The notes under the pieces: generated by a model
What the model was told of the DNA's origin: nothing
Databases searched by the model: none
Seen by the model: only the letters and a program-made list of their open reading frames with translations
Source of the DNA: Nannocystis sp. ILAH1
GTDB lineage: Bacteria > Myxococcota_A > Polyangia > Nannocystales > Nannocystaceae
DNA: 64,000 bases
Assembly (NCBI RefSeq): GCF_026626585.1
Contig: NZ_JAPNKD010000018.1
Coordinates: 75,718 to 139,717 of the forward strand
Direction: 5' to 3'
Program-made: the position numbers and the translations under genes
Shown: positions 1-64,000 of the stretch, in pieces
Layout of the letters: each line of letters opens with the position of its first letter
Position numbering within the stretch: position 1 is the first letter of the stretch

Positions 1-31
1 CCACGACGACTGCGACGACGACGATCACGAC

Positions 32-565
32 GTGATGGTCCGGCCGATCGCCGTGCCGCACGTGGCCGTCCCCCCGCCCGTGTTCTACGTGCCGGACATC
101 GACGAGGAGGCGATCGCGGCCCAGGCCGAGGCGATCGCGGCCCAGGTCGAAGCCCAGCTCGAGGGCCTCGACGAGCAGATCGAGCGCGAGCTGGAGGGCA
201 TCGACTTCGACAAGATCGCCGCCGACGTGCAGCGCGGGGTCAAGGCGTCGCTCCGCGGCGTCGAGAGGGCGCGCGAGCAGGCCGACCGGGCCCGGGAGGA
301 CGCCGAGAGGGCGCGCGAGCGGGCGGACCGGGCGCGCGAGCGGGGCGACCGGGCGCGCGAACAGGGCGACCGGGCGCGCGAGCGGGCCGAGCGGGCGCGC
401 GAGCGGGCCTCGCGGCAGGCCGAGAAGGGCCGCAACAAGGCCGAGGCCTCGCGGGCCGCGGCCGCCGTCCGCAGCGCGGTCGACGAGGCGCTGCGCGACG
501 GGGTGATCGACGCCGAGGAGCAGCGCAAGATCAGCGAGGCGGCCCGCCAGGTCCGCGTGAAGTGA
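32..565 (+). CDS. hypothetical protein with charged tandem heptapeptide repeats (ERADRAR-like); the frame is open to the window start, so the true 5' end may lie upstream
   Basis: ORF 32-565. The 21-nt DNA tandem repeats encode ERADRAR, ERGDRAR and EQGDRAR units. A GC-rich hairpin plus T-tract follows directly. Confidence 0.55.
   Translation: MMVRPIAVPHVAVPPPVFYVPDIDEEAIAAQAEAIAAQVEAQLEGLDEQIERELEGIDFDKIAADVQRGVKASLRGVERAREQADRAREDAERARERADRARERGDRAREQGDRARERAERARERASRQAEKGRNKAEASRAAAAVRSAVDEALRDGVIDAEEQRKISEAARQVRVK
262..411. repeat. about seven tandem 21-nt repeats (GAGCGGGCGGACCGGGCGCGC variants) inside the CDS
   Basis: Direct reading of nt 262-411. Each unit encodes a 7-aa repeat. Confidence 0.8.
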
Positions 566-589
566 GACTGTAGCTTCGCAGGAGTCCGG

Positions 590-622
590 GGGGACATGCT
601 CGTCCGAGCATGTCCCCTTTTT
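590..622 (+). terminator. rho-independent terminator: 13-bp perfect stem GGGGACATGCTCG / CGAGCATGTCCCC with a 2-nt loop, followed by TTTTT. The stem contains the GACATG/CATGTC core of the palindromic repeat family.
   Basis: Stem 590-602 and 605-617, T-tract 618-622, 25 nt after the stop codon at 565. Confidence 0.75.
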
Positions 623-727
623 CATGGTCCGAGGAGCATGGCCTTTCGGGCATGCCCATAAAGACAGCCACCCGCAGGCCAGGCGCGCCCGCGGCCGTGC
701 GGCCGGCGAGCTACGGCGGGTGCGCGG

Positions 728-1282
728 TCAGGGGGCTGCCCAGGTGCAGGGGTCGGGCGTGGCCTCGCCGCCGGCGTCGGGATCGGCGGGCAGGTCGAGG
801 GAGACGACGATGCGGTCCTGCAGCTTGATCGCCCCGGCCAGCGCCTTGTACGGGGCGATGCCCCACTGGGAGGGCACGAGCGTGAATTCGGCGCGCAGGC
901 GGTCGCCCTCGACGCGGACCGGGGCGCGCACCGGGGCTGTCCTTCCGAGCATGACCAATCGGCCATCCAGGACCCCGCCGGGGGTGAGCGCGCCGGTGAA
1001 GCTGACCTCCGGGTGCTGCGCGGTCAGCAGGATCTCGTCGGTGATGTTGCGCTGGATCTTGGCCTTGTCGCCGGCGCCGAGGCCATCGACGTCGACGCGC
1101 CCGTCCTTGCCGACGACGCCGTCGACCTTCAGCGTGGCCGGCCAGAAGCGGCCGCTGAGCGCGGTGCCTTCGCGGCGGATCTCGAAGCGTCCCAGCGACA
1201 GCCGGAGATCGTGGGCGAGCCGCGCGAGCAGGCCGTCCTTGAACGTGAAGACGTGGATCGTGCCTTTGTCCTGCGTGTTCAT
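728..1282 (-). CDS. YceI-like family protein (polyisoprenoid-binding-like)
   Basis: 185 aa from ATG at 1282 (MNTQDKGTIHVF...). The length and sequence are consistent with the YceI-like fold. The longer GTG-initiated ORF reaching 1546 looks like a frame artifact. Confidence 0.75.
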   Translation of the reverse strand: MNTQDKGTIHVFTFKDGLLARLAHDLRLSLGRFEIRREGTALSGRFWPATLKVDGVVGKDGRVDVDGLGAGDKAKIQRNITDEILLTAQHPEVSFTGALTPGGVLDGRLVMLGRTAPVRAPVRVEGDRLRAEFTLVPSQWGIAPYKALAGAIKLQDRIVVSLDLPADPDAGGEATPDPCTWAAP

Positions 1283-1370
1283 GGGAATTCCCTCGCGGAG
1301 CAAGTTCGTCGCGACGCGCCGGCCGAATCGGATGGGGTCGTCATTGCCGGGATATACCACGAAGACCCGG
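1283..1370 (-). promoter_or_regulatory. conserved ~85-bp leader element, copy B. It carries an extended -10-like TGGTATAT box, then ATGACGACCCCATCCGA opening a 21-aa uORF (MTTPSDSAGASRRTCSAREFP) whose stop overlaps the YceI start (ATGA). A GGGAATTCCC palindrome sits at the start codon.
   Basis: About 88% identity over ~85 bp with 24724-24806 on the + strand. The short ORF spans 1344 down to 1279. Confidence 0.55.
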
Positions 1371-1580
1371 TGAGGCCGCGAGGGTACGAGACCTGGGGCG
1401 TCGGCGGCGAGGGCGTCCATGCACGACAGCTCGCTGTCGAGGCCGGTGAGCGCCGCGCTGGAGGTTCTCGCGCTCCGCGTAGCAGCTCCACTCGTTCGAG
1501 ACGATGACCACGCCGCCGGCCGCGAGGACTTCGGCGAGAACAGCACCGCGGCGACGTTCGGTGTCGGGCTGCTCGCGCGC

Positions 1581-1997
1581 TCAATTCACAGGTCCGGACC
1601 TCAGGAACTCTTCGAGACTCTGCGCCAGCTGCTCGAGCTGTGCGGCCACTTCCTTGCGCGAGACGAGCCAGCTCTTCTCGCCCGCCGGAGGGCGAATCTG
1701 CTTGTATGCCGCTGCCAGCTCCCGCAATGCGTTTGGCGTTTCTCTGGCGAGGCGAAACCGCTGCAGGAAGGGCGCCCCCAAGCTATCCACCCTGGCGTTC
1801 CGCGGATGATTGCCCGCGTAGGACAGCACGAGCATGTTCTCATCGAATACGTTCACGAAGAAGCTGCAATGGATCGACGCGTCGAAGTCGCTCCGGAGGC
1901 AATCGAGGGCGATCGCGCGGTCGAACTGGACCGTCTTGTCTCGCTTGTCGGCGAAGCCGTAGAGCCTGATCAGGAACTCGTTCAATGCCTGGCTCAT
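1581..1997 (-). CDS. hypothetical protein, 138 aa, in a lower-GC islet
   Basis: ATG at 1997 preceded by a GGAGTG Shine-Dalgarno. GC is about 58% against a background near 70%. No recognisable domain. Confidence 0.6.
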   Translation of the reverse strand: MSQALNEFLIRLYGFADKRDKTVQFDRAIALDCLRSDFDASIHCSFFVNVFDENMLVLSYAGNHPRNARVDSLGAPFLQRFRLARETPNALRELAAAYKQIRPPAGEKSWLVSRKEVAAQLEQLAQSLEEFLRSGPVN

Positions 1998-2844
1998 CGT
2001 CACTCCTCGACATCGACCCTTGGCGAGAATCTGGTCGCGCCGCTTCAGGGTAGCATCGCATGCCATGCACTTGCGCAGGGGCGGGCCTCGCGGCTGATCG
2101 GGGACGGGACGCCGTGGCGCCGCGAGTCTGCCGAGCCGCGCGCGGACGGCGGGCGACAGTGAGCTTCGTCATGCAACCTCCGCGTGGCCGGGCTCGACCC
2201 CCCAGATACGACGACAGCGACGGGAACGGCCAGCAGGACATCAAAATCGTCGTCGCCGATGCGCCGATCAGCATCGTCGGCGCCGGTGTCTCCACCTGCG
2301 CTCCGACGGCGCCGCAGTGATCGTCGCTCGCGAGAGATGGCCGCCGTGCTGCGGCGGCGGTTCGTCCACGGCGAATCGGCGACCTGAAGCTCGAATCACG
2401 ATTCGCCCTGGCGTCGGACCGACCCTTTCGATTCACTAGGATGGTCCGTAGAAATCGTGCCAGTCGTCACTCGTGGATCGGCGACGAGGGCCCGGTTTTG
2501 CGCCCAGTGAACAATCGCAGACCCTATCGCCGTCCGCGCTCGGGCGCGAACGTGCTCGCGTTATCGCCGTTGGCAACAGTGGGAGGGCGGTGGTTCCGAT
2601 CGGCGGCGAACACGTACACCGCACGGCGGTGGCGCCGCCGCCGCCGTCCGGTGCTCTTGACATATAGCCGCGTCTCGTGGACAAGTGTCTGCGATGATCG
2701 GAGGGCCGAGCTTGCTATGAGGCGGGCGCTGTTCGCTCCTGCGTCATTGGCGTGGGAGGCTCTTCCGCATATGCGTACGGGGATTCGTCGACGGGCGGCC
2801 CCGCAGCGAGCGCTCGCAGTCACGGCCGCGCAAGGGAGGATTCG

Positions 2845-4020
2845 GTGCTGAGTTACGAGAAGATGTTCCAGGCCTATGCAGGGCTTCTGGCCACTGTGGA
2901 CGCGAACGGCCACTTCCGCGCCCTCAATCCGACATGGGAGCGGATCCTCGGCTGGTCCCTCGACGAGCTGAGGAGCAAGCCGTTCATCGAGTTCGTCCAT
3001 CCGAGCGACCGCGAGGTGACGCTCGCCGAGGTGGCCGGCCTTCTCCAGGGCAACACCGTCGACCGGTTCGACAACCGCTATCTGTGTAAAGACGGCTCGT
3101 ACAAGTGGCTCGGCTGGGCCGCGCGGGTGGACGCAGGGGACGAGCCGTCGGAGCAGCTCATCTATGCGACGGGAATCGACGTGACGGGCGACCGGGAGCG
3201 GCAGTCGCAGCTCGAGCCCACGCTGCAGGACGCCAAGGTCTACGAGAAGTTGTTCCGGGTCTCGGTGGGCCTCCTCGTCACCCTGGACTCGAACGGCTAC
3301 TTCCGCCACGCCAACCCGGCGTGGCGGCATCTCCTCGGCTGGAGCCCCGAGGAGATGACGGCGAGGCCGTTCATCGAGTTCGTCCACCCCGACGACCGAG
3401 CGGCGACGACCGCCGAGGCCGCGGCCCTGTTCGAAGGCAAGATGACCATCCGCTTCGACAACCGCTATCAGTGCAAGGACGGCACCTACAAGTGGCTCGC
3501 CTGGACCGCGTACATGGACCCGAACGAGGACGAGTCGACCCGGCTCGTGTACGGCACGGCCCATGACGTCACGCCATACAAGGATCTGCTCGGCGAGTAC
3601 GAGCGGACGCTCGAGCGGCTGCGCGACACGATGGAGGCGATGTCGACGCCGTTCATCCCGATCACCGAGCGGATCGTGGTCATGCCGCTCGTGGGCCAGA
3701 TGGACACGGACCGGATCCATCAGGTGATGACTGTCGCGCTCGAAGGCGTCCAGTCGACCCACGTGCAGGTGGTCATCCTCGATGTGACGGGGCTGCGCGA
3801 CCTCGACACCCGCGTCGCGCGCGCGCTGCTCGACACGGCCAAGGGGCTGCAGCTGCTCGGTGCGAAGACGATCCTGACCGGAATCCGGCCGTCCCTGGCG
3901 CAGACGCTCGTCGGTCTCGGGCTCGACCTGGGCAGCATCATCACCAAGGGGACCCTCCAGAGCGCGATCGCGTCGGCGCTGCAGAACGACTTCAATGCAG
4001 GCAAGTCCCACCTCGCCTGA
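2845..4020 (+). CDS. PAS-PAS-STAS sensor protein (two PAS domains plus a C-terminal STAS / anti-sigma-factor-antagonist-like domain)
   Basis: GTG at 2845 with an AGGGAGGA Shine-Dalgarno 7 nt upstream. PAS blocks appear twice (FIEFVHP...DNRY.CKDG.YKWL). The C-terminal stretch is STAS-like (IPITERIVVMPLVG...ILDVTG). Confidence 0.8.
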   Translation: MLSYEKMFQAYAGLLATVDANGHFRALNPTWERILGWSLDELRSKPFIEFVHPSDREVTLAEVAGLLQGNTVDRFDNRYLCKDGSYKWLGWAARVDAGDEPSEQLIYATGIDVTGDRERQSQLEPTLQDAKVYEKLFRVSVGLLVTLDSNGYFRHANPAWRHLLGWSPEEMTARPFIEFVHPDDRAATTAEAAALFEGKMTIRFDNRYQCKDGTYKWLAWTAYMDPNEDESTRLVYGTAHDVTPYKDLLGEYERTLERLRDTMEAMSTPFIPITERIVVMPLVGQMDTDRIHQVMTVALEGVQSTHVQVVILDVTGLRDLDTRVARALLDTAKGLQLLGAKTILTGIRPSLAQTLVGLGLDLGSIITKGTLQSAIASALQNDFNAGKSHLA

Positions 4021-4086
4021 TCGCGTCGCCTGACATCGGCCGGGGATGGCGGACACGGCCCGCGTCGCCCCGGGCCGTCGGCGCGC

Positions 4087-4341
4087 TCAGCGGCGCCGCA
4101 ACACGCTGAACAGCGCTTTCGGCAGCGGGTCGAGCGTGCCCTGGTACTCGGTCTCGGTCGCCGACAGCAGCTCGAAGCGCGACGCGAAGGTCGTGCGGAT
4201 CTCGTCGGGCGAGAACCGGTGCGGTCCGCTGTCGCCGGGCTGCAGCTTGCTGAAGGTCTTGAGCAGCAGCAGTCCGCCCGACACGAGCCAGCGCGCCACC
4301 GCGTCGACGTAGGTGCCGCGCCGCGCCGCGGCGCATGGCAT
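4087..4341 (-). pseudogene. C-terminal fragment of a thiopurine S-methyltransferase-like SAM methyltransferase. The N-terminal two-thirds are absent.
   Basis: The 84-aa ORF (...WLVSGGLLLLKTF...GPHRFSPDEIRTTF...FELLSATE) resembles the C-terminus of thiopurine S-methyltransferase family proteins. No upstream continuation exists in any frame. Confidence 0.45.
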
Positions 4342-5036
4342 TCATCGGCGACTCGATCACCGTCGGCTCCGGCAACGAGGCCGCGAATAACTCGCCGGAG
4401 TGCTCGGCGGACTCCTACGGCAACCCGGGCGGGTGGGGCCAGCCTTATCATAACAATTGGCGGTCCTACGGCGCGGTCGCGGCGCGCAGCCTCGACGCGG
4501 AATACCATGTCACTGCGGTGTCCGGTATCGGCCTCGTCCGCAACTACTCGTTCCTGTACGACGCGAGGCCGATGCCCGCGGTCTACGACCTGATGTTTCT
4601 CGAGCTGCAGCAGGGCTCGCCGTCGTGGGAGCCGCAGGGGTTCGTCCCGGACGTCGTCGTCGTCGCGCTCGGCACCAACGACTTCTCGCTCGGCGACTCC
4701 GAACGCCCGCGGATGACCGAGGCCGAGTTCGCCGCCGCCTACGTCGAGTTCGTCGCCGAGCTGCGCGGCGATTACCCCGAGGCGCACATCATCCTCGCGT
4801 CGAGTCTGATGCTCGGCGACGGCTGGCCGACCCCGGCCGACCAGTTCCTCACCGACCAGAAGACCGCGCTCGCCGAGGTCGAGGCCGAGTTCGCGACCGG
4901 CGGCGACACGAAGGTGCACGCCTTCTACACGACGAAGCTCATCGGCGATGGCTGCGGCACGCACCCGAGCGCCGCGCAGCACGAGGCGATGGCGGCAGAA
5001 CTCGCCGAATTCGTGCGCGCGAAGGTCGGCTGGTAA
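4335..5036 (+). CDS. SGNH/GDSL-family hydrolase (esterase or acetylesterase-like) with an unusually short N-terminus
   Basis: The GDS motif sits at residues 5-7 (MAFIGDSITVG), with GTNDF and DGCGTHP blocks downstream. Only 4 residues precede the catalytic block and there is no signal peptide. Confidence 0.7.
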   Translation: MAFIGDSITVGSGNEAANNSPECSADSYGNPGGWGQPYHNNWRSYGAVAARSLDAEYHVTAVSGIGLVRNYSFLYDARPMPAVYDLMFLELQQGSPSWEPQGFVPDVVVVALGTNDFSLGDSERPRMTEAEFAAAYVEFVAELRGDYPEAHIILASSLMLGDGWPTPADQFLTDQKTALAEVEAEFATGGDTKVHAFYTTKLIGDGCGTHPSAAQHEAMAAELAEFVRAKVGW

Positions 5037-5045
5037 GGCCGCAGT

Positions 5046-5513
5046 GTGATGTCATGTCGCGCGGTCGCGCTATCCCACGCGGCCGCCGAGTTGAGATGGC
5101 TCGCAATCGCGCGCGTTGACACGGTCCACGGAGTGGGCGAAAGATCGCGTGTGGCTTTGGTCCCCGAGACTCAACTGTTCTCCTGCCCCGGATGCGACGA
5201 ACTGGTACGCGCCGCCGATCCGGTCTGTCCCCATTGCGGGGTGTCGCGGTCCCGCGCGGAGCGCACCGGCTCGTTGGCCGCGCTGGCTGCCGCTCTCGTG
5301 GTCGCCGCCTGCACCACCGGCCAGCCCGCATACGGCGGGCCCGACACCGATTCGGAGGGCACGGAGGTGACCCAGACGGCCGCGACGACGACGGACGCGA
5401 CGACGACGGACGCGACGACGACGGACGCGACGACGACGACGGACGCCACGGGCACGACGGCACCGACGACGGGCACGGGCTCGGAGTCGACCACCGACGC
5501 CACGACCGGGTAG
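5046..5513 (+). CDS. zinc-ribbon (CPGC...CPHC), single-TM, Thr/Asp-rich repeat protein. The start is uncertain (ATG 5046 or GTG 5151).
   Basis: It has a CxxC-x10-CxxC ribbon, a hydrophobic helix SLAALAAALVVAAC and a TTTDA repeat tail. It begins 10 nt after the esterase stop. Confidence 0.4.
   Translation: MMSCRAVALSHAAAELRWLAIARVDTVHGVGERSRVALVPETQLFSCPGCDELVRAADPVCPHCGVSRSRAERTGSLAALAAALVVAACTTGQPAYGGPDTDSEGTEVTQTAATTTDATTTDATTTDATTTTDATGTTAPTTGTGSESTTDATTG
5383..5447. repeat. four or more tandem 15-nt repeats (GCGACGACGACGGAC) encoding TTTDA units
   Basis: Direct reading. Confidence 0.8.
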
Positions 5514-5755
5514 CGGCGCCCGCCGAGCGCGACCTCGTGCTCGTCCCTCGCGGACGAGGCCGCGCATTCGCGACGCCCCGGACGACGCGATGCGGGCGTG
5601 ACCGTCCGGGTCGCACGTCGGCGTGAAATTCCCGAGAAATTCGCGGACCGCGGGGAGCGGGTAGGGTGATTCGGTCTGGACGCCGAATGCAGCGTCGCCC
5701 CGCCGGGCCGCCGACGATGTCGGTCCGGTGATTCACGCAATGGATTCATCACGTC

Positions 5756-6853
5756 ATGAATGCCCTGTCTCGCACCCTGCTGATTGTCACCCCCTGGATA
5801 GGTCTCGCATGCGATGTTTTGGAGGACCCCGCGTCGCCGGCGGCCGCGGCCGCGGACGACGACGTGGACGAGGAGGCCGCGGAGGCCCTGGAACCGGGCG
5901 AGCTGGGCGACCCGGAATGGTTGCAGGACACGGCCCCCGATCCCCAGGCGGGGCTGCTGTGTATCCTCTGCATCCTCGGCGGCGCTGAGCCGGCCTGCGG
6001 CGCGGACGGCGAGAGCTACGCGAACGCCTGCTTCGCCGCGTGCGAGGGCGGCGGGGCCGTCCCCGCGGTCACCTACTGGCCCGACGACGACGGCGACGGG
6101 TTCGGCGACGCGAGCGCGCCTCCGACGAATGCGTGCACCCTCCCCGAGGGGGCGAGCGACAACGGCGACGACTGCGACGACGCGGACGACGCCGTGTCCC
6201 CGGGCAGCCCCGAGGCGTGCGACGGCGTCGACAACGATTGCGACGCGGCGAGCCACTGCGAGGCGACGAGCTGCGCCGACATCGCGCTCGAGGATCCGTC
6301 GGCGCTCGACGGCGATTACACGCTGCACGTCGACCTCGACCCGGACCGGCCGTGGACCGCGTACTGCCATGACATGGCCGGCGAGCCGCGGACATACCTG
6401 TCGCTGGTGGCGGTCGGGGAGGGGCGTAACTTCGCGCAATACGCCGGCGACGCCTCGGTGCGGACCGCCTTCACGCGGGTGCGTATCGAGCCGACCACGC
6501 TGGCCGTCGACATCGACGACCTCACCTTCGCCAGCTCGAGCGGCGGGCTCTACCACGGCCAAGAACTGGTGACGTCGATGCCGTACGGGGTCGCGGAGGG
6601 CTGCGGGCATGTGGCCGAGCCGGGCGTCGCCAACGTCGACCTGACGGGCACGCCGTTCAAGATCGCCTCACCGTTCTGCACCCTGGGCTTCAACGCATTC
6701 GGCAGTGTGACGTTCAGTCAGGACGACCAGGTCGCGGACGTCGTGGGCGATGGAAATTGCGGCTGGACCTCGCCGACTTGCTCCTACGATCCGCATCAGC
6801 TCATGAACACAGTGAACGGGTGGATCCTTCAGCTCGCGTACGTCGAGCCGTAG
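5756..6853 (+). CDS. secreted Cys-rich protein with a Kazal-like motif (CGADGESYANACFAAC) and an Asp/Cys-rich metal-binding-type repeat (DGDGFGD...CDDADD...CDGVDNDCD)
   Basis: Hydrophobic N-terminus MNALSRTLLIVTPWIGLAC. Motifs as stated. 365 aa. Confidence 0.7.
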   Translation: MNALSRTLLIVTPWIGLACDVLEDPASPAAAAADDDVDEEAAEALEPGELGDPEWLQDTAPDPQAGLLCILCILGGAEPACGADGESYANACFAACEGGGAVPAVTYWPDDDGDGFGDASAPPTNACTLPEGASDNGDDCDDADDAVSPGSPEACDGVDNDCDAASHCEATSCADIALEDPSALDGDYTLHVDLDPDRPWTAYCHDMAGEPRTYLSLVAVGEGRNFAQYAGDASVRTAFTRVRIEPTTLAVDIDDLTFASSSGGLYHGQELVTSMPYGVAEGCGHVAEPGVANVDLTGTPFKIASPFCTLGFNAFGSVTFSQDDQVADVVGDGNCGWTSPTCSYDPHQLMNTVNGWILQLAYVEP

Positions 6854-6856
6854 GAG

Positions 6857-8194
6857 TCAGCGACGCGGCGCCGCTTCCCGGAGGAGCCGCGGGAGCCTGA
6901 CGATGAACTCGCTGCCCCTACCCGGACCGTCGCTGTGCGCGGTGACGGAGCCGCCGTGCAGCTCGACCAGGCGACGGACCAGCGCCAGGCCGATGCCGAG
7001 ACCGCCTTGGGCCTGGTGGAAGGTGCGATCGGCCTGCGTGAACAGCTCGAAGACCTTCGGCAACACCTCACCAGGGATCCCGGTGCCCGAGTCGGCGACG
7101 CGGATCAGCACCCGCGCCTCGCTTGCGGCGAGCTCGACGGTGAGGCGGATCTGCCCGCCCTCGGGCGTGTACTTGGCGGCGTTGTCGAGCAGGTTCCCGA
7201 AGACCTGGCTCAGGCGCGTGCGGTCGCCTTCGATCCAGATCGGCTCCTCCGGCAGCGTGAGGCCGAGTTGATGGCGCCGCGCCTCGATCCGCGACCGGGT
7301 CGTCTCGAGCGCCAGGCCGACGACCACGGCGACGTCGAGCGGAGCGCTCTGCAGCGTGAGCTTGTCCTGGACGAGCCGCGAGACGTCGAGCAGGTCGTCG
7401 ACGACGCGGTGCAGCTGCCTGGCCTGGCGATCGATCATGTCGCGACACCAGCCCACCTGGGGATCGGCGAGCTCCTTGAGGCCCATCAGCTCGACTGCGC
7501 TGTGGATCGGCGCCAGCGGGTTGCGCAGCTCATGCGCCAGCATGGCCAGGAACTCGTCCTTCTGGCGGTCGGCCTGCCGCAGCTGCGCGTGCGTGCGTCG
7601 CAGCGCCTCCTCGGTCCGCTGGCGCTCGGTGACCTCTCCGGCGAGGGTGCGGTTGGCCTCGGCCAGGCCGGCGTTGGCCTGCTCGAGCACCGCGTTGAGC
7701 TGCTCGAGCTCGCGGGCCTTCTCGGCCTGCAGGGTCGTGTTGGTGAGCGCGAGCAGGGCGTTGGCCTGCTCGAGCTCGCGGTTGGCCCGCACCAGCTCCT
7801 GGCGATTGAGGCACAGCTCGACCAGCACCGAGACCTTGCCGCGCAGGATCTCGGGGACGATCGGGACGTAGACGTAGTCGACCGCGCCGAGCTCGTAGCC
7901 GCGGAGGGCGTCGAGCTCGGTCATGTCGTGGCCGGTGACGAAGATGATCGGCGTCCGCTCGAAGCGCGGGTGCTGGTGGATCAGCGCCGCGGTCTCGAAG
8001 CCGTCCATCTCCGGCATGCTGACGTCCAGGAGGATGACGGCGAATTCCTCGCGCAGGACCCTCTGCAGCGCTTCGGCGCCCGAGGTGGCGCGCACCAGGT
8101 TCTGCGCGAGCGGTGCGAGGATGGTCTCGTAGCTGAGCAGCCGGGCCGGCTGGTCGTCCACGAGGAGAATGTTGACTCTTCCAGGCGCGCTCAT
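6857..8194 (-). CDS. hybrid sensor histidine kinase (N-terminal receiver, coiled coil, HisKA, HATPase_c)
   Basis: ATG at 8194 (MSAPGRVNILLVDD...) with a GGAGACGG Shine-Dalgarno. The receiver carries the D-box LLDVSMP. H-box LAHELRNPL. G-boxes are present. The longer ORF reaching 8473 is a frame artifact. Confidence 0.85.
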   Translation of the reverse strand: MSAPGRVNILLVDDQPARLLSYETILAPLAQNLVRATSGAEALQRVLREEFAVILLDVSMPEMDGFETAALIHQHPRFERTPIIFVTGHDMTELDALRGYELGAVDYVYVPIVPEILRGKVSVLVELCLNRQELVRANRELEQANALLALTNTTLQAEKARELEQLNAVLEQANAGLAEANRTLAGEVTERQRTEEALRRTHAQLRQADRQKDEFLAMLAHELRNPLAPIHSAVELMGLKELADPQVGWCRDMIDRQARQLHRVVDDLLDVSRLVQDKLTLQSAPLDVAVVVGLALETTRSRIEARRHQLGLTLPEEPIWIEGDRTRLSQVFGNLLDNAAKYTPEGGQIRLTVELAASEARVLIRVADSGTGIPGEVLPKVFELFTQADRTFHQAQGGLGIGLALVRRLVELHGGSVTAHSDGPGRGSEFIVRLPRLLREAAPRR

Positions 8195-8907
8195 GACGCC
8201 GTCTCCGTCAGCGACAGAACGAAACGATTGTAGGGACCGTGCAAATGTATGGACCGAGCCGGGCGTGCGTGCTGCTTCCACTGGCTCGCCGGTGAGAGGT
8301 GCCTTTCTGGCCCCAGGATGTCCAGCGAAATCGATGTCGTCGTTGCCTTGCGATCCGCGGTGAGTTCGACGGAGAACCGCTGCGCGACCCGCAGCGTGGG
8401 CTTGCTGTGCCTGCTGTGCCTGCTCGCCGCGCCCGTCGCTCGAGTTCGAAAAAATCGGGTCCGAGCACATCAACGACCCGACCGTCAGGCCGCACGGGAC
8501 GGAAGGGATCGCGGGTGCGCAGCGTCGACGCGATCCGCTGGCCGCTGCCGCGGGACCTCGGGCCCACCACGATCTGCCGTCGTGCTATTGCAGAGGCCGG
8601 CGGTAGCCTCGCCCGGTGCCCGCGGTTGCGCGTGGCGGCCTCGTCGCCATGCCTCCCGGGTTGACATCTCCGGTGTCCGTCTATCGCTCCGTTCGGAGCC
8701 CGTAATGCCTTCACAAGCCCTGCGGGAGGGCGGAAATTGCGCGCCAAAGTCGTGGGCCGCTCGCCTCGAGGCGGCGATTCGATTCACGCGACCTGAAGGG
8801 CCCATTGGCCGGTGAGTCTGCGCAAGGATTGTCATCCCGGGCGTACCTGGGCTTCGTGATCGGCGCGGTCCTTCTCAGTCGGACTTCGGTGAGGTAATGG
8901 GAGAACC

Positions 8908-11900
8908 ATGGTGCTTGACTCGGATGCCTCCGCCGGCCGCTCGGGCAGGATGCACGTGCTCGCCGGTGGCGGCGAGATGGGCGCGCGCATGCGGGAGATC
9001 GACTGGGCGAAGACGCCGCTCGGTCCCGTCGACACCTGGCCGCAGAGCCTCAAGACCTGCGTGCGAATCATCCTGACCTCGCTCCAGCCGATGTTCGTCT
9101 GGTGGGGCGACGAGCTCATCAACCTGTACAACGACGCCTACAAGTCGATCGTCGGCGGCAAGCACCCGGAGGCGCTCGGCCAGCCCGCCTCCGTCGTATG
9201 GCGCGAGATCTGGGATCAGGTCGGGCCGCGCGCCGCGTCGGCGATGCGCCTCAACGAGGGCACCTACGATGAGGCGCTGCTGCTGATCATGGAGCGCTAT
9301 GGCTACCCGGAGGAGACGTACTACACGTTCTCCTACAGTCCGGTGCCGAACGATCAGGGCGGGACCGGCGGGATCATCTGCGCCAACACCGACGATACGC
9401 AGCGGATCATCGGCGAGCGCCAGCTCTCGCTGCTGCGCGAGCTGGCGGCGCGCACGACCGAGGCGCGCACGTGGGAAGAGGTGTGCGTCCGCGGCGCGGC
9501 GTCGCTGCAGACCAACCCGAAGGACCTGCCGTTCGCGCTGATCTACATCGCCGACGCCGACCGGCGCCGCGTACAGCTCGCGGGAGCGGCCGGGCTCCCG
9601 CGCGGCCACGCCGGCGCGCCGGAGGTCGCGTCGACGCTCGAGGACTCCGTGTGGCCGTTCGCCGAGGCGCTCCACGGGCACGAGCGCGTCGTCGAGATAC
9701 CGCCTGTCCTCGGGGACATCCCCGCCGGCGCCTGGCCGCGGCCGCCGACGCACGCGGTCGCCCTGCCGATCGCCCCGTCGGGGGAGACCGGTCGCGCCGG
9801 GGTCCTGCTCGTCGGCCTGAGCCCGTTCCGCAAGCTCGACGACAACTACCGCGGGTTCTTGCAGCTGGTCGCCGGGCAGCTCGCGGCCAGCATCGCCAAC
9901 GCGCAGGCCTACGAGGAGGAGCGGCGGCGGGCCGAGGCGCTCGCCGAGCTCGATCGCGCCAAGACGATCTTCTTCAGCAACGTCAGCCACGAGTTCCGCA
10001 CCCCGCTGACGCTGATGCTCGGCCCGCTCGAGGACGCGCTCTCGGCGGCCAAGCGCCGGCTCGAGGGCGCCGACCTCGACACCGCGTACCGCAACGCAGT
10101 CCGCCTGCTCAAGCTCGTCAACGTCCTGCTCGACTTCTCGCGCATCGAGGCCGGCCGGATCCAGGCGTCGTACGAGCCGACCGACTTGGCGGCGCTGACG
10201 ACCGACCTGGCGAGCGCATTCCGCTCGGCTGTCGAGCGCGCGGGGCTCGTGTTCGACGTCGACTGCCCGCCGCTGTCCGAGCCGATCCACGTCGACCACG
10301 ACATGTGGGAGAAGATCGTGCTCAACCTGCTGTCGAACGCGCTCAAGTTCACGTTCGAGGGCACGATCGCGGTCGCGTTGCGCCTGCACGGCGACCGCGT
10401 CGAGCTGACCGTCCGGGACACCGGCACCGGCATCCCGGAGCACGAGCTGTCGCACCTGTTCCGCCGCTTTCACCGGGTCCAGGGCGCGCGCTCGCGGACC
10501 CACGAGGGCTCGGGGATCGGGCTCGCGCTGGTCCACGAGCTCGTGCGCCTGCACGAGGGGACGATCCACGCCACCAGCGAGGTCGGCGTCGGCACGACGT
10601 TCACGGTCACGATCCCTCGCGGCCACGCGCACCTGCCCGCCGAAAAGATCAACGTCCGCCGCACGCAGCTATCGTCCGCGGCTGGCGCGGCGCCGTACGT
10701 GCAGGAGGCGCTGCGCTGGCTCGCGGGCCCGCAGCAAGGCGACGACGACCTCGCCGCGGACGCGCTGGTGGCGGCCTCCGACCCGGCGCTCGACGCCGGA
10801 CCGCCGGCGCGGATCTTGCTCGCCGACGACAACGCCGACATGCGCGACTACGTCGGCCGCGTGCTGCAGCAGCGGTGGATCGTCGATGCCGTCCCGGACG
10901 GCGCTGTCGCGCTCGCGGCGGCGCTGGAGAACCCGCCCGACCTCGTCTTGACCGACGTCATGATGCCGAACCTCGACGGCTTCGGTCTGCTCCGCGCGCT
11001 GCGCGAGGACCCGCGCACGCGGCGGCTCCCGGTGCTGATGCTGTCGGCGCGCGCAGGCGAGGAGTCGCGCGTCGAGGGCCTCGAGGCCGGCGCCGACGAC
11101 TACCTCGTCAAGCCGTTCTCCGCGCGCGAGCTGGTCGCCCGCGTCGCCACTCACCTGCAGATCGCCCGCCTGCGCGCCGCCGCGGAGCGCGAGCGCGAGA
11201 AGCTGTACGACCTGTTCATGCAGGCGCCCGTGCCGATCGCCGTGTTCGTCGGTCCGGAGCACCGCTACGAGGTCGCCAACCCGCCGTACTGCGAGATGCT
11301 CGGGCGTCCGGAGCTGGTGGGCAAGACCGTGCGCGAGGTGTTCCCGGAGATCGGCGAGCACGCCCTCATCACGTCTCTCGACGCAGTGCTGGCGACCGGC
11401 CAGCCCGTCCACGTGTTCGAGCTCAACATCCCGGTCCTGCGCCAGGGCGTCGTGCGGGAGGCGTACTTCAATTCTGTCGCGCAGCCGATCCGCGACGCGA
11501 GCGACGTGGTCACCGGCGCCATGGTCGTCGCCTTCGAGGTCACCGAGCAGGTGCTCGCGCGTCAACGCGTCGAGCGGCTCTCCGAGGAGCTGGCGCTCTC
11601 GAACAAGGAGCTCGACCAGTTCGCCTACGTCGCCTCGCACGACCTGAAGGCGCCGCTGCGTGGGATCGCCAGCCTGTCGCAGTGGATCGAGGAGGCGCTC
11701 GCCGACAAGCTCGACGAGGAGTCGCAGCGGCACATGCACCTGCTGCGCGGGCGCGTGCTCCGGCTCGAGACGCTGATCGACGGGATCCTCCACTACTCGC
11801 GCGCTGGCCGCGTCCGCGTCGATGCGATCACCGTCGACACCGGTCAGTTGTTGGCCGAGGTGGTCGAACTGCTGAGCCCGCCGCCCTCCGCACGGATCAC

Positions 11901-12270
11901 GATCGCCCCGGGCATGCCGACGCTGACCACCGAGCGCGTCCCGCTCCAGCAGGTGTTCCAGAACCTGATCAGCAACGCCCTGAAGCACGCGCGCCGCGAC
12001 GATGTCCACATCGCTGTCTCGTGGCGCGACGCCGGCCAACTGTACGAATTCTCGTTCCGCGACGACGGGCCGGGGATCGCGCCTGAATTCCACGAAAGGA
12101 TTTGGGGCCTGTTCCAGACGCTCGAGTCGCGTGACAAGTTCGAGGGCGCGGGGATCGGGCTGTCGGTCGTCAAGAAGATCGTCGAGAGCCGCGGAGGCAG
12201 CGTCGCCCTCGAGTCGCAACCCGGCGCAGGCGCGACGTTCCTCGTGCGCTGGCCCAAGCGCTCGGGCTGA
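8908..12270 (+). CDS. large multidomain hybrid sensor kinase: N-terminal PAS-like and GAF-like sensor, HisKA-HATPase core 1, receiver, PAS, HisKA-HATPase core 2
   Basis: ATG at 8908 after a GGGAGAA Shine-Dalgarno. Two H-boxes (SHEFRTPL and SHDLKAPL) and two ATPase G-boxes. A receiver (LLADDNADM...DVMMPNLDG) lies between them. Confidence 0.85.
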   Translation: MVLDSDASAGRSGRMHVLAGGGEMGARMREIDWAKTPLGPVDTWPQSLKTCVRIILTSLQPMFVWWGDELINLYNDAYKSIVGGKHPEALGQPASVVWREIWDQVGPRAASAMRLNEGTYDEALLLIMERYGYPEETYYTFSYSPVPNDQGGTGGIICANTDDTQRIIGERQLSLLRELAARTTEARTWEEVCVRGAASLQTNPKDLPFALIYIADADRRRVQLAGAAGLPRGHAGAPEVASTLEDSVWPFAEALHGHERVVEIPPVLGDIPAGAWPRPPTHAVALPIAPSGETGRAGVLLVGLSPFRKLDDNYRGFLQLVAGQLAASIANAQAYEEERRRAEALAELDRAKTIFFSNVSHEFRTPLTLMLGPLEDALSAAKRRLEGADLDTAYRNAVRLLKLVNVLLDFSRIEAGRIQASYEPTDLAALTTDLASAFRSAVERAGLVFDVDCPPLSEPIHVDHDMWEKIVLNLLSNALKFTFEGTIAVALRLHGDRVELTVRDTGTGIPEHELSHLFRRFHRVQGARSRTHEGSGIGLALVHELVRLHEGTIHATSEVGVGTTFTVTIPRGHAHLPAEKINVRRTQLSSAAGAAPYVQEALRWLAGPQQGDDDLAADALVAASDPALDAGPPARILLADDNADMRDYVGRVLQQRWIVDAVPDGAVALAAALENPPDLVLTDVMMPNLDGFGLLRALREDPRTRRLPVLMLSARAGEESRVEGLEAGADDYLVKPFSARELVARVATHLQIARLRAAAEREREKLYDLFMQAPVPIAVFVGPEHRYEVANPPYCEMLGRPELVGKTVREVFPEIGEHALITSLDAVLATGQPVHVFELNIPVLRQGVVREAYFNSVAQPIRDASDVVTGAMVVAFEVTEQVLARQRVERLSEELALSNKELDQFAYVASHDLKAPLRGIASLSQWIEEALADKLDEESQRHMHLLRGRVLRLETLIDGILHYSRAGRVRVDAITVDTGQLLAEVVELLSPPPSARITIAPGMPTLTTERVPLQQVFQNLISNALKHARRDDVHIAVSWRDAGQLYEFSFRDDGPGIAPEFHERIWGLFQTLESRDKFEGAGIGLSVVKKIVESRGGSVALESQPGAGATFLVRWPKRSG

Positions 12271-12358
12271 GAGCGGGCCCGGCGCGCCTTGCTTTCTTCG
12301 CCAGTCGCGTCGAAGCTGACTCTTCATCCCGCCAGAGACGGCCCTGACACGAGCCCTG

Positions 12359-12772
12359 ATGGACAACCGCGAGCTGCACATCCTTCTGGTCGATGACGAC
12401 GAGGTCGACGTCCTGACCGTCAAGCGCGCCTTCCAGCGCAACCGGCTGACCAACCCGATCCACGTCGCCAACAACGGGCTCGAGGCGCTGGACAAGCTGC
12501 GCGACGGCTCGCTCGGACCGCGCCGGCTGGTGCTGCTCGACATCAACATGCCGAAGATGAACGGCATCGAGTTCCTGCGGGCCCTCCGCGCCGACTCGGC
12601 GCTGCAGACCACGGCGGTCGTGGTGCTGACGACCTCGAACGAGGAGCGCGACAAGATCGACGCGTTCAAGCTCAACGTCGCCGGCTACCTGCTCAAGCCG
12701 GTCACGTTCGGCAACTTCATCGACCTGATGGCGACGCTCAACAAGTACTGGACCCTGGTCGAGATGCCGTGA
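12359..12772 (+). CDS. single-domain response regulator (receiver only, Rcp1-like)
   Basis: ILLVDDDEVD...LLDINMPKMNG...K receiver motifs. 137 aa. Confidence 0.85.
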   Translation: MDNRELHILLVDDDEVDVLTVKRAFQRNRLTNPIHVANNGLEALDKLRDGSLGPRRLVLLDINMPKMNGIEFLRALRADSALQTTAVVVLTTSNEERDKIDAFKLNVAGYLLKPVTFGNFIDLMATLNKYWTLVEMP

Positions 12773-14268
12773 CCCCGCCTCCCCCCGAGCAGGAGAATGT
12801 TTCGAGCCCGCGCCCCGGCGAGCCGGTGCGCGTGCTGGTGATCGACGACGACGAGCTCGACCGCGAGCTGGTCCGTCGAGCCTTTGCCAGGTCCGGCCTC
12901 GAGGTCACGCTGGTCGAGGAGGACGACCCGATCGCCGCGCTCGCGCGCCTGCGCCGGTCGCCGGTCGAGGTCGTGGTGCTCGACTATCAATTCCCGCGTC
13001 ACGACGGCCTGGTCGTGCTCCGCGGGCTGCGAGAGCTCGACGTGTTCATGCCGGCGATCGTGCTCACCGGGCACGAGGACACCGCGCTGGCGGTCGAGCT
13101 GATGAAGAACGGGGCCGTCGACTACATCGCCAAGGGCGCGCTGACGCCTCAGCGGCTTGGGCAGAGCGTCCGCCACGCGCTGCGCCTGCGCGCGTCGGAG
13201 CTGGCGACCCGCGCGGCGCAGGAGGCCCTGCGCGCGAGCGAGGAGTTCAGCCGGCGGATCCTCGAGTCGAGCCACGACGGCATCGTCGTGCTCGACCTCG
13301 AGGGGCGCATGCTGTCGATCAGCCCCGGCGGACTGCGCATGCTCGGCGCCGCCGAGCCCGGCCAGCTCCGCGGCCGCCCGTGGGTCGAGCTGTGGAGCAG
13401 CGCGCACCGCCAGGAGGTCGCCGAGGCGCTCGCCACGGCGCGCGCCGGCAAGGTCGGTCGGCTCGTCGGGCGCGGGCCGACGCTCGACGGCGCGCCGGTG
13501 TGGTGGGACGTCATCGTCTCGCCGGTGCTCGACGCGAGCGGCAAGCCGGAGCGGCTGGTCGCCACTGCGCGTGACGTCACCGAGCAGCGACGCCAGGCGG
13601 AGTTCGAGCAGCAGCTGATCGGGATCGTCAGCCACGACCTGCGCAACCCGCTGTCGGCGATGCTGTACGGCGCCACGTTGATGGCCGAGACCCTGTCGCC
13701 CGACTCGCCGCATGCCGACGTCGTGCAGCGGATCGTCCGCAGCGGCGAGCGTGCGAGCCGGTTGATCCGCGACCTGCTCGACTTCACGCAGGTGCGCGCG
13801 AGCGGACGGCTCCCGATCGATCCCCAGCCGGTCGAGATCCACGAGGTGTGCCGGCACGTCGTCGACGAGATGGCGCTCAACCATCCCGACCGAATCATCG
13901 TCCACCAGGCCGAGGGCGACGGCCAAGGCCGCTGGGACCCCGATCGGCTCGCCCAGGCGGTCGGCAACCTCGTCCGCAACGCGCTCAGCTACGGGCTCCC
14001 CGGCACGCCGGTCACCGTCCGCAGCGTCGGCCATGGAACGCGCGCGCAGGTGCTCGTCCACAACGACGGCCCGCCCATCCCGCCGGAGTCGATCTCGTCG
14101 CTGTTCCAACCGTTCCGCCGCGGCGAGCAGCGCCTCGATCGCGAGCGAAGCATCGGCCTCGGCCTGTTCATCGTCCGCGAGATCGTCGACGCGCACGGCG
14201 GTTACGTGGCCGTACACTCGGCCGCGGGCGAAGGGACGACCTTCAACATCGACCTGCCGCGCCCGTAG
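12769..14268 (+). CDS. hybrid histidine kinase (receiver-PAS-HisKA-HATPase_c)
   Basis: The GTG start overlaps the upstream stop (GTGA). Receiver VLVIDDDELD...VLDYQFPRHDG. H-box VSHDLRNPL. G-box GLGLFIVREIV. Confidence 0.8.
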   Translation: MTPPPPEQENVSSPRPGEPVRVLVIDDDELDRELVRRAFARSGLEVTLVEEDDPIAALARLRRSPVEVVVLDYQFPRHDGLVVLRGLRELDVFMPAIVLTGHEDTALAVELMKNGAVDYIAKGALTPQRLGQSVRHALRLRASELATRAAQEALRASEEFSRRILESSHDGIVVLDLEGRMLSISPGGLRMLGAAEPGQLRGRPWVELWSSAHRQEVAEALATARAGKVGRLVGRGPTLDGAPVWWDVIVSPVLDASGKPERLVATARDVTEQRRQAEFEQQLIGIVSHDLRNPLSAMLYGATLMAETLSPDSPHADVVQRIVRSGERASRLIRDLLDFTQVRASGRLPIDPQPVEIHEVCRHVVDEMALNHPDRIIVHQAEGDGQGRWDPDRLAQAVGNLVRNALSYGLPGTPVTVRSVGHGTRAQVLVHNDGPPIPPESISSLFQPFRRGEQRLDRERSIGLGLFIVREIVDAHGGYVAVHSAAGEGTTFNIDLPRP

Positions 14269-14373
14269 GCAACGGCCGCTGGCCCGCGCCAGCTCCGGCC
14301 GGGCCGCGTCGAACCGGAGCACGATGTTTTGGCGGCCGCCATCGGCCGCGCGAACGGGTACCTTCGAGGGGTG

Positions 14374-16236
14374 ATGCGCAAGCTTCGCTCCTCGCTCTGC
14401 GGTCTCCTCGTGTGCGCCTGCGGCGGCGCCGATCCCGAGCGTCCCGCGGACGTCGCCGACGCGCCGAATCCGGCCGCTGCGGCCGGGCCCGTCGAAGCGC
14501 CGTGGATCGAGAGCCCCGCGCGCACATTCCCGGCGACCGCGATCGATCGCCGCGAAGCGCCGGTCTTCGGCCACCTGCTCCTCCCGCGACCCGCGGCGTG
14601 GCTCGCGGAGCTCGGCGAGCAGGTGCTGCCGCCGCGCATGAGCGGCCTGGCGACGCCGGCCGGGCTGCTCGGGTTCGTCGTGCTGTCGACCGGGCTGCCG
14701 CCGGCTCTGGCCGAACATGCCGATCTCGAGCGACCGTTCGGCTGCGTCGTCGGCGAGCTTTCGCCCGCGCCGCGGGTGGCCTGCTCGCTGGGTTACCGCG
14801 GCGGGGCCCTCCAGTTCACGACCGACGTCGGGGCCCGCCAGGCCGGCGCGAGCGGTCACGTCGCCGAGTTCGAGGTCGGTGGCTACCCCGTGTTCATCGA
14901 CGCGATCGGCGGCGACGTCGTCTTGAGCGTCGAGACCGGCTTCTTCGCGGAGGTCGACGAATACATCGAGTCGGCGCTGGTCGGGCGCGCCGACGCGGTC
15001 CGCAGCGACCTCGAGTTCGTGGTGTTCTCCGAGCACCTGTACGCGCGCCATGGCGACACGCTCCTGGCGCTCGCCGACGTCCCCGAAGACAAGCTGGCCA
15101 CCGGCCTGCTGAACGCCACCAGCGAGTCCGAGCGCCGCCTGTGGGAGATGCGGATCGAGGCCGAGCGTCGCAACGACCGCGCGGCGATGCAGAAGTTCGG
15201 CGAATACGTGCAGGTGACCGGGTTCGTCGATCTCGACCGCGGCCGGCTCTCTCTCGGCGCGCAGCTGATCCCGCGGGTCGGCGGTCGCTTCCCGGCGGAC
15301 AGCCTGACGCGCGGGCGCAGCCTCGATCCGGAGCTCCTCGCCGGTCTGCCGCGCGAGGTGGTGGCGCTGGTGGCCTACGACATCGACCCGTGGGCGACCG
15401 TCGGCATCAATCGCTACACCTCGGGGCCGATCACCGAGGACGACGTGCGCAACGCGATCGCCAGCCTCGCCGCGCTGTGGGCGGCCGTCAACGACAGCTC
15501 GGCCAGCGCGGCCGAGGTCGCGCTGAACCGTCACTTCCTCGAGGATCGCGCGCTGTACGGCGGCTCGGCCGCGTGGGCGATGCTCGATCATCCGGGCACA
15601 CCCTTGACCGTGGTCGGCATCCGGCGCCTCGCGCCCGGGCAGTCGGGCCGCGCGTCGTGGCTCGCCTGGACCGAAAACATGCAGTCAGGGGTGCTCCGCA
15701 GCGACCTGGCGAAGAGCTTCGCGTGGTCGTTCGTCCCGGGTGCATGGAGCCTCGACGGCGCCGAGGTCGATCGCTGGACCATTCGCGCGGTCCATGCCCG
15801 GGCGCTCGCCGAGATCGCAGCGATCGATCCGGCGCTCGCCTCGATCGCGCGTGAGGGGGTCGCCATCGACCGCGTCGAGCGCGACGGCTACGCCTACTTC
15901 GTCGTCGCCCCCGGCGCCGAGGAGGCGGTGCTGCGGCGGGTGTTCGCGGCGCGAGGCGGCGAGCACCGGCTCGGCGACGAGCCGCGGTTCAAGTCGCTGC
16001 GAGCCCGCGACCCCGAGGCGTTCATGCTGTTCGGCTTCGACCTCGCCCGGCTCCGCGGAGCGCTCGCCGCCCAGCCCAACCTGGTCCGGGCGCTCGACAT
16101 GCAGAAGCTCGTCGAAGCCGACATCGGCGAGGCGCTCGACGACTTTCTGATGTCCTGCGGCGAGACCGAGCAAGGGCTCGCCCGCGGCGAACTGGTCATG
16201 GGCCCCGGGTTGCTGCGCGCGCTGCGTGCCCTCTAG
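14374..16236 (+). CDS. hypothetical lipoprotein or secreted protein, 620 aa
   Basis: N-terminus MRKLRSSLCGLLVCACGG is signal-peptide/lipobox-like. No recognisable catalytic motif. Confidence 0.6.
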   Translation: MRKLRSSLCGLLVCACGGADPERPADVADAPNPAAAAGPVEAPWIESPARTFPATAIDRREAPVFGHLLLPRPAAWLAELGEQVLPPRMSGLATPAGLLGFVVLSTGLPPALAEHADLERPFGCVVGELSPAPRVACSLGYRGGALQFTTDVGARQAGASGHVAEFEVGGYPVFIDAIGGDVVLSVETGFFAEVDEYIESALVGRADAVRSDLEFVVFSEHLYARHGDTLLALADVPEDKLATGLLNATSESERRLWEMRIEAERRNDRAAMQKFGEYVQVTGFVDLDRGRLSLGAQLIPRVGGRFPADSLTRGRSLDPELLAGLPREVVALVAYDIDPWATVGINRYTSGPITEDDVRNAIASLAALWAAVNDSSASAAEVALNRHFLEDRALYGGSAAWAMLDHPGTPLTVVGIRRLAPGQSGRASWLAWTENMQSGVLRSDLAKSFAWSFVPGAWSLDGAEVDRWTIRAVHARALAEIAAIDPALASIAREGVAIDRVERDGYAYFVVAPGAEEAVLRRVFAARGGEHRLGDEPRFKSLRARDPEAFMLFGFDLARLRGALAAQPNLVRALDMQKLVEADIGEALDDFLMSCGETEQGLARGELVMGPGLLRALRAL

Positions 16237-16307
16237 ATCGCCGGCCTGTCCCCACCGAAAGCACGACAACGAGCGTGCGTTCGAGCGGTGGAGCGGTCGC
16301 CGACGAC

Positions 16308-16334
16308 GACCTGGCGTCGATTCGACGCCAGGTC
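16308..16334. terminator. perfect 13-bp hairpin (GACCTGGCGTCGA-T-TCGACGCCAGGTC) between convergent genes. No U-tract. Possible bidirectional terminator.
   Basis: Direct reading. It lies between the gene ends at 16236 and 16345. Confidence 0.4.
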
Positions 16335-16344
16335 CCGCGGGCAT

Positions 16345-17004
16345 TCAGGCGGCGGCGAGCTGGGGGTCGAGGGCGAGGCGGGAGTGAACGCGCTGCAGCA
16401 GCGCGGCTTCGTCGGCGGAGACCTCGCCGTCGGCGCCGGCGATGGCCTCGAGGTAGCGGTAGACGGCCAGCTTCTGCGGCTCGTCGAGGACCTGCGCGAG
16501 TACGCCGGCCAGGTCGACCGGGTCCGGGAGGTCCTTCGGCCGCTGCAGCAGGCGCAGCAGCGCGTCGGCCTCGAAGTCTTCGAACAGGTTGGCGCCGATC
16601 CGGATCGCCGTGCTCACCTCGTCGCGCTCGATCTTGCCGTCGGCGGCGATCATCGCCGCGGCGAGGCCGTACGCGATGTGCACGATGCTCAAGCCGGCGT
16701 CGTCGGGCGGGATGCCGGCCTCCGCGAGCGCTTTGCGGACGGCCGCCGGATCGGGGCTCAGGACGGCGCCGCGGAAGACCCCGTAGACCAGCAGGAACGG
16801 GTTTATCACAAGCGCTGTGATGCTGAACCAACCGACCACGGCGGACAGGCCGACCTCCTTGAAGATCGACTTGCGCACGCACGAACGGCAGCCGATGAAC
16901 TTCTTGGTGCCGATCTGATATGCGATGAGAAACCCGCGGACATAGGGTAGGGTGGCTAGGGTGTCGAGCTCGCGTTCCTGGCACGTGGGGCAGCGGTGGG
17001 CCAT
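16345..17004 (-). CDS. zinc-ribbon/TM/TerB-like domain protein
   Basis: ATG at 17004 after a perfect AGGAGGA Shine-Dalgarno. N-terminal CPTC..C..C ribbon, then a hydrophobic segment, then a C-terminal region resembling the TerB-type domain. Confidence 0.65.
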   Translation of the reverse strand: MAHRCPTCQERELDTLATLPYVRGFLIAYQIGTKKFIGCRSCVRKSIFKEVGLSAVVGWFSITALVINPFLLVYGVFRGAVLSPDPAAVRKALAEAGIPPDDAGLSIVHIAYGLAAAMIAADGKIERDEVSTAIRIGANLFEDFEADALLRLLQRPKDLPDPVDLAGVLAQVLDEPQKLAVYRYLEAIAGADGEVSADEAALLQRVHSRLALDPQLAAA

Positions 17005-17304
17005 GTCATCCTCCTGTCTCTCGGACAGCGCCTCGAACTGTACCAGACTGGACCAGGGCGCCGGCATGGCACCGACTTGCGAATCTGCGTGCAAACGCCG
17101 TTCGGTTCGATCAGGGCGAGGCGCTCGGACTGGAGGGGGCCCCGCTGGCCAGGGCGGAGCATCGGCCCGCCGACGCGGGAGGGGTCCTCGTCCTGATGGT
17201 CTTACTGACGCACGCAGTATGATCGGCGACCCGGCCTGCCGGTCCATGTCGCCGCTGAGGATGGAGGGCGGGGGGCCGTCGTCGCAGTCGTCCGGGCCGT
17301 CGCA

Positions 17305-17962
17305 CTACGGCTCGAACGCCTGCGTCCATTGCAGGATGTAGGCGTCCCCGTAGCCCGCAGGCACCTCCGCGTGGGCGCCGGGGGTGGCGAAGCCTTCGGT
17401 GGAATTGGTCCCACCGGCGACGTGGAGGAGCCGGTCGGCGACATCGATGGTGATGCCGCCGCATGACTCGTTGTAACCCGTGATGTGGCCGTAATAGCTG
17501 CCCCACTGCCGCTCGCCGAGATCGTCGAACTTGGCGACGAAGAGCACGGGGGATTCGGCGGGGTACCAGGCGGGTGGTGTGGTCAAGAACGCGTCGGGGG
17601 TGGCGATCCCGTCCGACGAGTTGGACTTCCCGCAGACGTACAGTCCGCCCGCGGCGTCGCTCGTGATCGCGTCCGCCGAGTCCGGCTCGCTGCCGCCGTA
17701 ATAGGTGCCCCACAGTCGCGTCCCTCCCGCGTCGAAGCGGGCGAGGAAGGCGTCGGAGTAGCCGTCGCGGGTGTCCTGGAACGCGCCTGCGCTGGCGATA
17801 CCGTCGGCCGATTGAGTGGAGCCGGCGAGCACCACGCCGCCCTGCGGCAGCGCCGTCAGGTCGGGCCACGCCGCAAAGGACGGCGAAGCCGGCGATCGCC
17901 GGGATGATGGAGAAAATACGCCGCCGGTCGGCGCTTGCTTGGAATGATCGGATGTCGTGCAT
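17305..17962 (-). CDS. SBBP beta-propeller repeat protein with an apparent frameshift. The signal peptide is in one frame (MHDIRSFQASADRRRIFSIIPAIAGFAVLCG, ATG at 17962). The SBBP repeats are in the -1 frame from about 17877.
   Basis: The repeats WGTYYGGSEPDSADAITSDAAGGLYVCG and WGSYYGHITGYNESCGGITID are typical SBBP (PF06739). The only plausible secretion signal lies upstream in another frame. Confidence 0.5.
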
Positions 17963-18382
17963 GGTGCTCTCATTTCTGCCCTGATGGGCCGGCTGGTCGC
18001 CGCGGCGCACGCGAATGTGCAGATCCGGGGCGGTGGTGACTCGGGTGTCCATGCACGCGGACGACCACGCAGATTCGATTGTGATCTCGGAGATCTCGGC
18101 GACCGATCAGCGCCGGGCGGGGGGACGGCGCTGGCACACGTGCCGGCACGTGTCGGCACCAGGAGCCGGCGCATGAATCGTCGATGGCCCTTCGAGCTGT
18201 CCGAAGGGCCCTGAGGGACCTCGCGACCAGACAGCGTCGCGGGGTGCTCGATTTCGCGGCTGCCTATGCCCTCATGGAGAGCGTGAGCAGGAACTTCCGA
18301 GACTGGGACGTCGAGCAAGTATGGCCGCTACCGCCCTCAGTGCAGGAGCGATTGGCACTGGCGATATTGACCGGACCGGTCC

Positions 18383-19129
18383 TCAATAGACGTACTGCAG
18401 CAGCTCCGGCCAGCCGTCGAGCTCGAGCTTGACCGGCGAGGGCATGAGCTGCTGCAGGGGCGTCAAGTCGACGATGCGCTGCTCCGTGATGAACGCCTCG
18501 CATGCGTCGCCCATGGCGTCGTGGTGGACCCGCACCAGCAGGATGTCGGTGTCGAGCACGATCCCGGCGAAGCACAGGGTGAAGTCGTGCATGGTGCACC
18601 CGCCGCTGTAGCCGACGTCGAGCACGAGGTCGTCGCCGACGACCTTGGCCGCATCGATGGCGAACATGTCGCCTTCGCCGAGGTCCACGCAGCTCGGTAG
18701 AGCCTCGCCGCCGGTGTCGCCGGTGGTCGTGGAGCCGTCGCTGGTGGTCGTGGAGCCGTCGCTGGTGGCCGTGGAGCCGTCGCTGGTGGCCGTCGAGCCG
18801 GTGTCCGTATCGGTCGAATCGACGCTCGTCGACCCGGCGCTCGTCGATCCGGCGCTCGTCGACCCGCTGCCGGTCGTCGTGTCGAAGCCCGTGGTCGGGG
18901 TGCAGCGGTTACACTGCCAGGTGCCCTCGGCCGAGCATTCGCACGTCGAGCAGTCACCCTCGCCGGACTTCGTGTCGCCGGGAGTGCATTGCGGCGCGTC
19001 GGTCGAGGTGCCGGTCGAATCGCCGGTGGACGCGGTGTCGCTGCCGCCCTTGCTCGGCCCGCACGCGAGGGAGAGCGATGCTGCGAAGGCGGCCGCAGAG
19101 AGCAGTCGAGAAGCGAGGTTCAAGTTCAT
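18383..19129 (-). CDS. lipoprotein with a Ser/Thr/Asp-rich repeat linker and a Cys-containing C-terminal domain
   Basis: ATG at 19129. Signal and lipobox MNLNLASRLLSAAAFAASLSLAC. GSTSA and STATSDG repeats. Confidence 0.7.
   Translation of the reverse strand: MNLNLASRLLSAAAFAASLSLACGPSKGGSDTASTGDSTGTSTDAPQCTPGDTKSGEGDCSTCECSAEGTWQCNRCTPTTGFDTTTGSGSTSAGSTSAGSTSVDSTDTDTGSTATSDGSTATSDGSTTTSDGSTTTGDTGGEALPSCVDLGEGDMFAIDAAKVVGDDLVLDVGYSGGCTMHDFTLCFAGIVLDTDILLVRVHHDAMGDACEAFITEQRIVDLTPLQQLMPSPVKLELDGWPELLQYVY
18722..18872. repeat. tandem 21-nt (GTGGAGCCGTCGCTGGTGGTC, 3-4 copies) and 15-nt (GGCGCTCGTCGACCC, 3 copies) repeats within the lipoprotein linker
   Basis: Direct reading. Confidence 0.75.
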
Positions 19130-19471
19130 GCCGGGAGTATAGCCTCGGGTCGGTCTCCCGGCGCATGTCGCGGGAAGCCGTGGCATTCCGCCGCTTTCGA
19201 CCCGCGCGTAGAACGGGGAGTGGAGGCCGGTGTCGGCGGGCTCGTGAGCCGACAGGAGCCCTCCGCGGTGCGACGCACAGCGGGTGGGGGCGGGCGCCTC
19301 CGATCCGTCCGATCGTCGAAGCGCGGGCGGTAGAGCCCCGGTCGGACGGGGGGCTGCACGGCACCGTGAGCGCGACAAGCAGGACGCGGCCAAGGGCGAT
19401 CACACCGGCGACCGGGTCTCGTCGGACGTCAACGAATAGACGTCCGGCGAGAGCCTCGCACCGTCGGCGAC

Positions 19472-21184
19472 TCACGGGACGTGGACGACGACGTCGCTGA
19501 AGTACTGACTGGAGAGCGAATTGTCCTTGCAGATCGTGCCGCTGATCAGGTGTTCGCCCTGGTCGAAGACGATCTGCACGTCGTGGGTGTCGGGGTAGAC
19601 GACGATGCTCTCCGGCCCCGAGTCGGTCGGGAACGAGGTGATGTTCTGGACCAGCACCGGCGCCTGGTCGGCGACGCCGCTCCACTTGAAGAGGCGGTAC
19701 GGCCCCGCGGTGCCGTCCTTCGGCCCGCCGAGGATCAGCATCGCCGCGTGAATCGGAGACCACGCCATCCCGCGCACACGCAGGCCGCCGAGGTCGAGCA
19801 GGATCGCCTCGCCGAACTGCGCGACGGCGCCGTTCAGCGCTGCGTCGGCGTTGAGCAGCGTGACCAGGATCGCGTCGGTGCCTTGTAGCGGGTTGCGGAA
19901 GCCGATCACCAACTGCTTGGGGCGCTGTGCCGTGGGCAGCCAGGCGAGGCCCTCGATGTTGGCGCCGTTCACCTTGGGCGCGAGGTTGGCGTCGGTGGAC
20001 TTGCTCAGGTTGGCCGCGGTGCTGAGCGTCGCTATCACGCTCGCGTTCGGCGTCAGCCAGTTGGCGCTCTTGATCATGTCGTCGAGAAGCTTCGAGGTAT
20101 AGCCGACGGTCGTCAGCGACACGTTCGGTGCGGTCCCGGCGACGTCGACGGCGAAGAAGCGGTAGCGCATCCGCTCGAGCTTGCCGCTCTTGTCGCGCCC
20201 GTGCGAGCTGACGACGTAGATCCGGTCGCCGATCCGCGCCGCGTCCTCGAGGTCCGCTTCGTCGGAGCTCGACAGGCCGATGCTGGAGGACACGTCGAAG
20301 GTCTTGGCGGCGTTGGCGTCGGCGCCGCGCTGGTAGACTCGCAGGCCCTGGTTTTCGTCGTTGCCGTCGAGGAAGTAGGCGCCGTCGAGGGCGACGCCGA
20401 ACGAACCGTCGCAGCTCTGCTTGTATTTGCCGGGCGTCGGGTCGAGCACGACCTCGCCGCCGTCGTCACCGGTGGTGCCGCCCTCCTCGGCCTCGTGCCA
20501 GGTCACGCTCAGCTTGGGCCGCTTGGCCTTGGTGCCGTACTCGCTGGCGCGGAACTCGAGCCGATTGCTGGTACCCGCACCGTCGAGGAAAAAGCCGCGG
20601 TTCTTGCCCGGGTTCGCCACCCACTGCTGCACCAGCGCGACGCCGGCGGCGTTGAGGGAGAAGGTGACGGGGCCGGTGTCGGCCGCCGAGAACGAGCCGA
20701 GCGCGGCGGTCCCGCGGTCACTCACGCCGTAGCCGCCGGCCGTCTGCCAGCTGCTGCCGGTGTTCCACACCTTCCAGGTCGCGTTCGCCTCGTTCCACGC
20801 GCGCTTGGCCTCGTACAGCGAGAACGTCTCCGGGCTCTTGTCGGAGATCTCGAGGGTGATGCTGACCGACTCGACGACCGCGGTGGTCGGGATCGCGGCG
20901 CTCAGGTCCCACGACAGCAGCGCCAGGACCTCGGTGTCCGCCTCGACCGACAGGCTGGTATCGGCGCCGTTCTTGGCGGTGGGCGAGTCGCCGTCGAGCA
21001 TGGTGTCGCGAGTGCCGGCGTAGCTGCTGGTCGGCGCCTGGCCGTCCTGGAAGCTGACGGTCACCGGCCCGCCGGCGCGCGCGAACACGGCATCGTCGTC
21101 GCCGTCTTCGCAACCGTGTGACATGAACGCGAGCGCGCCGCTCGCAACGAGGGACAGGACATGAATGCAGCGAGTGTGATGCAT
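19472..21184 (-). CDS. secreted 570-aa protein. The N-terminal region resembles DNRLRE / carbohydrate-binding modules and the C-terminal region resembles phytase-like esterase beta-propellers (tentative).
   Basis: ATG at 21184. Hydrophobic N-terminus MHHTRCIHVLSLVASGALAF. Family assignment rests on recollection of motif patterns only. Confidence 0.6.
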   Translation of the reverse strand: MHHTRCIHVLSLVASGALAFMSHGCEDGDDDAVFARAGGPVTVSFQDGQAPTSSYAGTRDTMLDGDSPTAKNGADTSLSVEADTEVLALLSWDLSAAIPTTAVVESVSITLEISDKSPETFSLYEAKRAWNEANATWKVWNTGSSWQTAGGYGVSDRGTAALGSFSAADTGPVTFSLNAAGVALVQQWVANPGKNRGFFLDGAGTSNRLEFRASEYGTKAKRPKLSVTWHEAEEGGTTGDDGGEVVLDPTPGKYKQSCDGSFGVALDGAYFLDGNDENQGLRVYQRGADANAAKTFDVSSSIGLSSSDEADLEDAARIGDRIYVVSSHGRDKSGKLERMRYRFFAVDVAGTAPNVSLTTVGYTSKLLDDMIKSANWLTPNASVIATLSTAANLSKSTDANLAPKVNGANIEGLAWLPTAQRPKQLVIGFRNPLQGTDAILVTLLNADAALNGAVAQFGEAILLDLGGLRVRGMAWSPIHAAMLILGGPKDGTAGPYRLFKWSGVADQAPVLVQNITSFPTDSGPESIVVYPDTHDVQIVFDQGEHLISGTICKDNSLSSQYFSDVVVHVP

Positions 21185-21253
21185 GGGATGACGCGACCAT
21201 CGGGCCGGACAGGCCCGCGCCGGGCATCCTAGGTATTCTCGATCATGAATGCG

Positions 21254-21269
21254 GTGACATGTCGGTCAC
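21254..21269. repeat. GTGACATGTCGGTCAC palindrome containing the GACATGTC core, 70 bp upstream of the gene starting at 21184
   Basis: Direct reading. Confidence 0.55.
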
Positions 21270-21825
21270 AGCCCGGCGGCACCTCGTCACGACGATTCCG
21301 TCGCGGGCGCGCGCGCCGATCGATTGGCTGGCCTCGGTCACGAAGGCCCGCGGCGCGCTCGCGGGCGCGGCCGTGCCGGCGCTCGACTCGAGCGGCTCCC
21401 GTGTTCGTCGCGCTGCGAGTCGCAGCCTGAGCCTCGCCAGAGAGGCCGCGCCGATCGCCGCGACGGCCGCGAGAGTCCCGAACACCCAATTTCGCTCCGC
21501 GGCTGCCAATCCGCCGAGCACGAGCATCACCAGCAGCGAGCTGGCGAGCATCACGCCGAGCATGGGCGTGGAGTGTTCCTGCGAGCGCAGCGCCATGCGC
21601 CTGCGATCACACGCCGAAGTCCCGCACTGGCTGTCGGGTATGCGCAGTCGACGCTCTCCCTACTTCGGAAGCGCCGTGCGCGCAATGTGGTCTTCGGGCC
21701 GACGCAGAGCCCGACGTCTCCCGGCGCCGAGGGAACGATGTCGACCAATCCCGCTCGCAGGGCGCCTGCAGGGGCCGACGAGCGCGTTGCGCGTTGTGGC
21801 GCATTCAGGAAAACATTTTCTGGCG

Positions 21826-22809
21826 ATGGGTTATTCTGGCCCCAGCATGGACGAGCGTTCGAGTGGCCCCGAGGACGCGTCGGCGACGGCGCTGGCGGAT
21901 GATTGGTCCGTCCTCCTGGCAGTGACCGAGCAGCTGAACGAGGCGACGGTCCGCGAAGCCACGCTGCAGGCATTCCTCCTGGCGGCGCCGCGGCGCGACG
22001 AGGCCGAGGTGGTGCTCTGCACCGTCGAGCACGACGCCGCCGACAAGCCGGAGTGGCTCTCGGTCGCGGTGGTCCGGCCAGCAGCGGTGCGGCCGGCACG
22101 GGCCCACGTCGGCGGCCGCTACCACCTCCCCGACATGCCGTTCTCACGGGTCTGGCTCGAGCAGCCGGGCGTGCCGGTGCTCGTCGGATCCGCCGCGACC
22201 GATCCGCGGATCGATCCGGTCCTGCGCGACATGTGGGCGGCCGCCGGCATCAAGGCGGCGCTGATGATCGCGTTGACCCTGCGCGGCCGCGTCGTCGGCG
22301 TGTTCTCGATACAGTGGAGCTGCGAGGTGCCGCTCGGCCCGCGGGAGCAGCGGATCTACCAGATCCTCTCGCGCAACGCGGCGCTGTTGCTCGAGAACAT
22401 GGTGATCGTCGATCGCCTGCAGGCCGCGCTGGCCGAGCGCAGCGCGCCGCTGATCCCGATCACCGACGACATCCTGGTCATGCCGCTGATCGGCACGCTC
22501 GACGAGACCCGCCGCGCGCGGATCCTCGAGGTGGCGCTGCAGGGGTCGTCCGCCGCGCGGGTCACGATCATCGACATCACCGGCGTCCCGTCGCTCGACG
22601 TCCACGCCGCCGCGCTCCTCACCAGCACCGCCCAGGCGCTGCGGCTGCTCGGCGTGCTCCCGATCCTGAGCGGCGTGCGTGCGGAGGTCGCCCGGGACCT
22701 GATGTCTTTCGGCGATGCGCTGACCGGCATCGTGACCTGCGGGACGCTCCAGGCCGGCGTCGAATACGCCCTGCGGCAGCTCGGCAAGTCGTATTCGCGC
22801 GCGATCTAG
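21826..22809 (+). CDS. GAF-STAS sensor protein
   Basis: ATG at 21826. A GAF-like middle region followed by a STAS block that is near-parallel to the 2845-4020 protein (APLIPITDDILVMPLIGTLD...IIDITG). Confidence 0.7.
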   Translation: MGYSGPSMDERSSGPEDASATALADDWSVLLAVTEQLNEATVREATLQAFLLAAPRRDEAEVVLCTVEHDAADKPEWLSVAVVRPAAVRPARAHVGGRYHLPDMPFSRVWLEQPGVPVLVGSAATDPRIDPVLRDMWAAAGIKAALMIALTLRGRVVGVFSIQWSCEVPLGPREQRIYQILSRNAALLLENMVIVDRLQAALAERSAPLIPITDDILVMPLIGTLDETRRARILEVALQGSSAARVTIIDITGVPSLDVHAAALLTSTAQALRLLGVLPILSGVRAEVARDLMSFGDALTGIVTCGTLQAGVEYALRQLGKSYSRAI

Positions 22810-22887
22810 CAGGTCGCTGAAAAATGGCGACGGAGCCCGCGAAGCCGCCCCACTCATCATCGAGAAGTGCCCTGCGCGGCCGAATTC

Positions 22888-22915
22888 GGCCATGTTCTGT
22901 CCGAATGGACATGCC
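22888..22915. repeat. palindromic element GGCCATGTTCTGTCCGAATGGACATGCC (TGTCC-N4-GGACA core), 80 bp after the GAF-STAS stop and 35 bp outside the IS left end
   Basis: Direct reading. It is an 18/22 direct match to 24518-24539. Confidence 0.6.
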
Positions 22916-23010
22916 GCTTTGGGCCGGCCGGGACTTTTTCAGCAACCTGCTAGCCCGGATTTCTCACCACGGCGAGGAATTCCGGCCGTACTTCCCGAGT
23001 TTGAGCGGGT

Positions 23011-24456
23011 GTGAAACAGGTGCTGGCCACCCAGGGGTACGGCCGGAACACGACAAGGTGTATCCGCGCCGAGTTCGATTTTCAACCTGCCGGGCGACGA
23101 CGCGTCGAAGCTGCGTTCGACGCCGGACGGGTCAGCTCGGACGGAGGTTTGCTGCTGCTGCGCGAGCTGACCAAAAGTTCAGGTGTGTTTCGAAGGTTCG
23201 CGTCCTGCTTTCGGGATCACCGCGACCCCAGCCGCATCGAGCACACCGTCGAGGAACTACTCGCGCAGCGCGTGCTGGGCCTGCTGTGCGGTTACGAGGA
23301 TTTGAACGACCACGACACACTCCGCGATGATGCCTTGCTCGCGCTGGCGGTCGGCAAGGCCGATCCGACCGGCGAGCAGCGCAAGCGGGAGCGCGACCGA
23401 GGTCACGCGCTGGCCGGCAAGAGCACGTTGAACCGCCTGGAGCTGGCGACGCCGCTCGTCGCTGGTGACGAGCGCTACAAGAAGATCAGCTACGACGACC
23501 ACGGCATCCAGCGCCTCTTCGTCGACACCTTCCTCGCCGCCCACGCTGAAGCACCAGCGGAGATTGTCCTCGATCTCGATGCGACCGACGACCCGGTACA
23601 CGGTCAGCAGGAAGGCCGTTTCTTTCACGGCTTCTATGACGGCTACTGCTACCTACCGCTGTACGTCTTCTGCGGCGACTTTCTCCTTGGCGCCGCGCTG
23701 AACACCGCCGACGAGCAGCCAGTCAGCCATGCAGTCGAGGAGCTCGAGCGGATCGTCGGTCAGATCCTCGCCCGCTGGCCCGATGTCCGGATCATCGTGC
23801 GGGGCGATTCCGGCTTCTGCCGCGACGAGGTCATGCGCTGGTGCGAAGACAACGGCCTCTTCTTCGTCCTGGGCCTGCAGAAGAACTCGCGCCTTGTCGC
23901 CGAGATCGAGGACGAGATGAACGAAGCCCGCGCCATCGCCGAGCGTACCGGCAAGAACGCTCGTGTATTCAAGGACTTCCGATACGAGACGAACCGGTCC
24001 TGGTCCTGTGAGCGTCGCGTGATCGGCAAGGCCGAGTACACGACCGACAAGGAGAACCCGCGCTTCGTCGCCACCAACCTGTCGTGCGACGAGTACGACG
24101 CCCGCGGCCTCTACGAGGACCTGTACTGCGCTCGCGGCGACATGGAGAATCGGATCAAGGAGCAGCAACTCGGCCTCTTCGCCGACCGCACCAGCGCGCA
24201 CACGCTGCGCGCCAACCAGCTCCGCCTCTGGCTCTCGTCCGTCGCCTACATGATCCTGAACGAGCTCCGCCGACTCGCACTCGTAGGCACCGAACTCGCG
24301 CACGCCCAGGTCTCCACGATCCGCACGCGGCTGCTCAAGATCGGTGCCATCGTCACGACCTCGGTCCGCCGCATCTACGTCTCCCTCAGCTCGGTCTTCC
24401 CCTTCCAGCACGTCTGGTGGAGAGCCCTCGACAACCTCCGCCCAGCTCACTCATGA
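23011..24456 (+). CDS. IS1380-family DDE transposase
   Basis: 481 aa. Blocks GGLLLLRELT, RDPSRIEHTVEELLAQRVLGLLCGYEDLNDHD and LDLDATDDPVHGQQEGRFFHGFYDGYCYLPLYVF match the IS1380 transposase family. Confidence 0.85.
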   Translation: MKQVLATQGYGRNTTRCIRAEFDFQPAGRRRVEAAFDAGRVSSDGGLLLLRELTKSSGVFRRFASCFRDHRDPSRIEHTVEELLAQRVLGLLCGYEDLNDHDTLRDDALLALAVGKADPTGEQRKRERDRGHALAGKSTLNRLELATPLVAGDERYKKISYDDHGIQRLFVDTFLAAHAEAPAEIVLDLDATDDPVHGQQEGRFFHGFYDGYCYLPLYVFCGDFLLGAALNTADEQPVSHAVEELERIVGQILARWPDVRIIVRGDSGFCRDEVMRWCEDNGLFFVLGLQKNSRLVAEIEDEMNEARAIAERTGKNARVFKDFRYETNRSWSCERRVIGKAEYTTDKENPRFVATNLSCDEYDARGLYEDLYCARGDMENRIKEQQLGLFADRTSAHTLRANQLRLWLSSVAYMILNELRRLALVGTELAHAQVSTIRTRLLKIGAIVTTSVRRIYVSLSSVFPFQHVWWRALDNLRPAHS

Positions 24457-24517
24457 GACGCTGACGGTCCTCGACAAATTCCTACCTGATGGTGCGCCTC
24501 CATCCGCGCAGGGACTC

Positions 24518-24547
24518 GTCTGTCCTCATGGACATGTCTTCCGGAAG
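24518..24547. repeat. palindromic element GTCTGTCCTCATGGACATGTCTTCCGGAAG inside the IS, within the unusually long 225-bp segment between the transposase stop and the right inverted repeat
   Basis: Direct reading. Confidence 0.6.
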
Positions 24548-24723
24548 GCGTCCGCCGGGCTTGTAGCCCATCATACAGCTCGATCTCGCGCGCTCGCCGG
24601 TATCACCTGCGGGCTCATGTGGGCGCCGTACGAGCGATCGGTGCCAGGGTCTGACGACGGCCGCTCGGCAGGCTCCGCTATCCGTGGTGAGAAATCCGGA
24701 CTAGGCCCGCGCCGCGGCTCGGT

Positions 24724-24806
24724 CCGGTCGTCGTGGTATATCGCGGCGATGACGACCCCATCCGAGTCGGGCCGGCGCGCCGGGACGAACGTGCTCCGCG
24801 AATGGA
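24724..24806 (+). promoter_or_regulatory. conserved ~85-bp leader element, copy A. TGGTATAT box then ATGACGACCCCATCCGA. Here the short ORF (MTTPSESGRRAGTNVLREW) runs in-frame into the downstream gene.
   Basis: About 88% identity with the reverse complement of 1283-1370. It begins 20 bp beyond the IS right inverted repeat. Confidence 0.55.
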
Positions 24807-25525
24807 TGCCCGACCGGATCCTCCGCCTCATGGTGTTGCAGCAATTGATCGACGTCGGTGAGGTCGAGCCGATCACCGCCGAGGCGGCCTACCCGGCGGT
24901 CCGCGGCGAGCCGTACGACGCGTGGGCGGAAGACGGCCATCGCTTCAACGAGGACATCGCGGCGTACATCGACGACACGCCGGTCGACGAAGCGATGCTG
25001 GCGAGGGTGACGCGGTTGCCCACGGACCCGACTGCGGACCTCGTGTTCGTGATCTGGCCGCAATTCGACGGCGAGAGCGACGAGTTCGACGTCACCGATC
25101 TTTCCGGCCTCGATCGCTTGCCCGCGCTGGCGGAGCTGTTCGTCGAGGTCCGCCGCCAGGCCGACCTCGCGGTCGTGGCGCGTTGCGCCCACCTGACCGC
25201 GGCGTCGCTGGACTGCCGCGTGCCTCTCGACCTCTCCCCGCTGGCAGCGGCGCGCGGGCTGCAGACGCTGGAGCTGCGGCACGCCGAGAACGTCGCCGAC
25301 CTCGCCTGGCTGCGCGCGCAGCCGGAGCTGGCCACGCTCCGGCTGCACGGCGATCCGCAGGCGCTCGATCTGCGGCCCCTGCTCGACATGCCCGCGCTCG
25401 GCTCGTTCGCCCTGCTGCGCACTGCGTTCGTCGAGGGGACGAACCCGTCCGTGCTGACGTTCGGGGACAACGCGCTGGTCCTCGCCGCCCTGTTCGTCCG
25501 CGGCGTCGCGGTGGAGACGCGCTGA
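24749..25525 (+). CDS. hypothetical protein with a leucine-rich-repeat-like C-terminal half. The start is uncertain (ATG 24749 = conserved leader ATG, or ATG near 24806, MPDRIL).
   Basis: LxxLxL-type repeats (LQTLELRHAENVADLAWLRAQPELATLRLHG...). Confidence 0.55.
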   Translation: MTTPSESGRRAGTNVLREWMPDRILRLMVLQQLIDVGEVEPITAEAAYPAVRGEPYDAWAEDGHRFNEDIAAYIDDTPVDEAMLARVTRLPTDPTADLVFVIWPQFDGESDEFDVTDLSGLDRLPALAELFVEVRRQADLAVVARCAHLTAASLDCRVPLDLSPLAAARGLQTLELRHAENVADLAWLRAQPELATLRLHGDPQALDLRPLLDMPALGSFALLRTAFVEGTNPSVLTFGDNALVLAALFVRGVAVETR

Positions 25526-25603
25526 GGCTGCCCGGCGGTCGCGCGGTTCGCGGCCGTGGCCGCCGGTGAGCAGGGGACGTCGCGGCGTGTCCTTCGCCTT
25601 GAC

Positions 25604-25629
25604 AAATGGTTCACGCGGATGAACCATTT
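25604..25629. promoter_or_regulatory. perfect 10-bp inverted repeat AAATGGTTCA-N6-TGAACCATTT overlapping the MarR start codon. Probable autoregulatory operator.
   Basis: Direct reading. The ATG at 25619 lies inside the palindrome. A TTGACA hexamer sits at 25599-25604. Confidence 0.55.
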
Positions 25630-26116
25630 GCTCACGCAAACTATGGTCCGCAGCCCCGACGACCCTGTCAATGCCCGCCTGGGCGGCCTGATCGAGGCGT
25701 TCATGAACCGGGTCGCCCATCCTCGCGGGCGCGCGCTGGCGTTCTTGACCCGGTCGTCGGTCACCGTCGACCAGGCGATCCTCGTGAACCACGCGCTGGC
25801 CCGGCCCGGCAGCACCCCGACCAGCCTGGCGGCGACGATGAACCTGTCGCTGCCCTCGATCAGCCAGATGCTCGAGCGGCTGGCGCGGCTCGGCATGCTC
25901 CGGCGCACCGAAGACCCGGCCGATCGCCGACGCAAGACGATCGAGGTCACGCCGAAGGCGCGACGGTTCCTCCGCGAGCTGCAGGCGGTCCGCTCGCAGG
26001 AGTTCTCGGCCGGCGCGGCTGCCCTGTCGCCGGCCACGCAGCAGCGGCTCGTCGCGGCGCTCGAGCGAGCGCTGACCGAGCTCGACGCCGACCCATCCGG
26101 AGGAGAACCGCGATGA
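25619..26116 (+). CDS. MarR-family transcriptional regulator
   Basis: 165 aa. A winged-helix stretch SISQMLERLARLGMLRRTEDPADRRRKTIEVT is typical of MarR. Confidence 0.8.
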   Translation: MNHLLTQTMVRSPDDPVNARLGGLIEAFMNRVAHPRGRALAFLTRSSVTVDQAILVNHALARPGSTPTSLAATMNLSLPSISQMLERLARLGMLRRTEDPADRRRKTIEVTPKARRFLRELQAVRSQEFSAGAAALSPATQQRLVAALERALTELDADPSGGEPR

Positions 26117-26481
26117 TTCAGCTCGACCACCTGGCCGTCGAGGCGCGCGACGTCGCCGCCTCGGCGCGATTCCTGGCCGACATCCTCGGCCTCGCGGGGC
26201 CCGTGCCCGAGGGCGAGGACGACGACATGTTCCGCATCGACCTCGACCACGGCGTGTTCGTCCTGTTCTCGCCGGCGAGCGAGCCGCGCTTCTCACACGT
26301 CGCTTTCCGCGTCGACGCTGCTCGCTTCGAAAGCATCGTCGACCGCCTGCGCGCGCGGGGGGTCGCGTTCGGCAACGATCATGACGACACCCGCAATCAC
26401 CGGACCGAGGACTTCCTCGGTGGTGCGGGCCGCGCCTATTTTCACGACGCCGACGGTCACCTGTGGGAGGTGACCTGCTGA
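26113..26481 (+). CDS. VOC / glyoxalase-family protein
   Basis: The ATG overlaps the MarR stop (ATGA). Block IQLDHLAVEARDV...FSHVAFRVD...GHLWEV. Confidence 0.75.
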   Translation: MIQLDHLAVEARDVAASARFLADILGLAGPVPEGEDDDMFRIDLDHGVFVLFSPASEPRFSHVAFRVDAARFESIVDRLRARGVAFGNDHDDTRNHRTEDFLGGAGRAYFHDADGHLWEVTC

Positions 26482-26508
26482 GGCGCCCGGGGCTGTTCGC
26501 CGCGCGCC

Positions 26509-28047
26509 TCAGGGCGCGAAGGCGTCGAGCTCGATGCGGAGCGCGCGGACGACGATCTCGCCCGGGAGGCTGCCGTGCAGGCGCAGGCCGACCGCCAGCG
26601 AGCTGCCGAACGCCTGCGCGTGCGTGGCGACGAGGGTGTCGCCGAACTCCCCCCAGGCGTCGAACGTCGCCAGCCGGGGGATGGGCAGGGTGAGGACCTC
26701 GAGCGGGTCGGCGCCGTCCATGGCCACGCGGAACAGGTGCAGCGTCGAGGTGGTGGCGTCGCTGACCACCGAGGGCTGGCAGAAGCAGCCGATGCGGTCC
26801 TGGCAATCGAGGGTGTACTCGTAGGTGGTGTCGAGCTGGGTGGTGATCACGACGGCCCAGGCGAGGCCGTCCGGCGTGCGGGCGAGGGTGGCGGTTTGGT
26901 CCTCGAAGCCGGTGGCCGTGGCGCTGCACGACGCCGGGCACGTGTCGTCGTCCTCGGGGAACACGGAACCCTCGCACTGGCCCTCGAGCAGGCCGAAGCC
27001 GGGGATCTGGGCGGCGGCGCTGGTCTCGTCGTCGATCGGCCAGGCGACCTCGAGGAGAGCGTCGTCCTGGATGAGCGCGGCGAACGGAGCCCCGACCGGC
27101 GGGGTCGGCTGCGCGCTCGGGGCCAGGAAGTAGTGCTGGCTGTCGGACGAGTTGAAGTTCTTGCCGAGGCGCTGCACGGCGCCGTCGACCTCGACGTCGA
27201 GCCAGTACAAAGTGTCGTCCTGACGCATGTCGGCGGCGAGGAGGCGCCCCTTCGCGTCGCGTCCGAACTTGGGCGTGCCATAGCCGCCGGTCGGGAAGGC
27301 GACGGGCGTGCTGGTCCATGTGCCCTGGTCGTCGCGGACGAGCTCGCGGAAATCCTCGGGCCCCTCGCCGAAGTGCCAGATGTGCGGCCGGCCGTCGGGT
27401 AGGACCTGGAACCCGGCCAGCGGCTCGCCGGCGATGCCCACGTGGGCGGTCTCCTCGGCCCAATCATGAGCCTCGGCGACGTAGGCGATGTCCGAGTCGC
27501 CGGGATCGAGCGTGCCCTGGACCTCGGCGGCGACGTGCAGATCGCCGCCGGGGCCGGCGGCGAGGTGAATCGTGCTGCGCGCGAAGCGGGCCGGCAGCGT
27601 GACTCGCTGGGCCGAGTCGGTCGTGACGCGGAAGAGCATGCTGTCGGAGCCGCTCGCGGTGGCGACCCATGTGACGTCGGGCGTGGGAGCGACGCGGACG
27701 CCAGGGCTGCCGAATTCGAGGTCGCCGCATCGAAGCTCGACGTCGGCGGAGATCGGGCACATCCCGGAGGGACAGACGGCAGCGGCGTGGTCGCCCGGGA
27801 AGACCTCGACGTCGCACGCGGGCGGCGGCGGATCGACGGTCGTGGTGGACGTGGTGGTCGGCTCGTCGAGCGTGGTCGTGGAGGTCGGGGTGAGGGTGGT
27901 GGTGGTCGTGGTCTCGCCGGGATCGGTGGTGCCGTCGGTGGTGGTCTGGGTGCCGCCGTCGGTGGTGGCGTCGCTGGTCGAGGTCGAAGGGCCACACGCG
28001 AGGGACAGGGCGCTGGCGTTGGCGAGGAGCATAAGTAGGCTGCGCAT
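26509..28047 (-). CDS. lipoprotein with a Thr-rich linker and a large Cys-containing extracellular domain (hypothetical)
   Basis: ATG at 28047. MRSLLMLLANASALSLAC lipobox. Poly-Thr linker. Confidence 0.65.
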   Translation of the reverse strand: MRSLLMLLANASALSLACGPSTSTSDATTDGGTQTTTDGTTDPGETTTTTTLTPTSTTTLDEPTTTSTTTVDPPPPACDVEVFPGDHAAAVCPSGMCPISADVELRCGDLEFGSPGVRVAPTPDVTWVATASGSDSMLFRVTTDSAQRVTLPARFARSTIHLAAGPGGDLHVAAEVQGTLDPGDSDIAYVAEAHDWAEETAHVGIAGEPLAGFQVLPDGRPHIWHFGEGPEDFRELVRDDQGTWTSTPVAFPTGGYGTPKFGRDAKGRLLAADMRQDDTLYWLDVEVDGAVQRLGKNFNSSDSQHYFLAPSAQPTPPVGAPFAALIQDDALLEVAWPIDDETSAAAQIPGFGLLEGQCEGSVFPEDDDTCPASCSATATGFEDQTATLARTPDGLAWAVVITTQLDTTYEYTLDCQDRIGCFCQPSVVSDATTSTLHLFRVAMDGADPLEVLTLPIPRLATFDAWGEFGDTLVATHAQAFGSSLAVGLRLHGSLPGEIVVRALRIELDAFAP

Positions 28048-28316
28048 GCGCGGGAGGCTATCACAGACCCGGGGCGCGGCGGCGCGAAGTATCGGCAGGT
28101 ATACCGCCGGTGGTGATAGTCGCCCGAGGCAATGGCGGTAGAGCATTGCATGCACCGCAGGCGCCGGGAGTGTCATGCGCACGCTGCGCGTAACCCGTGC
28201 GGGGAGCGTTGCAGCCCCTCGCTACATCGCGCGGAGCGCTTACTTCCATTTCGACGTGGATCGAGGCGTCGGCGGGATCGGGTATAAGTCCCGCCGCTCC
28301 TGGAGAGCGAAGACGG

Positions 28317-29774
28317 ATGAGACATTTACTTGGGTTGGGGATGGTATGGGCCGCTGCGCTGTTCACCGCGTGCGGCAGCGACGGAGGCACGAGCACCGAA
28401 ACAGGCGGAGGCAGCACGACGTCGTCGTCGTCGACGACGGGAGGAGGCGACACGAGCTCGAGCAGCCAGGGCACGTCCTCGCCCGCGACGACGAGCGATG
28501 AAACGAGCACGAGCACTAGCACGAGCGACTCGAGCACTTCCTCGCCCACCACGACGGGCGACGAATCCGCGCCGGACTGGGTCTCGGAGGTGCCTGCGGG
28601 CGGCGGCTGGTTCGAGCTCACGGCCTCCGAGCCGTTCGAGCAGTGGGCGGCGGCGAACCTCGAGCCCGCGACCGGCTACTTCGGCTCGGCGCCCATCGGA
28701 GCAGTGCGCGACGCGTACTGCAACCCGATCTTCGAGCACGCGGGCAAGGCGTTCTACATGTTCGGCGGCGGCCACTTCGATGGCAGCATCAACGCCGTCT
28801 TCAAGCTCGATGCAAAGACGTTGCAGTACAGCATCGCGGTGCCGCCGACGCCGCCCTCCGCGTATCCGCCGGCCTATACCGCGCCGAACTCTGCCATCGT
28901 CTATCCGTCCGGGGCGTCGAACGGGTTCTTCCAGAGCGCGGAGACGCTGATGGACCCCGCCGATACGCCCTTCGCGGCGCCGTTCGCCGCGCCCCAGTCG
29001 AGCCACACCTATTCGGCGATGAGCTTCGTCGACGGCAAGCTGGTCCTGCATTACGGCCCCGTGCGCGACGCCGACGTGGTGAGCGGGACGTGGACCTACC
29101 TCGACAAGGACACGTACGGACCGCAGCTCGTGCAGTTCGATCCCAACTACGGCGAAGCGGTGCTCCAGTCGGGTACGCACACCGCCAACGATCCGGAGAC
29201 CGGCAAGGCGTGGACGACCCTGGTCTCCGGCGATGCCGGCCTGAACTGGCGCACCCGCGTGCTCGTGATCGAACCCGCGACGCACACGATCGAGGAGGTC
29301 GTGAACGCCCCGTGGGACGTGAACGGCAGCTCCTCGATCGTGGTCGGCGGGTCACACGTCTACCTGTTCACGCCGACGGTCGCCGACGACATGGCGACCT
29401 CGACTCGCGGCTGGCGCATCGACAAGGCGACGCTCGCGGTCGAGCACCTGACGCTCACCGGTGATCTGCCGAGCTGGCCCGACGGCGCGCCGACCCAGGA
29501 GAGCGTGGTGGTCTTCTTCGACGGGACCCGGCTGAATTTCTGGAACTACAGCGTGGACGCCGATCGCGACGCCTTCTTCCGCCTCGATCTCGAGCCCGCG
29601 AGCGGCTCCGGCACGCAGGAGGATCCGTACGTGCTGGCGGCCGAGAGAGACCAGCGCCCGGTCTCGACGATGCCCGCGCCGGCGCTGACGTACGACCTGA
29701 CCTACATCGACGACTGGGGCGTCGTGCTGTTCCTGCCGAAGGCCAACGCCAAGCTGTGGGCGATCAAGCTCTGA
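28317..29774 (+). CDS. lipoprotein with a Ser/Thr-rich linker. The C-terminal domain may be Kelch-like (tentative).
   Basis: ATG at 28317 after a GGAGAG Shine-Dalgarno. MRHLLGLGMVWAAALFTAC lipobox. YMFGGGHFDGS motif. Confidence 0.65.
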   Translation: MRHLLGLGMVWAAALFTACGSDGGTSTETGGGSTTSSSSTTGGGDTSSSSQGTSSPATTSDETSTSTSTSDSSTSSPTTTGDESAPDWVSEVPAGGGWFELTASEPFEQWAAANLEPATGYFGSAPIGAVRDAYCNPIFEHAGKAFYMFGGGHFDGSINAVFKLDAKTLQYSIAVPPTPPSAYPPAYTAPNSAIVYPSGASNGFFQSAETLMDPADTPFAAPFAAPQSSHTYSAMSFVDGKLVLHYGPVRDADVVSGTWTYLDKDTYGPQLVQFDPNYGEAVLQSGTHTANDPETGKAWTTLVSGDAGLNWRTRVLVIEPATHTIEEVVNAPWDVNGSSSIVVGGSHVYLFTPTVADDMATSTRGWRIDKATLAVEHLTLTGDLPSWPDGAPTQESVVVFFDGTRLNFWNYSVDADRDAFFRLDLEPASGSGTQEDPYVLAAERDQRPVSTMPAPALTYDLTYIDDWGVVLFLPKANAKLWAIKL

Positions 29775-29900
29775 AACGATCGGGCGCCCTCGTCCCCTTC
29801 CGGCAACGGTCGAGGCCGGTGGCGCAAGGACCCGCACCCGTGGACCTTCAGCCGTGTCGCGCGGGCGGTGCACTCTGAGGGTCCCTCCGAGGAGAGACCC

Positions 29901-30488
29901 ATGCGTGGACTCAAAACGCTCGTATGTGCCCTCGCGCTCGCTGCCTGCGAAGGCGGCGATGGTGGAGCCGACAGCAACAACGGTCAGGTCAGCGACGAGC
30001 TCGAGGGCTACTGTATCGCCACCTTCACGGGCAGCCACGAGTTCCTCAACCTGAGCGGCGGCGTCGCGCTCAGCGTCGAGGAGGGGCAGCGCTACCTGCT
30101 CACCGGTCTGCCGGACTCGCCGGCGATCGTGTACCAGCACAAGGACGGGGCGTTCGACCTCGAGCTCGACGTGGCCACCGCGCCGATCGAGGCGCCGTGC
30201 CTCGCCGACGGCGCGGCGCTGACGTGGGAGTACGTCGCGTTCGCCAAGCTCGAGGTGTATTCGGACCAGGCCCTGCAAGACCTGGTGTGCACGATCGAGA
30301 AGTTCGCGAGCGGCAGCGGGATGGGCTTCGGCTACGGCTACGTCGCGGACAACGTCTACGAGGTCTTCCCGGGCGGCGAGTTCTGCGACGGCCTGAAGTC
30401 GGGCTACGTGCGGGCGTCGCGGATCACGGTCGGCGACATGGGCCACGTCGGGGTGCCCGTCCTGCAGCTCTTCAAGCTCGAGGAGTGA
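29901..30488 (+). CDS. small lipoprotein (hypothetical)
   Basis: ATG at 29901 after GGAGAG. MRGLKTLVCALALAAC lipobox. Confidence 0.65.
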   Translation: MRGLKTLVCALALAACEGGDGGADSNNGQVSDELEGYCIATFTGSHEFLNLSGGVALSVEEGQRYLLTGLPDSPAIVYQHKDGAFDLELDVATAPIEAPCLADGAALTWEYVAFAKLEVYSDQALQDLVCTIEKFASGSGMGFGYGYVADNVYEVFPGGEFCDGLKSGYVRASRITVGDMGHVGVPVLQLFKLEE

Positions 30489-30619
30489 GTCCGGCAGAGA
30501 GCGAGAGCGCCGAGCTGACCTCGGCGAGCTCTCGGCGTCGCGGCTGCCGTGCGGCCGCGCCGCGCGATCGATGGTGTCGCGGCTGCGGCTCGCAGGGTAT
30601 CCTCCGCACCGGGGACGCC

Positions 30620-31471
30620 ATGACGATCGACACCGACCATTCGTGGTCCGAGATCATCGACGAGCAGGACGGCTGGCGGGAGATCCACGTCAATTGCATC
30701 TTCGCCGACGAGGTCGACTTGCCGTCGCTGCTGGCGCGGCCCGAGCTCGATGCGACCGGCGAGCTGTGGATCGAGCACTGGATGACCGCCGATACGCTGC
30801 GGGACGACTATCGCCCGTGGTTCGACGCCCTGGCCGGGCGACCCTTGCCGGCGCTGCGCAGCCTGACTTTCGGCGGCTACTCGGACCGTTCGATCGACGC
30901 GCATCTGGGGACGGCGGCCGGGCTCGCCGCGACGCTGGAGACGCTCGATCGCTTGGTGCTCGTCGGCGATGGCTCGCAGCTCGCGCCGATCCGCGCGCCG
31001 CGATTGCGCGAGCTGTGGCTCGAGCACGGCGCCTTCCCGGCCGCGGTCGCGCGGGAGGTGCTGGCGACCAGCGTGTTGCCGTCGCTGGTGGCGGCGCGGA
31101 TCCGGCTGAACAACATGGACGGCAGAGATCCGGACCTGGCGACGTTTGGCCGGATCGCCGCGCTGTTCGAGCGCGACGACATCAAGCTCGAGCATCTCAC
31201 GCTCTCGGGCGTGGCGTTCGCGCGCGACGACTTCGCTACGCTGCTCGCCTCGCCGGTGACGACCCGCCTGAAGCTGCTCGACCTCGGCCGCGGTTGCACG
31301 GTCGAGGGCGGCGCCGAGACGGTGCTGAAGCTGCGCGAGCGGCTCTCGGACGTGCTCGTCGTGCCGCCGATGGGCGTCGAGGCGGCCGCGCTCGTCGCCG
31401 GCGGGCTGCGCTCCTGCGCGCGCCACGAGCTCCATGCGATGATCGGCCCGGCGGTCCCGAGTCGCTGGTAG
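30620..31471 (+). CDS. hypothetical cytoplasmic protein with leucine-rich-repeat-like segments
   Basis: ATG at 30620 (MTIDTDHSW...). LRR-like LxxLxL periodicity in the C-terminal half. Confidence 0.55.
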   Translation: MTIDTDHSWSEIIDEQDGWREIHVNCIFADEVDLPSLLARPELDATGELWIEHWMTADTLRDDYRPWFDALAGRPLPALRSLTFGGYSDRSIDAHLGTAAGLAATLETLDRLVLVGDGSQLAPIRAPRLRELWLEHGAFPAAVAREVLATSVLPSLVAARIRLNNMDGRDPDLATFGRIAALFERDDIKLEHLTLSGVAFARDDFATLLASPVTTRLKLLDLGRGCTVEGGAETVLKLRERLSDVLVVPPMGVEAAALVAGGLRSCARHELHAMIGPAVPSRW

Positions 31472-31721
31472 ATCGCCGCGGCGCAACAAGCCCGTGCATG
31501 CCGCCCGGCGAATATCCACGGTGACGAGGCGGGCGCGCGCGAGGGCAGTGCGCGGCGCGCTTGGAGAGTTGCAGCGGTGCGAACGGGGCTCGCACCGTTG
31601 CGACGACGCAGCGGCCCGTGACGCGTACACTGGCCGCATACGCTTACGGGCGCGACTGTGAGCATTGTTCACGGCACGCACGAGTCACCGCTGATTCATC
31701 CATCAGCACGAGGAACCAACC

Positions 31722-31937
31722 ATGAAGAAGCTTGCTTTCATTCTGTCCTTCGCAGTCGGCATCATCATCGCCAACACCGCGCTGGCCGCCCAGCCCACCA
31801 AGGCCTGCACCGCCAGCAACGAGGGCGAGACCGTGACCACCTGGAACAAGGCGCACACGCGCTCGGAGACTTACCTCTGCAGCTCGGGCTGGCAGTTGAT
31901 CCGCGTCTGCGCCAACGGCGTCTGCGAAGAATACTGA
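31722..31937 (+). CDS. small secreted Cys-rich protein (71 aa) in a lower-GC islet
   Basis: GAGGAA Shine-Dalgarno. Signal peptide MKKLAFILSFAVGIIIANTALA. Five Cys in the 49-aa mature part. GC about 58%. Confidence 0.65.
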   Translation: MKKLAFILSFAVGIIIANTALAAQPTKACTASNEGETVTTWNKAHTRSETYLCSSGWQLIRVCANGVCEEY

Positions 31938-31953
31938 GGCGTCGCTCCTGCGC

Positions 31954-32901
31954 TCATTTGGACTCGATCCGCCCGAGCGGGTCGGCGGCGCGGGTGAACG
32001 CATGTTGGGCCGCTTGCCACGCGGGGTCTCCGGGATAGAGCTGCGTGCGGAGGTAGGCCGCCGAGAGGCGCTGGACCGCGGCGACGCGGGCGGGGTTCTC
32101 GTCGGTGGTCTCGGCGGCGTCGTAGCCCGAGACGCCGCCGAGGCCGTGCCCCGCGTCGAACAGGGTGAGCAGGGATTTGGGGCCAGGCGCGAGGACGTAG
32201 GGATCGGCGTGCCAGGCGGCGCCTGCGGTGGTGAGGTGGGGAGACCCGTCCTTGTCGCCGGCGACGACGAGCGCGGGCGTCGTCATCGTCGAGAAGTCGA
32301 TGGTCGAGAAGAATGGGTAGTGCTCGGCTGCGTACTTGCTGAGGGCGTCGCCTCGGCCCGGCGCGGCGAGCAGCACGCCCGCGCGGATCCGCGGCTCCGC
32401 GAGGCTCACCTCGCTGCCGTCGCGTGGATCCCGGAGCCGCGCGCCGAGCAGCACGCTCGCGGTGTGCCCGCCCATCGAGTGGCCGAGGACGGCGACCTTG
32501 CTGCGATCGACGCGTCCGGCGAGCGCAGGCGCGGCGCGCTCGATCGCATCGAGCTGGTCGAGGATCTGCTTCATGTCCTCGGCGCGCGAGCGCCAGAAGA
32601 GCGGCGCATCGGGGTGATCGGAGCTGCGGAAGGGCAGCGTCTTCGAGTCGAGGTGGGTGGGCTGGATCACGACGAAGCCGTGAGCCGCGAAGGAGTGGGC
32701 GAGGGGGGCGTAGCCGTTCAGGGAGGAGAGATGGTTGGAGGGGCCGTGGCCGTGCGAGAGCAGGAGGATGGGCAGCTCGCCGCCGGTCACGGGCGCCGTG
32801 ACGCGCAGCTGGAGATCCACCGCGCGGCCGGGGACCGGCAGCACGATGGGGCTGATCGAGAGGACCTGGGTGGGGCGCGCTGCGGGAGTGGGTTCGGTCA
32901 T
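31954..32901 (-). CDS. alpha/beta-hydrolase (dienelactone-hydrolase / chlorophyllase-like, GHSMGG nucleophile elbow)
   Basis: ATG at 32901 (MTEPTPA...). LLLSHGHG and VAVLGHSMGGHTA blocks. Confidence 0.75.
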   Translation of the reverse strand: MTEPTPAARPTQVLSISPIVLPVPGRAVDLQLRVTAPVTGGELPILLLSHGHGPSNHLSSLNGYAPLAHSFAAHGFVVIQPTHLDSKTLPFRSSDHPDAPLFWRSRAEDMKQILDQLDAIERAAPALAGRVDRSKVAVLGHSMGGHTASVLLGARLRDPRDGSEVSLAEPRIRAGVLLAAPGRGDALSKYAAEHYPFFSTIDFSTMTTPALVVAGDKDGSPHLTTAGAAWHADPYVLAPGPKSLLTLFDAGHGLGGVSGYDAAETTDENPARVAAVQRLSAAYLRTQLYPGDPAWQAAQHAFTRAADPLGRIESK

Positions 32902-32936
32902 GGTGTGGATTCCCTTCGCCTCCGTGGGTAGCTCGG

Positions 32937-33812
32937 GTGACCGATGTCCGATTGGAAGGACCGGACATTTCCGGAGCGACACTGACGCGCCGGCTTGAAC
33001 GATCGCCGTCGGCGCGCGACAGTACGTGGGTGCTGCACACGCTGAGCGCCACCGCCGCGACCTCTCCGCTCTCGCGCTTCATCGAGGACGTGCTCGTGCT
33101 CGTGCCGGCCGCCGGACGCGCGCGTTACGAGCGACTGCCCGACGGAAGGACGACGGTCGTGTTTCGCGTGCTCGAGGAGGGCCGCAGCGGCGATGTGTGC
33201 GTCGTCGGCCCGCGCATGCGCGCGCTGTTCAAGGACGGCGGCGGCGTCGCGCGGGCGATCGTCCTGCAGCTCAAGCCCGGCTGGTCGACGGCGCTGCTCG
33301 GCGTGGCAGCGAACGCGCTGACGGATCGGGTCGTGCCGCTGGAAGACATCTGGGGCCGCCCGGGCAGCGAGCTCTGCGACGCGCTGCTGGCGACGCGGAG
33401 CCTGCCGGAGGTGCTCGAGCGGGTGTCCAGCGCGATCGCGCTGCGGACGAGCGACAGCTTCGAGACGTCATCGGCACGGCTGGCGCGCCGCGCGGTTCAC
33501 CTGTTCGAAGCAGGCGAGGCCCGGGTGGAGCGCGTGGCGGAGCAGCTCGGCGTCACTGCGCGGCATCTTCGCCGCACCTTCACGGAGTGCGTCGGCATCG
33601 GCCCGAAGGACTTCGCGCGCACGGTCCGCCTGCGACGCGCGGTGCGGATGGCGGCGACGTCGAAGGACTGGGCGCGCATCGCCGCAGACGCGGGCTATTA
33701 CGACCAGGCGCACCTCATCACCGACTTTCGCGAGCTCGTCGGGCTGACGCCGGGCACCTTCCTCAAGCGTCGCGTCGACTCCGGTGAGGCGGAGGTCGGG
33801 CTCCGCGACTGA
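32937..33812 (+). CDS. AraC-family transcriptional regulator. The start is uncertain (GTG 32937 or GTG 33030).
   Basis: C-terminal HTH_AraC block (ARHLRRTFTECVGIGPKDFARTVRLRRAVRM). Divergent from the hydrolase. Confidence 0.7.
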   Translation: MTDVRLEGPDISGATLTRRLERSPSARDSTWVLHTLSATAATSPLSRFIEDVLVLVPAAGRARYERLPDGRTTVVFRVLEEGRSGDVCVVGPRMRALFKDGGGVARAIVLQLKPGWSTALLGVAANALTDRVVPLEDIWGRPGSELCDALLATRSLPEVLERVSSAIALRTSDSFETSSARLARRAVHLFEAGEARVERVAEQLGVTARHLRRTFTECVGIGPKDFARTVRLRRAVRMAATSKDWARIAADAGYYDQAHLITDFRELVGLTPGTFLKRRVDSGEAEVGLRD

Positions 33813-33827
33813 GCGCCGACGCGGCCG

Positions 33828-35516
33828 TCAGACTTGCCAGAGGCGGAGGCCGTACGCGTCGGCGGCGACGCAGAGCACGCCGTCGACCGAGAGGGCGAGC
33901 CCCTCGGCGTCGATCGTGATGCGCGGGCGCTCGGGGTTCCGTCCGAGGTCGACGCGCTCGAGGAGCGTGCCCTGCTTCGCGTCGTAGAGGCTCACGGTGC
34001 TCGTCACTGTCTTGCTGGCCGCGTCGTACACCCGCTCGCTGACGACGAGGCGCGCGCCGTCAGGCGAGAACGCGAGGTGGAAGCCGGCGTCGGGGGTCTC
34101 GTCCGGATGGATGGCGCCGCCCTGGAGCTCGTGGAGGACGCGGCCGGACTCGAGCTCGACGATCCGCACCCCCACCGCTCGCTTGCCGATCGAGCCGAGA
34201 GCCACGAGCGCGCCGTCGGCCGAGGCGGCGAACACCGAGGCGCCGGCCCAGGTCGTCACGAGCGCGCCGGTCTCGAGGTCGAAGAGCTTCACCGCGGACG
34301 GGCCGGTGAGCATCATGGTGCCCGCGTCGTAGGCCTGGACGTGGGCGAGCAACCGGTCGCCGGCGGCGCCGAGCCGGCGCACTTGCTTCACGCGGGGCAC
34401 GGTCTTCAGCGTCCGCTGCGTGGCGAGGTCGAGGACGTGCAGGGTGTCGGCGGTGTCGGCGACGACGACCCGGCCGCCGCCCACACAGGCCAGAGTCGTG
34501 AGCGCGTGGCCGGGCCGCCACCGCTCGCGCTGGAGCGGCTTGCCCGTGGCGCACGCGCGCAGCACGAGCCGATCGGCGGGCTCGTTCGCCCGCGATTGCT
34601 CGAGCACCGCGACTGTCTGGCCGTCCACGGACAGGTCCATCGCCGCCGCGTGCTTCTGCTTCCACAGGCGCTCGCGTCGGCCCACGTCGTAGACGAAGAG
34701 CTCGTAGTTGGCGCCCCAGACCGCGAGGCGCTGGCCGTCGGGGCTGAACGCCACGCGGCGCGGGTATTCCTCGTCGAGGACCGCGGGCGGCTGCTTCAGC
34801 GGCGGGAAGGACGGGCGGACGGCCGGCGGATCGCTCGTGGCGGCGAGCACCTGCGGGCGCACGGGGCCGGGCGCTTTCTTCTTCGGCAGGCGCGCGAGGA
34901 GGGGAGCCCACTCCTCCGCCGGAACATCCTCGAAGGCGCGCTCGAGCTCGGCGCGCAGATCGATGTTGAGGCTCGCCTCGGCCTTCTTGTCGAGGAAGGC
35001 GAAGTACCAGCGCCACGTGCCGAACTTCGAGAACCACGCGACGAAGTCGGCGAAGCTGAGGCCCTTCAGCGGATACGCCGCCTCGGCGCGGTGCACGAGG
35101 TAGATCGTCGGCTCCTCGGCGAAGTAGTCGATGGCGAGCTCGTTCGACTCGCCCGCGACGCTGGCGAGCAGCTTGAGGCGCATGCGGAGGTTGAGCGGGT
35201 CGAGTGATTTCTTGTCGAAGTAGTCCCCGTGCTCGTTGAAGAACTGCTCGTAGAAGGGGAGGTCCGTCCACTCGAGCTCGTCCACGTCGGCCTTCTTGAC
35301 GACGCGGTGCTCGCGGAACGCCCCCCTCTTGAGCCCGCCGAACATCTCGGCGAGACCGACGAGGACGGCCTCTTCGCCGTTCCAGGACAGCTTCAGGCCG
35401 TCGCTCTTGGCGTAGAAGCGGGCGACGTCGCGCGGCAGACCGCCCGGGAGGACGGCGGCGATCGCCGGCTTGAGCTTCGCCAGCTTGCTCGGGGGGGACT
35501 TGAGGCGGCGTTCCAT
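33828..35516 (-). CDS. 562-aa protein with a C-terminal WD40-like beta-propeller
   Basis: ATG at 35516. Repeated AFSPDG...LAVW and HLAFSPDGARLVV beta-propeller blades. Confidence 0.65.
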   Translation of the reverse strand: MERRLKSPPSKLAKLKPAIAAVLPGGLPRDVARFYAKSDGLKLSWNGEEAVLVGLAEMFGGLKRGAFREHRVVKKADVDELEWTDLPFYEQFFNEHGDYFDKKSLDPLNLRMRLKLLASVAGESNELAIDYFAEEPTIYLVHRAEAAYPLKGLSFADFVAWFSKFGTWRWYFAFLDKKAEASLNIDLRAELERAFEDVPAEEWAPLLARLPKKKAPGPVRPQVLAATSDPPAVRPSFPPLKQPPAVLDEEYPRRVAFSPDGQRLAVWGANYELFVYDVGRRERLWKQKHAAAMDLSVDGQTVAVLEQSRANEPADRLVLRACATGKPLQRERWRPGHALTTLACVGGGRVVVADTADTLHVLDLATQRTLKTVPRVKQVRRLGAAGDRLLAHVQAYDAGTMMLTGPSAVKLFDLETGALVTTWAGASVFAASADGALVALGSIGKRAVGVRIVELESGRVLHELQGGAIHPDETPDAGFHLAFSPDGARLVVSERVYDAASKTVTSTVSLYDAKQGTLLERVDLGRNPERPRITIDAEGLALSVDGVLCVAADAYGLRLWQV

Positions 35517-36147
35517 GCCGGCGCGAAGACACCACGGATCGGGGCGCGAAGAGAAGCGGAGATCCCCGGATGCTCATGACGCGAGAGAGGGGGGCGCTGC
35601 CAGAGGAATACGTGTCGCTGTTTCGAGTGGCTACTTCGCCGCGCTCCCGAGCGGAGCGTTCAGGGGGCGAGATGCAGGGGTCTCCTCGTCGACAGCGATC
35701 GGCTCGCCCGTTCTTCGGCGATGGTGGAGGCGGCGATCGCCAGCAGTTGCGGAGAGTCGGCTGTCGCTCCGCGACGTGATGCTGTCACGTTGCCTCGCGG
35801 CGGCGCGGAGATCACGAGCTTAGCGAGCCCGAGGTCGAGCTGCCGCTGCGGCCGAGCACGCTCGGCAAGGCGAGAAAGCGGCCGCAAACTGCGCCGGCGG
35901 GCTCGTCGGGGGGGTCCGTCGCGCAGCGGTCGGGCGCGCGGGCGGGAGGACGCTGCGGCCGCGCCAGGTCGGGGGCGTCGATCATGGTTCTTGGGTGGTG
36001 CGTCTCCTCCGCCTCGCTCCGCTGCTGCTGCTGTGCGCGTGCCCTCTCACCGTGCGCATCGAGGAGCACACGGCGGCCGAACCGGCAGCCGTCGCGCCCG
36101 CCCGCGAGACCTGCGAGAACGCGATTCCGGGCGCGTGCGCCACGGAG

Positions 36148-36525
36148 ATGGTGCTGGCGTCCGTCGTCCAGTACATGACGTTCTTCGCCGAGCTGTGCGG
36201 GGCCCTGGTGATCGCAGTCGCGGTGCTGCGAGCGCTGGCCCGCTTCGTGCCGCAACTGCCGCGCCGCGCCTCGCCGCACGACACCTACCAGGACGAGATC
36301 CGGCTGCAGCTCGGCAAGTCGCTGGCGCTGGCGCTGGAGTTCGAACTGGCGGCCGACATCCTCAAGACCGCGGTGGCGCCGTCGCTGGCGGTGATCGGTC
36401 AGCTGGCCGCGATCGTGGTCCTGCGCACGCTGCTGAACTACTTCCTCGAGCGCGAGCTCCGGCAGGCAGAGAGCCGCGGAGCGGGGCGCGAGACGTCCGA
36501 GCTCGCGCGCGAGCGGCCGGCGTGA
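36148..36525 (+). CDS. DUF1622-family small membrane protein
   Basis: ATG at 36148. The sequence resembles DUF1622-family small membrane proteins. Confidence 0.55.
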   Translation: MVLASVVQYMTFFAELCGALVIAVAVLRALARFVPQLPRRASPHDTYQDEIRLQLGKSLALALEFELAADILKTAVAPSLAVIGQLAAIVVLRTLLNYFLERELRQAESRGAGRETSELARERPA

Positions 36526-36571
36526 GGCCCCCGCTGGTGGTGTCGCGCGTGCGTCGGGCGAGCGCCGGGAA

Positions 36572-38800
36572 TCACAGCAGCTTGTCGAGGGTGATCGGCA
36601 GCTCGCGGATCCGCCTGCCGGTCGCGTGGAACACTGCGTTGGCGATCGCGGCCGCGACGCCGACGATCCCGATCTCGCCGAGGCCCTTGACGCCGAGCGG
36701 GTTGACGACGTCGTCGCGCTCCTCGACGAACACTACGTCGATCGCGGGCACGTCGGCGTGGACCGGTACGTGGTACTCGCCGAGGTTGTGATTGACGAAG
36801 CGGCCGAGCCCGTGGTCGAGCATGCTGTGCTCCTCGAGCGCCATGCCGATGCCCCACACCACGCCGCCGAGGATCTGGCTGCGCGCGGTCTTGGGGTTCA
36901 AGATTCGTCCGCCCGCGACCGCGCTGACCACTCGCCTCACGGTCACGGTGCCGAGCGCCTCGTCGACCGCGACCTCGACGAACACCGCCGAGTGGGCGTT
37001 GCTGGTGTAGCGTGATTGACGGGCGAGGTCGGGGATCGCGGTCGTCTGCTCGGCGATGCTGCCGAGGCCGGCGTGGCGCATGATCGCGGCGATCGGCACG
37101 GCCGGAGCGACACCGCTGCACAGGCGCAGGCTGCGATCGACGAACTCGACGTCTTCGAGCGCGCGTCCGCCGAAGGGCGAGTCGGGCATGGTCTGCGCCA
37201 GCTTCAAGAGGCTGTGCTGCAGCGCCCGACACACCGCCAGCACGGCGGAGCCGACCGAGGAGGCGGTGGCCGAGCCGCCCTGGATCATCGCCGGCGGCAA
37301 CGCGGTGTCGCCGAGCTCGAAGCGGACCGCGGCGAGCGGCAAGCCGAGCTGCTCGGCGGCGATCTGGGACATGATCGTGTAGGTGCCGGGGCCGATCTCG
37401 CCGCTGGCGCTGGCGACGTGCAGCCGGCAGTCGGCGGTCAGCAGCGCCTTGGCCTGCGAGGGGGCCTGCTGCGCCTCCCAGATGCCGGTGGCCATGCCCC
37501 AGCCGATCTGCAGCGCGCCCTCCCGCATCGATCGCGCGGCCAGGGAGCGCCGGTGCCAGCCGAACCGCGCCGCGCCCTCGCGGTAGCAGTCGCGCAGGGC
37601 CTTGCTCGAGAACGGGCGCCGGTGGTCCTGATCCTCCTCGGCGTAGTTCTTGAGCCGCAGCGCCAGCGGGTCGATGTCCAGCGCGTCGGCCAGCTCGTCG
37701 ATCGCCGACTCGAGCGCCCACAAGCCGGTGACGGCCCCCGGCGCGCGAGCGTCGATCGGGGTGTAGAGATCGAGCGCGGCCACGCCGTACTCGAGCCGCG
37801 TGTTGGGGCACTCGTAGAGCACGCCGGACCAGGGGACCACGTTCTCGCAGTAATCCTCGAAGCGCGAGGTGTTGCCGACTGCCTCGTGGATCAGCGCGCG
37901 CAGCCTGCCGTCTCGCTCGGCGCCGAGGGCCACGCGCTGGCGCGTCCACGGGCGGTAGCCGATGGTGAACATCTGCTGGCGGCTCAGCACCACCCGGACC
38001 GAGCGCCGCAGCTCGCGGGCGGCCAGCACCGCGAGGAACAATTGATATTGCGGGCGCAGGCCCGAGCCGAAGCCGCCGCCGACGAACGGGGTGACGACGC
38101 GGACCTGGTCGCTCGCCAGGCCGAACACCTTGCACACGTAGTCGCGGCTGTTGGTCACGCCCTGGGTCTTGTCGTGGATCGTCAGGCTGCCGTCGGCCTC
38201 GACGATCACGGTGGTGGCGTGCGGCTCCATCGGGTTGTGGTGCAGCGGCGGGTGCTCGTAGGTCGCCTCGACGCGCACGGGCGCGGCCGCGAGGGCCTCG
38301 TCGGCGCGCCCGCGCGGCTTCGGCGGCGGGGTGTAGCCCTTCTTGCCGCGGGCCGGCTCGTGCGCCTCGGCCTCGACCTCGGCGAGGCGGGTCTCGTGCG
38401 GCGCGGCCTCGTAGTCGACCTTGACCAGGCCCGCGGCCTCGCGCGCGAGCTCGAAGCTCTCGGCGACCACGAGCGCGATCGGCTGGCCGCTGAACTGGAC
38501 CTCGGCGTCGTGGAGCGGGCGCAGCGGCGAGCCGCCGGGGGCGACCATGTCGCGCCAGCTGCGGTCGCGCCAGGCCAGCCGCGGGGCGTTCTCGTGGGTG
38601 TATACCTGCAGCACGCCGGGCAGCGCGAGCGCCTCGGCGGCGTCGATGCGGACGATCTTGCCGCGGGCGATCGCGCTGGTGACGACAAAACCGTGGACGA
38701 GGTCGGGGGCCGTGAACTCGCCGGCGTAACGGGCCTGACCAGTGACCTTGGCCCGGCCGTCGACGCGATCGTGGGGTGCGCCGGTCTTTCCCGTGGTCAT
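36572..38800 (-). CDS. xanthine dehydrogenase / aldehyde oxidase family molybdopterin-binding large subunit
   Basis: ATG at 38800 overlapping the upstream stop (ATGA). N-terminus MTTGKTGAPHDRVDGRAKVTGQARYAGE. About 740 aa. Confidence 0.85.
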   Translation of the reverse strand: MTTGKTGAPHDRVDGRAKVTGQARYAGEFTAPDLVHGFVVTSAIARGKIVRIDAAEALALPGVLQVYTHENAPRLAWRDRSWRDMVAPGGSPLRPLHDAEVQFSGQPIALVVAESFELAREAAGLVKVDYEAAPHETRLAEVEAEAHEPARGKKGYTPPPKPRGRADEALAAAPVRVEATYEHPPLHHNPMEPHATTVIVEADGSLTIHDKTQGVTNSRDYVCKVFGLASDQVRVVTPFVGGGFGSGLRPQYQLFLAVLAARELRRSVRVVLSRQQMFTIGYRPWTRQRVALGAERDGRLRALIHEAVGNTSRFEDYCENVVPWSGVLYECPNTRLEYGVAALDLYTPIDARAPGAVTGLWALESAIDELADALDIDPLALRLKNYAEEDQDHRRPFSSKALRDCYREGAARFGWHRRSLAARSMREGALQIGWGMATGIWEAQQAPSQAKALLTADCRLHVASASGEIGPGTYTIMSQIAAEQLGLPLAAVRFELGDTALPPAMIQGGSATASSVGSAVLAVCRALQHSLLKLAQTMPDSPFGGRALEDVEFVDRSLRLCSGVAPAVPIAAIMRHAGLGSIAEQTTAIPDLARQSRYTSNAHSAVFVEVAVDEALGTVTVRRVVSAVAGGRILNPKTARSQILGGVVWGIGMALEEHSMLDHGLGRFVNHNLGEYHVPVHADVPAIDVVFVEERDDVVNPLGVKGLGEIGIVGVAAAIANAVFHATGRRIRELPITLDKLL

Positions 38801-39792
38801 GCGCGTGGCCCTCCGGCGACCGCCTGCTGCAGCGCGCGGACCACCGCGCGGCGGACGAGGGCGATCTTGAAGTCGTTGTGGCCGCAGCCGCGAGCGTCGC
38901 GCACGAGGTGCTCGCCGACAGCGGCGAACAGGGCGTCGTCGGGCCTTTGGCCGCGCAGCAGCGCCTCGGCAGTGGGGTCGCGCCACGGCTTGTGGGCCAC
39001 GCCGCCGAGCGCGAGGCGGGCCTCGGCGATCGTGCCGTCGACCATCCTCAGGCCGACTGCCACCGACACCAGCGCGAACGCGTAGGAGTGACGGTCGCGG
39101 ACCTTGAGGTAGGTCGAGTGAGCGGCGAAACCCTCGCGCGGCAGCGCGACGGCGGTGACGAGCTCGCCCGGTTGCAAGGTGGTGTCGCGCTCGGGGGCGT
39201 CGCCGGGCAGGCGGTGGAACTCGGCGAAGTCGATCGCGCGCGCGCCGGCGGGGCCGGTGACGTGCACTGTGGCCGCGAGCGCGGCCAGGGCGACGCACAT
39301 GTCCGAAGGATGGACTGCGATGCAATGCTCGCTGGCGCCGAGGATCGCGTGGATCCGGTTGACGCCGTCACGCGCCGGACAGCCGCTGCCGGGCGCGCGC
39401 TTGTTGCAGGGCAGGGCGGCGTCGTAGAAGTAATAGCAGCGGGTGCGCTGCAGCAGGTTGCCGCCGGTGCTGGCCATGTTGCGCAGCTGCGGCGAGGCGC
39501 CGGCGAGGATCGCCTGCGACAGCAGCGGATAGCGGGACGCGACCTCGGGGTGATAAGCGACGTCGCTGTTGCTGACGAGCGCGCCGATCTCGAGGCCGCC
39601 GTCCGGCAGCGACTTCACTGCGCGCAGCGGCAGGCGAGTGATGTCGATGAGCCGGCTCGGCGCGGCGATCCGCTCCTTCATCAGGTCGACGAGGTTGGTC
39701 CCGCCGGCGATGAACTGGGCCGCGTCATCACCGGCGGCCGCGTGCACCGCCTCGGCGACGTCGCCCGCGCGGGTGTAGCCGAACCGGTTCAT
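38797..39792 (-). CDS. xanthine dehydrogenase family FAD-binding (CoxM-like) subunit
   Basis: ATG at 39792 with a GGAGGGA Shine-Dalgarno, overlapping the upstream stop. FIAGGTNLVDLMK motif. Confidence 0.85.
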   Translation of the reverse strand: MNRFGYTRAGDVAEAVHAAAGDDAAQFIAGGTNLVDLMKERIAAPSRLIDITRLPLRAVKSLPDGGLEIGALVSNSDVAYHPEVASRYPLLSQAILAGASPQLRNMASTGGNLLQRTRCYYFYDAALPCNKRAPGSGCPARDGVNRIHAILGASEHCIAVHPSDMCVALAALAATVHVTGPAGARAIDFAEFHRLPGDAPERDTTLQPGELVTAVALPREGFAAHSTYLKVRDRHSYAFALVSVAVGLRMVDGTIAEARLALGGVAHKPWRDPTAEALLRGQRPDDALFAAVGEHLVRDARGCGHNDFKIALVRRAVVRALQQAVAGGPRA

Positions 39793-40271
39793 GCGTCCCT
39801 CCGCGGCCGCATGGCCTGGCCGATCGCGGCGACGATGTTGGGGTAGGCGCCGCAGCGGCACAGGTTGCCGCTCATGAGCTCGCGGATGTCGTCCTCGCTG
39901 TGCGCGTGGCCCTCGGCGATCAGACCGACGGCCGAGCAGAGCTGGCCCGGCGTGCAGTAGCCGCACTGGAACGCGTCGTGTTCGATGAACGACTGCTGCA
40001 GCGGGTGCAGTGCGTCGCCCTCGGCCAGGCCCTCGATCGTGGTGACGCTGGCGCCGTCGCGCATCACCGCGAGGCTGAGGCAGCTGTTGATGCGGACGCC
40101 GTCGACGAGCACGGTGCAGGCGCCGCACTGGCCGTGGTCACAGCCCTTCTTGCTGCCGGTGAGGCCGAGGCGCTCGCGCAGCAGGTCGAGCAGGGTGGTC
40201 CAGGGGGCGACCTGCAAGCGCAGCGTGGACCCGTTCACCTTCAAGGTGATGGCGCAGGTGTCGTCGCCCAT
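39789..40271 (-). CDS. (2Fe-2S)-binding small subunit of the xanthine dehydrogenase-family enzyme
   Basis: CDHGQCGACTV and CGYCTPG cluster motifs. Start taken as MGDDTCAITLKVNG (40271). An ATG at 40283 is an alternative. Confidence 0.8.
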   Translation of the reverse strand: MGDDTCAITLKVNGSTLRLQVAPWTTLLDLLRERLGLTGSKKGCDHGQCGACTVLVDGVRINSCLSLAVMRDGASVTTIEGLAEGDALHPLQQSFIEHDAFQCGYCTPGQLCSAVGLIAEGHAHSEDDIRELMSGNLCRCGAYPNIVAAIGQAMRPRRDA

Positions 40272-40556
40272 GCCGGGCAGCATGGGCGCGATGGTCGGGT
40301 GCGCGAGCGGTCGCGGCCTGGCACCCCCGCGAGGCGTTCGCCGACCGTCGACACCGGTGCGTGGCGCAAGGCACGCTGGCGAAGCGGCTCGCGACGCGGA
40401 CCTCCGTCGGGCGCGAAGACGACCGCGCCCGCAGGCGCGAAGAAAGCTCGAACTTTTTTGGATCGCAGCGGAGGGGTCGGCGCTCTTCACCAGCGTCGAG
40501 CAACCACGGCAGCACCGCTGCCGCTTCCTTACTCATCACCGATCCGACGCACCATC

Positions 40557-41825
40557 ATGTCCACCAATCCTCCGACTCAAGTCCAGACCTTCGCGCTGTC
40601 GATGTTCACCAACGCCGTCCAGAACGTGACCGGCCAGGACCTCGCCCTGCGGGCGTCCAAGCAGATCAGCCAGGCCCTCGAAAACGCCGCCTCCACCATC
40701 GGCCAGTGGCAGCTCGTCTGGGGCCCCGGCGTGCTGGTGGGGAAGGACGGCTACAGCGTCAACACCATGTACGTGTCGCAGAGCGTCGCCGATCCCTCGC
40801 AGTACGTGATCTCCATCGGCGGCACCAACTTCAACTCCCCGATCGACACGCTCATCGAGGACCTCCACGTCTACAAGCAGGTGCCCTGGCTGTTCAACAT
40901 CGGCGCGATCGGAGCCAAGATCGCGCTCGGCACCGCGATCGGTCTGCTCAATCTCCAGAACTTGAGGCCCGCCCCCCGGCTCCCCGGCGAGGGCACCACT
41001 CTGGTCGACTTCCTCCGGACCATCGTGAGCAACAAGGTGCACATCACCGTCGCCGGTCACAGCCTCGGCGGCGCCCTCGCGCCCACCGTCGCGCTGTGGC
41101 TCGCCGACACTGCGCAGGGGCTGGTGCTGCCCTGGGATCCGGGCAAGAACGCGACGATCGGCGCGCAGTCGTTCGCCGGCCCGACCGCGGGCAACGGCGA
41201 GTTCGCCTTCTACTCGGGCGCCAGGCTCGGCGCGTTGCTGCAGCCTGCCTACAACACCCTCGACCTCGTGCCGCACGCGTGGGCGGAGTTCGGCACGCCG
41301 TCCCTGTTCGAGATGTGGAAGATCTACGAGCCCAACATCGCCCCGCCCGTGCTGCCCAAGGTCGACCTCTCCTACGCCGCGATCGTGGTGCTGGTCGAGG
41401 TGTTCCGGCTGCTGGCCATGGGCGGCGGCTATACGACGCTGCCCAACCTCAAGCCGGTCACCGGCTCGTACACCACGGACGCTTACAAGAGCTCGACCCT
41501 CGACTCGCTGCAGAAGTTCCTGGCCCAGGGCGCATACCAGCACATCGAGGGGTACTACGCCCCGTTCGGCTACGACCCGAACTGGATGCCGGCTTCGCCG
41601 CCGGAGCCGGTGATCCTGTCGCCGGAGCTCGCGGCGCTGGCGCAGAGCTCCTCGTCGGCGAACGACTTCGTGGCAGCGCTGCAGCAGCGCCCGACGCGGC
41701 AGATCCAGGTCGGCGACGTCGTCGTCGACGCGCCCAAGGGCCCCAACGATCCGCAGGCAGATCGCGTCGCCGCCATCGTCCAGGCCGCGTTCGCCAAGCA
41801 GGCCGGAGTGAATCCGCCGGCGTGA
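40557..41825 (+). CDS. class-3 (fungal-type) lipase family protein, no signal peptide
   Basis: ATG at 40557. GHSLGGA nucleophile elbow. 422 aa. Confidence 0.75.
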   Translation: MSTNPPTQVQTFALSMFTNAVQNVTGQDLALRASKQISQALENAASTIGQWQLVWGPGVLVGKDGYSVNTMYVSQSVADPSQYVISIGGTNFNSPIDTLIEDLHVYKQVPWLFNIGAIGAKIALGTAIGLLNLQNLRPAPRLPGEGTTLVDFLRTIVSNKVHITVAGHSLGGALAPTVALWLADTAQGLVLPWDPGKNATIGAQSFAGPTAGNGEFAFYSGARLGALLQPAYNTLDLVPHAWAEFGTPSLFEMWKIYEPNIAPPVLPKVDLSYAAIVVLVEVFRLLAMGGGYTTLPNLKPVTGSYTTDAYKSSTLDSLQKFLAQGAYQHIEGYYAPFGYDPNWMPASPPEPVILSPELAALAQSSSSANDFVAALQQRPTRQIQVGDVVVDAPKGPNDPQADRVAAIVQAAFAKQAGVNPPA

Positions 41826-41954
41826 TCGCTCGCGCTCGAGACGGCGTCTCTCGCACCGGCCGGGCCGGTGCGACGAGCCCAGCCGGCGCGCGCGGCCGCA
41901 GGGACGCGCGCGCCGGAGTTGTCGGGCCGTGGAGGTCGGGCTAGCGTCTTGTCG

Positions 41955-42329
41955 ATGAAGTCCCTCGCCGATTACGAGCAGAAGTTCGACCGGCTCCACG
42001 AGGATTGTCCCGTCCGCGCCGCGCTCGACGTCATCCGCGGGCGCTGGAAGCCCTCGATCTTCTACGAGCTCAAGGACGGCCCGCGGCGCTTCTCGCAGCT
42101 GCAAGCGGCGCTCGCGGGCATCACCGCGCAGGCGCTGACGGTGCAGCTGCGCCAGCTCGAGGCCGACGCCGTGGTCGTCCGCACGGTACACGCGGACGAG
42201 AGCCCGCTGCGCGTCGAGTACGCGCTCAGCGAGTCGGGCAAGACGCTGTCGAGCGTGCTGGACCAGCTCGAGGTGTGGGGCGCGGCCTATATGGCGCGCC
42301 GCGGCACGACGCGATCACGCGTCGCCTGA
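41955..42329 (+). CDS. HxlR-family winged-helix transcriptional regulator
   Basis: CPVRAALDVIRGRWKPSIFYEL...GITAQALTVQLRQLE...RVEYALSESG. Confidence 0.8.
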   Translation: MKSLADYEQKFDRLHEDCPVRAALDVIRGRWKPSIFYELKDGPRRFSQLQAALAGITAQALTVQLRQLEADAVVVRTVHADESPLRVEYALSESGKTLSSVLDQLEVWGAAYMARRGTTRSRVA

Positions 42330-42405
42330 GCCGCTCACTTTTTGGTGAGCAGCTCAAAAATTTACGACGAGGCATGCAGCGGCGGGCGTCGCTACCTTCC
42401 TCGCC

Positions 42406-43065
42406 ATGCACAAGCTCCTCGTCGTCGATGCCAGCGGGCGCGTCACTCGCTCGATCACCCGTCGTCTCACCCGCCGCTTCGCCGAGGTCTGGCGCGCGCG
42501 CGAGCCCCAGGGCGTGGTCCTTCAGCGGGACGTGGGGCTGGAGCCGCCGCCGCCGGTCGACGAGCCGTGGATCGCGGCCGCGTTCGGCGACCCCGAGGCC
42601 CGCTCAGAGGCCGGGCGCGCGGCACTGCGGACCAGCGACGCGCTGATCGACGAGCTCGAGGCCGCCGACGCGGTGGTGATCGGCGCGCCCATGTACAACT
42701 TCGGGATGCCGGCGCAGCTCAAGGCGTACTTCGATCAGGTGATCCGCGTGGGCCGGACCTTCGGCTTCGACGCTGCGGCGGCCGAGCCCTACCAGCCGCT
42801 GCTGCGCGCGCGGCCGGTGGTCGTGATCGTCTCGCTCGGCGACGGGGCCTTGAACCCGGGCGGCGCGCTGGCGCACCTCAACTTCCTCGAGCCGCACCTG
42901 AGGACCTGCCTCGGCTTCATCGGCCTGACCGATGTCACGTTCGTCCGCGTCGGCTTCGACGAGTTCCAGGACGGCCGCTTCCGGGCCTCGGTCGCCGCCG
43001 CCGAGGCCGAGGTCGACGAGCTCGCCGCGCGCCTCGCCGGTCCGGTCACTCGCCTGGCGTCGTGA
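42406..43065 (+). CDS. azoR: FMN-dependent NADH-azoreductase
   Basis: VIGAPMYNFGMPAQLKAYFDQV and FLGFIGLTDV blocks are typical of AzoR. 219 aa. Confidence 0.75.
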   Translation: MHKLLVVDASGRVTRSITRRLTRRFAEVWRAREPQGVVLQRDVGLEPPPPVDEPWIAAAFGDPEARSEAGRAALRTSDALIDELEAADAVVIGAPMYNFGMPAQLKAYFDQVIRVGRTFGFDAAAAEPYQPLLRARPVVVIVSLGDGALNPGGALAHLNFLEPHLRTCLGFIGLTDVTFVRVGFDEFQDGRFRASVAAAEAEVDELAARLAGPVTRLAS

Positions 43066-43158
43066 GCGGTGACTCCGGCGTCGCTGCGTCGAATCGCGGG
43101 GCGCTCCGCGGTCGATGGCGCTGCCGGACTGCGGTAGGATCGGTCCGCGGAGGAGCAC

Positions 43159-44235
43159 ATGCGCGTGAGGATGGCAGCGAGACTGACGATCGCCGCGGCG
43201 ATCGTCGCGGCTCCGGGGACGGCGCGGGCGTGGAACGAGAGCGGGCACCGGATCGTCGCCCGCATCGCCTGGGACGAGCTGACGCGGGCGCAGCAGGTGT
43301 TCGCGTCGGAGCTGCTGGTCCGTCACCCGCGCTTTGCCGAGGACTTCGCGGCCCGCATGCCGCCGGAGATCGCGGCGCGCCCGGCCGACGACGCCCAACG
43401 GCAGCAGTGGGTGTTCATGCACGCGGCGACCTGGCCCGACCTGCTGAAGGGCGCGAACAAGCAGCTGAACGAGACGATCGCGGCGCTGCCGGCCGGCGCG
43501 GAGAAGACCGAGCTCGAGCGCCGCCTCGCCGACGTCAAGCGCCACGACAACCCGACGTGGCACTACGACAACAAGCCGGTCCACGTCGACCCGTACGCGC
43601 TGCCGGCGATCGCTCCGCCCGCGAACCGACCGGTCGGGGTCCAGCAGGCGCTGCCGAACGCGCTGCGCGAGCTCGACGATCGCAGCTTGCCGGTCGAGCG
43701 CCGGGCGGTCGCTCTGGCGTGGGTGCTCCACCTGGTCGGCGACTCGCACCAGCCGCTGCACACCGTGGCGCTGTTCTCGTCGCGGCACCTGCCGCAGGGC
43801 GACCTCGGCGGCAACGCCCTGATCGTCCGGCTGCCCGGACCGGCCGGCGCGACGCCGACCCGGCTGCACGCGGTGTGGGACGACATGCTCGGCGACGATC
43901 CGAAGACCGAGCGCGCGGCCAAGAGCCGCATCGTCGCCGCCAACCCGCGGCGGAGCCTGAAGCCGGAGCTGGCGGCCTCTGACGGCGCGGCGGGGGTCGA
44001 GGCGATGGTCAACCTGTGGCTCGACGAGAGCTTCCGCGCCGCCGACGCGAGCGTGTACGACGCCCGTCTGCGCGCCGCGTTGCTGGCCCCGCTCGCCGCC
44101 GGCGCGACCTCGCCGTTCCCGATCGCGCTCGACCGCCGCTACCTGCAAGCGGCGCGCGCGGTGGCGATGCGCCGCGCGGCCCTGGCCGGGTATCGCCTCG
44201 CCGATTGCATCGGACGGGCCGAGAGCCGGCCCTGA
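43159..44235 (+). CDS. secreted S1/P1-type zinc nuclease family protein
   Basis: GGAGGA Shine-Dalgarno. Signal peptide, then WNESGHRIVARIAWDEL resembling the N-terminus of S1/P1 nucleases. Confidence 0.65.
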   Translation: MRVRMAARLTIAAAIVAAPGTARAWNESGHRIVARIAWDELTRAQQVFASELLVRHPRFAEDFAARMPPEIAARPADDAQRQQWVFMHAATWPDLLKGANKQLNETIAALPAGAEKTELERRLADVKRHDNPTWHYDNKPVHVDPYALPAIAPPANRPVGVQQALPNALRELDDRSLPVERRAVALAWVLHLVGDSHQPLHTVALFSSRHLPQGDLGGNALIVRLPGPAGATPTRLHAVWDDMLGDDPKTERAAKSRIVAANPRRSLKPELAASDGAAGVEAMVNLWLDESFRAADASVYDARLRAALLAPLAAGATSPFPIALDRRYLQAARAVAMRRAALAGYRLADCIGRAESRP

Positions 44236-44251
44236 CGCGTGGCGTTGGGCG

Positions 44252-44415
44252 ATTGTGATGATATGTCCTTCAGGGCATGTCATCACAATGTCGCCCTTGT
44301 CGGAATGTCCGGATGACCTTCGGGACATTCCGGAATGGCCATGTCTCGCAGCGTCGCACACCGTCGTCACGGTGAGCCTGATGCTCTTTCAGTCATGCCT
44401 GATGGGGCATGTCCA
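44252..44415. repeat. cluster of three REP-like palindromic elements in a convergent spacer: 44252-44290 (ATTGTGATGA-TATGTCCTTCAGGGCATG-TCATCACAAT), 44301-44332 (CGGAATGTCC-N12-GGACATTCCG) and 44393-44415 (CATGCC-N6-GGCATGTCC)
   Basis: Direct reading. These are members of the GGACATGTCC-core family. Confidence 0.75.
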
Positions 44416-44427
44416 AAAGGTCACCTT

Positions 44428-45261
44428 TCAGGCTGGCGCCTCGCCCGCCAGCAGCGCCTGCACGCGGGCCAGCGAGGTCGCGATCGCGGCCGACGGCGAG
44501 TCAGGGTCGCCGTCCGGGATCAGGACCTCGCCGACGCGTACGCGCCCGGGCGAGCGCGTCTCGGCGTAGGCGCCGGCGCAGGCGTGGCGGCCGAACGGGC
44601 CGAGGTCGAACTCGTGGTGCTCGGCGATCGTCCGCAGCGTCCGCGGATCGGCGGCGAGCTCCTCGTGGGCGCGGGTGACGACGACGCAGCGCGGGGTCGG
44701 CAGGCCGACCGCCAGGGCCAGGCCCGAGGGTCCGCGGAGGTCGCGGCCGAGCAGCGCGTCCTCCGAGAAGGCGCCCGGGGCGTCGCCGTCGTCGAGCAGG
44801 AAGTTGGGACGGAAGCGGCGCGGGTCCCAGGCGACCTCCGGCTGCAGCGCCCGCAGGTGCGCCAGGGTCCGCGTCGTGAGCACGTGGACCGGCGCGAAGT
44901 CCTGGTGGCGGCCGGGCGCGGCGAAGCGGCCGGGAGCTTCGCCGGCGGCCTGCAAGCGCACGCGGCGGCCGAGCAGCGACGACAGGGCGGGCTCGATGTC
45001 CGCGCCCTCGACGACCTCGCCGTCGGGCAGCGTCACGCGCAGCGGCAGCGGGGCGTCGCGGTCGGCGAGCAGGGCAGCCCGGCAGGCGCGCAGGGCCGGG
45101 TGCGTCGGCCCGCGCTTGTTGGCGATCGTCTCGCCGGTGTCGACGTCGACCGCCACGTACTTGCGATCGCCGTCGCAGCCCGCGTGATCGACGTAGGTCT
45201 CGGGCAGCGACTCGCCCAGCATCGCCTTGACGGGGTAGCGCCAGATCGCCAGGACGCCCAT
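44428..45261 (-). CDS. MOSC-domain protein (YcbX-like, MOSC N-terminal beta-barrel plus MOSC)
   Basis: ATG at 45261 with a GGAGGAGA Shine-Dalgarno. MGVLAIWRYPVKAM...DRKY...HVLT block. The 1103-aa ORF reaching 47739 is a frame artifact. Confidence 0.8.
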   Translation of the reverse strand: MGVLAIWRYPVKAMLGESLPETYVDHAGCDGDRKYVAVDVDTGETIANKRGPTHPALRACRAALLADRDAPLPLRVTLPDGEVVEGADIEPALSSLLGRRVRLQAAGEAPGRFAAPGRHQDFAPVHVLTTRTLAHLRALQPEVAWDPRRFRPNFLLDDGDAPGAFSEDALLGRDLRGPSGLALAVGLPTPRCVVVTRAHEELAADPRTLRTIAEHHEFDLGPFGRHACAGAYAETRSPGRVRVGEVLIPDGDPDSPSAAIATSLARVQALLAGEAPA

Positions 45262-45305
45262 GGTCTCCTCCGGGCGCCAGAGTAGCGCGGCGGGCGGGGC
45301 GGATG

Positions 45306-45325
45306 AGATGTCCGAAGGGACATCT
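45306..45325. repeat. AGATGTCC-GAAG-GGACATCT palindrome in the divergent region between the MOSC gene and the Cache kinase
   Basis: Direct reading. Confidence 0.6.
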
Positions 45326-45576
45326 GGTGACAGGACCCGGGCGGGCGCCGCGGGGCCGCCGCGGTGCGCGAAATGACGCCGACCGCCGATGCGGACGCGG
45401 ATGTCGCGTCGCTGGCCCGATTGGCAGCATTTGCGTCGCGCATCGCTGCCCGCAATTGGGGCACGGCCCGTCTTCAGGCGTGGGATCCCGCGTGCGGTGA
45501 ATCGGGCGCAGGTGCGTTCATCGGGCCTGCTCCGAGCCTGCGGCGGCGGTCGCCGCGCCCGCCACGCGGGGCGGTC

Positions 45577-48033
<2,457 letters not shown>

Positions 48034-48079
48034 ATCGCACTCCGGGCAATCACCGTTGCGAGCGCTCCGCGCCTGGCCT

Positions 48080-49252
48080 ATGACCGGACTGCTCATGCGT
48101 CGTGTGATTCGTCAATCATCGTTATTGGCAGCCCTGGCCGTCGCTTCTCCGGCCTGTTTCCTCGATGACCTGCTGGACGGCGATTCGAGCCCGGTGAAGC
48201 ACGACACCATCGCGCTGTCCACCGGCATCGACGTGGCCTACCGCGAGCTCGGCGACCCCGACGGCGACGTGGTCATCTTCCTCCACGGCTACACCGATAC
48301 CTCGCGCTCGTTTCTGCCGACGGCGCTGGCGCTCCACCAGCTCGACGACGATTATCACCTGTACGTCCTCGACCAGCGCGGCCACGGCGGCTCGTCGATG
48401 CCGCCTGCGGCCGACTGCGCGGCCGCGCCGGCGCAGTGCTTCGAGCCGTCCGACCTGGCCGACGACGTGATCGCGTTCATGGACGCCAAGGGCATCGCTC
48501 GCGCCTCGATCGTCGGCCACTCGATGGGCAGCTTCGTCGCCCAGGAGCTGGGCCTGTCGCACCCGCAGCGGGTCGACAAGCTGGTGCTGATCGGCACCGC
48601 GGCGAGCGTGGTCGGCAACGTGGTGCTGCAGGACTACATCCTGGCCGAGCCGGTCGAGGGCTCGTGGAAGGCCGGCTTCGAGGCCCAGGGCCTGCAATTC
48701 CCCGAGGAGGTGTACGAGCTCGATCCGCTCGACGCGAACGCCGACGCGCAGGCGTGGATCGAGGGCGCGTGGGTGGTCGACCCGGCGGCCGACCCCGACT
48801 TCCTGGCGTCGATCGTGCCCGAGACCGCGGCGACGCGGATGGGCACGTGGATCGGCGTGGCCCGGGCGCTGCTGCAGACCGACAACAGCCAGCGCCTGCA
48901 GGAACTGAGCGTGCCGACGCTGATCCTGTGGGCCACCCAGGACGGCTTCTTCTACGACGACCCCGACCAGCAGGCGCTGCGCGCCGCGCTCGACGTGGCC
49001 GTCGACGCCTGCAAGCTCGAGTACTGGTTCAAGCAGTACGGCAAGCGCCCGCTCGGCCCCGACGGGGTGCAGGTCGACGACATCGGCCACAACACGCAGT
49101 GGGCCACCCCGCAGGAGGTCGCGCGCGACCTGAAGGCGTACCTCGGCACCGGCAAGCCGACGACGGACTGGTATTACTCGGCCGACGGCGATCCGCAGCA
49201 CATCGTCACCAAGAAGAAGGCGGCGCCGCTGATCCACGGCAAGTGCGAGTGA
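48080..49252 (+). CDS. secreted alpha/beta-hydrolase (GHSMGS)
   Basis: Signal peptide MTGLLMRRVIRQSSLLAALAVASPAC. VIFLHGYTD and IVGHSMGSFVA blocks. Confidence 0.75.
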   Translation: MTGLLMRRVIRQSSLLAALAVASPACFLDDLLDGDSSPVKHDTIALSTGIDVAYRELGDPDGDVVIFLHGYTDTSRSFLPTALALHQLDDDYHLYVLDQRGHGGSSMPPAADCAAAPAQCFEPSDLADDVIAFMDAKGIARASIVGHSMGSFVAQELGLSHPQRVDKLVLIGTAASVVGNVVLQDYILAEPVEGSWKAGFEAQGLQFPEEVYELDPLDANADAQAWIEGAWVVDPAADPDFLASIVPETAATRMGTWIGVARALLQTDNSQRLQELSVPTLILWATQDGFFYDDPDQQALRAALDVAVDACKLEYWFKQYGKRPLGPDGVQVDDIGHNTQWATPQEVARDLKAYLGTGKPTTDWYYSADGDPQHIVTKKKAAPLIHGKCE

Positions 49253-49403
49253 CGGGCCGCTCGCTCGCCGCGGCGGCCGGCGGTCCCGTGAATGGGAGCG
49301 CTGGGCTCGCTGCTGCGATTGACCCGCGCAGGCCGGCCGGGGGCGCCGAACCTCCGGACGGCCGCGCTTGACAGGCGGTCGCCGCAGATCTTTACGTGAG
49401 GCG

Positions 49404-50684
49404 ATGCTCGCCGCTTCCCGGGTCCCGCTGGCCGTCTTTTTCGTGGTCGTCGCCTGCGGCGGTGGAGAGGGCGGCGAGAGCGACTCCACGGAGACGGGGA
49501 CCGCCGCGACGTCGACGGAGCCGTCGACCTCGACCACCACCGGGAACACGACGACCCCCACCGAGGCCGCGCCGACGACCACGAGCTCGAGCGGCGATCC
49601 GAGCACCACCGGCGCGCCGCTCGAGGGCTACGCCGATCCGGCGCTGTGGCTGTGTCACCCGGACAAGCCGACAGGCGCCGACGCGTGCCTCTCGGCCGAC
49701 CTGACCGCGACCGAGCTGCTGCCCGACGGCGGGACCGCGATCGTCGAGCACACGATCGCCGCCGCGCCGGCGTTCGACTGCTTCTACGTCTACCCGACCG
49801 TCGACATCCGCCTGCAGCCGGGCCAGACCGAGAGCTTCGACGACCTCGACCAGGAGCTCGACCCGCTGCTCAACCAGGCGGCCCGCTTCACCTCGATGTG
49901 CCGGATGTTCGCGCCGCTGTATCACCAGGTGACGATCGGCACCTACGGCAGCGGCGACGCCGAGGCGCTGCTGACCGCGGCCTACCAGGACGTGCTCGCC
50001 GCGTTCGAGAGCTACCTCGAGCACCACGCCGACGGAAGGCCGCTCTTGATCCTCGGCCACTCGCAGGGCACGTACATGACGACGCGGCTGATCCAGGAGG
50101 TCGTCGAGCCCGACCCGGCCCTGCGCGAGCGGCTGCTGGCGGCGTTCCTGCTCGGCGGCTCGTTCAGCGTGCCGTTCGGCGAGGCGGTCGGCGGTACGCT
50201 CTCGACCCTCCCGCTGTGCGACAGCGCCGAGCAGCTCGGCTGCGTCGTCGCCTACCGCACCTACGCGGCCGCGCTGCCGCCGGAGGGCGGCTCGAACGCG
50301 CCCGACATCCCCGGCAACGACGTCGCCTGCGCCAACCCGGCCGCGCCCGGCGGCGGCTCGGCGCGCGCTCGCGGGGCGTTCTTCCCCAACTTCACCCACC
50401 AGGAGGCGGTGTTCCCGAAGATCGACTTCGGCGCGGCGATCGATACGCCCTTCGTGGTGATGCGCGACTTCTACGGGCTGTCGTGCCAGACCGACGGCGA
50501 CGGCCAGCACTTCCTCGCGGTCGCGCCCGAGCCCGACGACGGCGACGTGCGCACCGATCCTGTCGATGTCACCGCGCCGCTGTTCGCTCCGGGCTTCCTC
50601 GGCCTGCACGTGCTCGACTACAACTACGCGCTGCAGGACCTGCTCGACGCGGCCGCGGCCAAGGCAGCCGCCGCGGGGCTGTGA
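49404..50684 (+). CDS. lipoprotein alpha/beta-hydrolase, DUF3089 lipase-like (GHSQGT)
   Basis: ATG at 49404. MLAASRVPLAVFFVVVAC lipobox. Thr-rich linker. LILGHSQGT. Confidence 0.75.
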   Translation: MLAASRVPLAVFFVVVACGGGEGGESDSTETGTAATSTEPSTSTTTGNTTTPTEAAPTTTSSSGDPSTTGAPLEGYADPALWLCHPDKPTGADACLSADLTATELLPDGGTAIVEHTIAAAPAFDCFYVYPTVDIRLQPGQTESFDDLDQELDPLLNQAARFTSMCRMFAPLYHQVTIGTYGSGDAEALLTAAYQDVLAAFESYLEHHADGRPLLILGHSQGTYMTTRLIQEVVEPDPALRERLLAAFLLGGSFSVPFGEAVGGTLSTLPLCDSAEQLGCVVAYRTYAAALPPEGGSNAPDIPGNDVACANPAAPGGGSARARGAFFPNFTHQEAVFPKIDFGAAIDTPFVVMRDFYGLSCQTDGDGQHFLAVAPEPDDGDVRTDPVDVTAPLFAPGFLGLHVLDYNYALQDLLDAAAAKAAAAGL

Positions 50685-50688
50685 ACCC

Positions 50689-50766
50689 GAGGACATGTCC
50701 CGAGAAGAAGGTTCAAACGGACATGTCCTGGGCGGCATGTCGAGGTGAACATGCCCTGAAGGACAG
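50689..50766. repeat. three REP-like elements in a convergent spacer: GGACATGTCC (50691-50700), GGACATGTCC (50719-50728) and GGCATGT-N8-ACATGCC (50734-50755)
   Basis: Direct reading. Confidence 0.8.
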
Positions 50767-50769
50767 AAC

Positions 50770-51213
50770 TCAGTCGAGCGGCCGCGTCATGAGCACCCGC
50801 GGCGGGGCGGTGAAGCCGGAGCGGCGGTAGAGCTCGATGGCGGGCGTGTTGTCGGTGCGGACCATCAGGTGGACCGCGCGGGCCCCGTGGGCGCGGGCGG
50901 AGGCGAGGGCGGCGTCGAGGAACAGGCGGCCGCGACCGGCGCCGCGGACCTCGGCCCGCAGATACAGCTCGGTGAGGAAAGCGTCGCGACCGCCCCACTC
51001 GAGGTCGAAGCCCCAGGTGAGCACGAAGTAGCCGAGCGGCGCGTCGCCGTCGAGGCCGAGGACCACGGTGCCGAGACCGGGCGAGCCGATCAGGGTCCGC
51101 AGCGGCGCCTCGCCGGGTCCGCGGCGCCACGGGATGTGCTCCAGGCGGTTGAAGTCCTCCATCATGTCGAGGATCGCGGGGACATCGGAGCTGGTGGCCG
51201 GGCGAAAGTGCAT
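50770..51213 (-). CDS. GNAT-family N-acetyltransferase
   Basis: 147 aa. [33 protein letters not shown] acetyl-CoA binding block. Confidence 0.75.
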
Positions 51214-51305
51214 CGTGCCGGCACTATAGGGCCCACCGCGGAGCTTGCGCGCCGGCGGCCGGTTTCACGCGTCCGGGGGCCTCCAGGGCCAGCGGGCGCC
51301 GATCC

Positions 51306-53175
<1,870 letters not shown>

Positions 53176-53189
<14 letters not shown>

Positions 53190-55545
53190 GCGCCGGGCCG
53201 CGCTGGCGCTGCTGCTGACGCTCGCCTGCGTCCCGCGCGGGCCGACGACCGCGGAGCCAGGTGCCCCCAAGGACATGTCCTTGGAGACATCCGGTGCGGC
53301 GGCGGTGGCGGCCTGCGACAAGCAGGCGAGCGCGGTCCAGGACGGGCTGGTGCGCCTCGCCGATCGCTACCTCTGGGAAGAGATCGAGCTGCTGGTCCAG
53401 GCCCACGCGGCGACCCGCGGCCGGCCCGACGCGACCCGCTGCGCCGAGGCGACCCGCGCAGCGCTGACGACCGTGACGCTGCGCTGGGCCGAGCAGGGGG
53501 CCGAGTCGGGCGGGTCGCAGAGCCACGCGCTGGCCCGCCAGGCCTACGCGGCGCTGCGCAAGCACTTCCCCGCCGAGGCCGAGGCGCCGCTGCTGCACCA
53601 CGCGATGGGCAAGCTCGAGTGGGCCCGCGCCGAGCGGCTGACGCTCGAGATCGGCGAGCGCACCTTGACCGACGAGGCGCTGCGCGAGGCCCACGCCCAC
53701 CACCGCGCCGCCCTGGCCGGCGGCCTGCCGACCGAGCAGGCCGCCCGCTCGGCCCGCGCCCAGCTCGACGCGGTCCGGCGCGTGCGCGAGGGGGAGCCTG
53801 CTCCATGGGTCATGTCTGAACAGACATGTTTGCCGGATCCGCGGGGCCGCTGCACCGACCCCGTCCCGCGCGTCGCCCCCGGCGAGATGACGGCCGGCGA
53901 CCGCGAGTGGCTGGCCGCCTACGACGCCTTCCTCGCCGAGCCCGGGCTGCAGGGCACGCCCGAGGCCGGGCAGGTCGCGGTCGAGCGGGCCGAGCTGCTG
54001 ATGCGATACCGCCGCTGGGACGAGGCCGAGACCAGCCTGAGCGCCGTCAGCGGGCCGGCGCGCGAGCAGGCGCGGGTGCTGCTGGTCGGCCTGCTGCTGG
54101 CGCGCTGGATGGAGGCCGCCAGCGCCGGCGAGCGCTCGGCCGCCCGCGTCGCCCTGGTCACCGTGGCCGTCGAGGTCGAGGCCGCCGGCGGGCCGCAGGT
54201 GGCCCAGGTGGCGGCGCTGCGGCGCGCGGCGCTGTGGGCCCAGGCCGAGGAGTCGGAGGCGGTCGGTGACGACGCCCGCTGCGGCGCGGCCTTCGAGGGG
54301 CTCTACGCCGACCTCGGCGCCGACATCCACGCGGCTGCCGAGGCGGCCGACGGCGCCGGTCGCTGCTACGAGCGCGCCGGCCTGACGCAGAAGGCGATCG
54401 ACTGGCTCGAGCGCATGGCCGACGTCCACCGCGAGGACCCGCGGGCCCCCGACGCGGTGCTGCGGCTGGCCCGCTTGCACGAGCGGATCTTGAACGACGA
54501 GCAGGCCCGCGATCGCTACCTCGATCTGGTGGCCCGCGCCCCGCGGCACCGCGCCGCAGCGACCGCTCGCCGCCGCTCGCTGATCCTGAGCCTGCGCGCC
54601 GGGACATTGCCCGAAGGACAGCTCGACGCGCTGATCCGCGGCCGCCCGGAGGAGCGCACGCTGGCGGCGGCGATCCAGTTCCGCGCGGTGTTCCGCCCCG
54701 GCGTCACGCCCGAGGCGGCCGAGAAGTACATCGAGCGGTTCGGCAAGGAGGGCGGGCCGCGGCGGCTGGCCATCGCCCACGCGCGCGCGGCCGAGGCGTG
54801 GCTGCGGGCGTCCTGCCCGGTCCCCGGGGCCGAGGGCCTGTGCGTCGAATTCGGCCGCGACCGCACGCCGGCGCGGGTGATCGCCCGCCTGCCCAAGCCG
54901 CACGCCAAGGGCCGCGAGCACCTCGACCGCGCGCAGAAGCTGTTGCCCGAGGTCAGCGGCGGCGAGGTCGACAAGCTCGAGGCGCCGATCGCCGTCGACG
55001 CCGAGGAGGCGCGGACCGCCAGCCGCCAGGTCGCGCTGCTGCAGGGCGACCTCGACGCCGAGTCGGCGCTCACCAGCCAGCCGCCGAAGAGCCTCGACCC
55101 GGCCCGCTCGCGCGCGTGGCTCGAGGTCCGCAAGGCCGAGGTCGAGCGCATGAGCGCGGTCTACGAGACCGCGATCGCGGGCGGGGCCGGCGGCCGCGAT
55201 CAGTCGGCGGCGCTGGTCGAGACCCGCAAGGCGCAGGTGTACGAGTCCGACCTGGCGCTGCTCGACGAGGTGGCCGCCGCCGTCGAGGCCGCCGGCGACG
55301 CCGGCCTGGCCCAGCAGATGCGCGAGCTGGCAGCCCAGCGCCGCGAGGCGGTGTTCACGGCCTACGCCCGCTGCCTCGACCACGTGGCCGCGTGGGGCCA
55401 CGACGCCGGAGGCCAGAGCGCCCTGTGCCGTGCAGGCCTCGGCCGCCTGGTCGGTCGCTACGAGGAGCCGCTGGAGTACGCGCCCGACCACGACGGACGG
55501 GTGATCGTCGGCGCGGCTGCGAGAGCGTCGGGCCCACCGCGATGA
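53176..55545 (+). CDS. large Ala-rich, alpha-helical (TPR-like) lipoprotein
   Basis: ATG at 53176 overlaps the kinase 3' end. MARRERRAALALLLTLAC lipobox. 790 aa. Confidence 0.65.
53267..53284. repeat. perfect 18-bp palindrome CCAAGGACATGTCCTTGG inside the lipoprotein ORF (encodes PKDMSL)
   Basis: Direct reading. Confidence 0.7.
53811..53828. repeat. CATGTCTG-AA-CAGACATG palindrome inside the same ORF (encodes VMSEQTC)
   Basis: Direct reading. Confidence 0.6.
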
Positions 55546-55702
55546 GGCGGGGAGCCTCCGAAGGGCGGGCGCGGGCTCGCTGCAGTGAAGCGCGGGGACC
55601 GAGTTTTTAAAGAAGGCGGGCGGTCTCCGCCGGCGCGCGGACAAGGTTGCGAGCTCGCGGTGAGGCGAGGGGGGCCATGGCGACGGGCTCGCCCAGGTCG
55701 AC

Positions 55703-55790
55703 GAGACATGCCTGAAAGACCATGTCGAATCGGGCATGTCGAATCGAGCATGACGATCAAGACATGTCCATCGGGACATGGCCGAGAAGA
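55703..55790. repeat. composite REP-like cluster in a convergent spacer: GACATGCC...GACCATGTC, direct repeat CATGTCGAATCG x2 (55721-55732 and 55735-55746), and CATGTCC-ATCG-GGACATG (55763-55780)
   Basis: Direct reading. Confidence 0.75.
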
Positions 55791-55795
55791 CAGTC

Positions 55796-56908
55796 TCAAT
55801 CGCCGAGCTCGCGCAGCAAGATCCGCGCGCGCAGGCGGCGGCGCTCGTCGGCGCCGAGGTTGTCGACGTAGGCCCGCAGGAGCGCGCGGGCCTCGGCGCG
55901 GGCGGCCGGGTCGGCGGCGTCGGCCAGCAGGATGCCCAGGTTGAAGGTCAGCTCCGGCGGCAGCTTGGCGGGCGTCGTGGTGTCGAGCCCGAGCTCGCCG
56001 AGCGCGCTGCGGTAGGCGGCCTCGGCCGGCTCGCGCTCGCGGCGGCGGGCGTGGCTCACCCCGAGGCCGAGGAACGCCGCGTAGCGCAGTCGCGGCGAGG
56101 GCGCGGCGGAGGCCTGCTGGTACAGCCGCACCGCCTCGTCGAGGTTGCCGGCCGCGAGCTCGGCGGCGGCCCAGGCGAGCGCCGCGGCGTGGTCGTCGGG
56201 CGCCAGCTCGAGCGCGCGGGCGAAGCGGCGCCGACCGTCCACCGGATCGGCCGAGCGAAAGGCGATCCGCCCGCACGCGGCCGCCAGCACCGCCGCGCCC
56301 TCGCGGTCGCGCAGGCGGGCGAGCAGCGGGTCGGCGCGGTCGCGGCAGATCGGCGCGGCCCGTTCGCGCGGGTCGGCGTCGTGCAGCGCGGTGAAGCGCA
56401 GCGCCAGGCTCAGCGCGTAGGGGTCGTCGGCGGTGACGGCCAGCGCGGCCGCGACGTCGCGCGCCAGCGCGGCCGCGTCGAGCGGCCCGTCGCGCTTGCC
56501 GAGGTCCTCGGGCCGTCGCGCCCTGAAGTCGAGGTACGCCGAGACGTCGCGGGTCAGGCGGTAGACGGCGCGCGCGCCGGCCGTCAGCGGCAGCTCGCCC
56601 ACGGCCGCGTCGATGTCGGCGACCCGCCCCGACTCGTGGGCCAGCACCGCCAGCGCGTAGGCCCGCGCGGTCGAGCCCGGATCGCGGCGCAGCAGGGCGA
56701 ACCGGATCGCCAGCGCGCCCGCGTCGTCGCCGCAGCGGAGCAGCACGTCGGCCCGGGTCAGCGCGCGGGAGCTGTCCCCGGGGACAGGCGCCGGGGCGCA
56801 CGGATCGACCTCGACCACAGCCGGCGGCGGGGCCGGCGGCGCCTTGTCCGGCGCCGTCTGACGCGCGCAGGCGAGCAGGAGCGCGCAGAGGAGCAGGGCG
56901 CGGGGCAC
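55796..56908 (-). CDS. TPR-repeat lipoprotein
   Basis: GTG at 56908. MPRALLLCALLLAC lipobox. TPR-like Ala/Leu-rich repeats. Confidence 0.65.
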   Translation of the reverse strand: MPRALLLCALLLACARQTAPDKAPPAPPPAVVEVDPCAPAPVPGDSSRALTRADVLLRCGDDAGALAIRFALLRRDPGSTARAYALAVLAHESGRVADIDAAVGELPLTAGARAVYRLTRDVSAYLDFRARRPEDLGKRDGPLDAAALARDVAAALAVTADDPYALSLALRFTALHDADPRERAAPICRDRADPLLARLRDREGAAVLAAACGRIAFRSADPVDGRRRFARALELAPDDHAAALAWAAAELAAGNLDEAVRLYQQASAAPSPRLRYAAFLGLGVSHARRREREPAEAAYRSALGELGLDTTTPAKLPPELTFNLGILLADAADPAARAEARALLRAYVDNLGADERRRLRARILLRELGD

Positions 56909-57068
56909 GGAGCGGGGAGGATATCAGTGTGGCGCGAAGTTCTCCACGAAGCGGAGGCGTCGAGGCCGGCCGCGGACCACCAGGTCGACGGCGCCGTAGA
57001 ACCATGCTTCGCCGCTCACGAGGCCGCAGCCTGACGACGAGGGGAGCATTGGAGCACCGCCCGGCCTG

Positions 57069-57392
57069 CTACGATCGATCGCGGTCCAGACGGTCCAGGT
57101 CCACGTCCGAGCGTCGTGCCGAGAGGGCATGGCGTTCCCGCCACTCTTGCATGCACCGCCAGCACCCCAGGCGGTCGAGCTCGTGGTGCCGCCGCATCAC
57201 GGTCTCGTCGCGCGCGCCGGTCGCCAGCGCCCGCTCGAACAGGGCCTCGCACTCGCGGCAGATCCACACCCGGAAGAGCAACTCCGCCTCGATCAGGTCG
57301 ATCGGGCGGTCCTCCTCGCGCGCGGCGAAGACGTGAGCGCAGGCGCCGAGCGTCCCGCATTGGCCGTGCCTCTCGCAACGAATCGAGCCCAT
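57069..57392 (-). CDS. small Cys-rich (probable zinc-binding) protein, 107 aa
   Basis: ATG at 57392. Seven Cys in CxxxxxC, CxxC and CxxC arrangement (MGSIRCERHGQCGTLGAC...CREC...CWRC). Confidence 0.5.
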   Translation of the reverse strand: MGSIRCERHGQCGTLGACAHVFAAREEDRPIDLIEAELLFRVWICRECEALFERALATGARDETVMRRHHELDRLGCWRCMQEWRERHALSARRSDVDLDRLDRDRS

Positions 57393-57504
57393 GGCCGCGA
57401 GCTTGCCCCGTCGAGCTCGCCAGGTCCAGCCCCCTCGTGGCGCGAGCGGGAGCCGCAGGACGCCCGCGCCCGCGAAGAGCTCTCGCCGCGACTGCCGGAA
57501 CGAA

Positions 57505-57536
57505 AATGTCCTTTGGGCCATGTCATGACATTGCCA
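57505..57536. repeat. AATGTCC-TTTG-GGCCATGTCATGACATTGCC palindromic element in a divergent promoter region
   Basis: Direct reading. The inner 12 bp ATGTCATGACAT form a perfect palindrome. Confidence 0.65.
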
Positions 57537-57659
57537 TCGATTCGCCGCCTCCCGCGCCGGCGGCCGCCCCGCCGTGAGCAGAGGCCGATCTGCAGTGAAT
57601 GTCGACAGTCTGAATAGGCGGATCCAACGCGCGTCCGTGAGCACCGAGGTTTTTAAAAA

Positions 57660-58157
57660 ATGCACAAGATCATCCTGACCCTGTTGGCGCTCCTCTTCAG
57701 CGTGACCGGTTGCAGCCTCACGCTCTCGTCGCACGGCGGTTGGGGGTCGGACGGCCCCGCGCCGCGGATGGCCAGCCGCGGTTACGGCTGGGGCTCCGCG
57801 GGCGACCCGGGCCTGCACGGCCGCGGCAAGCCGGCCCGTCGTGTCGACGCCAGCGAGCGCCCCGCGACGAAGCCGGCCGGCGCAGTGCCGCAGAAGGCGA
57901 AGCAGCCGGCGATCACGTGGGCGGGCGAGGTGCCGCAGAAGGCGAAGAAGCCGGCGAGCACGTGGGCGGGCGAGGTGCCGAAGAAGGCGAAGCAGCCGGC
58001 GATCACGTGGGCGGGCGAGGTGCCGAAGAAGGCGAAGCAGCCGGCGATCACGTGGGCCGGGAAGGTGCCGCCGAAGCGGGCGAAGCAGCCGAGCAAGCCC
58101 GCCGGCAAGCGGCCGGCGATCACGTGGGCCGGCACGGTCCCGCCGCGCCCGCAATGA
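57660..58157 (+). CDS. lipoprotein with four tandem 14-aa repeats (KAKQPAITWAGEVP)
   Basis: GAGG before the ATG. MHKIILTLLALLFSVTGC lipobox. 42-nt DNA repeats over about 57890-58070. Confidence 0.7.
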   Translation: MHKIILTLLALLFSVTGCSLTLSSHGGWGSDGPAPRMASRGYGWGSAGDPGLHGRGKPARRVDASERPATKPAGAVPQKAKQPAITWAGEVPQKAKKPASTWAGEVPKKAKQPAITWAGEVPKKAKQPAITWAGKVPPKRAKQPSKPAGKRPAITWAGTVPPRPQ

Positions 58158-58202
58158 GGTCGAGCAGGCGCGGCTTTCGAGGCGCACGCCGAACCTGCTC
58201 AC

Positions 58203-58236
58203 ACGGCCATGTCCATGAGGACATGGCCGTTTTTGT
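58203..58236 (+). terminator. rho-independent terminator built from a palindromic family member: ACGGCCATGTCC-ATGA-GGACATGGCCGT (12-bp perfect stem) followed by TTTTTG
   Basis: It starts 46 nt after the stop at 58157. Confidence 0.75.
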
Positions 58237-58274
58237 GCGCTCGCGACGGCGGGCCGCGCCGGCGCCTGGCCAAA

Positions 58275-58288
58275 CGGACATGTCCTCG
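58275..58288. repeat. GGACATGTCC palindrome (58276-58285) in the same convergent spacer
   Basis: Direct reading. Confidence 0.7.
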
Positions 58289-58347
58289 CGGACCGGCGCG
58301 GCCCGGCGCGGCCCGTGCCTCGCGCAGCAGAAGGCGGCCCCGCACAG

Positions 58348-59436
58348 TCAGGGCGTGAAGGTCTCGCAGGCCGCGTCGACGACGGTCGTCAGCGCCTCTG
58401 CGAAGGCGTCGCCGATCGGGTCGGCGCCGCGCTTCTTGCACATCGATCGGTACATGCCGCGCGCGCCGAACGTCCCGGCGACCTCGCGCAGCACCTCGGA
58501 GTCCTTGACCTCGCCGCCGCCGTAGGCGTTGTCGCAGCCGCCCTCGTCGCCGCCGATGCCGAGGAACACCACGCGCTCCGCGTCGCCCTTGGCGGCGACG
58601 ATGGCGTCGTGGATCTCCGCGGCGTCGTCGGGGCCGACCAGCGACTCGTCCTCGTCGGTGATCGCGACCACCAGCAGCACCGAGTCGGCGCGCGAGAACC
58701 CGGCGTTGACCGCGACTCCCGGATCGAGCGCCTTGGCGGCGGTCCAGGCCGGCTGCTCGTCCTCGTCGTCGGCGTCGCTGCAGGTGTCGGGGATCGACGC
58801 GTAGCCGCCGTTGTCGCCGCCCTTGCCCTCCAGCGCCTCGTCCTGGAACGGCAGCTGGACCACGCAGGCGAAGTTCTGCGCGATCGTCGGGTCGTCGGAG
58901 GCCAGCCAGTTGCGGCCGCCGGGGAACTGGCAGTCGGTGTCGCCGGCGCCGTAGTTGTGGAAGTGCGGCGGCTTCGGGCAGGCGTTGATGACTGCGACGT
59001 GGAAGTCGTCGATGCCCTCGCCGACCTCGAGCGCCAGAGTCGCCTGGATCTCCGCGAACGTCGCCGGCAACGAGGCGAGCGCGTCCGCCATGGTCGCCGA
59101 GGCGTCGACGACCAGCAGCACGTCGACCTTGGTACACGCCGCGACGATGTCCGGCAGGTCGGGCCCCGGCGAGGTCGTGGTCGACGAGTCGTCGGCTGCC
59201 GACGAGTCGTCGCCGCTGGTGGTCGTCGGCGCGGTGCCGGTGGTCTCGCCGGCGCTGGCGCTGCCGTCGGTCGGTGGCTGAGTGCTCGGGCCGCCGCTCG
59301 TGGTCGTGGTCGCGCTCGCAGTGGCGCTGGTCAGGCCGCTGGCGAAGCCGCCGGTGTCGGAGTCGTCGCCGCCGGCGCAGGCGGTCAGAAGAATGATATG
59401 TCCGAAGAGACAGGCGAGTCGAGCTGCGCTCCGCAT
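58348..59436 (-). CDS. von Willebrand factor A (vWA) domain lipoprotein
   Basis: MRSAARLACLFGHIILLTAC lipobox. Thr-rich linker. A DASATMAD stretch and an overall vWA-like fold pattern. Confidence 0.65.
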   Translation of the reverse strand: MRSAARLACLFGHIILLTACAGGDDSDTGGFASGLTSATASATTTTSGGPSTQPPTDGSASAGETTGTAPTTTSGDDSSAADDSSTTTSPGPDLPDIVAACTKVDVLLVVDASATMADALASLPATFAEIQATLALEVGEGIDDFHVAVINACPKPPHFHNYGAGDTDCQFPGGRNWLASDDPTIAQNFACVVQLPFQDEALEGKGGDNGGYASIPDTCSDADDEDEQPAWTAAKALDPGVAVNAGFSRADSVLLVVAITDEDESLVGPDDAAEIHDAIVAAKGDAERVVFLGIGGDEGGCDNAYGGGEVKDSEVLREVAGTFGARGMYRSMCKKRGADPIGDAFAEALTTVVDAACETFTP

Positions 59437-59504
59437 GGGGCGCGATGGTGGCGGCGCCGATCCACGCGCGCGTCACGGCCGCGTCGCAGCTCGGCCGCTA
59501 GGCG

Positions 59505-60407
59505 TCACGCATCGATCGGCTGCGGATCCCAGGCCGCCAGGGCCCGGTAGAAGACCTCCGGATCGAGCAGCGGCGGCAGGCCGGCGACCTGGCCGTCGCC
59601 GAGCTCGATCGCGGTCCAACCTCCCGCTGCACGCTCGGCGAGGTCGAGGCTGAAGAAGCGGCTCGGCACGCGGCGCGCGAGGTCGGCGAACTCCGGCGGC
59701 ACAGCCGAGTCGGCGATCTCCCACGCCGGCGCCTCGACGAGCGCGCGCCCATCGGCGATGAAGCGCCGCCATTCGCGGGGCAGGGGCATCCCGCTCCTCG
59801 GGTGGTTCCCGAGCGGCACCAGCGGCTCGTAGGCGCGGAAGATCAGGCCGCCGACGAGGTCGTCGCCCTGGCGCTCGATGAAGTTGCCGACCACGCGACG
59901 GACCTGGGCGATGTCGTCGGCGGCGCGGATGAAGCACGCGTCATTCCACTCGTGCTTGCGCGACTTGACGTAGTCCTTGACGACGAGCGCACGCCCGCCG
60001 AAGCGCGCCAGAGCGGCCGCGATCTGTGTCTCTTGCAGGCCGTCCTCGCGTGGCAGCACGACTGTCTCCGGCGTGTCGTCGCCGAGGTGCGGCAGCGCGG
60101 CGGGCAGCAGGTGGGCGCTGCGATAGGCCGCGGGGTCGTTGACGAGCTGCAGGCCGCGCGCGCCGAGCCCGGCGTGCAGCGCGTCGTAGGCCGCCGGCGG
60201 CAACATCCAGCCGCGGTAGACAGCGACCTCGAGGGCCTCGCTCGCCTGCACCCGGCGCAGCGCAGCGCCGACGTCTCCCGCGACCAGGGCCTCGAAGTCG
60301 ACGCACGACCACGCGATGCCGACCGCGTCGGCGGCCGCGACCTCGGGCGCGAACGCGCGATCGGGGCGGCGCTCGAGCAGCGGGTCGGTGCAGAACAGTA
60401 CGCGCAT
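59505..60407 (-). CDS. ATP-grasp-like domain protein (tentative)
   Basis: 300 aa, ATG at 60407. It lies divergent to vgrG. Confidence 0.5.
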   Translation of the reverse strand: MRVLFCTDPLLERRPDRAFAPEVAAADAVGIAWSCVDFEALVAGDVGAALRRVQASEALEVAVYRGWMLPPAAYDALHAGLGARGLQLVNDPAAYRSAHLLPAALPHLGDDTPETVVLPREDGLQETQIAAALARFGGRALVVKDYVKSRKHEWNDACFIRAADDIAQVRRVVGNFIERQGDDLVGGLIFRAYEPLVPLGNHPRSGMPLPREWRRFIADGRALVEAPAWEIADSAVPPEFADLARRVPSRFFSLDLAERAAGGWTAIELGDGQVAGLPPLLDPEVFYRALAAWDPQPIDA

Positions 60408-60506
60408 GCGGGCATCCTAGCGGGCGTCGGCGCGCGCGGCAGGACCTGCCGTCGCGGGCCTGTGCGCGACATCGGCCGGCAACAGCCAGTACACCGCTCT
60501 GTTACG

Positions 60507-62663
60507 ATGGCGCGTCCGGGGGGTGGAAGGGGTTTGATCGCCAACTTGGTCTCGGCGCTGACGGGCAACGCGGCGCTGTTCACGTTCACCGCCTCCGCCG
60601 GCGATCTCGAAGTGGTCCGCTTCGCTGGCTTCGAGGCGGTCTCGTCGCTGTTCGAGCTGCGCATCGAGCTCGCGGGTCCCGAGATCGACCTCGCGGCGCT
60701 GGTCGACAAGCCGGCGCTGCTGACGATCGGTGGCGTCGAGTCGCCGCGCCAGATCCACGGCCTCGTATGCGGCGCCGAGTACAGCGGCGAGCTGCGCCAG
60801 CACCACATCTACGAGGTGACCTTCGTGCCGCGGGTGTGGCGGCTGACGCGGCGCCAGGACAGCCGGATCTTCCAGCGCAAGACGACGCAGACGATCGTCG
60901 GCGAGGTGCTCGAGAAGGCCGGGATCCCGCGCGACTGGTTCCGCTTCGACCTGTTCTCCTCGTACAACCCGCGCGACTACTGCGTGCAGTACCGCGAGTC
61001 GGACTGGGACTTCGTCAGCCGGCTGCTCGAGGAGGACGGCATCTACTATTACTTCGAGCACAGCGCCGAGAAGCACGTGCTCGTGATGAGCGACAAGCCC
61101 GGCGCGCCGGCGATCGCGGGGCCGCAGGAGGTGTGGTGGGCCCCCCCGCACGGGTTCGTGCGCGGACAGGAGCACATCACCCGCTTCCGCCTGCTCGAGG
61201 GCGTGCGCACCGGCAAGTCCGCGCTGCGCGACCACAACCTTCACAAGCCCGACCAGCAGATGGACGCCAGCGAGTCGGCGCAGCTGGCCACCGACCTCGA
61301 GGTCTACGACTTCCCCGGCGAGTACCAGGTCAGCGGCGGGCGCAGCTCCGACCAGGGCGCCGGCCTGGCGAAGATCCGTCTCGAGGCGATGCAGCACGAC
61401 CGCCGCCGCGGCCTCGGCGAGAGTGATTGCCCGCGGCTCGTGCCCGGCTACTCGTTCACGCAGGCCGGCCACCAGCGCGGCGACCTCGACGGCGATTACA
61501 AGCTGCTGCGCGTCGAGCACAAGGGCGAGCAGTCGCAGGTGCTCGAGCAGGACGCCGGCACCGAGTTCTCCTACAACAACAGCTTCGTGTGCATCGAGGC
61601 CAAGACGCCGTACCGGCCGCCGCGCGTGACCCCGCGGCCCGCGGTGAGAGGCGTGCAGACGGCCACCGTGGTCGGCCCGCCCAACGAGGAGATCTACGTC
61701 GACGAGCACGCGCGGGTGAAGGTGCAGTTCCACTGGGACCGCAGCGACAAGTTCAGCGAGGATTCGTCGTGTTGGGTCCGCGTCAGCCAGCTGTGGGCCG
61801 GCAACTCGTGGGGCGCGATGTTCATCCCGCGGATCGGCCACGAGGTGCTGGTCGACTTCATCGAGGGCGACCCCGACCGCCCGGTGATCGTCGGCCGGAT
61901 CTACCACGGCCTCAACCTGCCGCCGTACCCGCTGCCGGAGCAGAAGACCAAGAGCACCATCAAGTCGGACACCTACCAGGGGGCCGGCTACAACGAGCTG
62001 CGCTTCGAGGACCAGAAGGGGATCGAGCAGATCTTCATGCACGCGCAGCGCAACATGGACATCCGCGTCCTGCACGACCGGATGGAGAGCGTGCTGCACA
62101 ACCGCCACCTGACCGTCGGCAGCAACGACGGCGGGGCCAAGATCGGCGACTACTACGAGAACATCTGGCGCGACCACCACTGGCGCATCGATCGCAACCG
62201 CAACGAGCACGTCGGCGGCGACCTGCGGATCCGTGTCGGCGGCATCGACGGCGTCGGCCACGTCGACACCATCATCGAGGGCAACCGCCGCGAGCTGGTG
62301 ATGCAGAGCCAGAGCCTCGAGATCAAGGCCGACCTCAAGATCAAGATCGGCGGCGGCCACCACGAGCAGGTCTTGGGCGACGTCCACCGCAAGGTCACGG
62401 GCCTGTTGTCGGTCGAGGCGCTCAAGGAGGTCCACTACAAGTCGTCCAAGGTCGTGATCGAGGCGTCGCAGGGGCTGACCGTCCGCGGCCCCGGCGGCTT
62501 CATCACCATTCACGCCGGCGGCATCGACATCGTTGGCACTCTGGTGAAGATCAACAGCGGCGGCTCGGCGCTCACCGGTACGGCCGCCGGCCCGCAGAAC
62601 CCCGACGAGGCCAAGCCCGTCGAGCCCACCAAGCCCGACCCGGCCGACAGCGGCGGCATCTGA
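60507..62663 (+). CDS. vgrG: type VI secretion spike protein VgrG (TssI)
   Basis: 718 aa. The N-terminus (...AALFTFTASAGDLEVVRFAGFEAVSSLFELRIEL) and the gp27/gp5-like core (RVSQLWAGNSWGAMFIPRIGHEVLVDFIEGDPDRPVIVG) are characteristic of VgrG. Confidence 0.9.
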   Translation: MARPGGGRGLIANLVSALTGNAALFTFTASAGDLEVVRFAGFEAVSSLFELRIELAGPEIDLAALVDKPALLTIGGVESPRQIHGLVCGAEYSGELRQHHIYEVTFVPRVWRLTRRQDSRIFQRKTTQTIVGEVLEKAGIPRDWFRFDLFSSYNPRDYCVQYRESDWDFVSRLLEEDGIYYYFEHSAEKHVLVMSDKPGAPAIAGPQEVWWAPPHGFVRGQEHITRFRLLEGVRTGKSALRDHNLHKPDQQMDASESAQLATDLEVYDFPGEYQVSGGRSSDQGAGLAKIRLEAMQHDRRRGLGESDCPRLVPGYSFTQAGHQRGDLDGDYKLLRVEHKGEQSQVLEQDAGTEFSYNNSFVCIEAKTPYRPPRVTPRPAVRGVQTATVVGPPNEEIYVDEHARVKVQFHWDRSDKFSEDSSCWVRVSQLWAGNSWGAMFIPRIGHEVLVDFIEGDPDRPVIVGRIYHGLNLPPYPLPEQKTKSTIKSDTYQGAGYNELRFEDQKGIEQIFMHAQRNMDIRVLHDRMESVLHNRHLTVGSNDGGAKIGDYYENIWRDHHWRIDRNRNEHVGGDLRIRVGGIDGVGHVDTIIEGNRRELVMQSQSLEIKADLKIKIGGGHHEQVLGDVHRKVTGLLSVEALKEVHYKSSKVVIEASQGLTVRGPGGFITIHAGGIDIVGTLVKINSGGSALTGTAAGPQNPDEAKPVEPTKPDPADSGGI

Positions 62664-62678
62664 CCCGAAGGACACGTC

Positions 62679-63305
62679 ATGCCGCCCGCAGCCCGCATCA
62701 CTGACATGCACGTGTGCCCGGTGCCGACCCACGTCGGCGGCCCGGTGGTCGTCGGCGAGACCTCGGTGCTGATCGGCATGATGCCTGCCGCGCGCGAGGG
62801 CGACAAGCTGGTGTGCGCGACCGGCCCCGACAGCGTCGCCCGCGGCGAGCCGTCGGTGATCATCGGCAACAAGCCGGCCGCGCGCCTCGGCGACCCGACC
62901 ACCCACGGCGGCACGATCGTCGTCGGCTGCCCGACCGTGATCATCGGCTCGTCGGCCCAGGTCGAGGCGCTGCGCACCGACAAGCCGTTCTGCGAGGAGT
63001 GCGAGAAGCAGCGCAACACCACGCTGATCCTCGACCACCGCTACCACGACGACGAGCCGGTGCAGGAGGCCGAGTACGAGGTCGAGCTGCGCGACGGCAC
63101 GATCCTCAAGGGCAAGCTCGACGCCAACGGCCAGGCCCGCATCGAGGGCGTGCCGCCCGAGCGGGCCCGCGTCCGCTACGGGCCCGACGTGCGCACCTGG
63201 GAGCGCAAAGAGCAGACGCCGAACCCGACCTTCAAGGAAGAGTTCTCCGACAGCGACGCCGACGCGCTGATCGACGCCGTCACCGGCGAGGGCCAGCAGC
63301 GATGA
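62679..63305 (+). CDS. PAAR-domain protein with an ~110-aa C-terminal extension of unknown function
   Basis: GAAGGA Shine-Dalgarno. N-terminal PAAR motifs (ARITDMHVCP, GDKLVCATGPD, AARLGDPTTHGG). 16 nt after vgrG. Confidence 0.85.
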   Translation: MPPAARITDMHVCPVPTHVGGPVVVGETSVLIGMMPAAREGDKLVCATGPDSVARGEPSVIIGNKPAARLGDPTTHGGTIVVGCPTVIIGSSAQVEALRTDKPFCEECEKQRNTTLILDHRYHDDEPVQEAEYEVELRDGTILKGKLDANGQARIEGVPPERARVRYGPDVRTWERKEQTPNPTFKEEFSDSDADALIDAVTGEGQQR

Positions 63306-64000
63306 GCGGCGGCGAGTACATGCGCGCCATCACCGACGTCGGTGAATGGATCTGGGGCCTCGTCCGCGGCGGGTTCAACGAGCAGCAGTCGATCAGCCAG
63401 ATCATCGTCGACGCGATCATCGGCATGATCCCCGTGGTCGGCGACGTCACCGCGGTGCGCGACCTCCTGGCGGTGGTCATCCGCCTCGCCGACCACCCCG
63501 AGCGGCGCCAGGAGACCATGCAGTGGGTCGAGCTGGCGATCTGCCTGTTCGCGCTGATCCCGGTGGCGGGCGGCGCGATCAAGGGCGTGGGCCGGCTGCT
63601 CGCGCGGGTCGGTCGCAACGCGGCCGACGCGGCGCCGGTGCTGCGCGAGGCGATCGAGCTGCTCAACCGCCTCGGCTCCGGCAACGCGGTCCGCTTCATC
63701 CGGGAGCTCGACCTGTCGCGCTACACCGCCGAGCTGCAGCGCCACTTCCGCTCGCTGGTCGGGCGCGTCAACACCACGATCGACCGGATCCTGCACCGCG
63801 GGCGGTGGGTGCTGCCGAACAGCATGAGCGAGCGCCTGCGCCAGCTGAAGGCGGCGATGCAGGAGCTGCTGGCGCTCGGCGACCGCATGATCCCGCAGGC
63901 GGTGCGCGACCTGAATCAGTGGCTGCACACGGTCCAGCGCCACATCTACGCCGGGTCGTACCACGAGATCCCGTCGAGCCTGCGCGCCGAGACGCGGGAG
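63302..64000 (+). CDS. hypothetical protein with two hydrophobic helices. Probable T6SS cargo effector or adaptor. 3'-truncated by the window end.
   Basis: The ATG overlaps the PAAR stop (ATGA). The frame is open to nt 64000 (233 codons). Confidence 0.6.
   Translation, partial: MSGGEYMRAITDVGEWIWGLVRGGFNEQQSISQIIVDAIIGMIPVVGDVTAVRDLLAVVIRLADHPERRQETMQWVELAICLFALIPVAGGAIKGVGRLLARVGRNAADAAPVLREAIELLNRLGSGNAVRFIRELDLSRYTAELQRHFRSLVGRVNTTIDRILHRGRWVLPNSMSERLRQLKAAMQELLALGDRMIPQAVRDLNQWLHTVQRHIYAGSYHEIPSSLRAETRE

Follow-up and report, generated by a model that had tools for sequence, protein, structure and literature searches.

Do the palindromes that lie in the promoter regions of Nannocystis sp. 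ILAH1 serve as operators, or do they belong to a REP-like family of repeats? An earlier note on the DNA analyzed here (64,000 nucleotides in full, hereafter the window) described three such palindromes, at 57505-57536, 45306-45325, and 21254-21269, and argued that their positions fit transcription-factor operators better than REP elements, so that the family might be heterogeneous or one DNA-binding protein might recognize all copies. To place these elements, gene context was derived from codon-bias gene calls, Pfam, and the annotation of near-identical genomes. The G+C content of the window is ~70%, and its proteins are 100% identical to database proteins named from Nannocystis sp. RBIL2 and ILAH1. 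A further two genomes of the genus, L111 and L112, show 95–97% identity to the window over 39–62 kb. For the promoter elements, orthologous loci were taken from N. punicea, N. exedens, N. bainbridge, Nannocystis sp. SCPEA4, and one metagenomic relative. The abundance of the family was assessed in a 207-kb sample of Nannocystis DNA, fetched via protein homologues and not selected for arrays, and a genome collection with one genome per species was scanned with a query of five CATGs at a 14-bp period.

Conserved palindromes in three 5' regions

Direct reading of the sequence established that the three palindromes exist as described, and the gene calls, Pfam matches, and annotation bore out the gene context that the earlier note had given for each. 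Element 1 (57505-57536, unstranded, AATGTCCTTTGGGCCATGTCATGACATTGCCA) is located between a minus-strand Cys-rich ORF (start 57392) and a plus-strand lipoprotein gene (start 57660). It is composed of an imperfect 16-bp palindrome, ATGTCC-TTTG-GGCCAT, at 57506-57521, and an overlapping perfect 12-bp palindrome, ATGTCATGACAT, at 57520-57531. Element 1 is found at the equivalent place in L111, L112, N. exedens, N. punicea, and Nannocystis sp. SCPEA4. The 16-bp palindrome reads ATGT-CCTTTGGG-CCAT in the window, with the right end being ACAT in L111, L112, N. exedens, and N. punicea, while the 12-bp palindrome is broken in the close strain L112.

Element 1 forms the 5' edge of a conserved block of ~125 nt that reaches the lipoprotein start codon. 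The non-coding block proper (57537-57659, plus strand) contains long invariant stretches and is almost invariant in six Nannocystis genomes, and it holds TGAATA (57611-57616), CGTCCG (57632-57637), and a GAGG ribosome-binding site. The TGAATA...CGTCCG pair resembles an ECF-sigma-type promoter and, on its consensus alone, is assigned as a possible one; a sigma-70 consensus scan of 57000-58400 found no promoter. A structured-RNA reading of the conserved leader (57496-57662) was rejected, the RNAalifold covariation term being +1.86, and an Rfam scan of the entire window returned no family at the gathering score. The Cys-rich ORF (57069-57392) carries several CxxC pairs without a Pfam match. In N. 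punicea and N. exedens, conservation of the ORF is confined to its C-terminal half and the genes called are shorter (69–75 aa), and the L111 orthologue is also called shorter than the window ORF; the start at 57392 is therefore putative. In L112, the left flank of element 1 is replaced, the Cys-rich ORF included, and a 12-bp tandem expansion, GCGAATCGCCGC, is present in 3–4 copies directly beside element 1 (orthologous to window 57536-57550).

Element 2 (45306-45325, unstranded) is a perfect palindrome, AGATGTCC-GAAG-GGACATCT, of which 45308-45323 reads ATGT-CCGAAGGG-ACAT. It lies 45 bp upstream of the MOSC gene start (45261), in the divergent region shared with a Cache histidine kinase gene that starts at 45364 or, as in its orthologues, at ~45610. 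The outer C and G of both CATGs are missing and element 2 is still fully conserved, which favors the 16-bp ATGTCC-N4-GGACAT as a functional unit.

Element 3 (21254-21269, unstranded) reads GTGAC-ATGTCG-GTCAC and contains one family-like core, GACATGTC. The gene 70 bp downstream of it (19472-21184) encodes a DUF3616 protein and starts at 21184. Since the arms of element 3 (GTGAC/GTCAC) differ from those of the other two and a third conserved GTGAC lies further upstream, element 3 is set apart and is probably the operator of a different regulator, merely containing ACATGT. A coding start at the ATG at 21259, inside element 3, was also considered and rejected, as the first ~190 codons resemble out-of-frame high-GC sequence. 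Pfam domains are located at residues 279-481 and none in those first ~190 codons, so that a start near 21826 is most likely.

Comparison of the orthologous regions revealed that all three elements show the generic feature of an operator, a conserved footprint 5' of orthologous genes. Invariant columns make up 16/16 of element 3 in four genomes, compared with 74/260 (28%) elsewhere in the region; 20/20 of element 2 in the window, L111, L112, and N. punicea, compared with 231/328 (70%); and 18/32 of element 1 in six genomes, compared with 9/112 (8%) on its left.

A CATG array family with an exact 14-bp period

Analysis of the window indicated that elements 1 and 2 resemble a much larger family, whose unit, nnGGR-CATG-YCCnn, is itself palindromic and is arranged head to tail in arrays with an exact 14-bp period. 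Copies of ATGTC and GACAT are numerous in the window and fall into clusters. The 4-nt spacer of the arrays favors GAAN/NTTC, and CATG is followed by T in only about half of the units. CATG pairs in the window occur 15 times at 14 bp, 9 times at 28 bp, 6 times at 42 bp, and 4 times at 56 bp, compared with 0–3 times at each other distance up to 60 bp; block shuffles of the window gave 0.44 pairs at 14 bp (maximum 3 in 300 shuffles). The 207-kb sample contains 87 CATG pairs at 14 bp compared with a mean of 2.4 at other distances, and among all 256 tetramers at distances of 8–24 bp, CATG and its overlapping tetramers gave the sole strong periodic signal. Chained units reach ~670 per Mb in this sample. 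Each pair of neighboring array units gives rise to the same 16-bp palindrome, ATGTCC-N4-GGACAT, and the relaxed pattern ATGN[CT]C-N4-G[GA]NCAT, which elements 1 and 2 fit, occurs 42 times in 148 kb compared with well under one copy expected from base frequencies. Terminal units match the consensus equally well in their outer and inner flanks, and the array ends fade into one-mismatch cores. No correlation of flank quality was found for either the 16-bp site or the 10-bp GGRCATGYCC unit (r of 0.03 and 0.01, respectively).

The genome-collection scan returned at least 110 matching tiles. Among the matches listed, the 28 tiles with variable linkers all came from five Nannocystis species, while each of the ~80 tiles from outside Nannocystis was a simple microsatellite of 7 or 14 bp. 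In a distant Nannocystaceae MAG (L122), two candidate pairs occur in 21 kb. No description of a 14-bp-phased CATG array family was found in the literature searched; the family is seemingly undescribed, and it is very abundant and genus-wide.

Some related repeats were also observed. Higher-order tandem repeats of family units occur in N. pusilla (L064 7720-7990), where the copies are 71–72 bp long with three CATG cores each, and in the STK/790-aa intergenic region of SCPEA4 (L121), where copies of ~95 bp each carry GGRCATGTCCGTGAAGCC. Phage contigs of ~46% G+C (L154 4520-4630, L134, L163, L165, and L132) contain (A/G)AT(T/A)CATG direct repeats phased at 14 bp, whose 6-nt linkers vary, in contrast to the microsatellite matches. 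Seven of these phage units lie in L154 within a non-coding region of ~1 kb upstream of a terminase large subunit gene and may represent a packaging (pac/small-terminase) site. A reading of the CATG pattern as restriction avoidance was rejected, for CATG is undepleted in genes (observed/expected of 1.16). A separate observation concerns CTAG, which is nearly missing in genes, with 13 observed and 171 expected occurrences in 288 kb of Nannocystis DNA (ratio of 0.08).

Arrays are concentrated at the 3' ends of genes

The position of the arrays was assessed with CATG pairs at 14 bp in the 207-kb sample. Convergent intergenic regions contain 6.4 pairs/kb (a pair in 19/28 regions of at least 60 bp), co-directional ones 1.7 pairs/kb (10/58), and divergent ones 0.09 pairs/kb (1/28), while genes contain 0.04 pairs/kb. 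The density of exact units in convergent 3' regions is thus ~70 times that in divergent regions, a contrast indicating that the family is a 3'-end element and that promoter copies are a rare exception. Arrays begin 5–40 bp past the stop codon of the upstream gene, and those in convergent regions often extend to within ~20 bp of the opposite stop.

The window provides several examples, all without an assigned strand unless stated. An array of five CATG cores at the 14-bp period (595-654) lies between convergent genes with stops at 565 and 728, and its first two units form a terminator-like 14-bp stem followed by TTTTT (593-627). A cluster of degenerate units (44257-44416, with cores at 44262, 44276, 44340, 44394, and 44408) is located in the convergent region of the S1-P1 nuclease and MOSC genes. 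Between convergent DUF3089 and GNAT genes, the former unrelated to DUF3616, four cores and one decayed unit in register form the array at 50694-50753; in L111 and L112, its CATGs are unchanged but its linkers differ. Six cores at the 14-bp period (55707-55780) lie between the convergent 790-aa and TPR genes, and N. exedens, N. punicea, and SCPEA4 likewise carry arrays at the orthologous site. Downstream of the lipoprotein gene, a two-unit hairpin, ACGGCCATGTCC-ATGA-GGACATGGCCGT, with a 12-bp stem is followed by TTTTT (58203-58235, plus strand); it is identical in L111 and L112, is conserved in N. exedens, N. punicea, and SCPEA4, and on its sequence is an intrinsic-terminator-like end of that gene. 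A single strong unit, acGGACATGTCCtc (58274-58287), lies near the stop of the convergent 362-aa gene, where other species carry arrays of 2–3 units at the orthologous positions.

Individual units are also found in other settings. Two strong ones lie within the coding region of the 790-aa protein (53272-53290 and 53811-53828), of which the former, GGACATGTCC, is read as Asp-Met-Ser and is conserved in five species. An insertion sequence at 22952-24700, with CTAG on either side, encodes a DDE_Tnp_1_4 transposase (23011-24456) and is bounded by terminal inverted repeats of ~22 bp (CCGGATTTCTCACCACGG...) at ~22955 and 24699; a family unit, GGACATGTCT (24531-24540), lies inside it, 77 bp past the transposase stop. 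Beyond the lipoprotein and 362-aa region, the window holds a type VI secretion cargo island (59505-62663) with VgrG, PAAR, DUF4123, Imm71/72, and Tle1-like lipase genes, which adjoins an R2K gene; comparison with the orthologous loci L120 and L121 revealed that its content varies among Nannocystis species.

Double-stranded sites or RNA hairpins

Comparison of the window with L111 and L112 revealed 0/112 substitutions in array CATGs, while the flanks and spacers diverge by ~19%, other intergenic DNA by 12–14%, and third codon positions by 6%. Across species, orthologous arrays keep the CATGs and the register alone, with linkers that are unalignable; this is seen between N. radixulma and N. exedens, between N. 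punicea and N. radixulma, and at the 790-aa/TPR and lipoprotein/362-aa regions in N. exedens, N. punicea, and SCPEA4. The arrays nevertheless turn over, as units are gained or lost at their ends and an array present in one species is missing in another (L058 compared with L080).

Folding analysis offered a different explanation. As RNA, either strand of the arrays folds far better than shuffled sequence (z of -2.8 to -5.7), and a stem between two neighboring units can reach 10 bp. The entire family, the promoter copies included, might then consist of REP-like RNA stem-loops that act in bidirectional termination or in protection of mRNA 3' ends, with the promoter copies being stray members or 5'-UTR hairpins that lack an operator role. 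The location of the arrays just past stop codons, where they fill convergent regions, is consistent with this explanation, as are the textbook stems with T runs at 58203-58235 and 593-627, the former conserved across species. Element 2 also forms a stable hairpin with an 8-bp stem (-18.2 kcal/mol, z of -2.1), and a 5'-UTR hairpin could explain its conservation equally well.

Several observations on base pairing and spacing argue against the hairpins as the conserved entity. Pairing between neighboring units shows no covariation beyond the prediction from column frequencies (0.41 compared with 0.37, 0.56 with 0.51, and 0.59 with 0.51), and only 41–54% of the three flanking pairs are Watson-Crick. 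Sense-strand G-U pairs do not exceed A-C in co-directional regions (24 compared with 24), and a T4 run is found in 0/13 arrays of those regions. Units keep strictly to a 14-bp spacing and hardly ever lie 13 or 15 bp apart, which argues against hairpin loops, and stem-loops give no reason for an invariant CATG while the other stem bases drift. A C>G skew of the kind seen in Rho utilization was also sought on the sense strand of the arrays and was absent (217 C and 198 G). The retention of CATG and register with free linkers, no covariation, and no strand bias thus suggests double-stranded DNA read by a protein rather than RNA hairpins.

Two of the promoter-side elements also fit poorly with hairpins. 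Shuffled sequence folds at least as well as elements 1 and 3 (z of +0.6 to +1.5), and in the 57506 palindrome no covariation was found, position 4 being unpaired in 4/6 species without a compensating change. Because elements 1 and 3 give no fold signal and the mismatches of element 1 are uncompensated, they are better read as double-stranded binding sites. In addition, none of the three promoter elements has an upstream gene to terminate. We therefore regard RNA stem-loops as a somewhat unlikely explanation for the family as a whole, and the strong folds of the arrays, two of them with T runs, leave room for an RNA-level role at 3' ends.

The abundance and turnover of the units would also suit selfish, REP- or MITE-like DNA that a dedicated enzyme spreads or maintains, for example a transposase of the RAYT type or an activity that nicks or methylates CATG specifically; 3' ends would accumulate harmless insertions, and the promoter copies would be tolerated or secondarily exapted. 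The very high copy number, the near exclusion of units from genes and promoters, the origin of the variable-linker arrays from Nannocystis only among the scan matches listed, the gain and loss of arrays and end units, the higher-order expansions in L064 and SCPEA4, and the unit within an insertion sequence are in line with such an origin. However, arrays persist at orthologous positions with only CATG and register retained, which points to continuing constraint rather than recent spread, and the promoter copies are individually invariant or strongly conserved. The arrays also bear no GTAG/CGTC tag, terminal inverted repeats, or target duplications, and no associated transposase or RAYT was seen among the window genes scanned, making this origin quite improbable. 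That the three promoter palindromes are unrelated chance palindromes resembling the family is extremely improbable, since, although palindromes with 5- to 8-bp arms are expected a few times per 64 kb and the arms of element 3 are unlike those of elements 1 and 2, orthologous regions show strong or complete conservation of all three, and for elements 1 and 2 this conservation and the excess of the pattern that they match refute chance.

A possible model for recognition at promoters and gene ends

From the elements observed here and from the period, position, and conservation pattern of the family, we infer protein binding, a single protein in both contexts, and a role of the arrays. The preferred reading is that one abundant dimeric DNA-binding protein binds isolated sites at a few promoters and a series of overlapping ones in the gene-end arrays, a proposal whose chances we judge to be evenly balanced. 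Such a protein would recognize ATG/CAT cores 14 bp apart, and successive 16-bp sites would overlap by the central AT of CATG; this 2-bp overlap would account for both the 14-bp period and the invariant CATG. The single ATGTCC-N4-GGACAT site at a few promoters (45306 and 57506) would act as an operator, while arrays at gene ends would punctuate transcription units as a roadblock, an insulator, or an architectural element. Against this reading, operator function alone does not account for the ~99% of units that lie at 3' ends. The regulators encoded in the window are MarR (25643-26116), AraC (33030-33812), and HxlR (~41949-42329, from the L111 annotation) proteins, and no PadR- or CRP-family gene was found among the ~35 window proteins scanned. 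A more specific version, in which an abundant, lineage-specific protein coats the CATG arrays after most convergent and many co-directional genes as a roadblock or insulator that terminates or delimits transcription units, and acts as a classical regulator at a few promoters such as 45306 and 57506, appears unlikely.

With regard to the original question, the data partly support the view that the three palindromes are conserved operator-type protein-binding sites on double-stranded DNA in 5' regions. The preference of the earlier note for operators over REP elements is partly upheld by the 5' intergenic positions, by the footprints in 4–6 Nannocystis genomes, and by the missing fold signal of elements 1 and 3; it does not extend to the family, for which a promoter position is the exception. 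Its suggestion of a heterogeneous family agrees with the distinct arms of element 3. Its other suggestion, one protein for all copies, could explain elements 1 and 2 together with the arrays through ATGYCC-N4-GGRCAT but probably not element 3. The promoter sites are candidate operators for the MOSC/sensor-kinase pair, the lipoprotein gene, and the secreted DUF3616 protein.

If a protein reads the arrays, they would represent a new way to mark the ends of transcription units in a bacterium with a 12-Mb genome of 72% G+C, and they would offer thousands of natural binding sites for the identification of that protein. Even as hairpins or selfish DNA, the pattern would be unusual, because conservation across species is limited to a tetranucleotide and an exact 14-bp phase, and the arrays provide a directly testable case for the old question of how REP-like elements function. 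In annotation, they can serve as reliable marks of gene 3' ends in Nannocystis.

Comparison with known repeat and operator systems

Among known systems, the CATG family is closest to the REP/BIME elements of enterobacteria, which include IHF-binding (RIB/RIP) and gyrase-binding BIME classes (PMC2817692, PMC3733652). Like REP/BIME, it is extragenic, palindromic, lineage-specific, present in hundreds to thousands of copies, and arranged in regularly spaced clusters, which are found mainly where transcription units end and in the gaps between convergent genes; the densities in convergent regions and genes (6.4 and 0.04 pairs/kb) and the restriction to Nannocystis among the matches listed reflect these features. 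The tag and the architecture are different. Instead of the GTAG/CGTC end tag of REP, the only conserved tetranucleotide is CATG, at the unit center, and the unit is 14 bp long rather than 20–40 nt, palindromic in itself, and repeated head to tail at one exact period, with the 4-bp core as the only part conserved. In Escherichia coli, IHF binds REP clusters as well as promoters.

The promoter-side copies resemble the operators of PadR-family regulators, which carry an inverted ATGT/ACAT motif with a spacer of 8–10 nt (PMC3506622). The 16-bp palindrome ATGTCC-N4-GGACAT is equivalent to ATGT-N8-ACAT, and elements 1 and 2 are single conserved copies of it in promoter regions. A PadR regulator is usually encoded beside its target, unlike the situation in the window, where neither a PadR nor a CRP gene is among the scanned proteins; the likeness is therefore a lead rather than a sign of membership. 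PadR operators are not known to form overlapping sites by the thousands at the ends of genes.

Some species-specific repeats also serve as terminators, including the paired DNA uptake sequences of Neisseria and Haemophilus and the TRIT motif of Mycobacterium tuberculosis. Both these repeats and the CATG units are enriched, lineage-specific motifs that fold into hairpins past the ends of genes, frequently where two genes converge. In contrast to CATG units, uptake sequences lack symmetry and are frequent within genes, and we know of none of these repeats that shows a phased tandem array with a conserved tetranucleotide.

In their geometry, the arrays are comparable to the cooperatively bound tandem palindromic operator arrays of MetJ (met boxes, 8-bp units) and of the omega protein (heptads). 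By analogy, both would combine short palindromic or alternately oriented units with a fixed period and two dyads per period. The MetJ and omega arrays differ in that they are promoter operators or plasmid centromeres, with 2–10 units at a handful of loci, rather than a family spread genome-wide over 3' ends. A protein following the helix in the manner of MetJ or omega would advance by 120 degrees for each 14-bp step, so that three units would span four turns. If a protein does coat the arrays at gene ends, the system would be a bacterial counterpart of the Reb1/TTF-I or mTERF terminator arrays.

Follow-up and report, generated by a model that had tools for sequence, protein, structure and literature searches.

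Paired units of a 14-bp palindromic repeat form predicted terminator hairpins downstream of two genes in Nannocystis

Repeats and terminators at the ends of bacterial genes

The formation of transcript 3' ends in very G+C-rich bacteria, where terminators composed of a hairpin and a U-tract are scarce, is poorly understood. In vitro, the RNA polymerase of mycobacteria, a separate lineage of high G+C content, depends on a U-tract (PMC3993855). In Neisseria and the Pasteurellaceae, inverted pairs of the uptake sequences (DUS/USS) serve as the stems of terminators (Kingsford et al. 2007, PMC1852404). [quoted passage not shown]

In a stretch of 64,000 nucleotides from Nannocystis sp. ILAH1 (referred to here as the window), two hairpins followed by T runs are found at positions 58203-58236 and 590-622. 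At both sites there is a stable hairpin, a U-rich tract 3' of the stem, and a location on the transcribed strand past the end of a gene. The likeness to intrinsic terminators is close: a G+C-rich hairpin and then a T run lie on the coding strand soon after a stop codon, and conservation, in the case of 58203, ends at the T run. They differ from such terminators in that the sequence of the Nannocystis stem is not free, since the stem consists of a genus-wide repeat unit in two copies, and in that the T runs of ILAH1 are short (4-5 T). From sequence comparison, 58203-58236 is probably a Rho-independent terminator and a protective 3' hairpin of the transcript of a repeat lipoprotein gene, and 590-622 probably has the same part for the first gene of the window. 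The two sites themselves appear to be of a known kind, and the repeat from which they are built appears to be new.

With the DUS/USS terminators, the Nannocystis family has in common an over-represented short word, close inverted pairs of that word, and terminator hairpins after genes. These terminators are the nearest functional precedent for a repeat word that has been co-opted as a terminator. The Nannocystis unit differs in being itself palindromic, in occurring in phased arrays of up to 6 units, and in forming pairs that mostly have no T run. A comparison with the REP elements of E. coli, made in the preliminary description of this DNA, stands as an analogy only. Like REP/BIME, the family is a set of high-copy extragenic palindromes found at gene 3' ends and in convergent gaps, where they form regular arrays, and REP/BIME is its nearest structural precedent. 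However, a REP is an imperfect palindrome of 20-40 bp, whereas the Nannocystis unit has 14 bp, is self-palindromic, and is repeated in a strict 14-bp phase. Nor is the REP tag a feature of the 51 family hairpins that were searched for it (GTAG in 0, CTAC in 1, CGTC in 1 and GACG in 2). Since T runs are mostly lacking and the REP tags are absent, the family appears to work in the manner of REP/BIME or of uptake-sequence terminators while being a member of neither class.

Anatomy of the two hairpins

The hairpin at 58203-58230 (plus strand) lies on the coding strand of the repeat lipoprotein gene (57660-58157, plus strand), 45 nt 3' of its stop codon and in a convergent gap. As had been described from the letters alone, it is a perfect 12-bp stem, formed by ACGGCCATGTCC (58203-58214) and GGACATGGCCGT (58219-58230) around the loop ATGA (58215-58218), and followed by a T run. 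The T run, TTTTTGT (58230-58236, plus strand, with T at 58230-58234), overlaps the stem by one base: its first T is the last base of the stem, which leaves four unpaired T (58231-58234) and then G and T. By the standards of canonical terminators this is short, and it counts against the terminator reading. The predicted RNA fold has a free energy of -23.2 kcal/mol (z = -7.9), and none of 200 shuffled sequences folds as well. The gene on the other side of the gap (58348-59436, minus strand) encodes a 362-aa protein with 100% identity to ILAH1 OV203_40465, a hypothetical protein, and a single family unit, GGACATGTCC, is found at 58276-58285, out of phase with the hairpin.

The lipoprotein has the lipobox VTGC, and within its gene a 45-bp repeat (57885-58091) that encodes 15-mers resembling KQPAITWAGEVPKKA is present in 4.5 copies. 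Its orthologs have 165-211 aa, and the difference in length presumably corresponds to the number of repeats. Between the lipoprotein stop codon and the terminator hairpin, a further hairpin is predicted by folding in the 3' UTR (GAGCAGG...CCTGCTC, 58162-58200, plus strand). Its 7-bp helix (58162-58168 with 58194-58200) is 100% paired in five genomes and has two compensatory pairs, and in Nannocystis sp. SCPEA4, where 11 nt are deleted, GAGCGCGC/GCGCGCTC stands in its place. It is possible that this hairpin is a 3'-UTR regulatory element or an sRNA.

The second predicted terminator hairpin (590-617, plus strand) consists of units 1-2 of a five-unit array (CATG at 595-651). It also lies on the coding strand and in a convergent gap, 24 nt 3' of the stop codon of the first gene, of which the 3' part is in the window (2-565, plus strand). 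The ortholog of this gene encodes a protein of 723-732 aa and stands beside a Penicillinase_R gene; the convergent neighbour is a YceI gene on the minus strand, from 728. A stem of 13 bp, as first proposed, would leave a loop of 2 nt, and the realistic stem is one of 12 bp, again perfect, with GGGGACATGCTC (590-601), the loop GTCC and GAGCATGTCCCC (606-617). An alternative pairing of 14 bp includes two G·U pairs and reaches into the T run. That T run, TTTTT (618-622, plus strand), doubles as the 5-nt left flank of array unit 3. The RNA fold of the hairpin has -23.6 kcal/mol (z = -6.8), and here too 0 of 200 shuffles fold as well. Units 3-5 of the array follow at 623-660 (plus strand; CATG at 623, 637 and 651), with an imperfect hairpin at 634-657 that comprises units 4-5.

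Each of the two hairpins is a pair of adjacent family units that are exact reverse complements of each other. The palindromic core said to be used in both is indeed common to them: CATG is present in each arm, and the two copies are 14 nt apart (at 58208 and 58222 in the two-unit pair that makes up the 58203 hairpin). The T run of both hairpins is on the side facing away from the nearer gene; in a reading of the minus strand, a T run follows neither of them. In the mechanism proposed here, RNA polymerase would transcribe the two adjacent and exactly complementary 14-nt units, and the nascent RNA would fold into a stem of 12-14 bp and about -23 kcal/mol directly before the U run. The weak rU:dA hybrid would then permit release of the transcript, which would end at the T run at both sites, and the hairpin would afterwards shield the 3' end against exonucleases. 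The stems are assembled from phased Nannocystis repeat units that are placed immediately after stop codons.

Perfect hairpins of 12 bp are expected by chance about 0.2 times in 64 kb at 70% G+C, by an arithmetic estimate. A chance origin of the hairpins was ruled out by these stem statistics, by the shuffled folds, and by an excess of perfect unit pairs that is described below. A consensus terminator scan of the window gave 19 terminator-like sites, where about 15.8 are expected, and found more than 9 pairs at 58203 only. Terminators of the hairpin-plus-T type are therefore rare in the window, in keeping with the earlier remark that they are uncommon at high G+C, which holds for this window of about 70% G+C. 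Site 590 was missed by the scan, probably because the G-T extension of its stem consumes two T. A known RNA family was also ruled out, since Rfam 15 gave no match in the window at the gathering score; at the two hairpins there were generic hairpin matches, all of them below threshold.

Conservation among Nannocystis species

The 362-aa protein encoded at 58348-59436 was used as the anchor for fetching loci orthologous to 58203. Syntenic orthologs were obtained from N. exedens, N. punicea and Nannocystis sp. SCPEA4, together with one metagenome contig (L195). The latter was the one true ortholog in a metagenome scan anchored on the lipoprotein 3' UTR, the matches of which were mostly random and G+C-rich. 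All 12 pairs of the stem are identical in the five genomes, including ILAH1, and the loop ATGA is changed to ACGG in SCPEA4. The T run is kept in all five with 5-7 T, and has 7 T in N. exedens, N. punicea and the metagenome copy. Because the stem is invariant, it is evidence of conservation but not of covariation. Among the four species, identity is 0.75-0.95 from the promoter region through the gene to its 3' UTR. Directly past the T run it drops, from 0.78-0.88 to 0.23-0.49, which is the pattern that would be expected where a transcription unit ends. In N. exedens and N. punicea, the position of the single unit at 58276-58285 is taken by a two-unit family hairpin with a T-rich tail, on the strand of the convergent minus-strand gene. 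The contigs of more distant Nannocystaceae that carry a homolog of the 362-aa protein (L116-L119) are not syntenic, and the family is absent from them.

Orthologs of the 590 hairpin were found in N. pusilla, N. bainbridge and SCPEA4. In the alignment of these four species the stem has 14 pairs, 100% of the cells are paired, and two pairs are changed on both sides (G-C/A-U and G-C/C-G). Inside the N. pusilla stem there is a G·U pair, the counterpart of which on the opposite strand would be an A·C mismatch. The loops are different in all four (GTCC, GTGC, GTGA and GATC), and the T run is retained as TTTTT, TTATTT or TTTTTT. With four sequences, the observed covariation score was reached by 24 of 500 shuffles. 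The array and some partial conservation extend beyond the T run of 590, which counts against the terminator reading at this site. For the arrays at 50694 and 55707, counterparts exist in the orthologous gaps, and these differ in the number and sequence of their units. The comparison points to a rapid turnover of arrays, in contrast to the two T-run hairpins, which stay in place and appear to be under purifying and compensatory selection.

These data bear on whether the T runs are used at all. The hairpins could be protective 3' structures only, with termination occurring downstream (Rho-dependent or by convergent collision), exonucleases trimming the transcript back to the stem, and the T runs uninvolved. 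This would agree with the rarity of canonical terminators in the window, with the short ILAH1 T run at 58203, and with the many family hairpins that are located at gene 3' ends without a T run. A merely protective hairpin would not need a conserved T run, however, and every ortholog, at 58203 as at 590, has kept the T run or has a longer one. At 58203, moreover, conservation stops exactly at the T run. A purely protective function thus seems unlikely, and termination at the T runs, followed by protection of the new 3' end, is the reading preferred for both sites.

A 14-bp palindromic repeat family

The units of both hairpins belong to a family for which 215 Nannocystis units, from about 400 kb, give the consensus aaGGRCATGYCCtt (last position t/n), a 14-bp palindrome that is written (AAGGACATGTCCTT)n in array form. 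The consensus is A-rich on its 5' side and T-rich on its 3' side, and some T runs could therefore be by-products of the consensus. Family measurements other than the consensus refer to 461 kb of Nannocystis DNA unless another size is given. In the 461 kb, 280 pairs of CATG are spaced 14 bp apart, and 5 pairs each are spaced 13 and 15 bp apart. The same phase is seen in the window, with 15 pairs at 14 bp, 9 at 28, 6 at 42 and 4 at 56, and 3 or fewer at any other distance. The 10-mer GGRCATGYCC has a density of 0.54/kb in non-coding and 0.033/kb in coding DNA (16 times denser in the former), with 0.011/kb expected from composition, and its scarcity in coding DNA separates the family from the uptake-sequence class. 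Chains of at least two units occur about 265 times per Mb.

Besides the two arrays that contain the hairpins, the window has an array at 50689-50760 (CATG at 50694, 50722, 50736 and 50750), which lies between convergent DUF3089 and GNAT genes and abuts the GNAT stop codon, and a six-unit array at 55702-55790 (CATG at 55707-55777, spacing 14), which abuts the stop codon of a TPR gene (55796-56908, minus strand). A two-unit chain is found at 44389-44416 (CATG at 44394 and 44408), after the gene at 43138-44235. In three of the arrays, the 14-bp slot that comes next contains a degenerate closing unit, AArGACAG (665-672, 50764-50771 and 55791-55798). More generally, at Nannocystis loci both ends of an array tend to be decayed half-units, of the form GGA-CAGn on one side and nATG-TCC on the other. 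An ordinary 14-bp minisatellite was ruled out by the flanks of neighbouring units, which are as alike as those of random units: in a direct comparison of 10 positions, 3.91 agree between units i and i+1, 3.83 between i and i+2, and 3.96 between random units. Since adjacent units are no more alike than random ones, the arrays are not products of recent slippage.

The spread of the family was evaluated by a scan for four CATG at 14-bp spacing, in one genome per species, across 185,579 species. At least 111 loci were found, of which at least 34 are from seven Nannocystis species. Among the matches listed, the phased family occurs in Nannocystis only, and the others are 7- or 14-bp minisatellites with near-identical units. 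A phage or mobile-element origin was rejected, a viral scan having given only 4 isolated matches, to unrelated phages. No description of the repeat was found in the literature on Nannocystis and other myxobacteria, as far as it was covered, and GGACATGTCC as a search term leads only to papers on p53. The 14-bp-phased palindromic repeat appears to be specific to the genus Nannocystis and previously undescribed, and as such is an additional architecture among bacterial extragenic repeats.

Location at gene ends

The family marks roughly 40% of gene ends, with a phased CATG pair within 120 nt of 32 of 83 gene 3' ends (less biased loci; gaps of 40 nt or more). In about 400 kb, 49 of the 124 strong intergenic hairpins are of the family type. 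Of the arrays of three or more units, 26 are in convergent, 19 in co-directional and only 3 in divergent gaps, where the baseline gap counts are 46, 85 and 41. These gap classes come from a rough GC3-based gene call, and at least one of the "divergent" cases is a gene-calling error. In co-directional gaps, the arrays begin 5-45 nt past the upstream stop codon despite hundreds of free bases.

Such a distribution might also be produced by a selfish, REPIN-like mobile hairpin that accumulates after genes, where it is harmless, the two sites then having no function for the host. The family has the high copy number, the extragenic and genus-restricted occurrence and the palindromic form of such elements; it is enriched in convergent gaps, as many selfish repeats are; and its arrays differ in unit number and sequence between species at orthologous gaps. 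A selfish element is nonetheless very unlikely to account for the two sites. The 58203 hairpin is at the same position in five genomes, with its stem unchanged and its T run kept next to flanks that cannot be aligned, and the compensatory changes at 590 are a sign that pairing is under selection. The family lacks the GTAG/CGTC tag, and the arrays hug the upstream stop codon even in roomy tandem gaps.

The suggestion that the repeat family doubles as transcription terminators or as 3' stabilisers of mRNA can be upheld in part. It is supported at the two sites for which it was made by their position on the coding strand 24-45 nt past a stop codon, by conservation, by the retained T runs, by the compensatory changes at 590, and by the end of conservation at the 58203 T run; the location of the family at gene 3' ends is in its favor as well. 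It does not extend to termination by the family as a whole. After removal of orthologous duplicates, a T run is on the correct side of only 3 of 11 independent perfect hairpins (58203, 590 and L099:997), so that most family members are not canonical terminators. Given that mycobacterial RNA polymerase requires a U-tract (PMC3993855), the members lacking such a tail are probably not self-sufficient as terminators; these may act as RNA hairpins or as DNA sites.

Pairing and possible protein recognition

A strict register of palindromes also suggests the binding of protein to DNA. The met-boxes of MetJ are palindromic boxes in tandem operator arrays, located in promoters at few loci. Nannocystis arrays resemble arrays of this type in having short palindromic units that are placed head-to-tail in strict register and diverge around a conserved core, and differ from them in lying after stop codons, in an estimated number of at least 1,000 loci, and in the covariation of inverted pairs. 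It could be supposed that the 14-bp-register arrays are the functional entity, as DNA sites for a dimeric and cooperative protein (a nucleoid protein, a gyrase site or a roadblock), and that the hairpins and T runs are by-products. Taken singly, every unit is a 14-bp palindrome, arrays of as many as 6 units keep a strict phase, and the finding that adjacent units are no more alike than random ones gives core and register the look of selection and not of recent duplication. In addition, the stem core of 58203 is invariant while a neighbouring hairpin covaries, and family-wide there is no excess of G·U over A·C mismatches on the transcribed strand (31 vs 34, 36 vs 36 and 6 vs 4).

Several findings point instead to selection on pairing, and make it quite improbable that both hairpins are by-products of DNA sites. 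In both hairpins, the deviations of the two units from the palindromic consensus complement each other (GGCCATGTCC with GGACATGGCC), and the 590 stem has its compensatory changes and a strand-specific G·U pair. In the family at large, adjacent units are complementary at 12 of 12 positions in 16 cases, where 0.44 are expected from the unit profile (about 36-fold), and at 11 of 12 positions in 9 cases, where 3.4 are expected. Selection on two independent half-sites would not produce such an excess of perfect inverted pairs.

Together with termination and protection by the paired units, which remains the preferred reading of the two sites, the 14-bp register and the invariant core hint at a recognition factor, and this may be the reason that the core is kept. 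As a tentative and broader proposal, Nannocystis may possess an undescribed class of extragenic repeat, in which a 14-bp self-palindromic unit is placed in register after the stop codons at about 40% of gene ends, and the core of the unit is recognized by a dedicated factor (a protein that acts on the DNA or on the hairpin in RNA). The class might then act as a general module for 3'-end termination and stabilisation in a genome that is nearly without canonical terminators. A single genus apparently uses one phased palindromic word to tag a sizeable fraction of its gene ends, and at least two copies of the family have the full anatomy of a terminator. The family thus offers a testable handle on 3'-end formation in myxobacteria, and could yield terminator parts for the engineering of those that produce natural products.

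Other elements of the window and related loci

An IS1380-family insertion sequence at 22955-24699 has perfect 18-bp terminal inverted repeats, CCGGATTTCTCACCACGG, and a transposase gene at 23005-24456. Within it, just past the transposase stop codon, there is a family-like unit, GGACATGTC, at 24527-24540. The left end of the insertion sequence is abutted by a 148-bp element (22806-22953) that begins at the stop codon of the upstream gene, contains CATG-family units at 22885-22915, and has 19-nt inverted arms, CTAGCAGGTCGCTGAAAAA and TTTTTCAGCAACCTGCTAG, that are 95% complementary; a MITE-like element and a long 3' hairpin are both possible readings of it. Insertion of IS1380 into an array was considered and rejected: family units lie both outside the inverted repeats (22885-22915) and inside them (24527-24540), and no clear target relation of IS1380 to the family therefore emerges.

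At 41537-41632, ARAGORN calls a 96-nt tRNA-Arg(acg) that lies within a high-GC3 open reading frame. Rfam at the gathering score gives a tRNA nowhere in the window, and the call is probably false.

In N. punicea, four copies of a repeat of about 70 bp are found at one locus (L114, 19015-19461), each with the hairpin TGTCC-N4-GGACAG, a relative of the two-unit junction of the family that is without CATG. Beyond the convergent neighbour of the lipoprotein gene, the region 59802-62663 of the window (VgrG), together with positions 2900-8900 of the N. punicea and SCPEA4 loci (L114 and L115), constitutes a type VI secretion effector island. In the latter two species the island has PAAR, DUF4123, Imm71/72 and Tle1-like genes, and its content varies by species.
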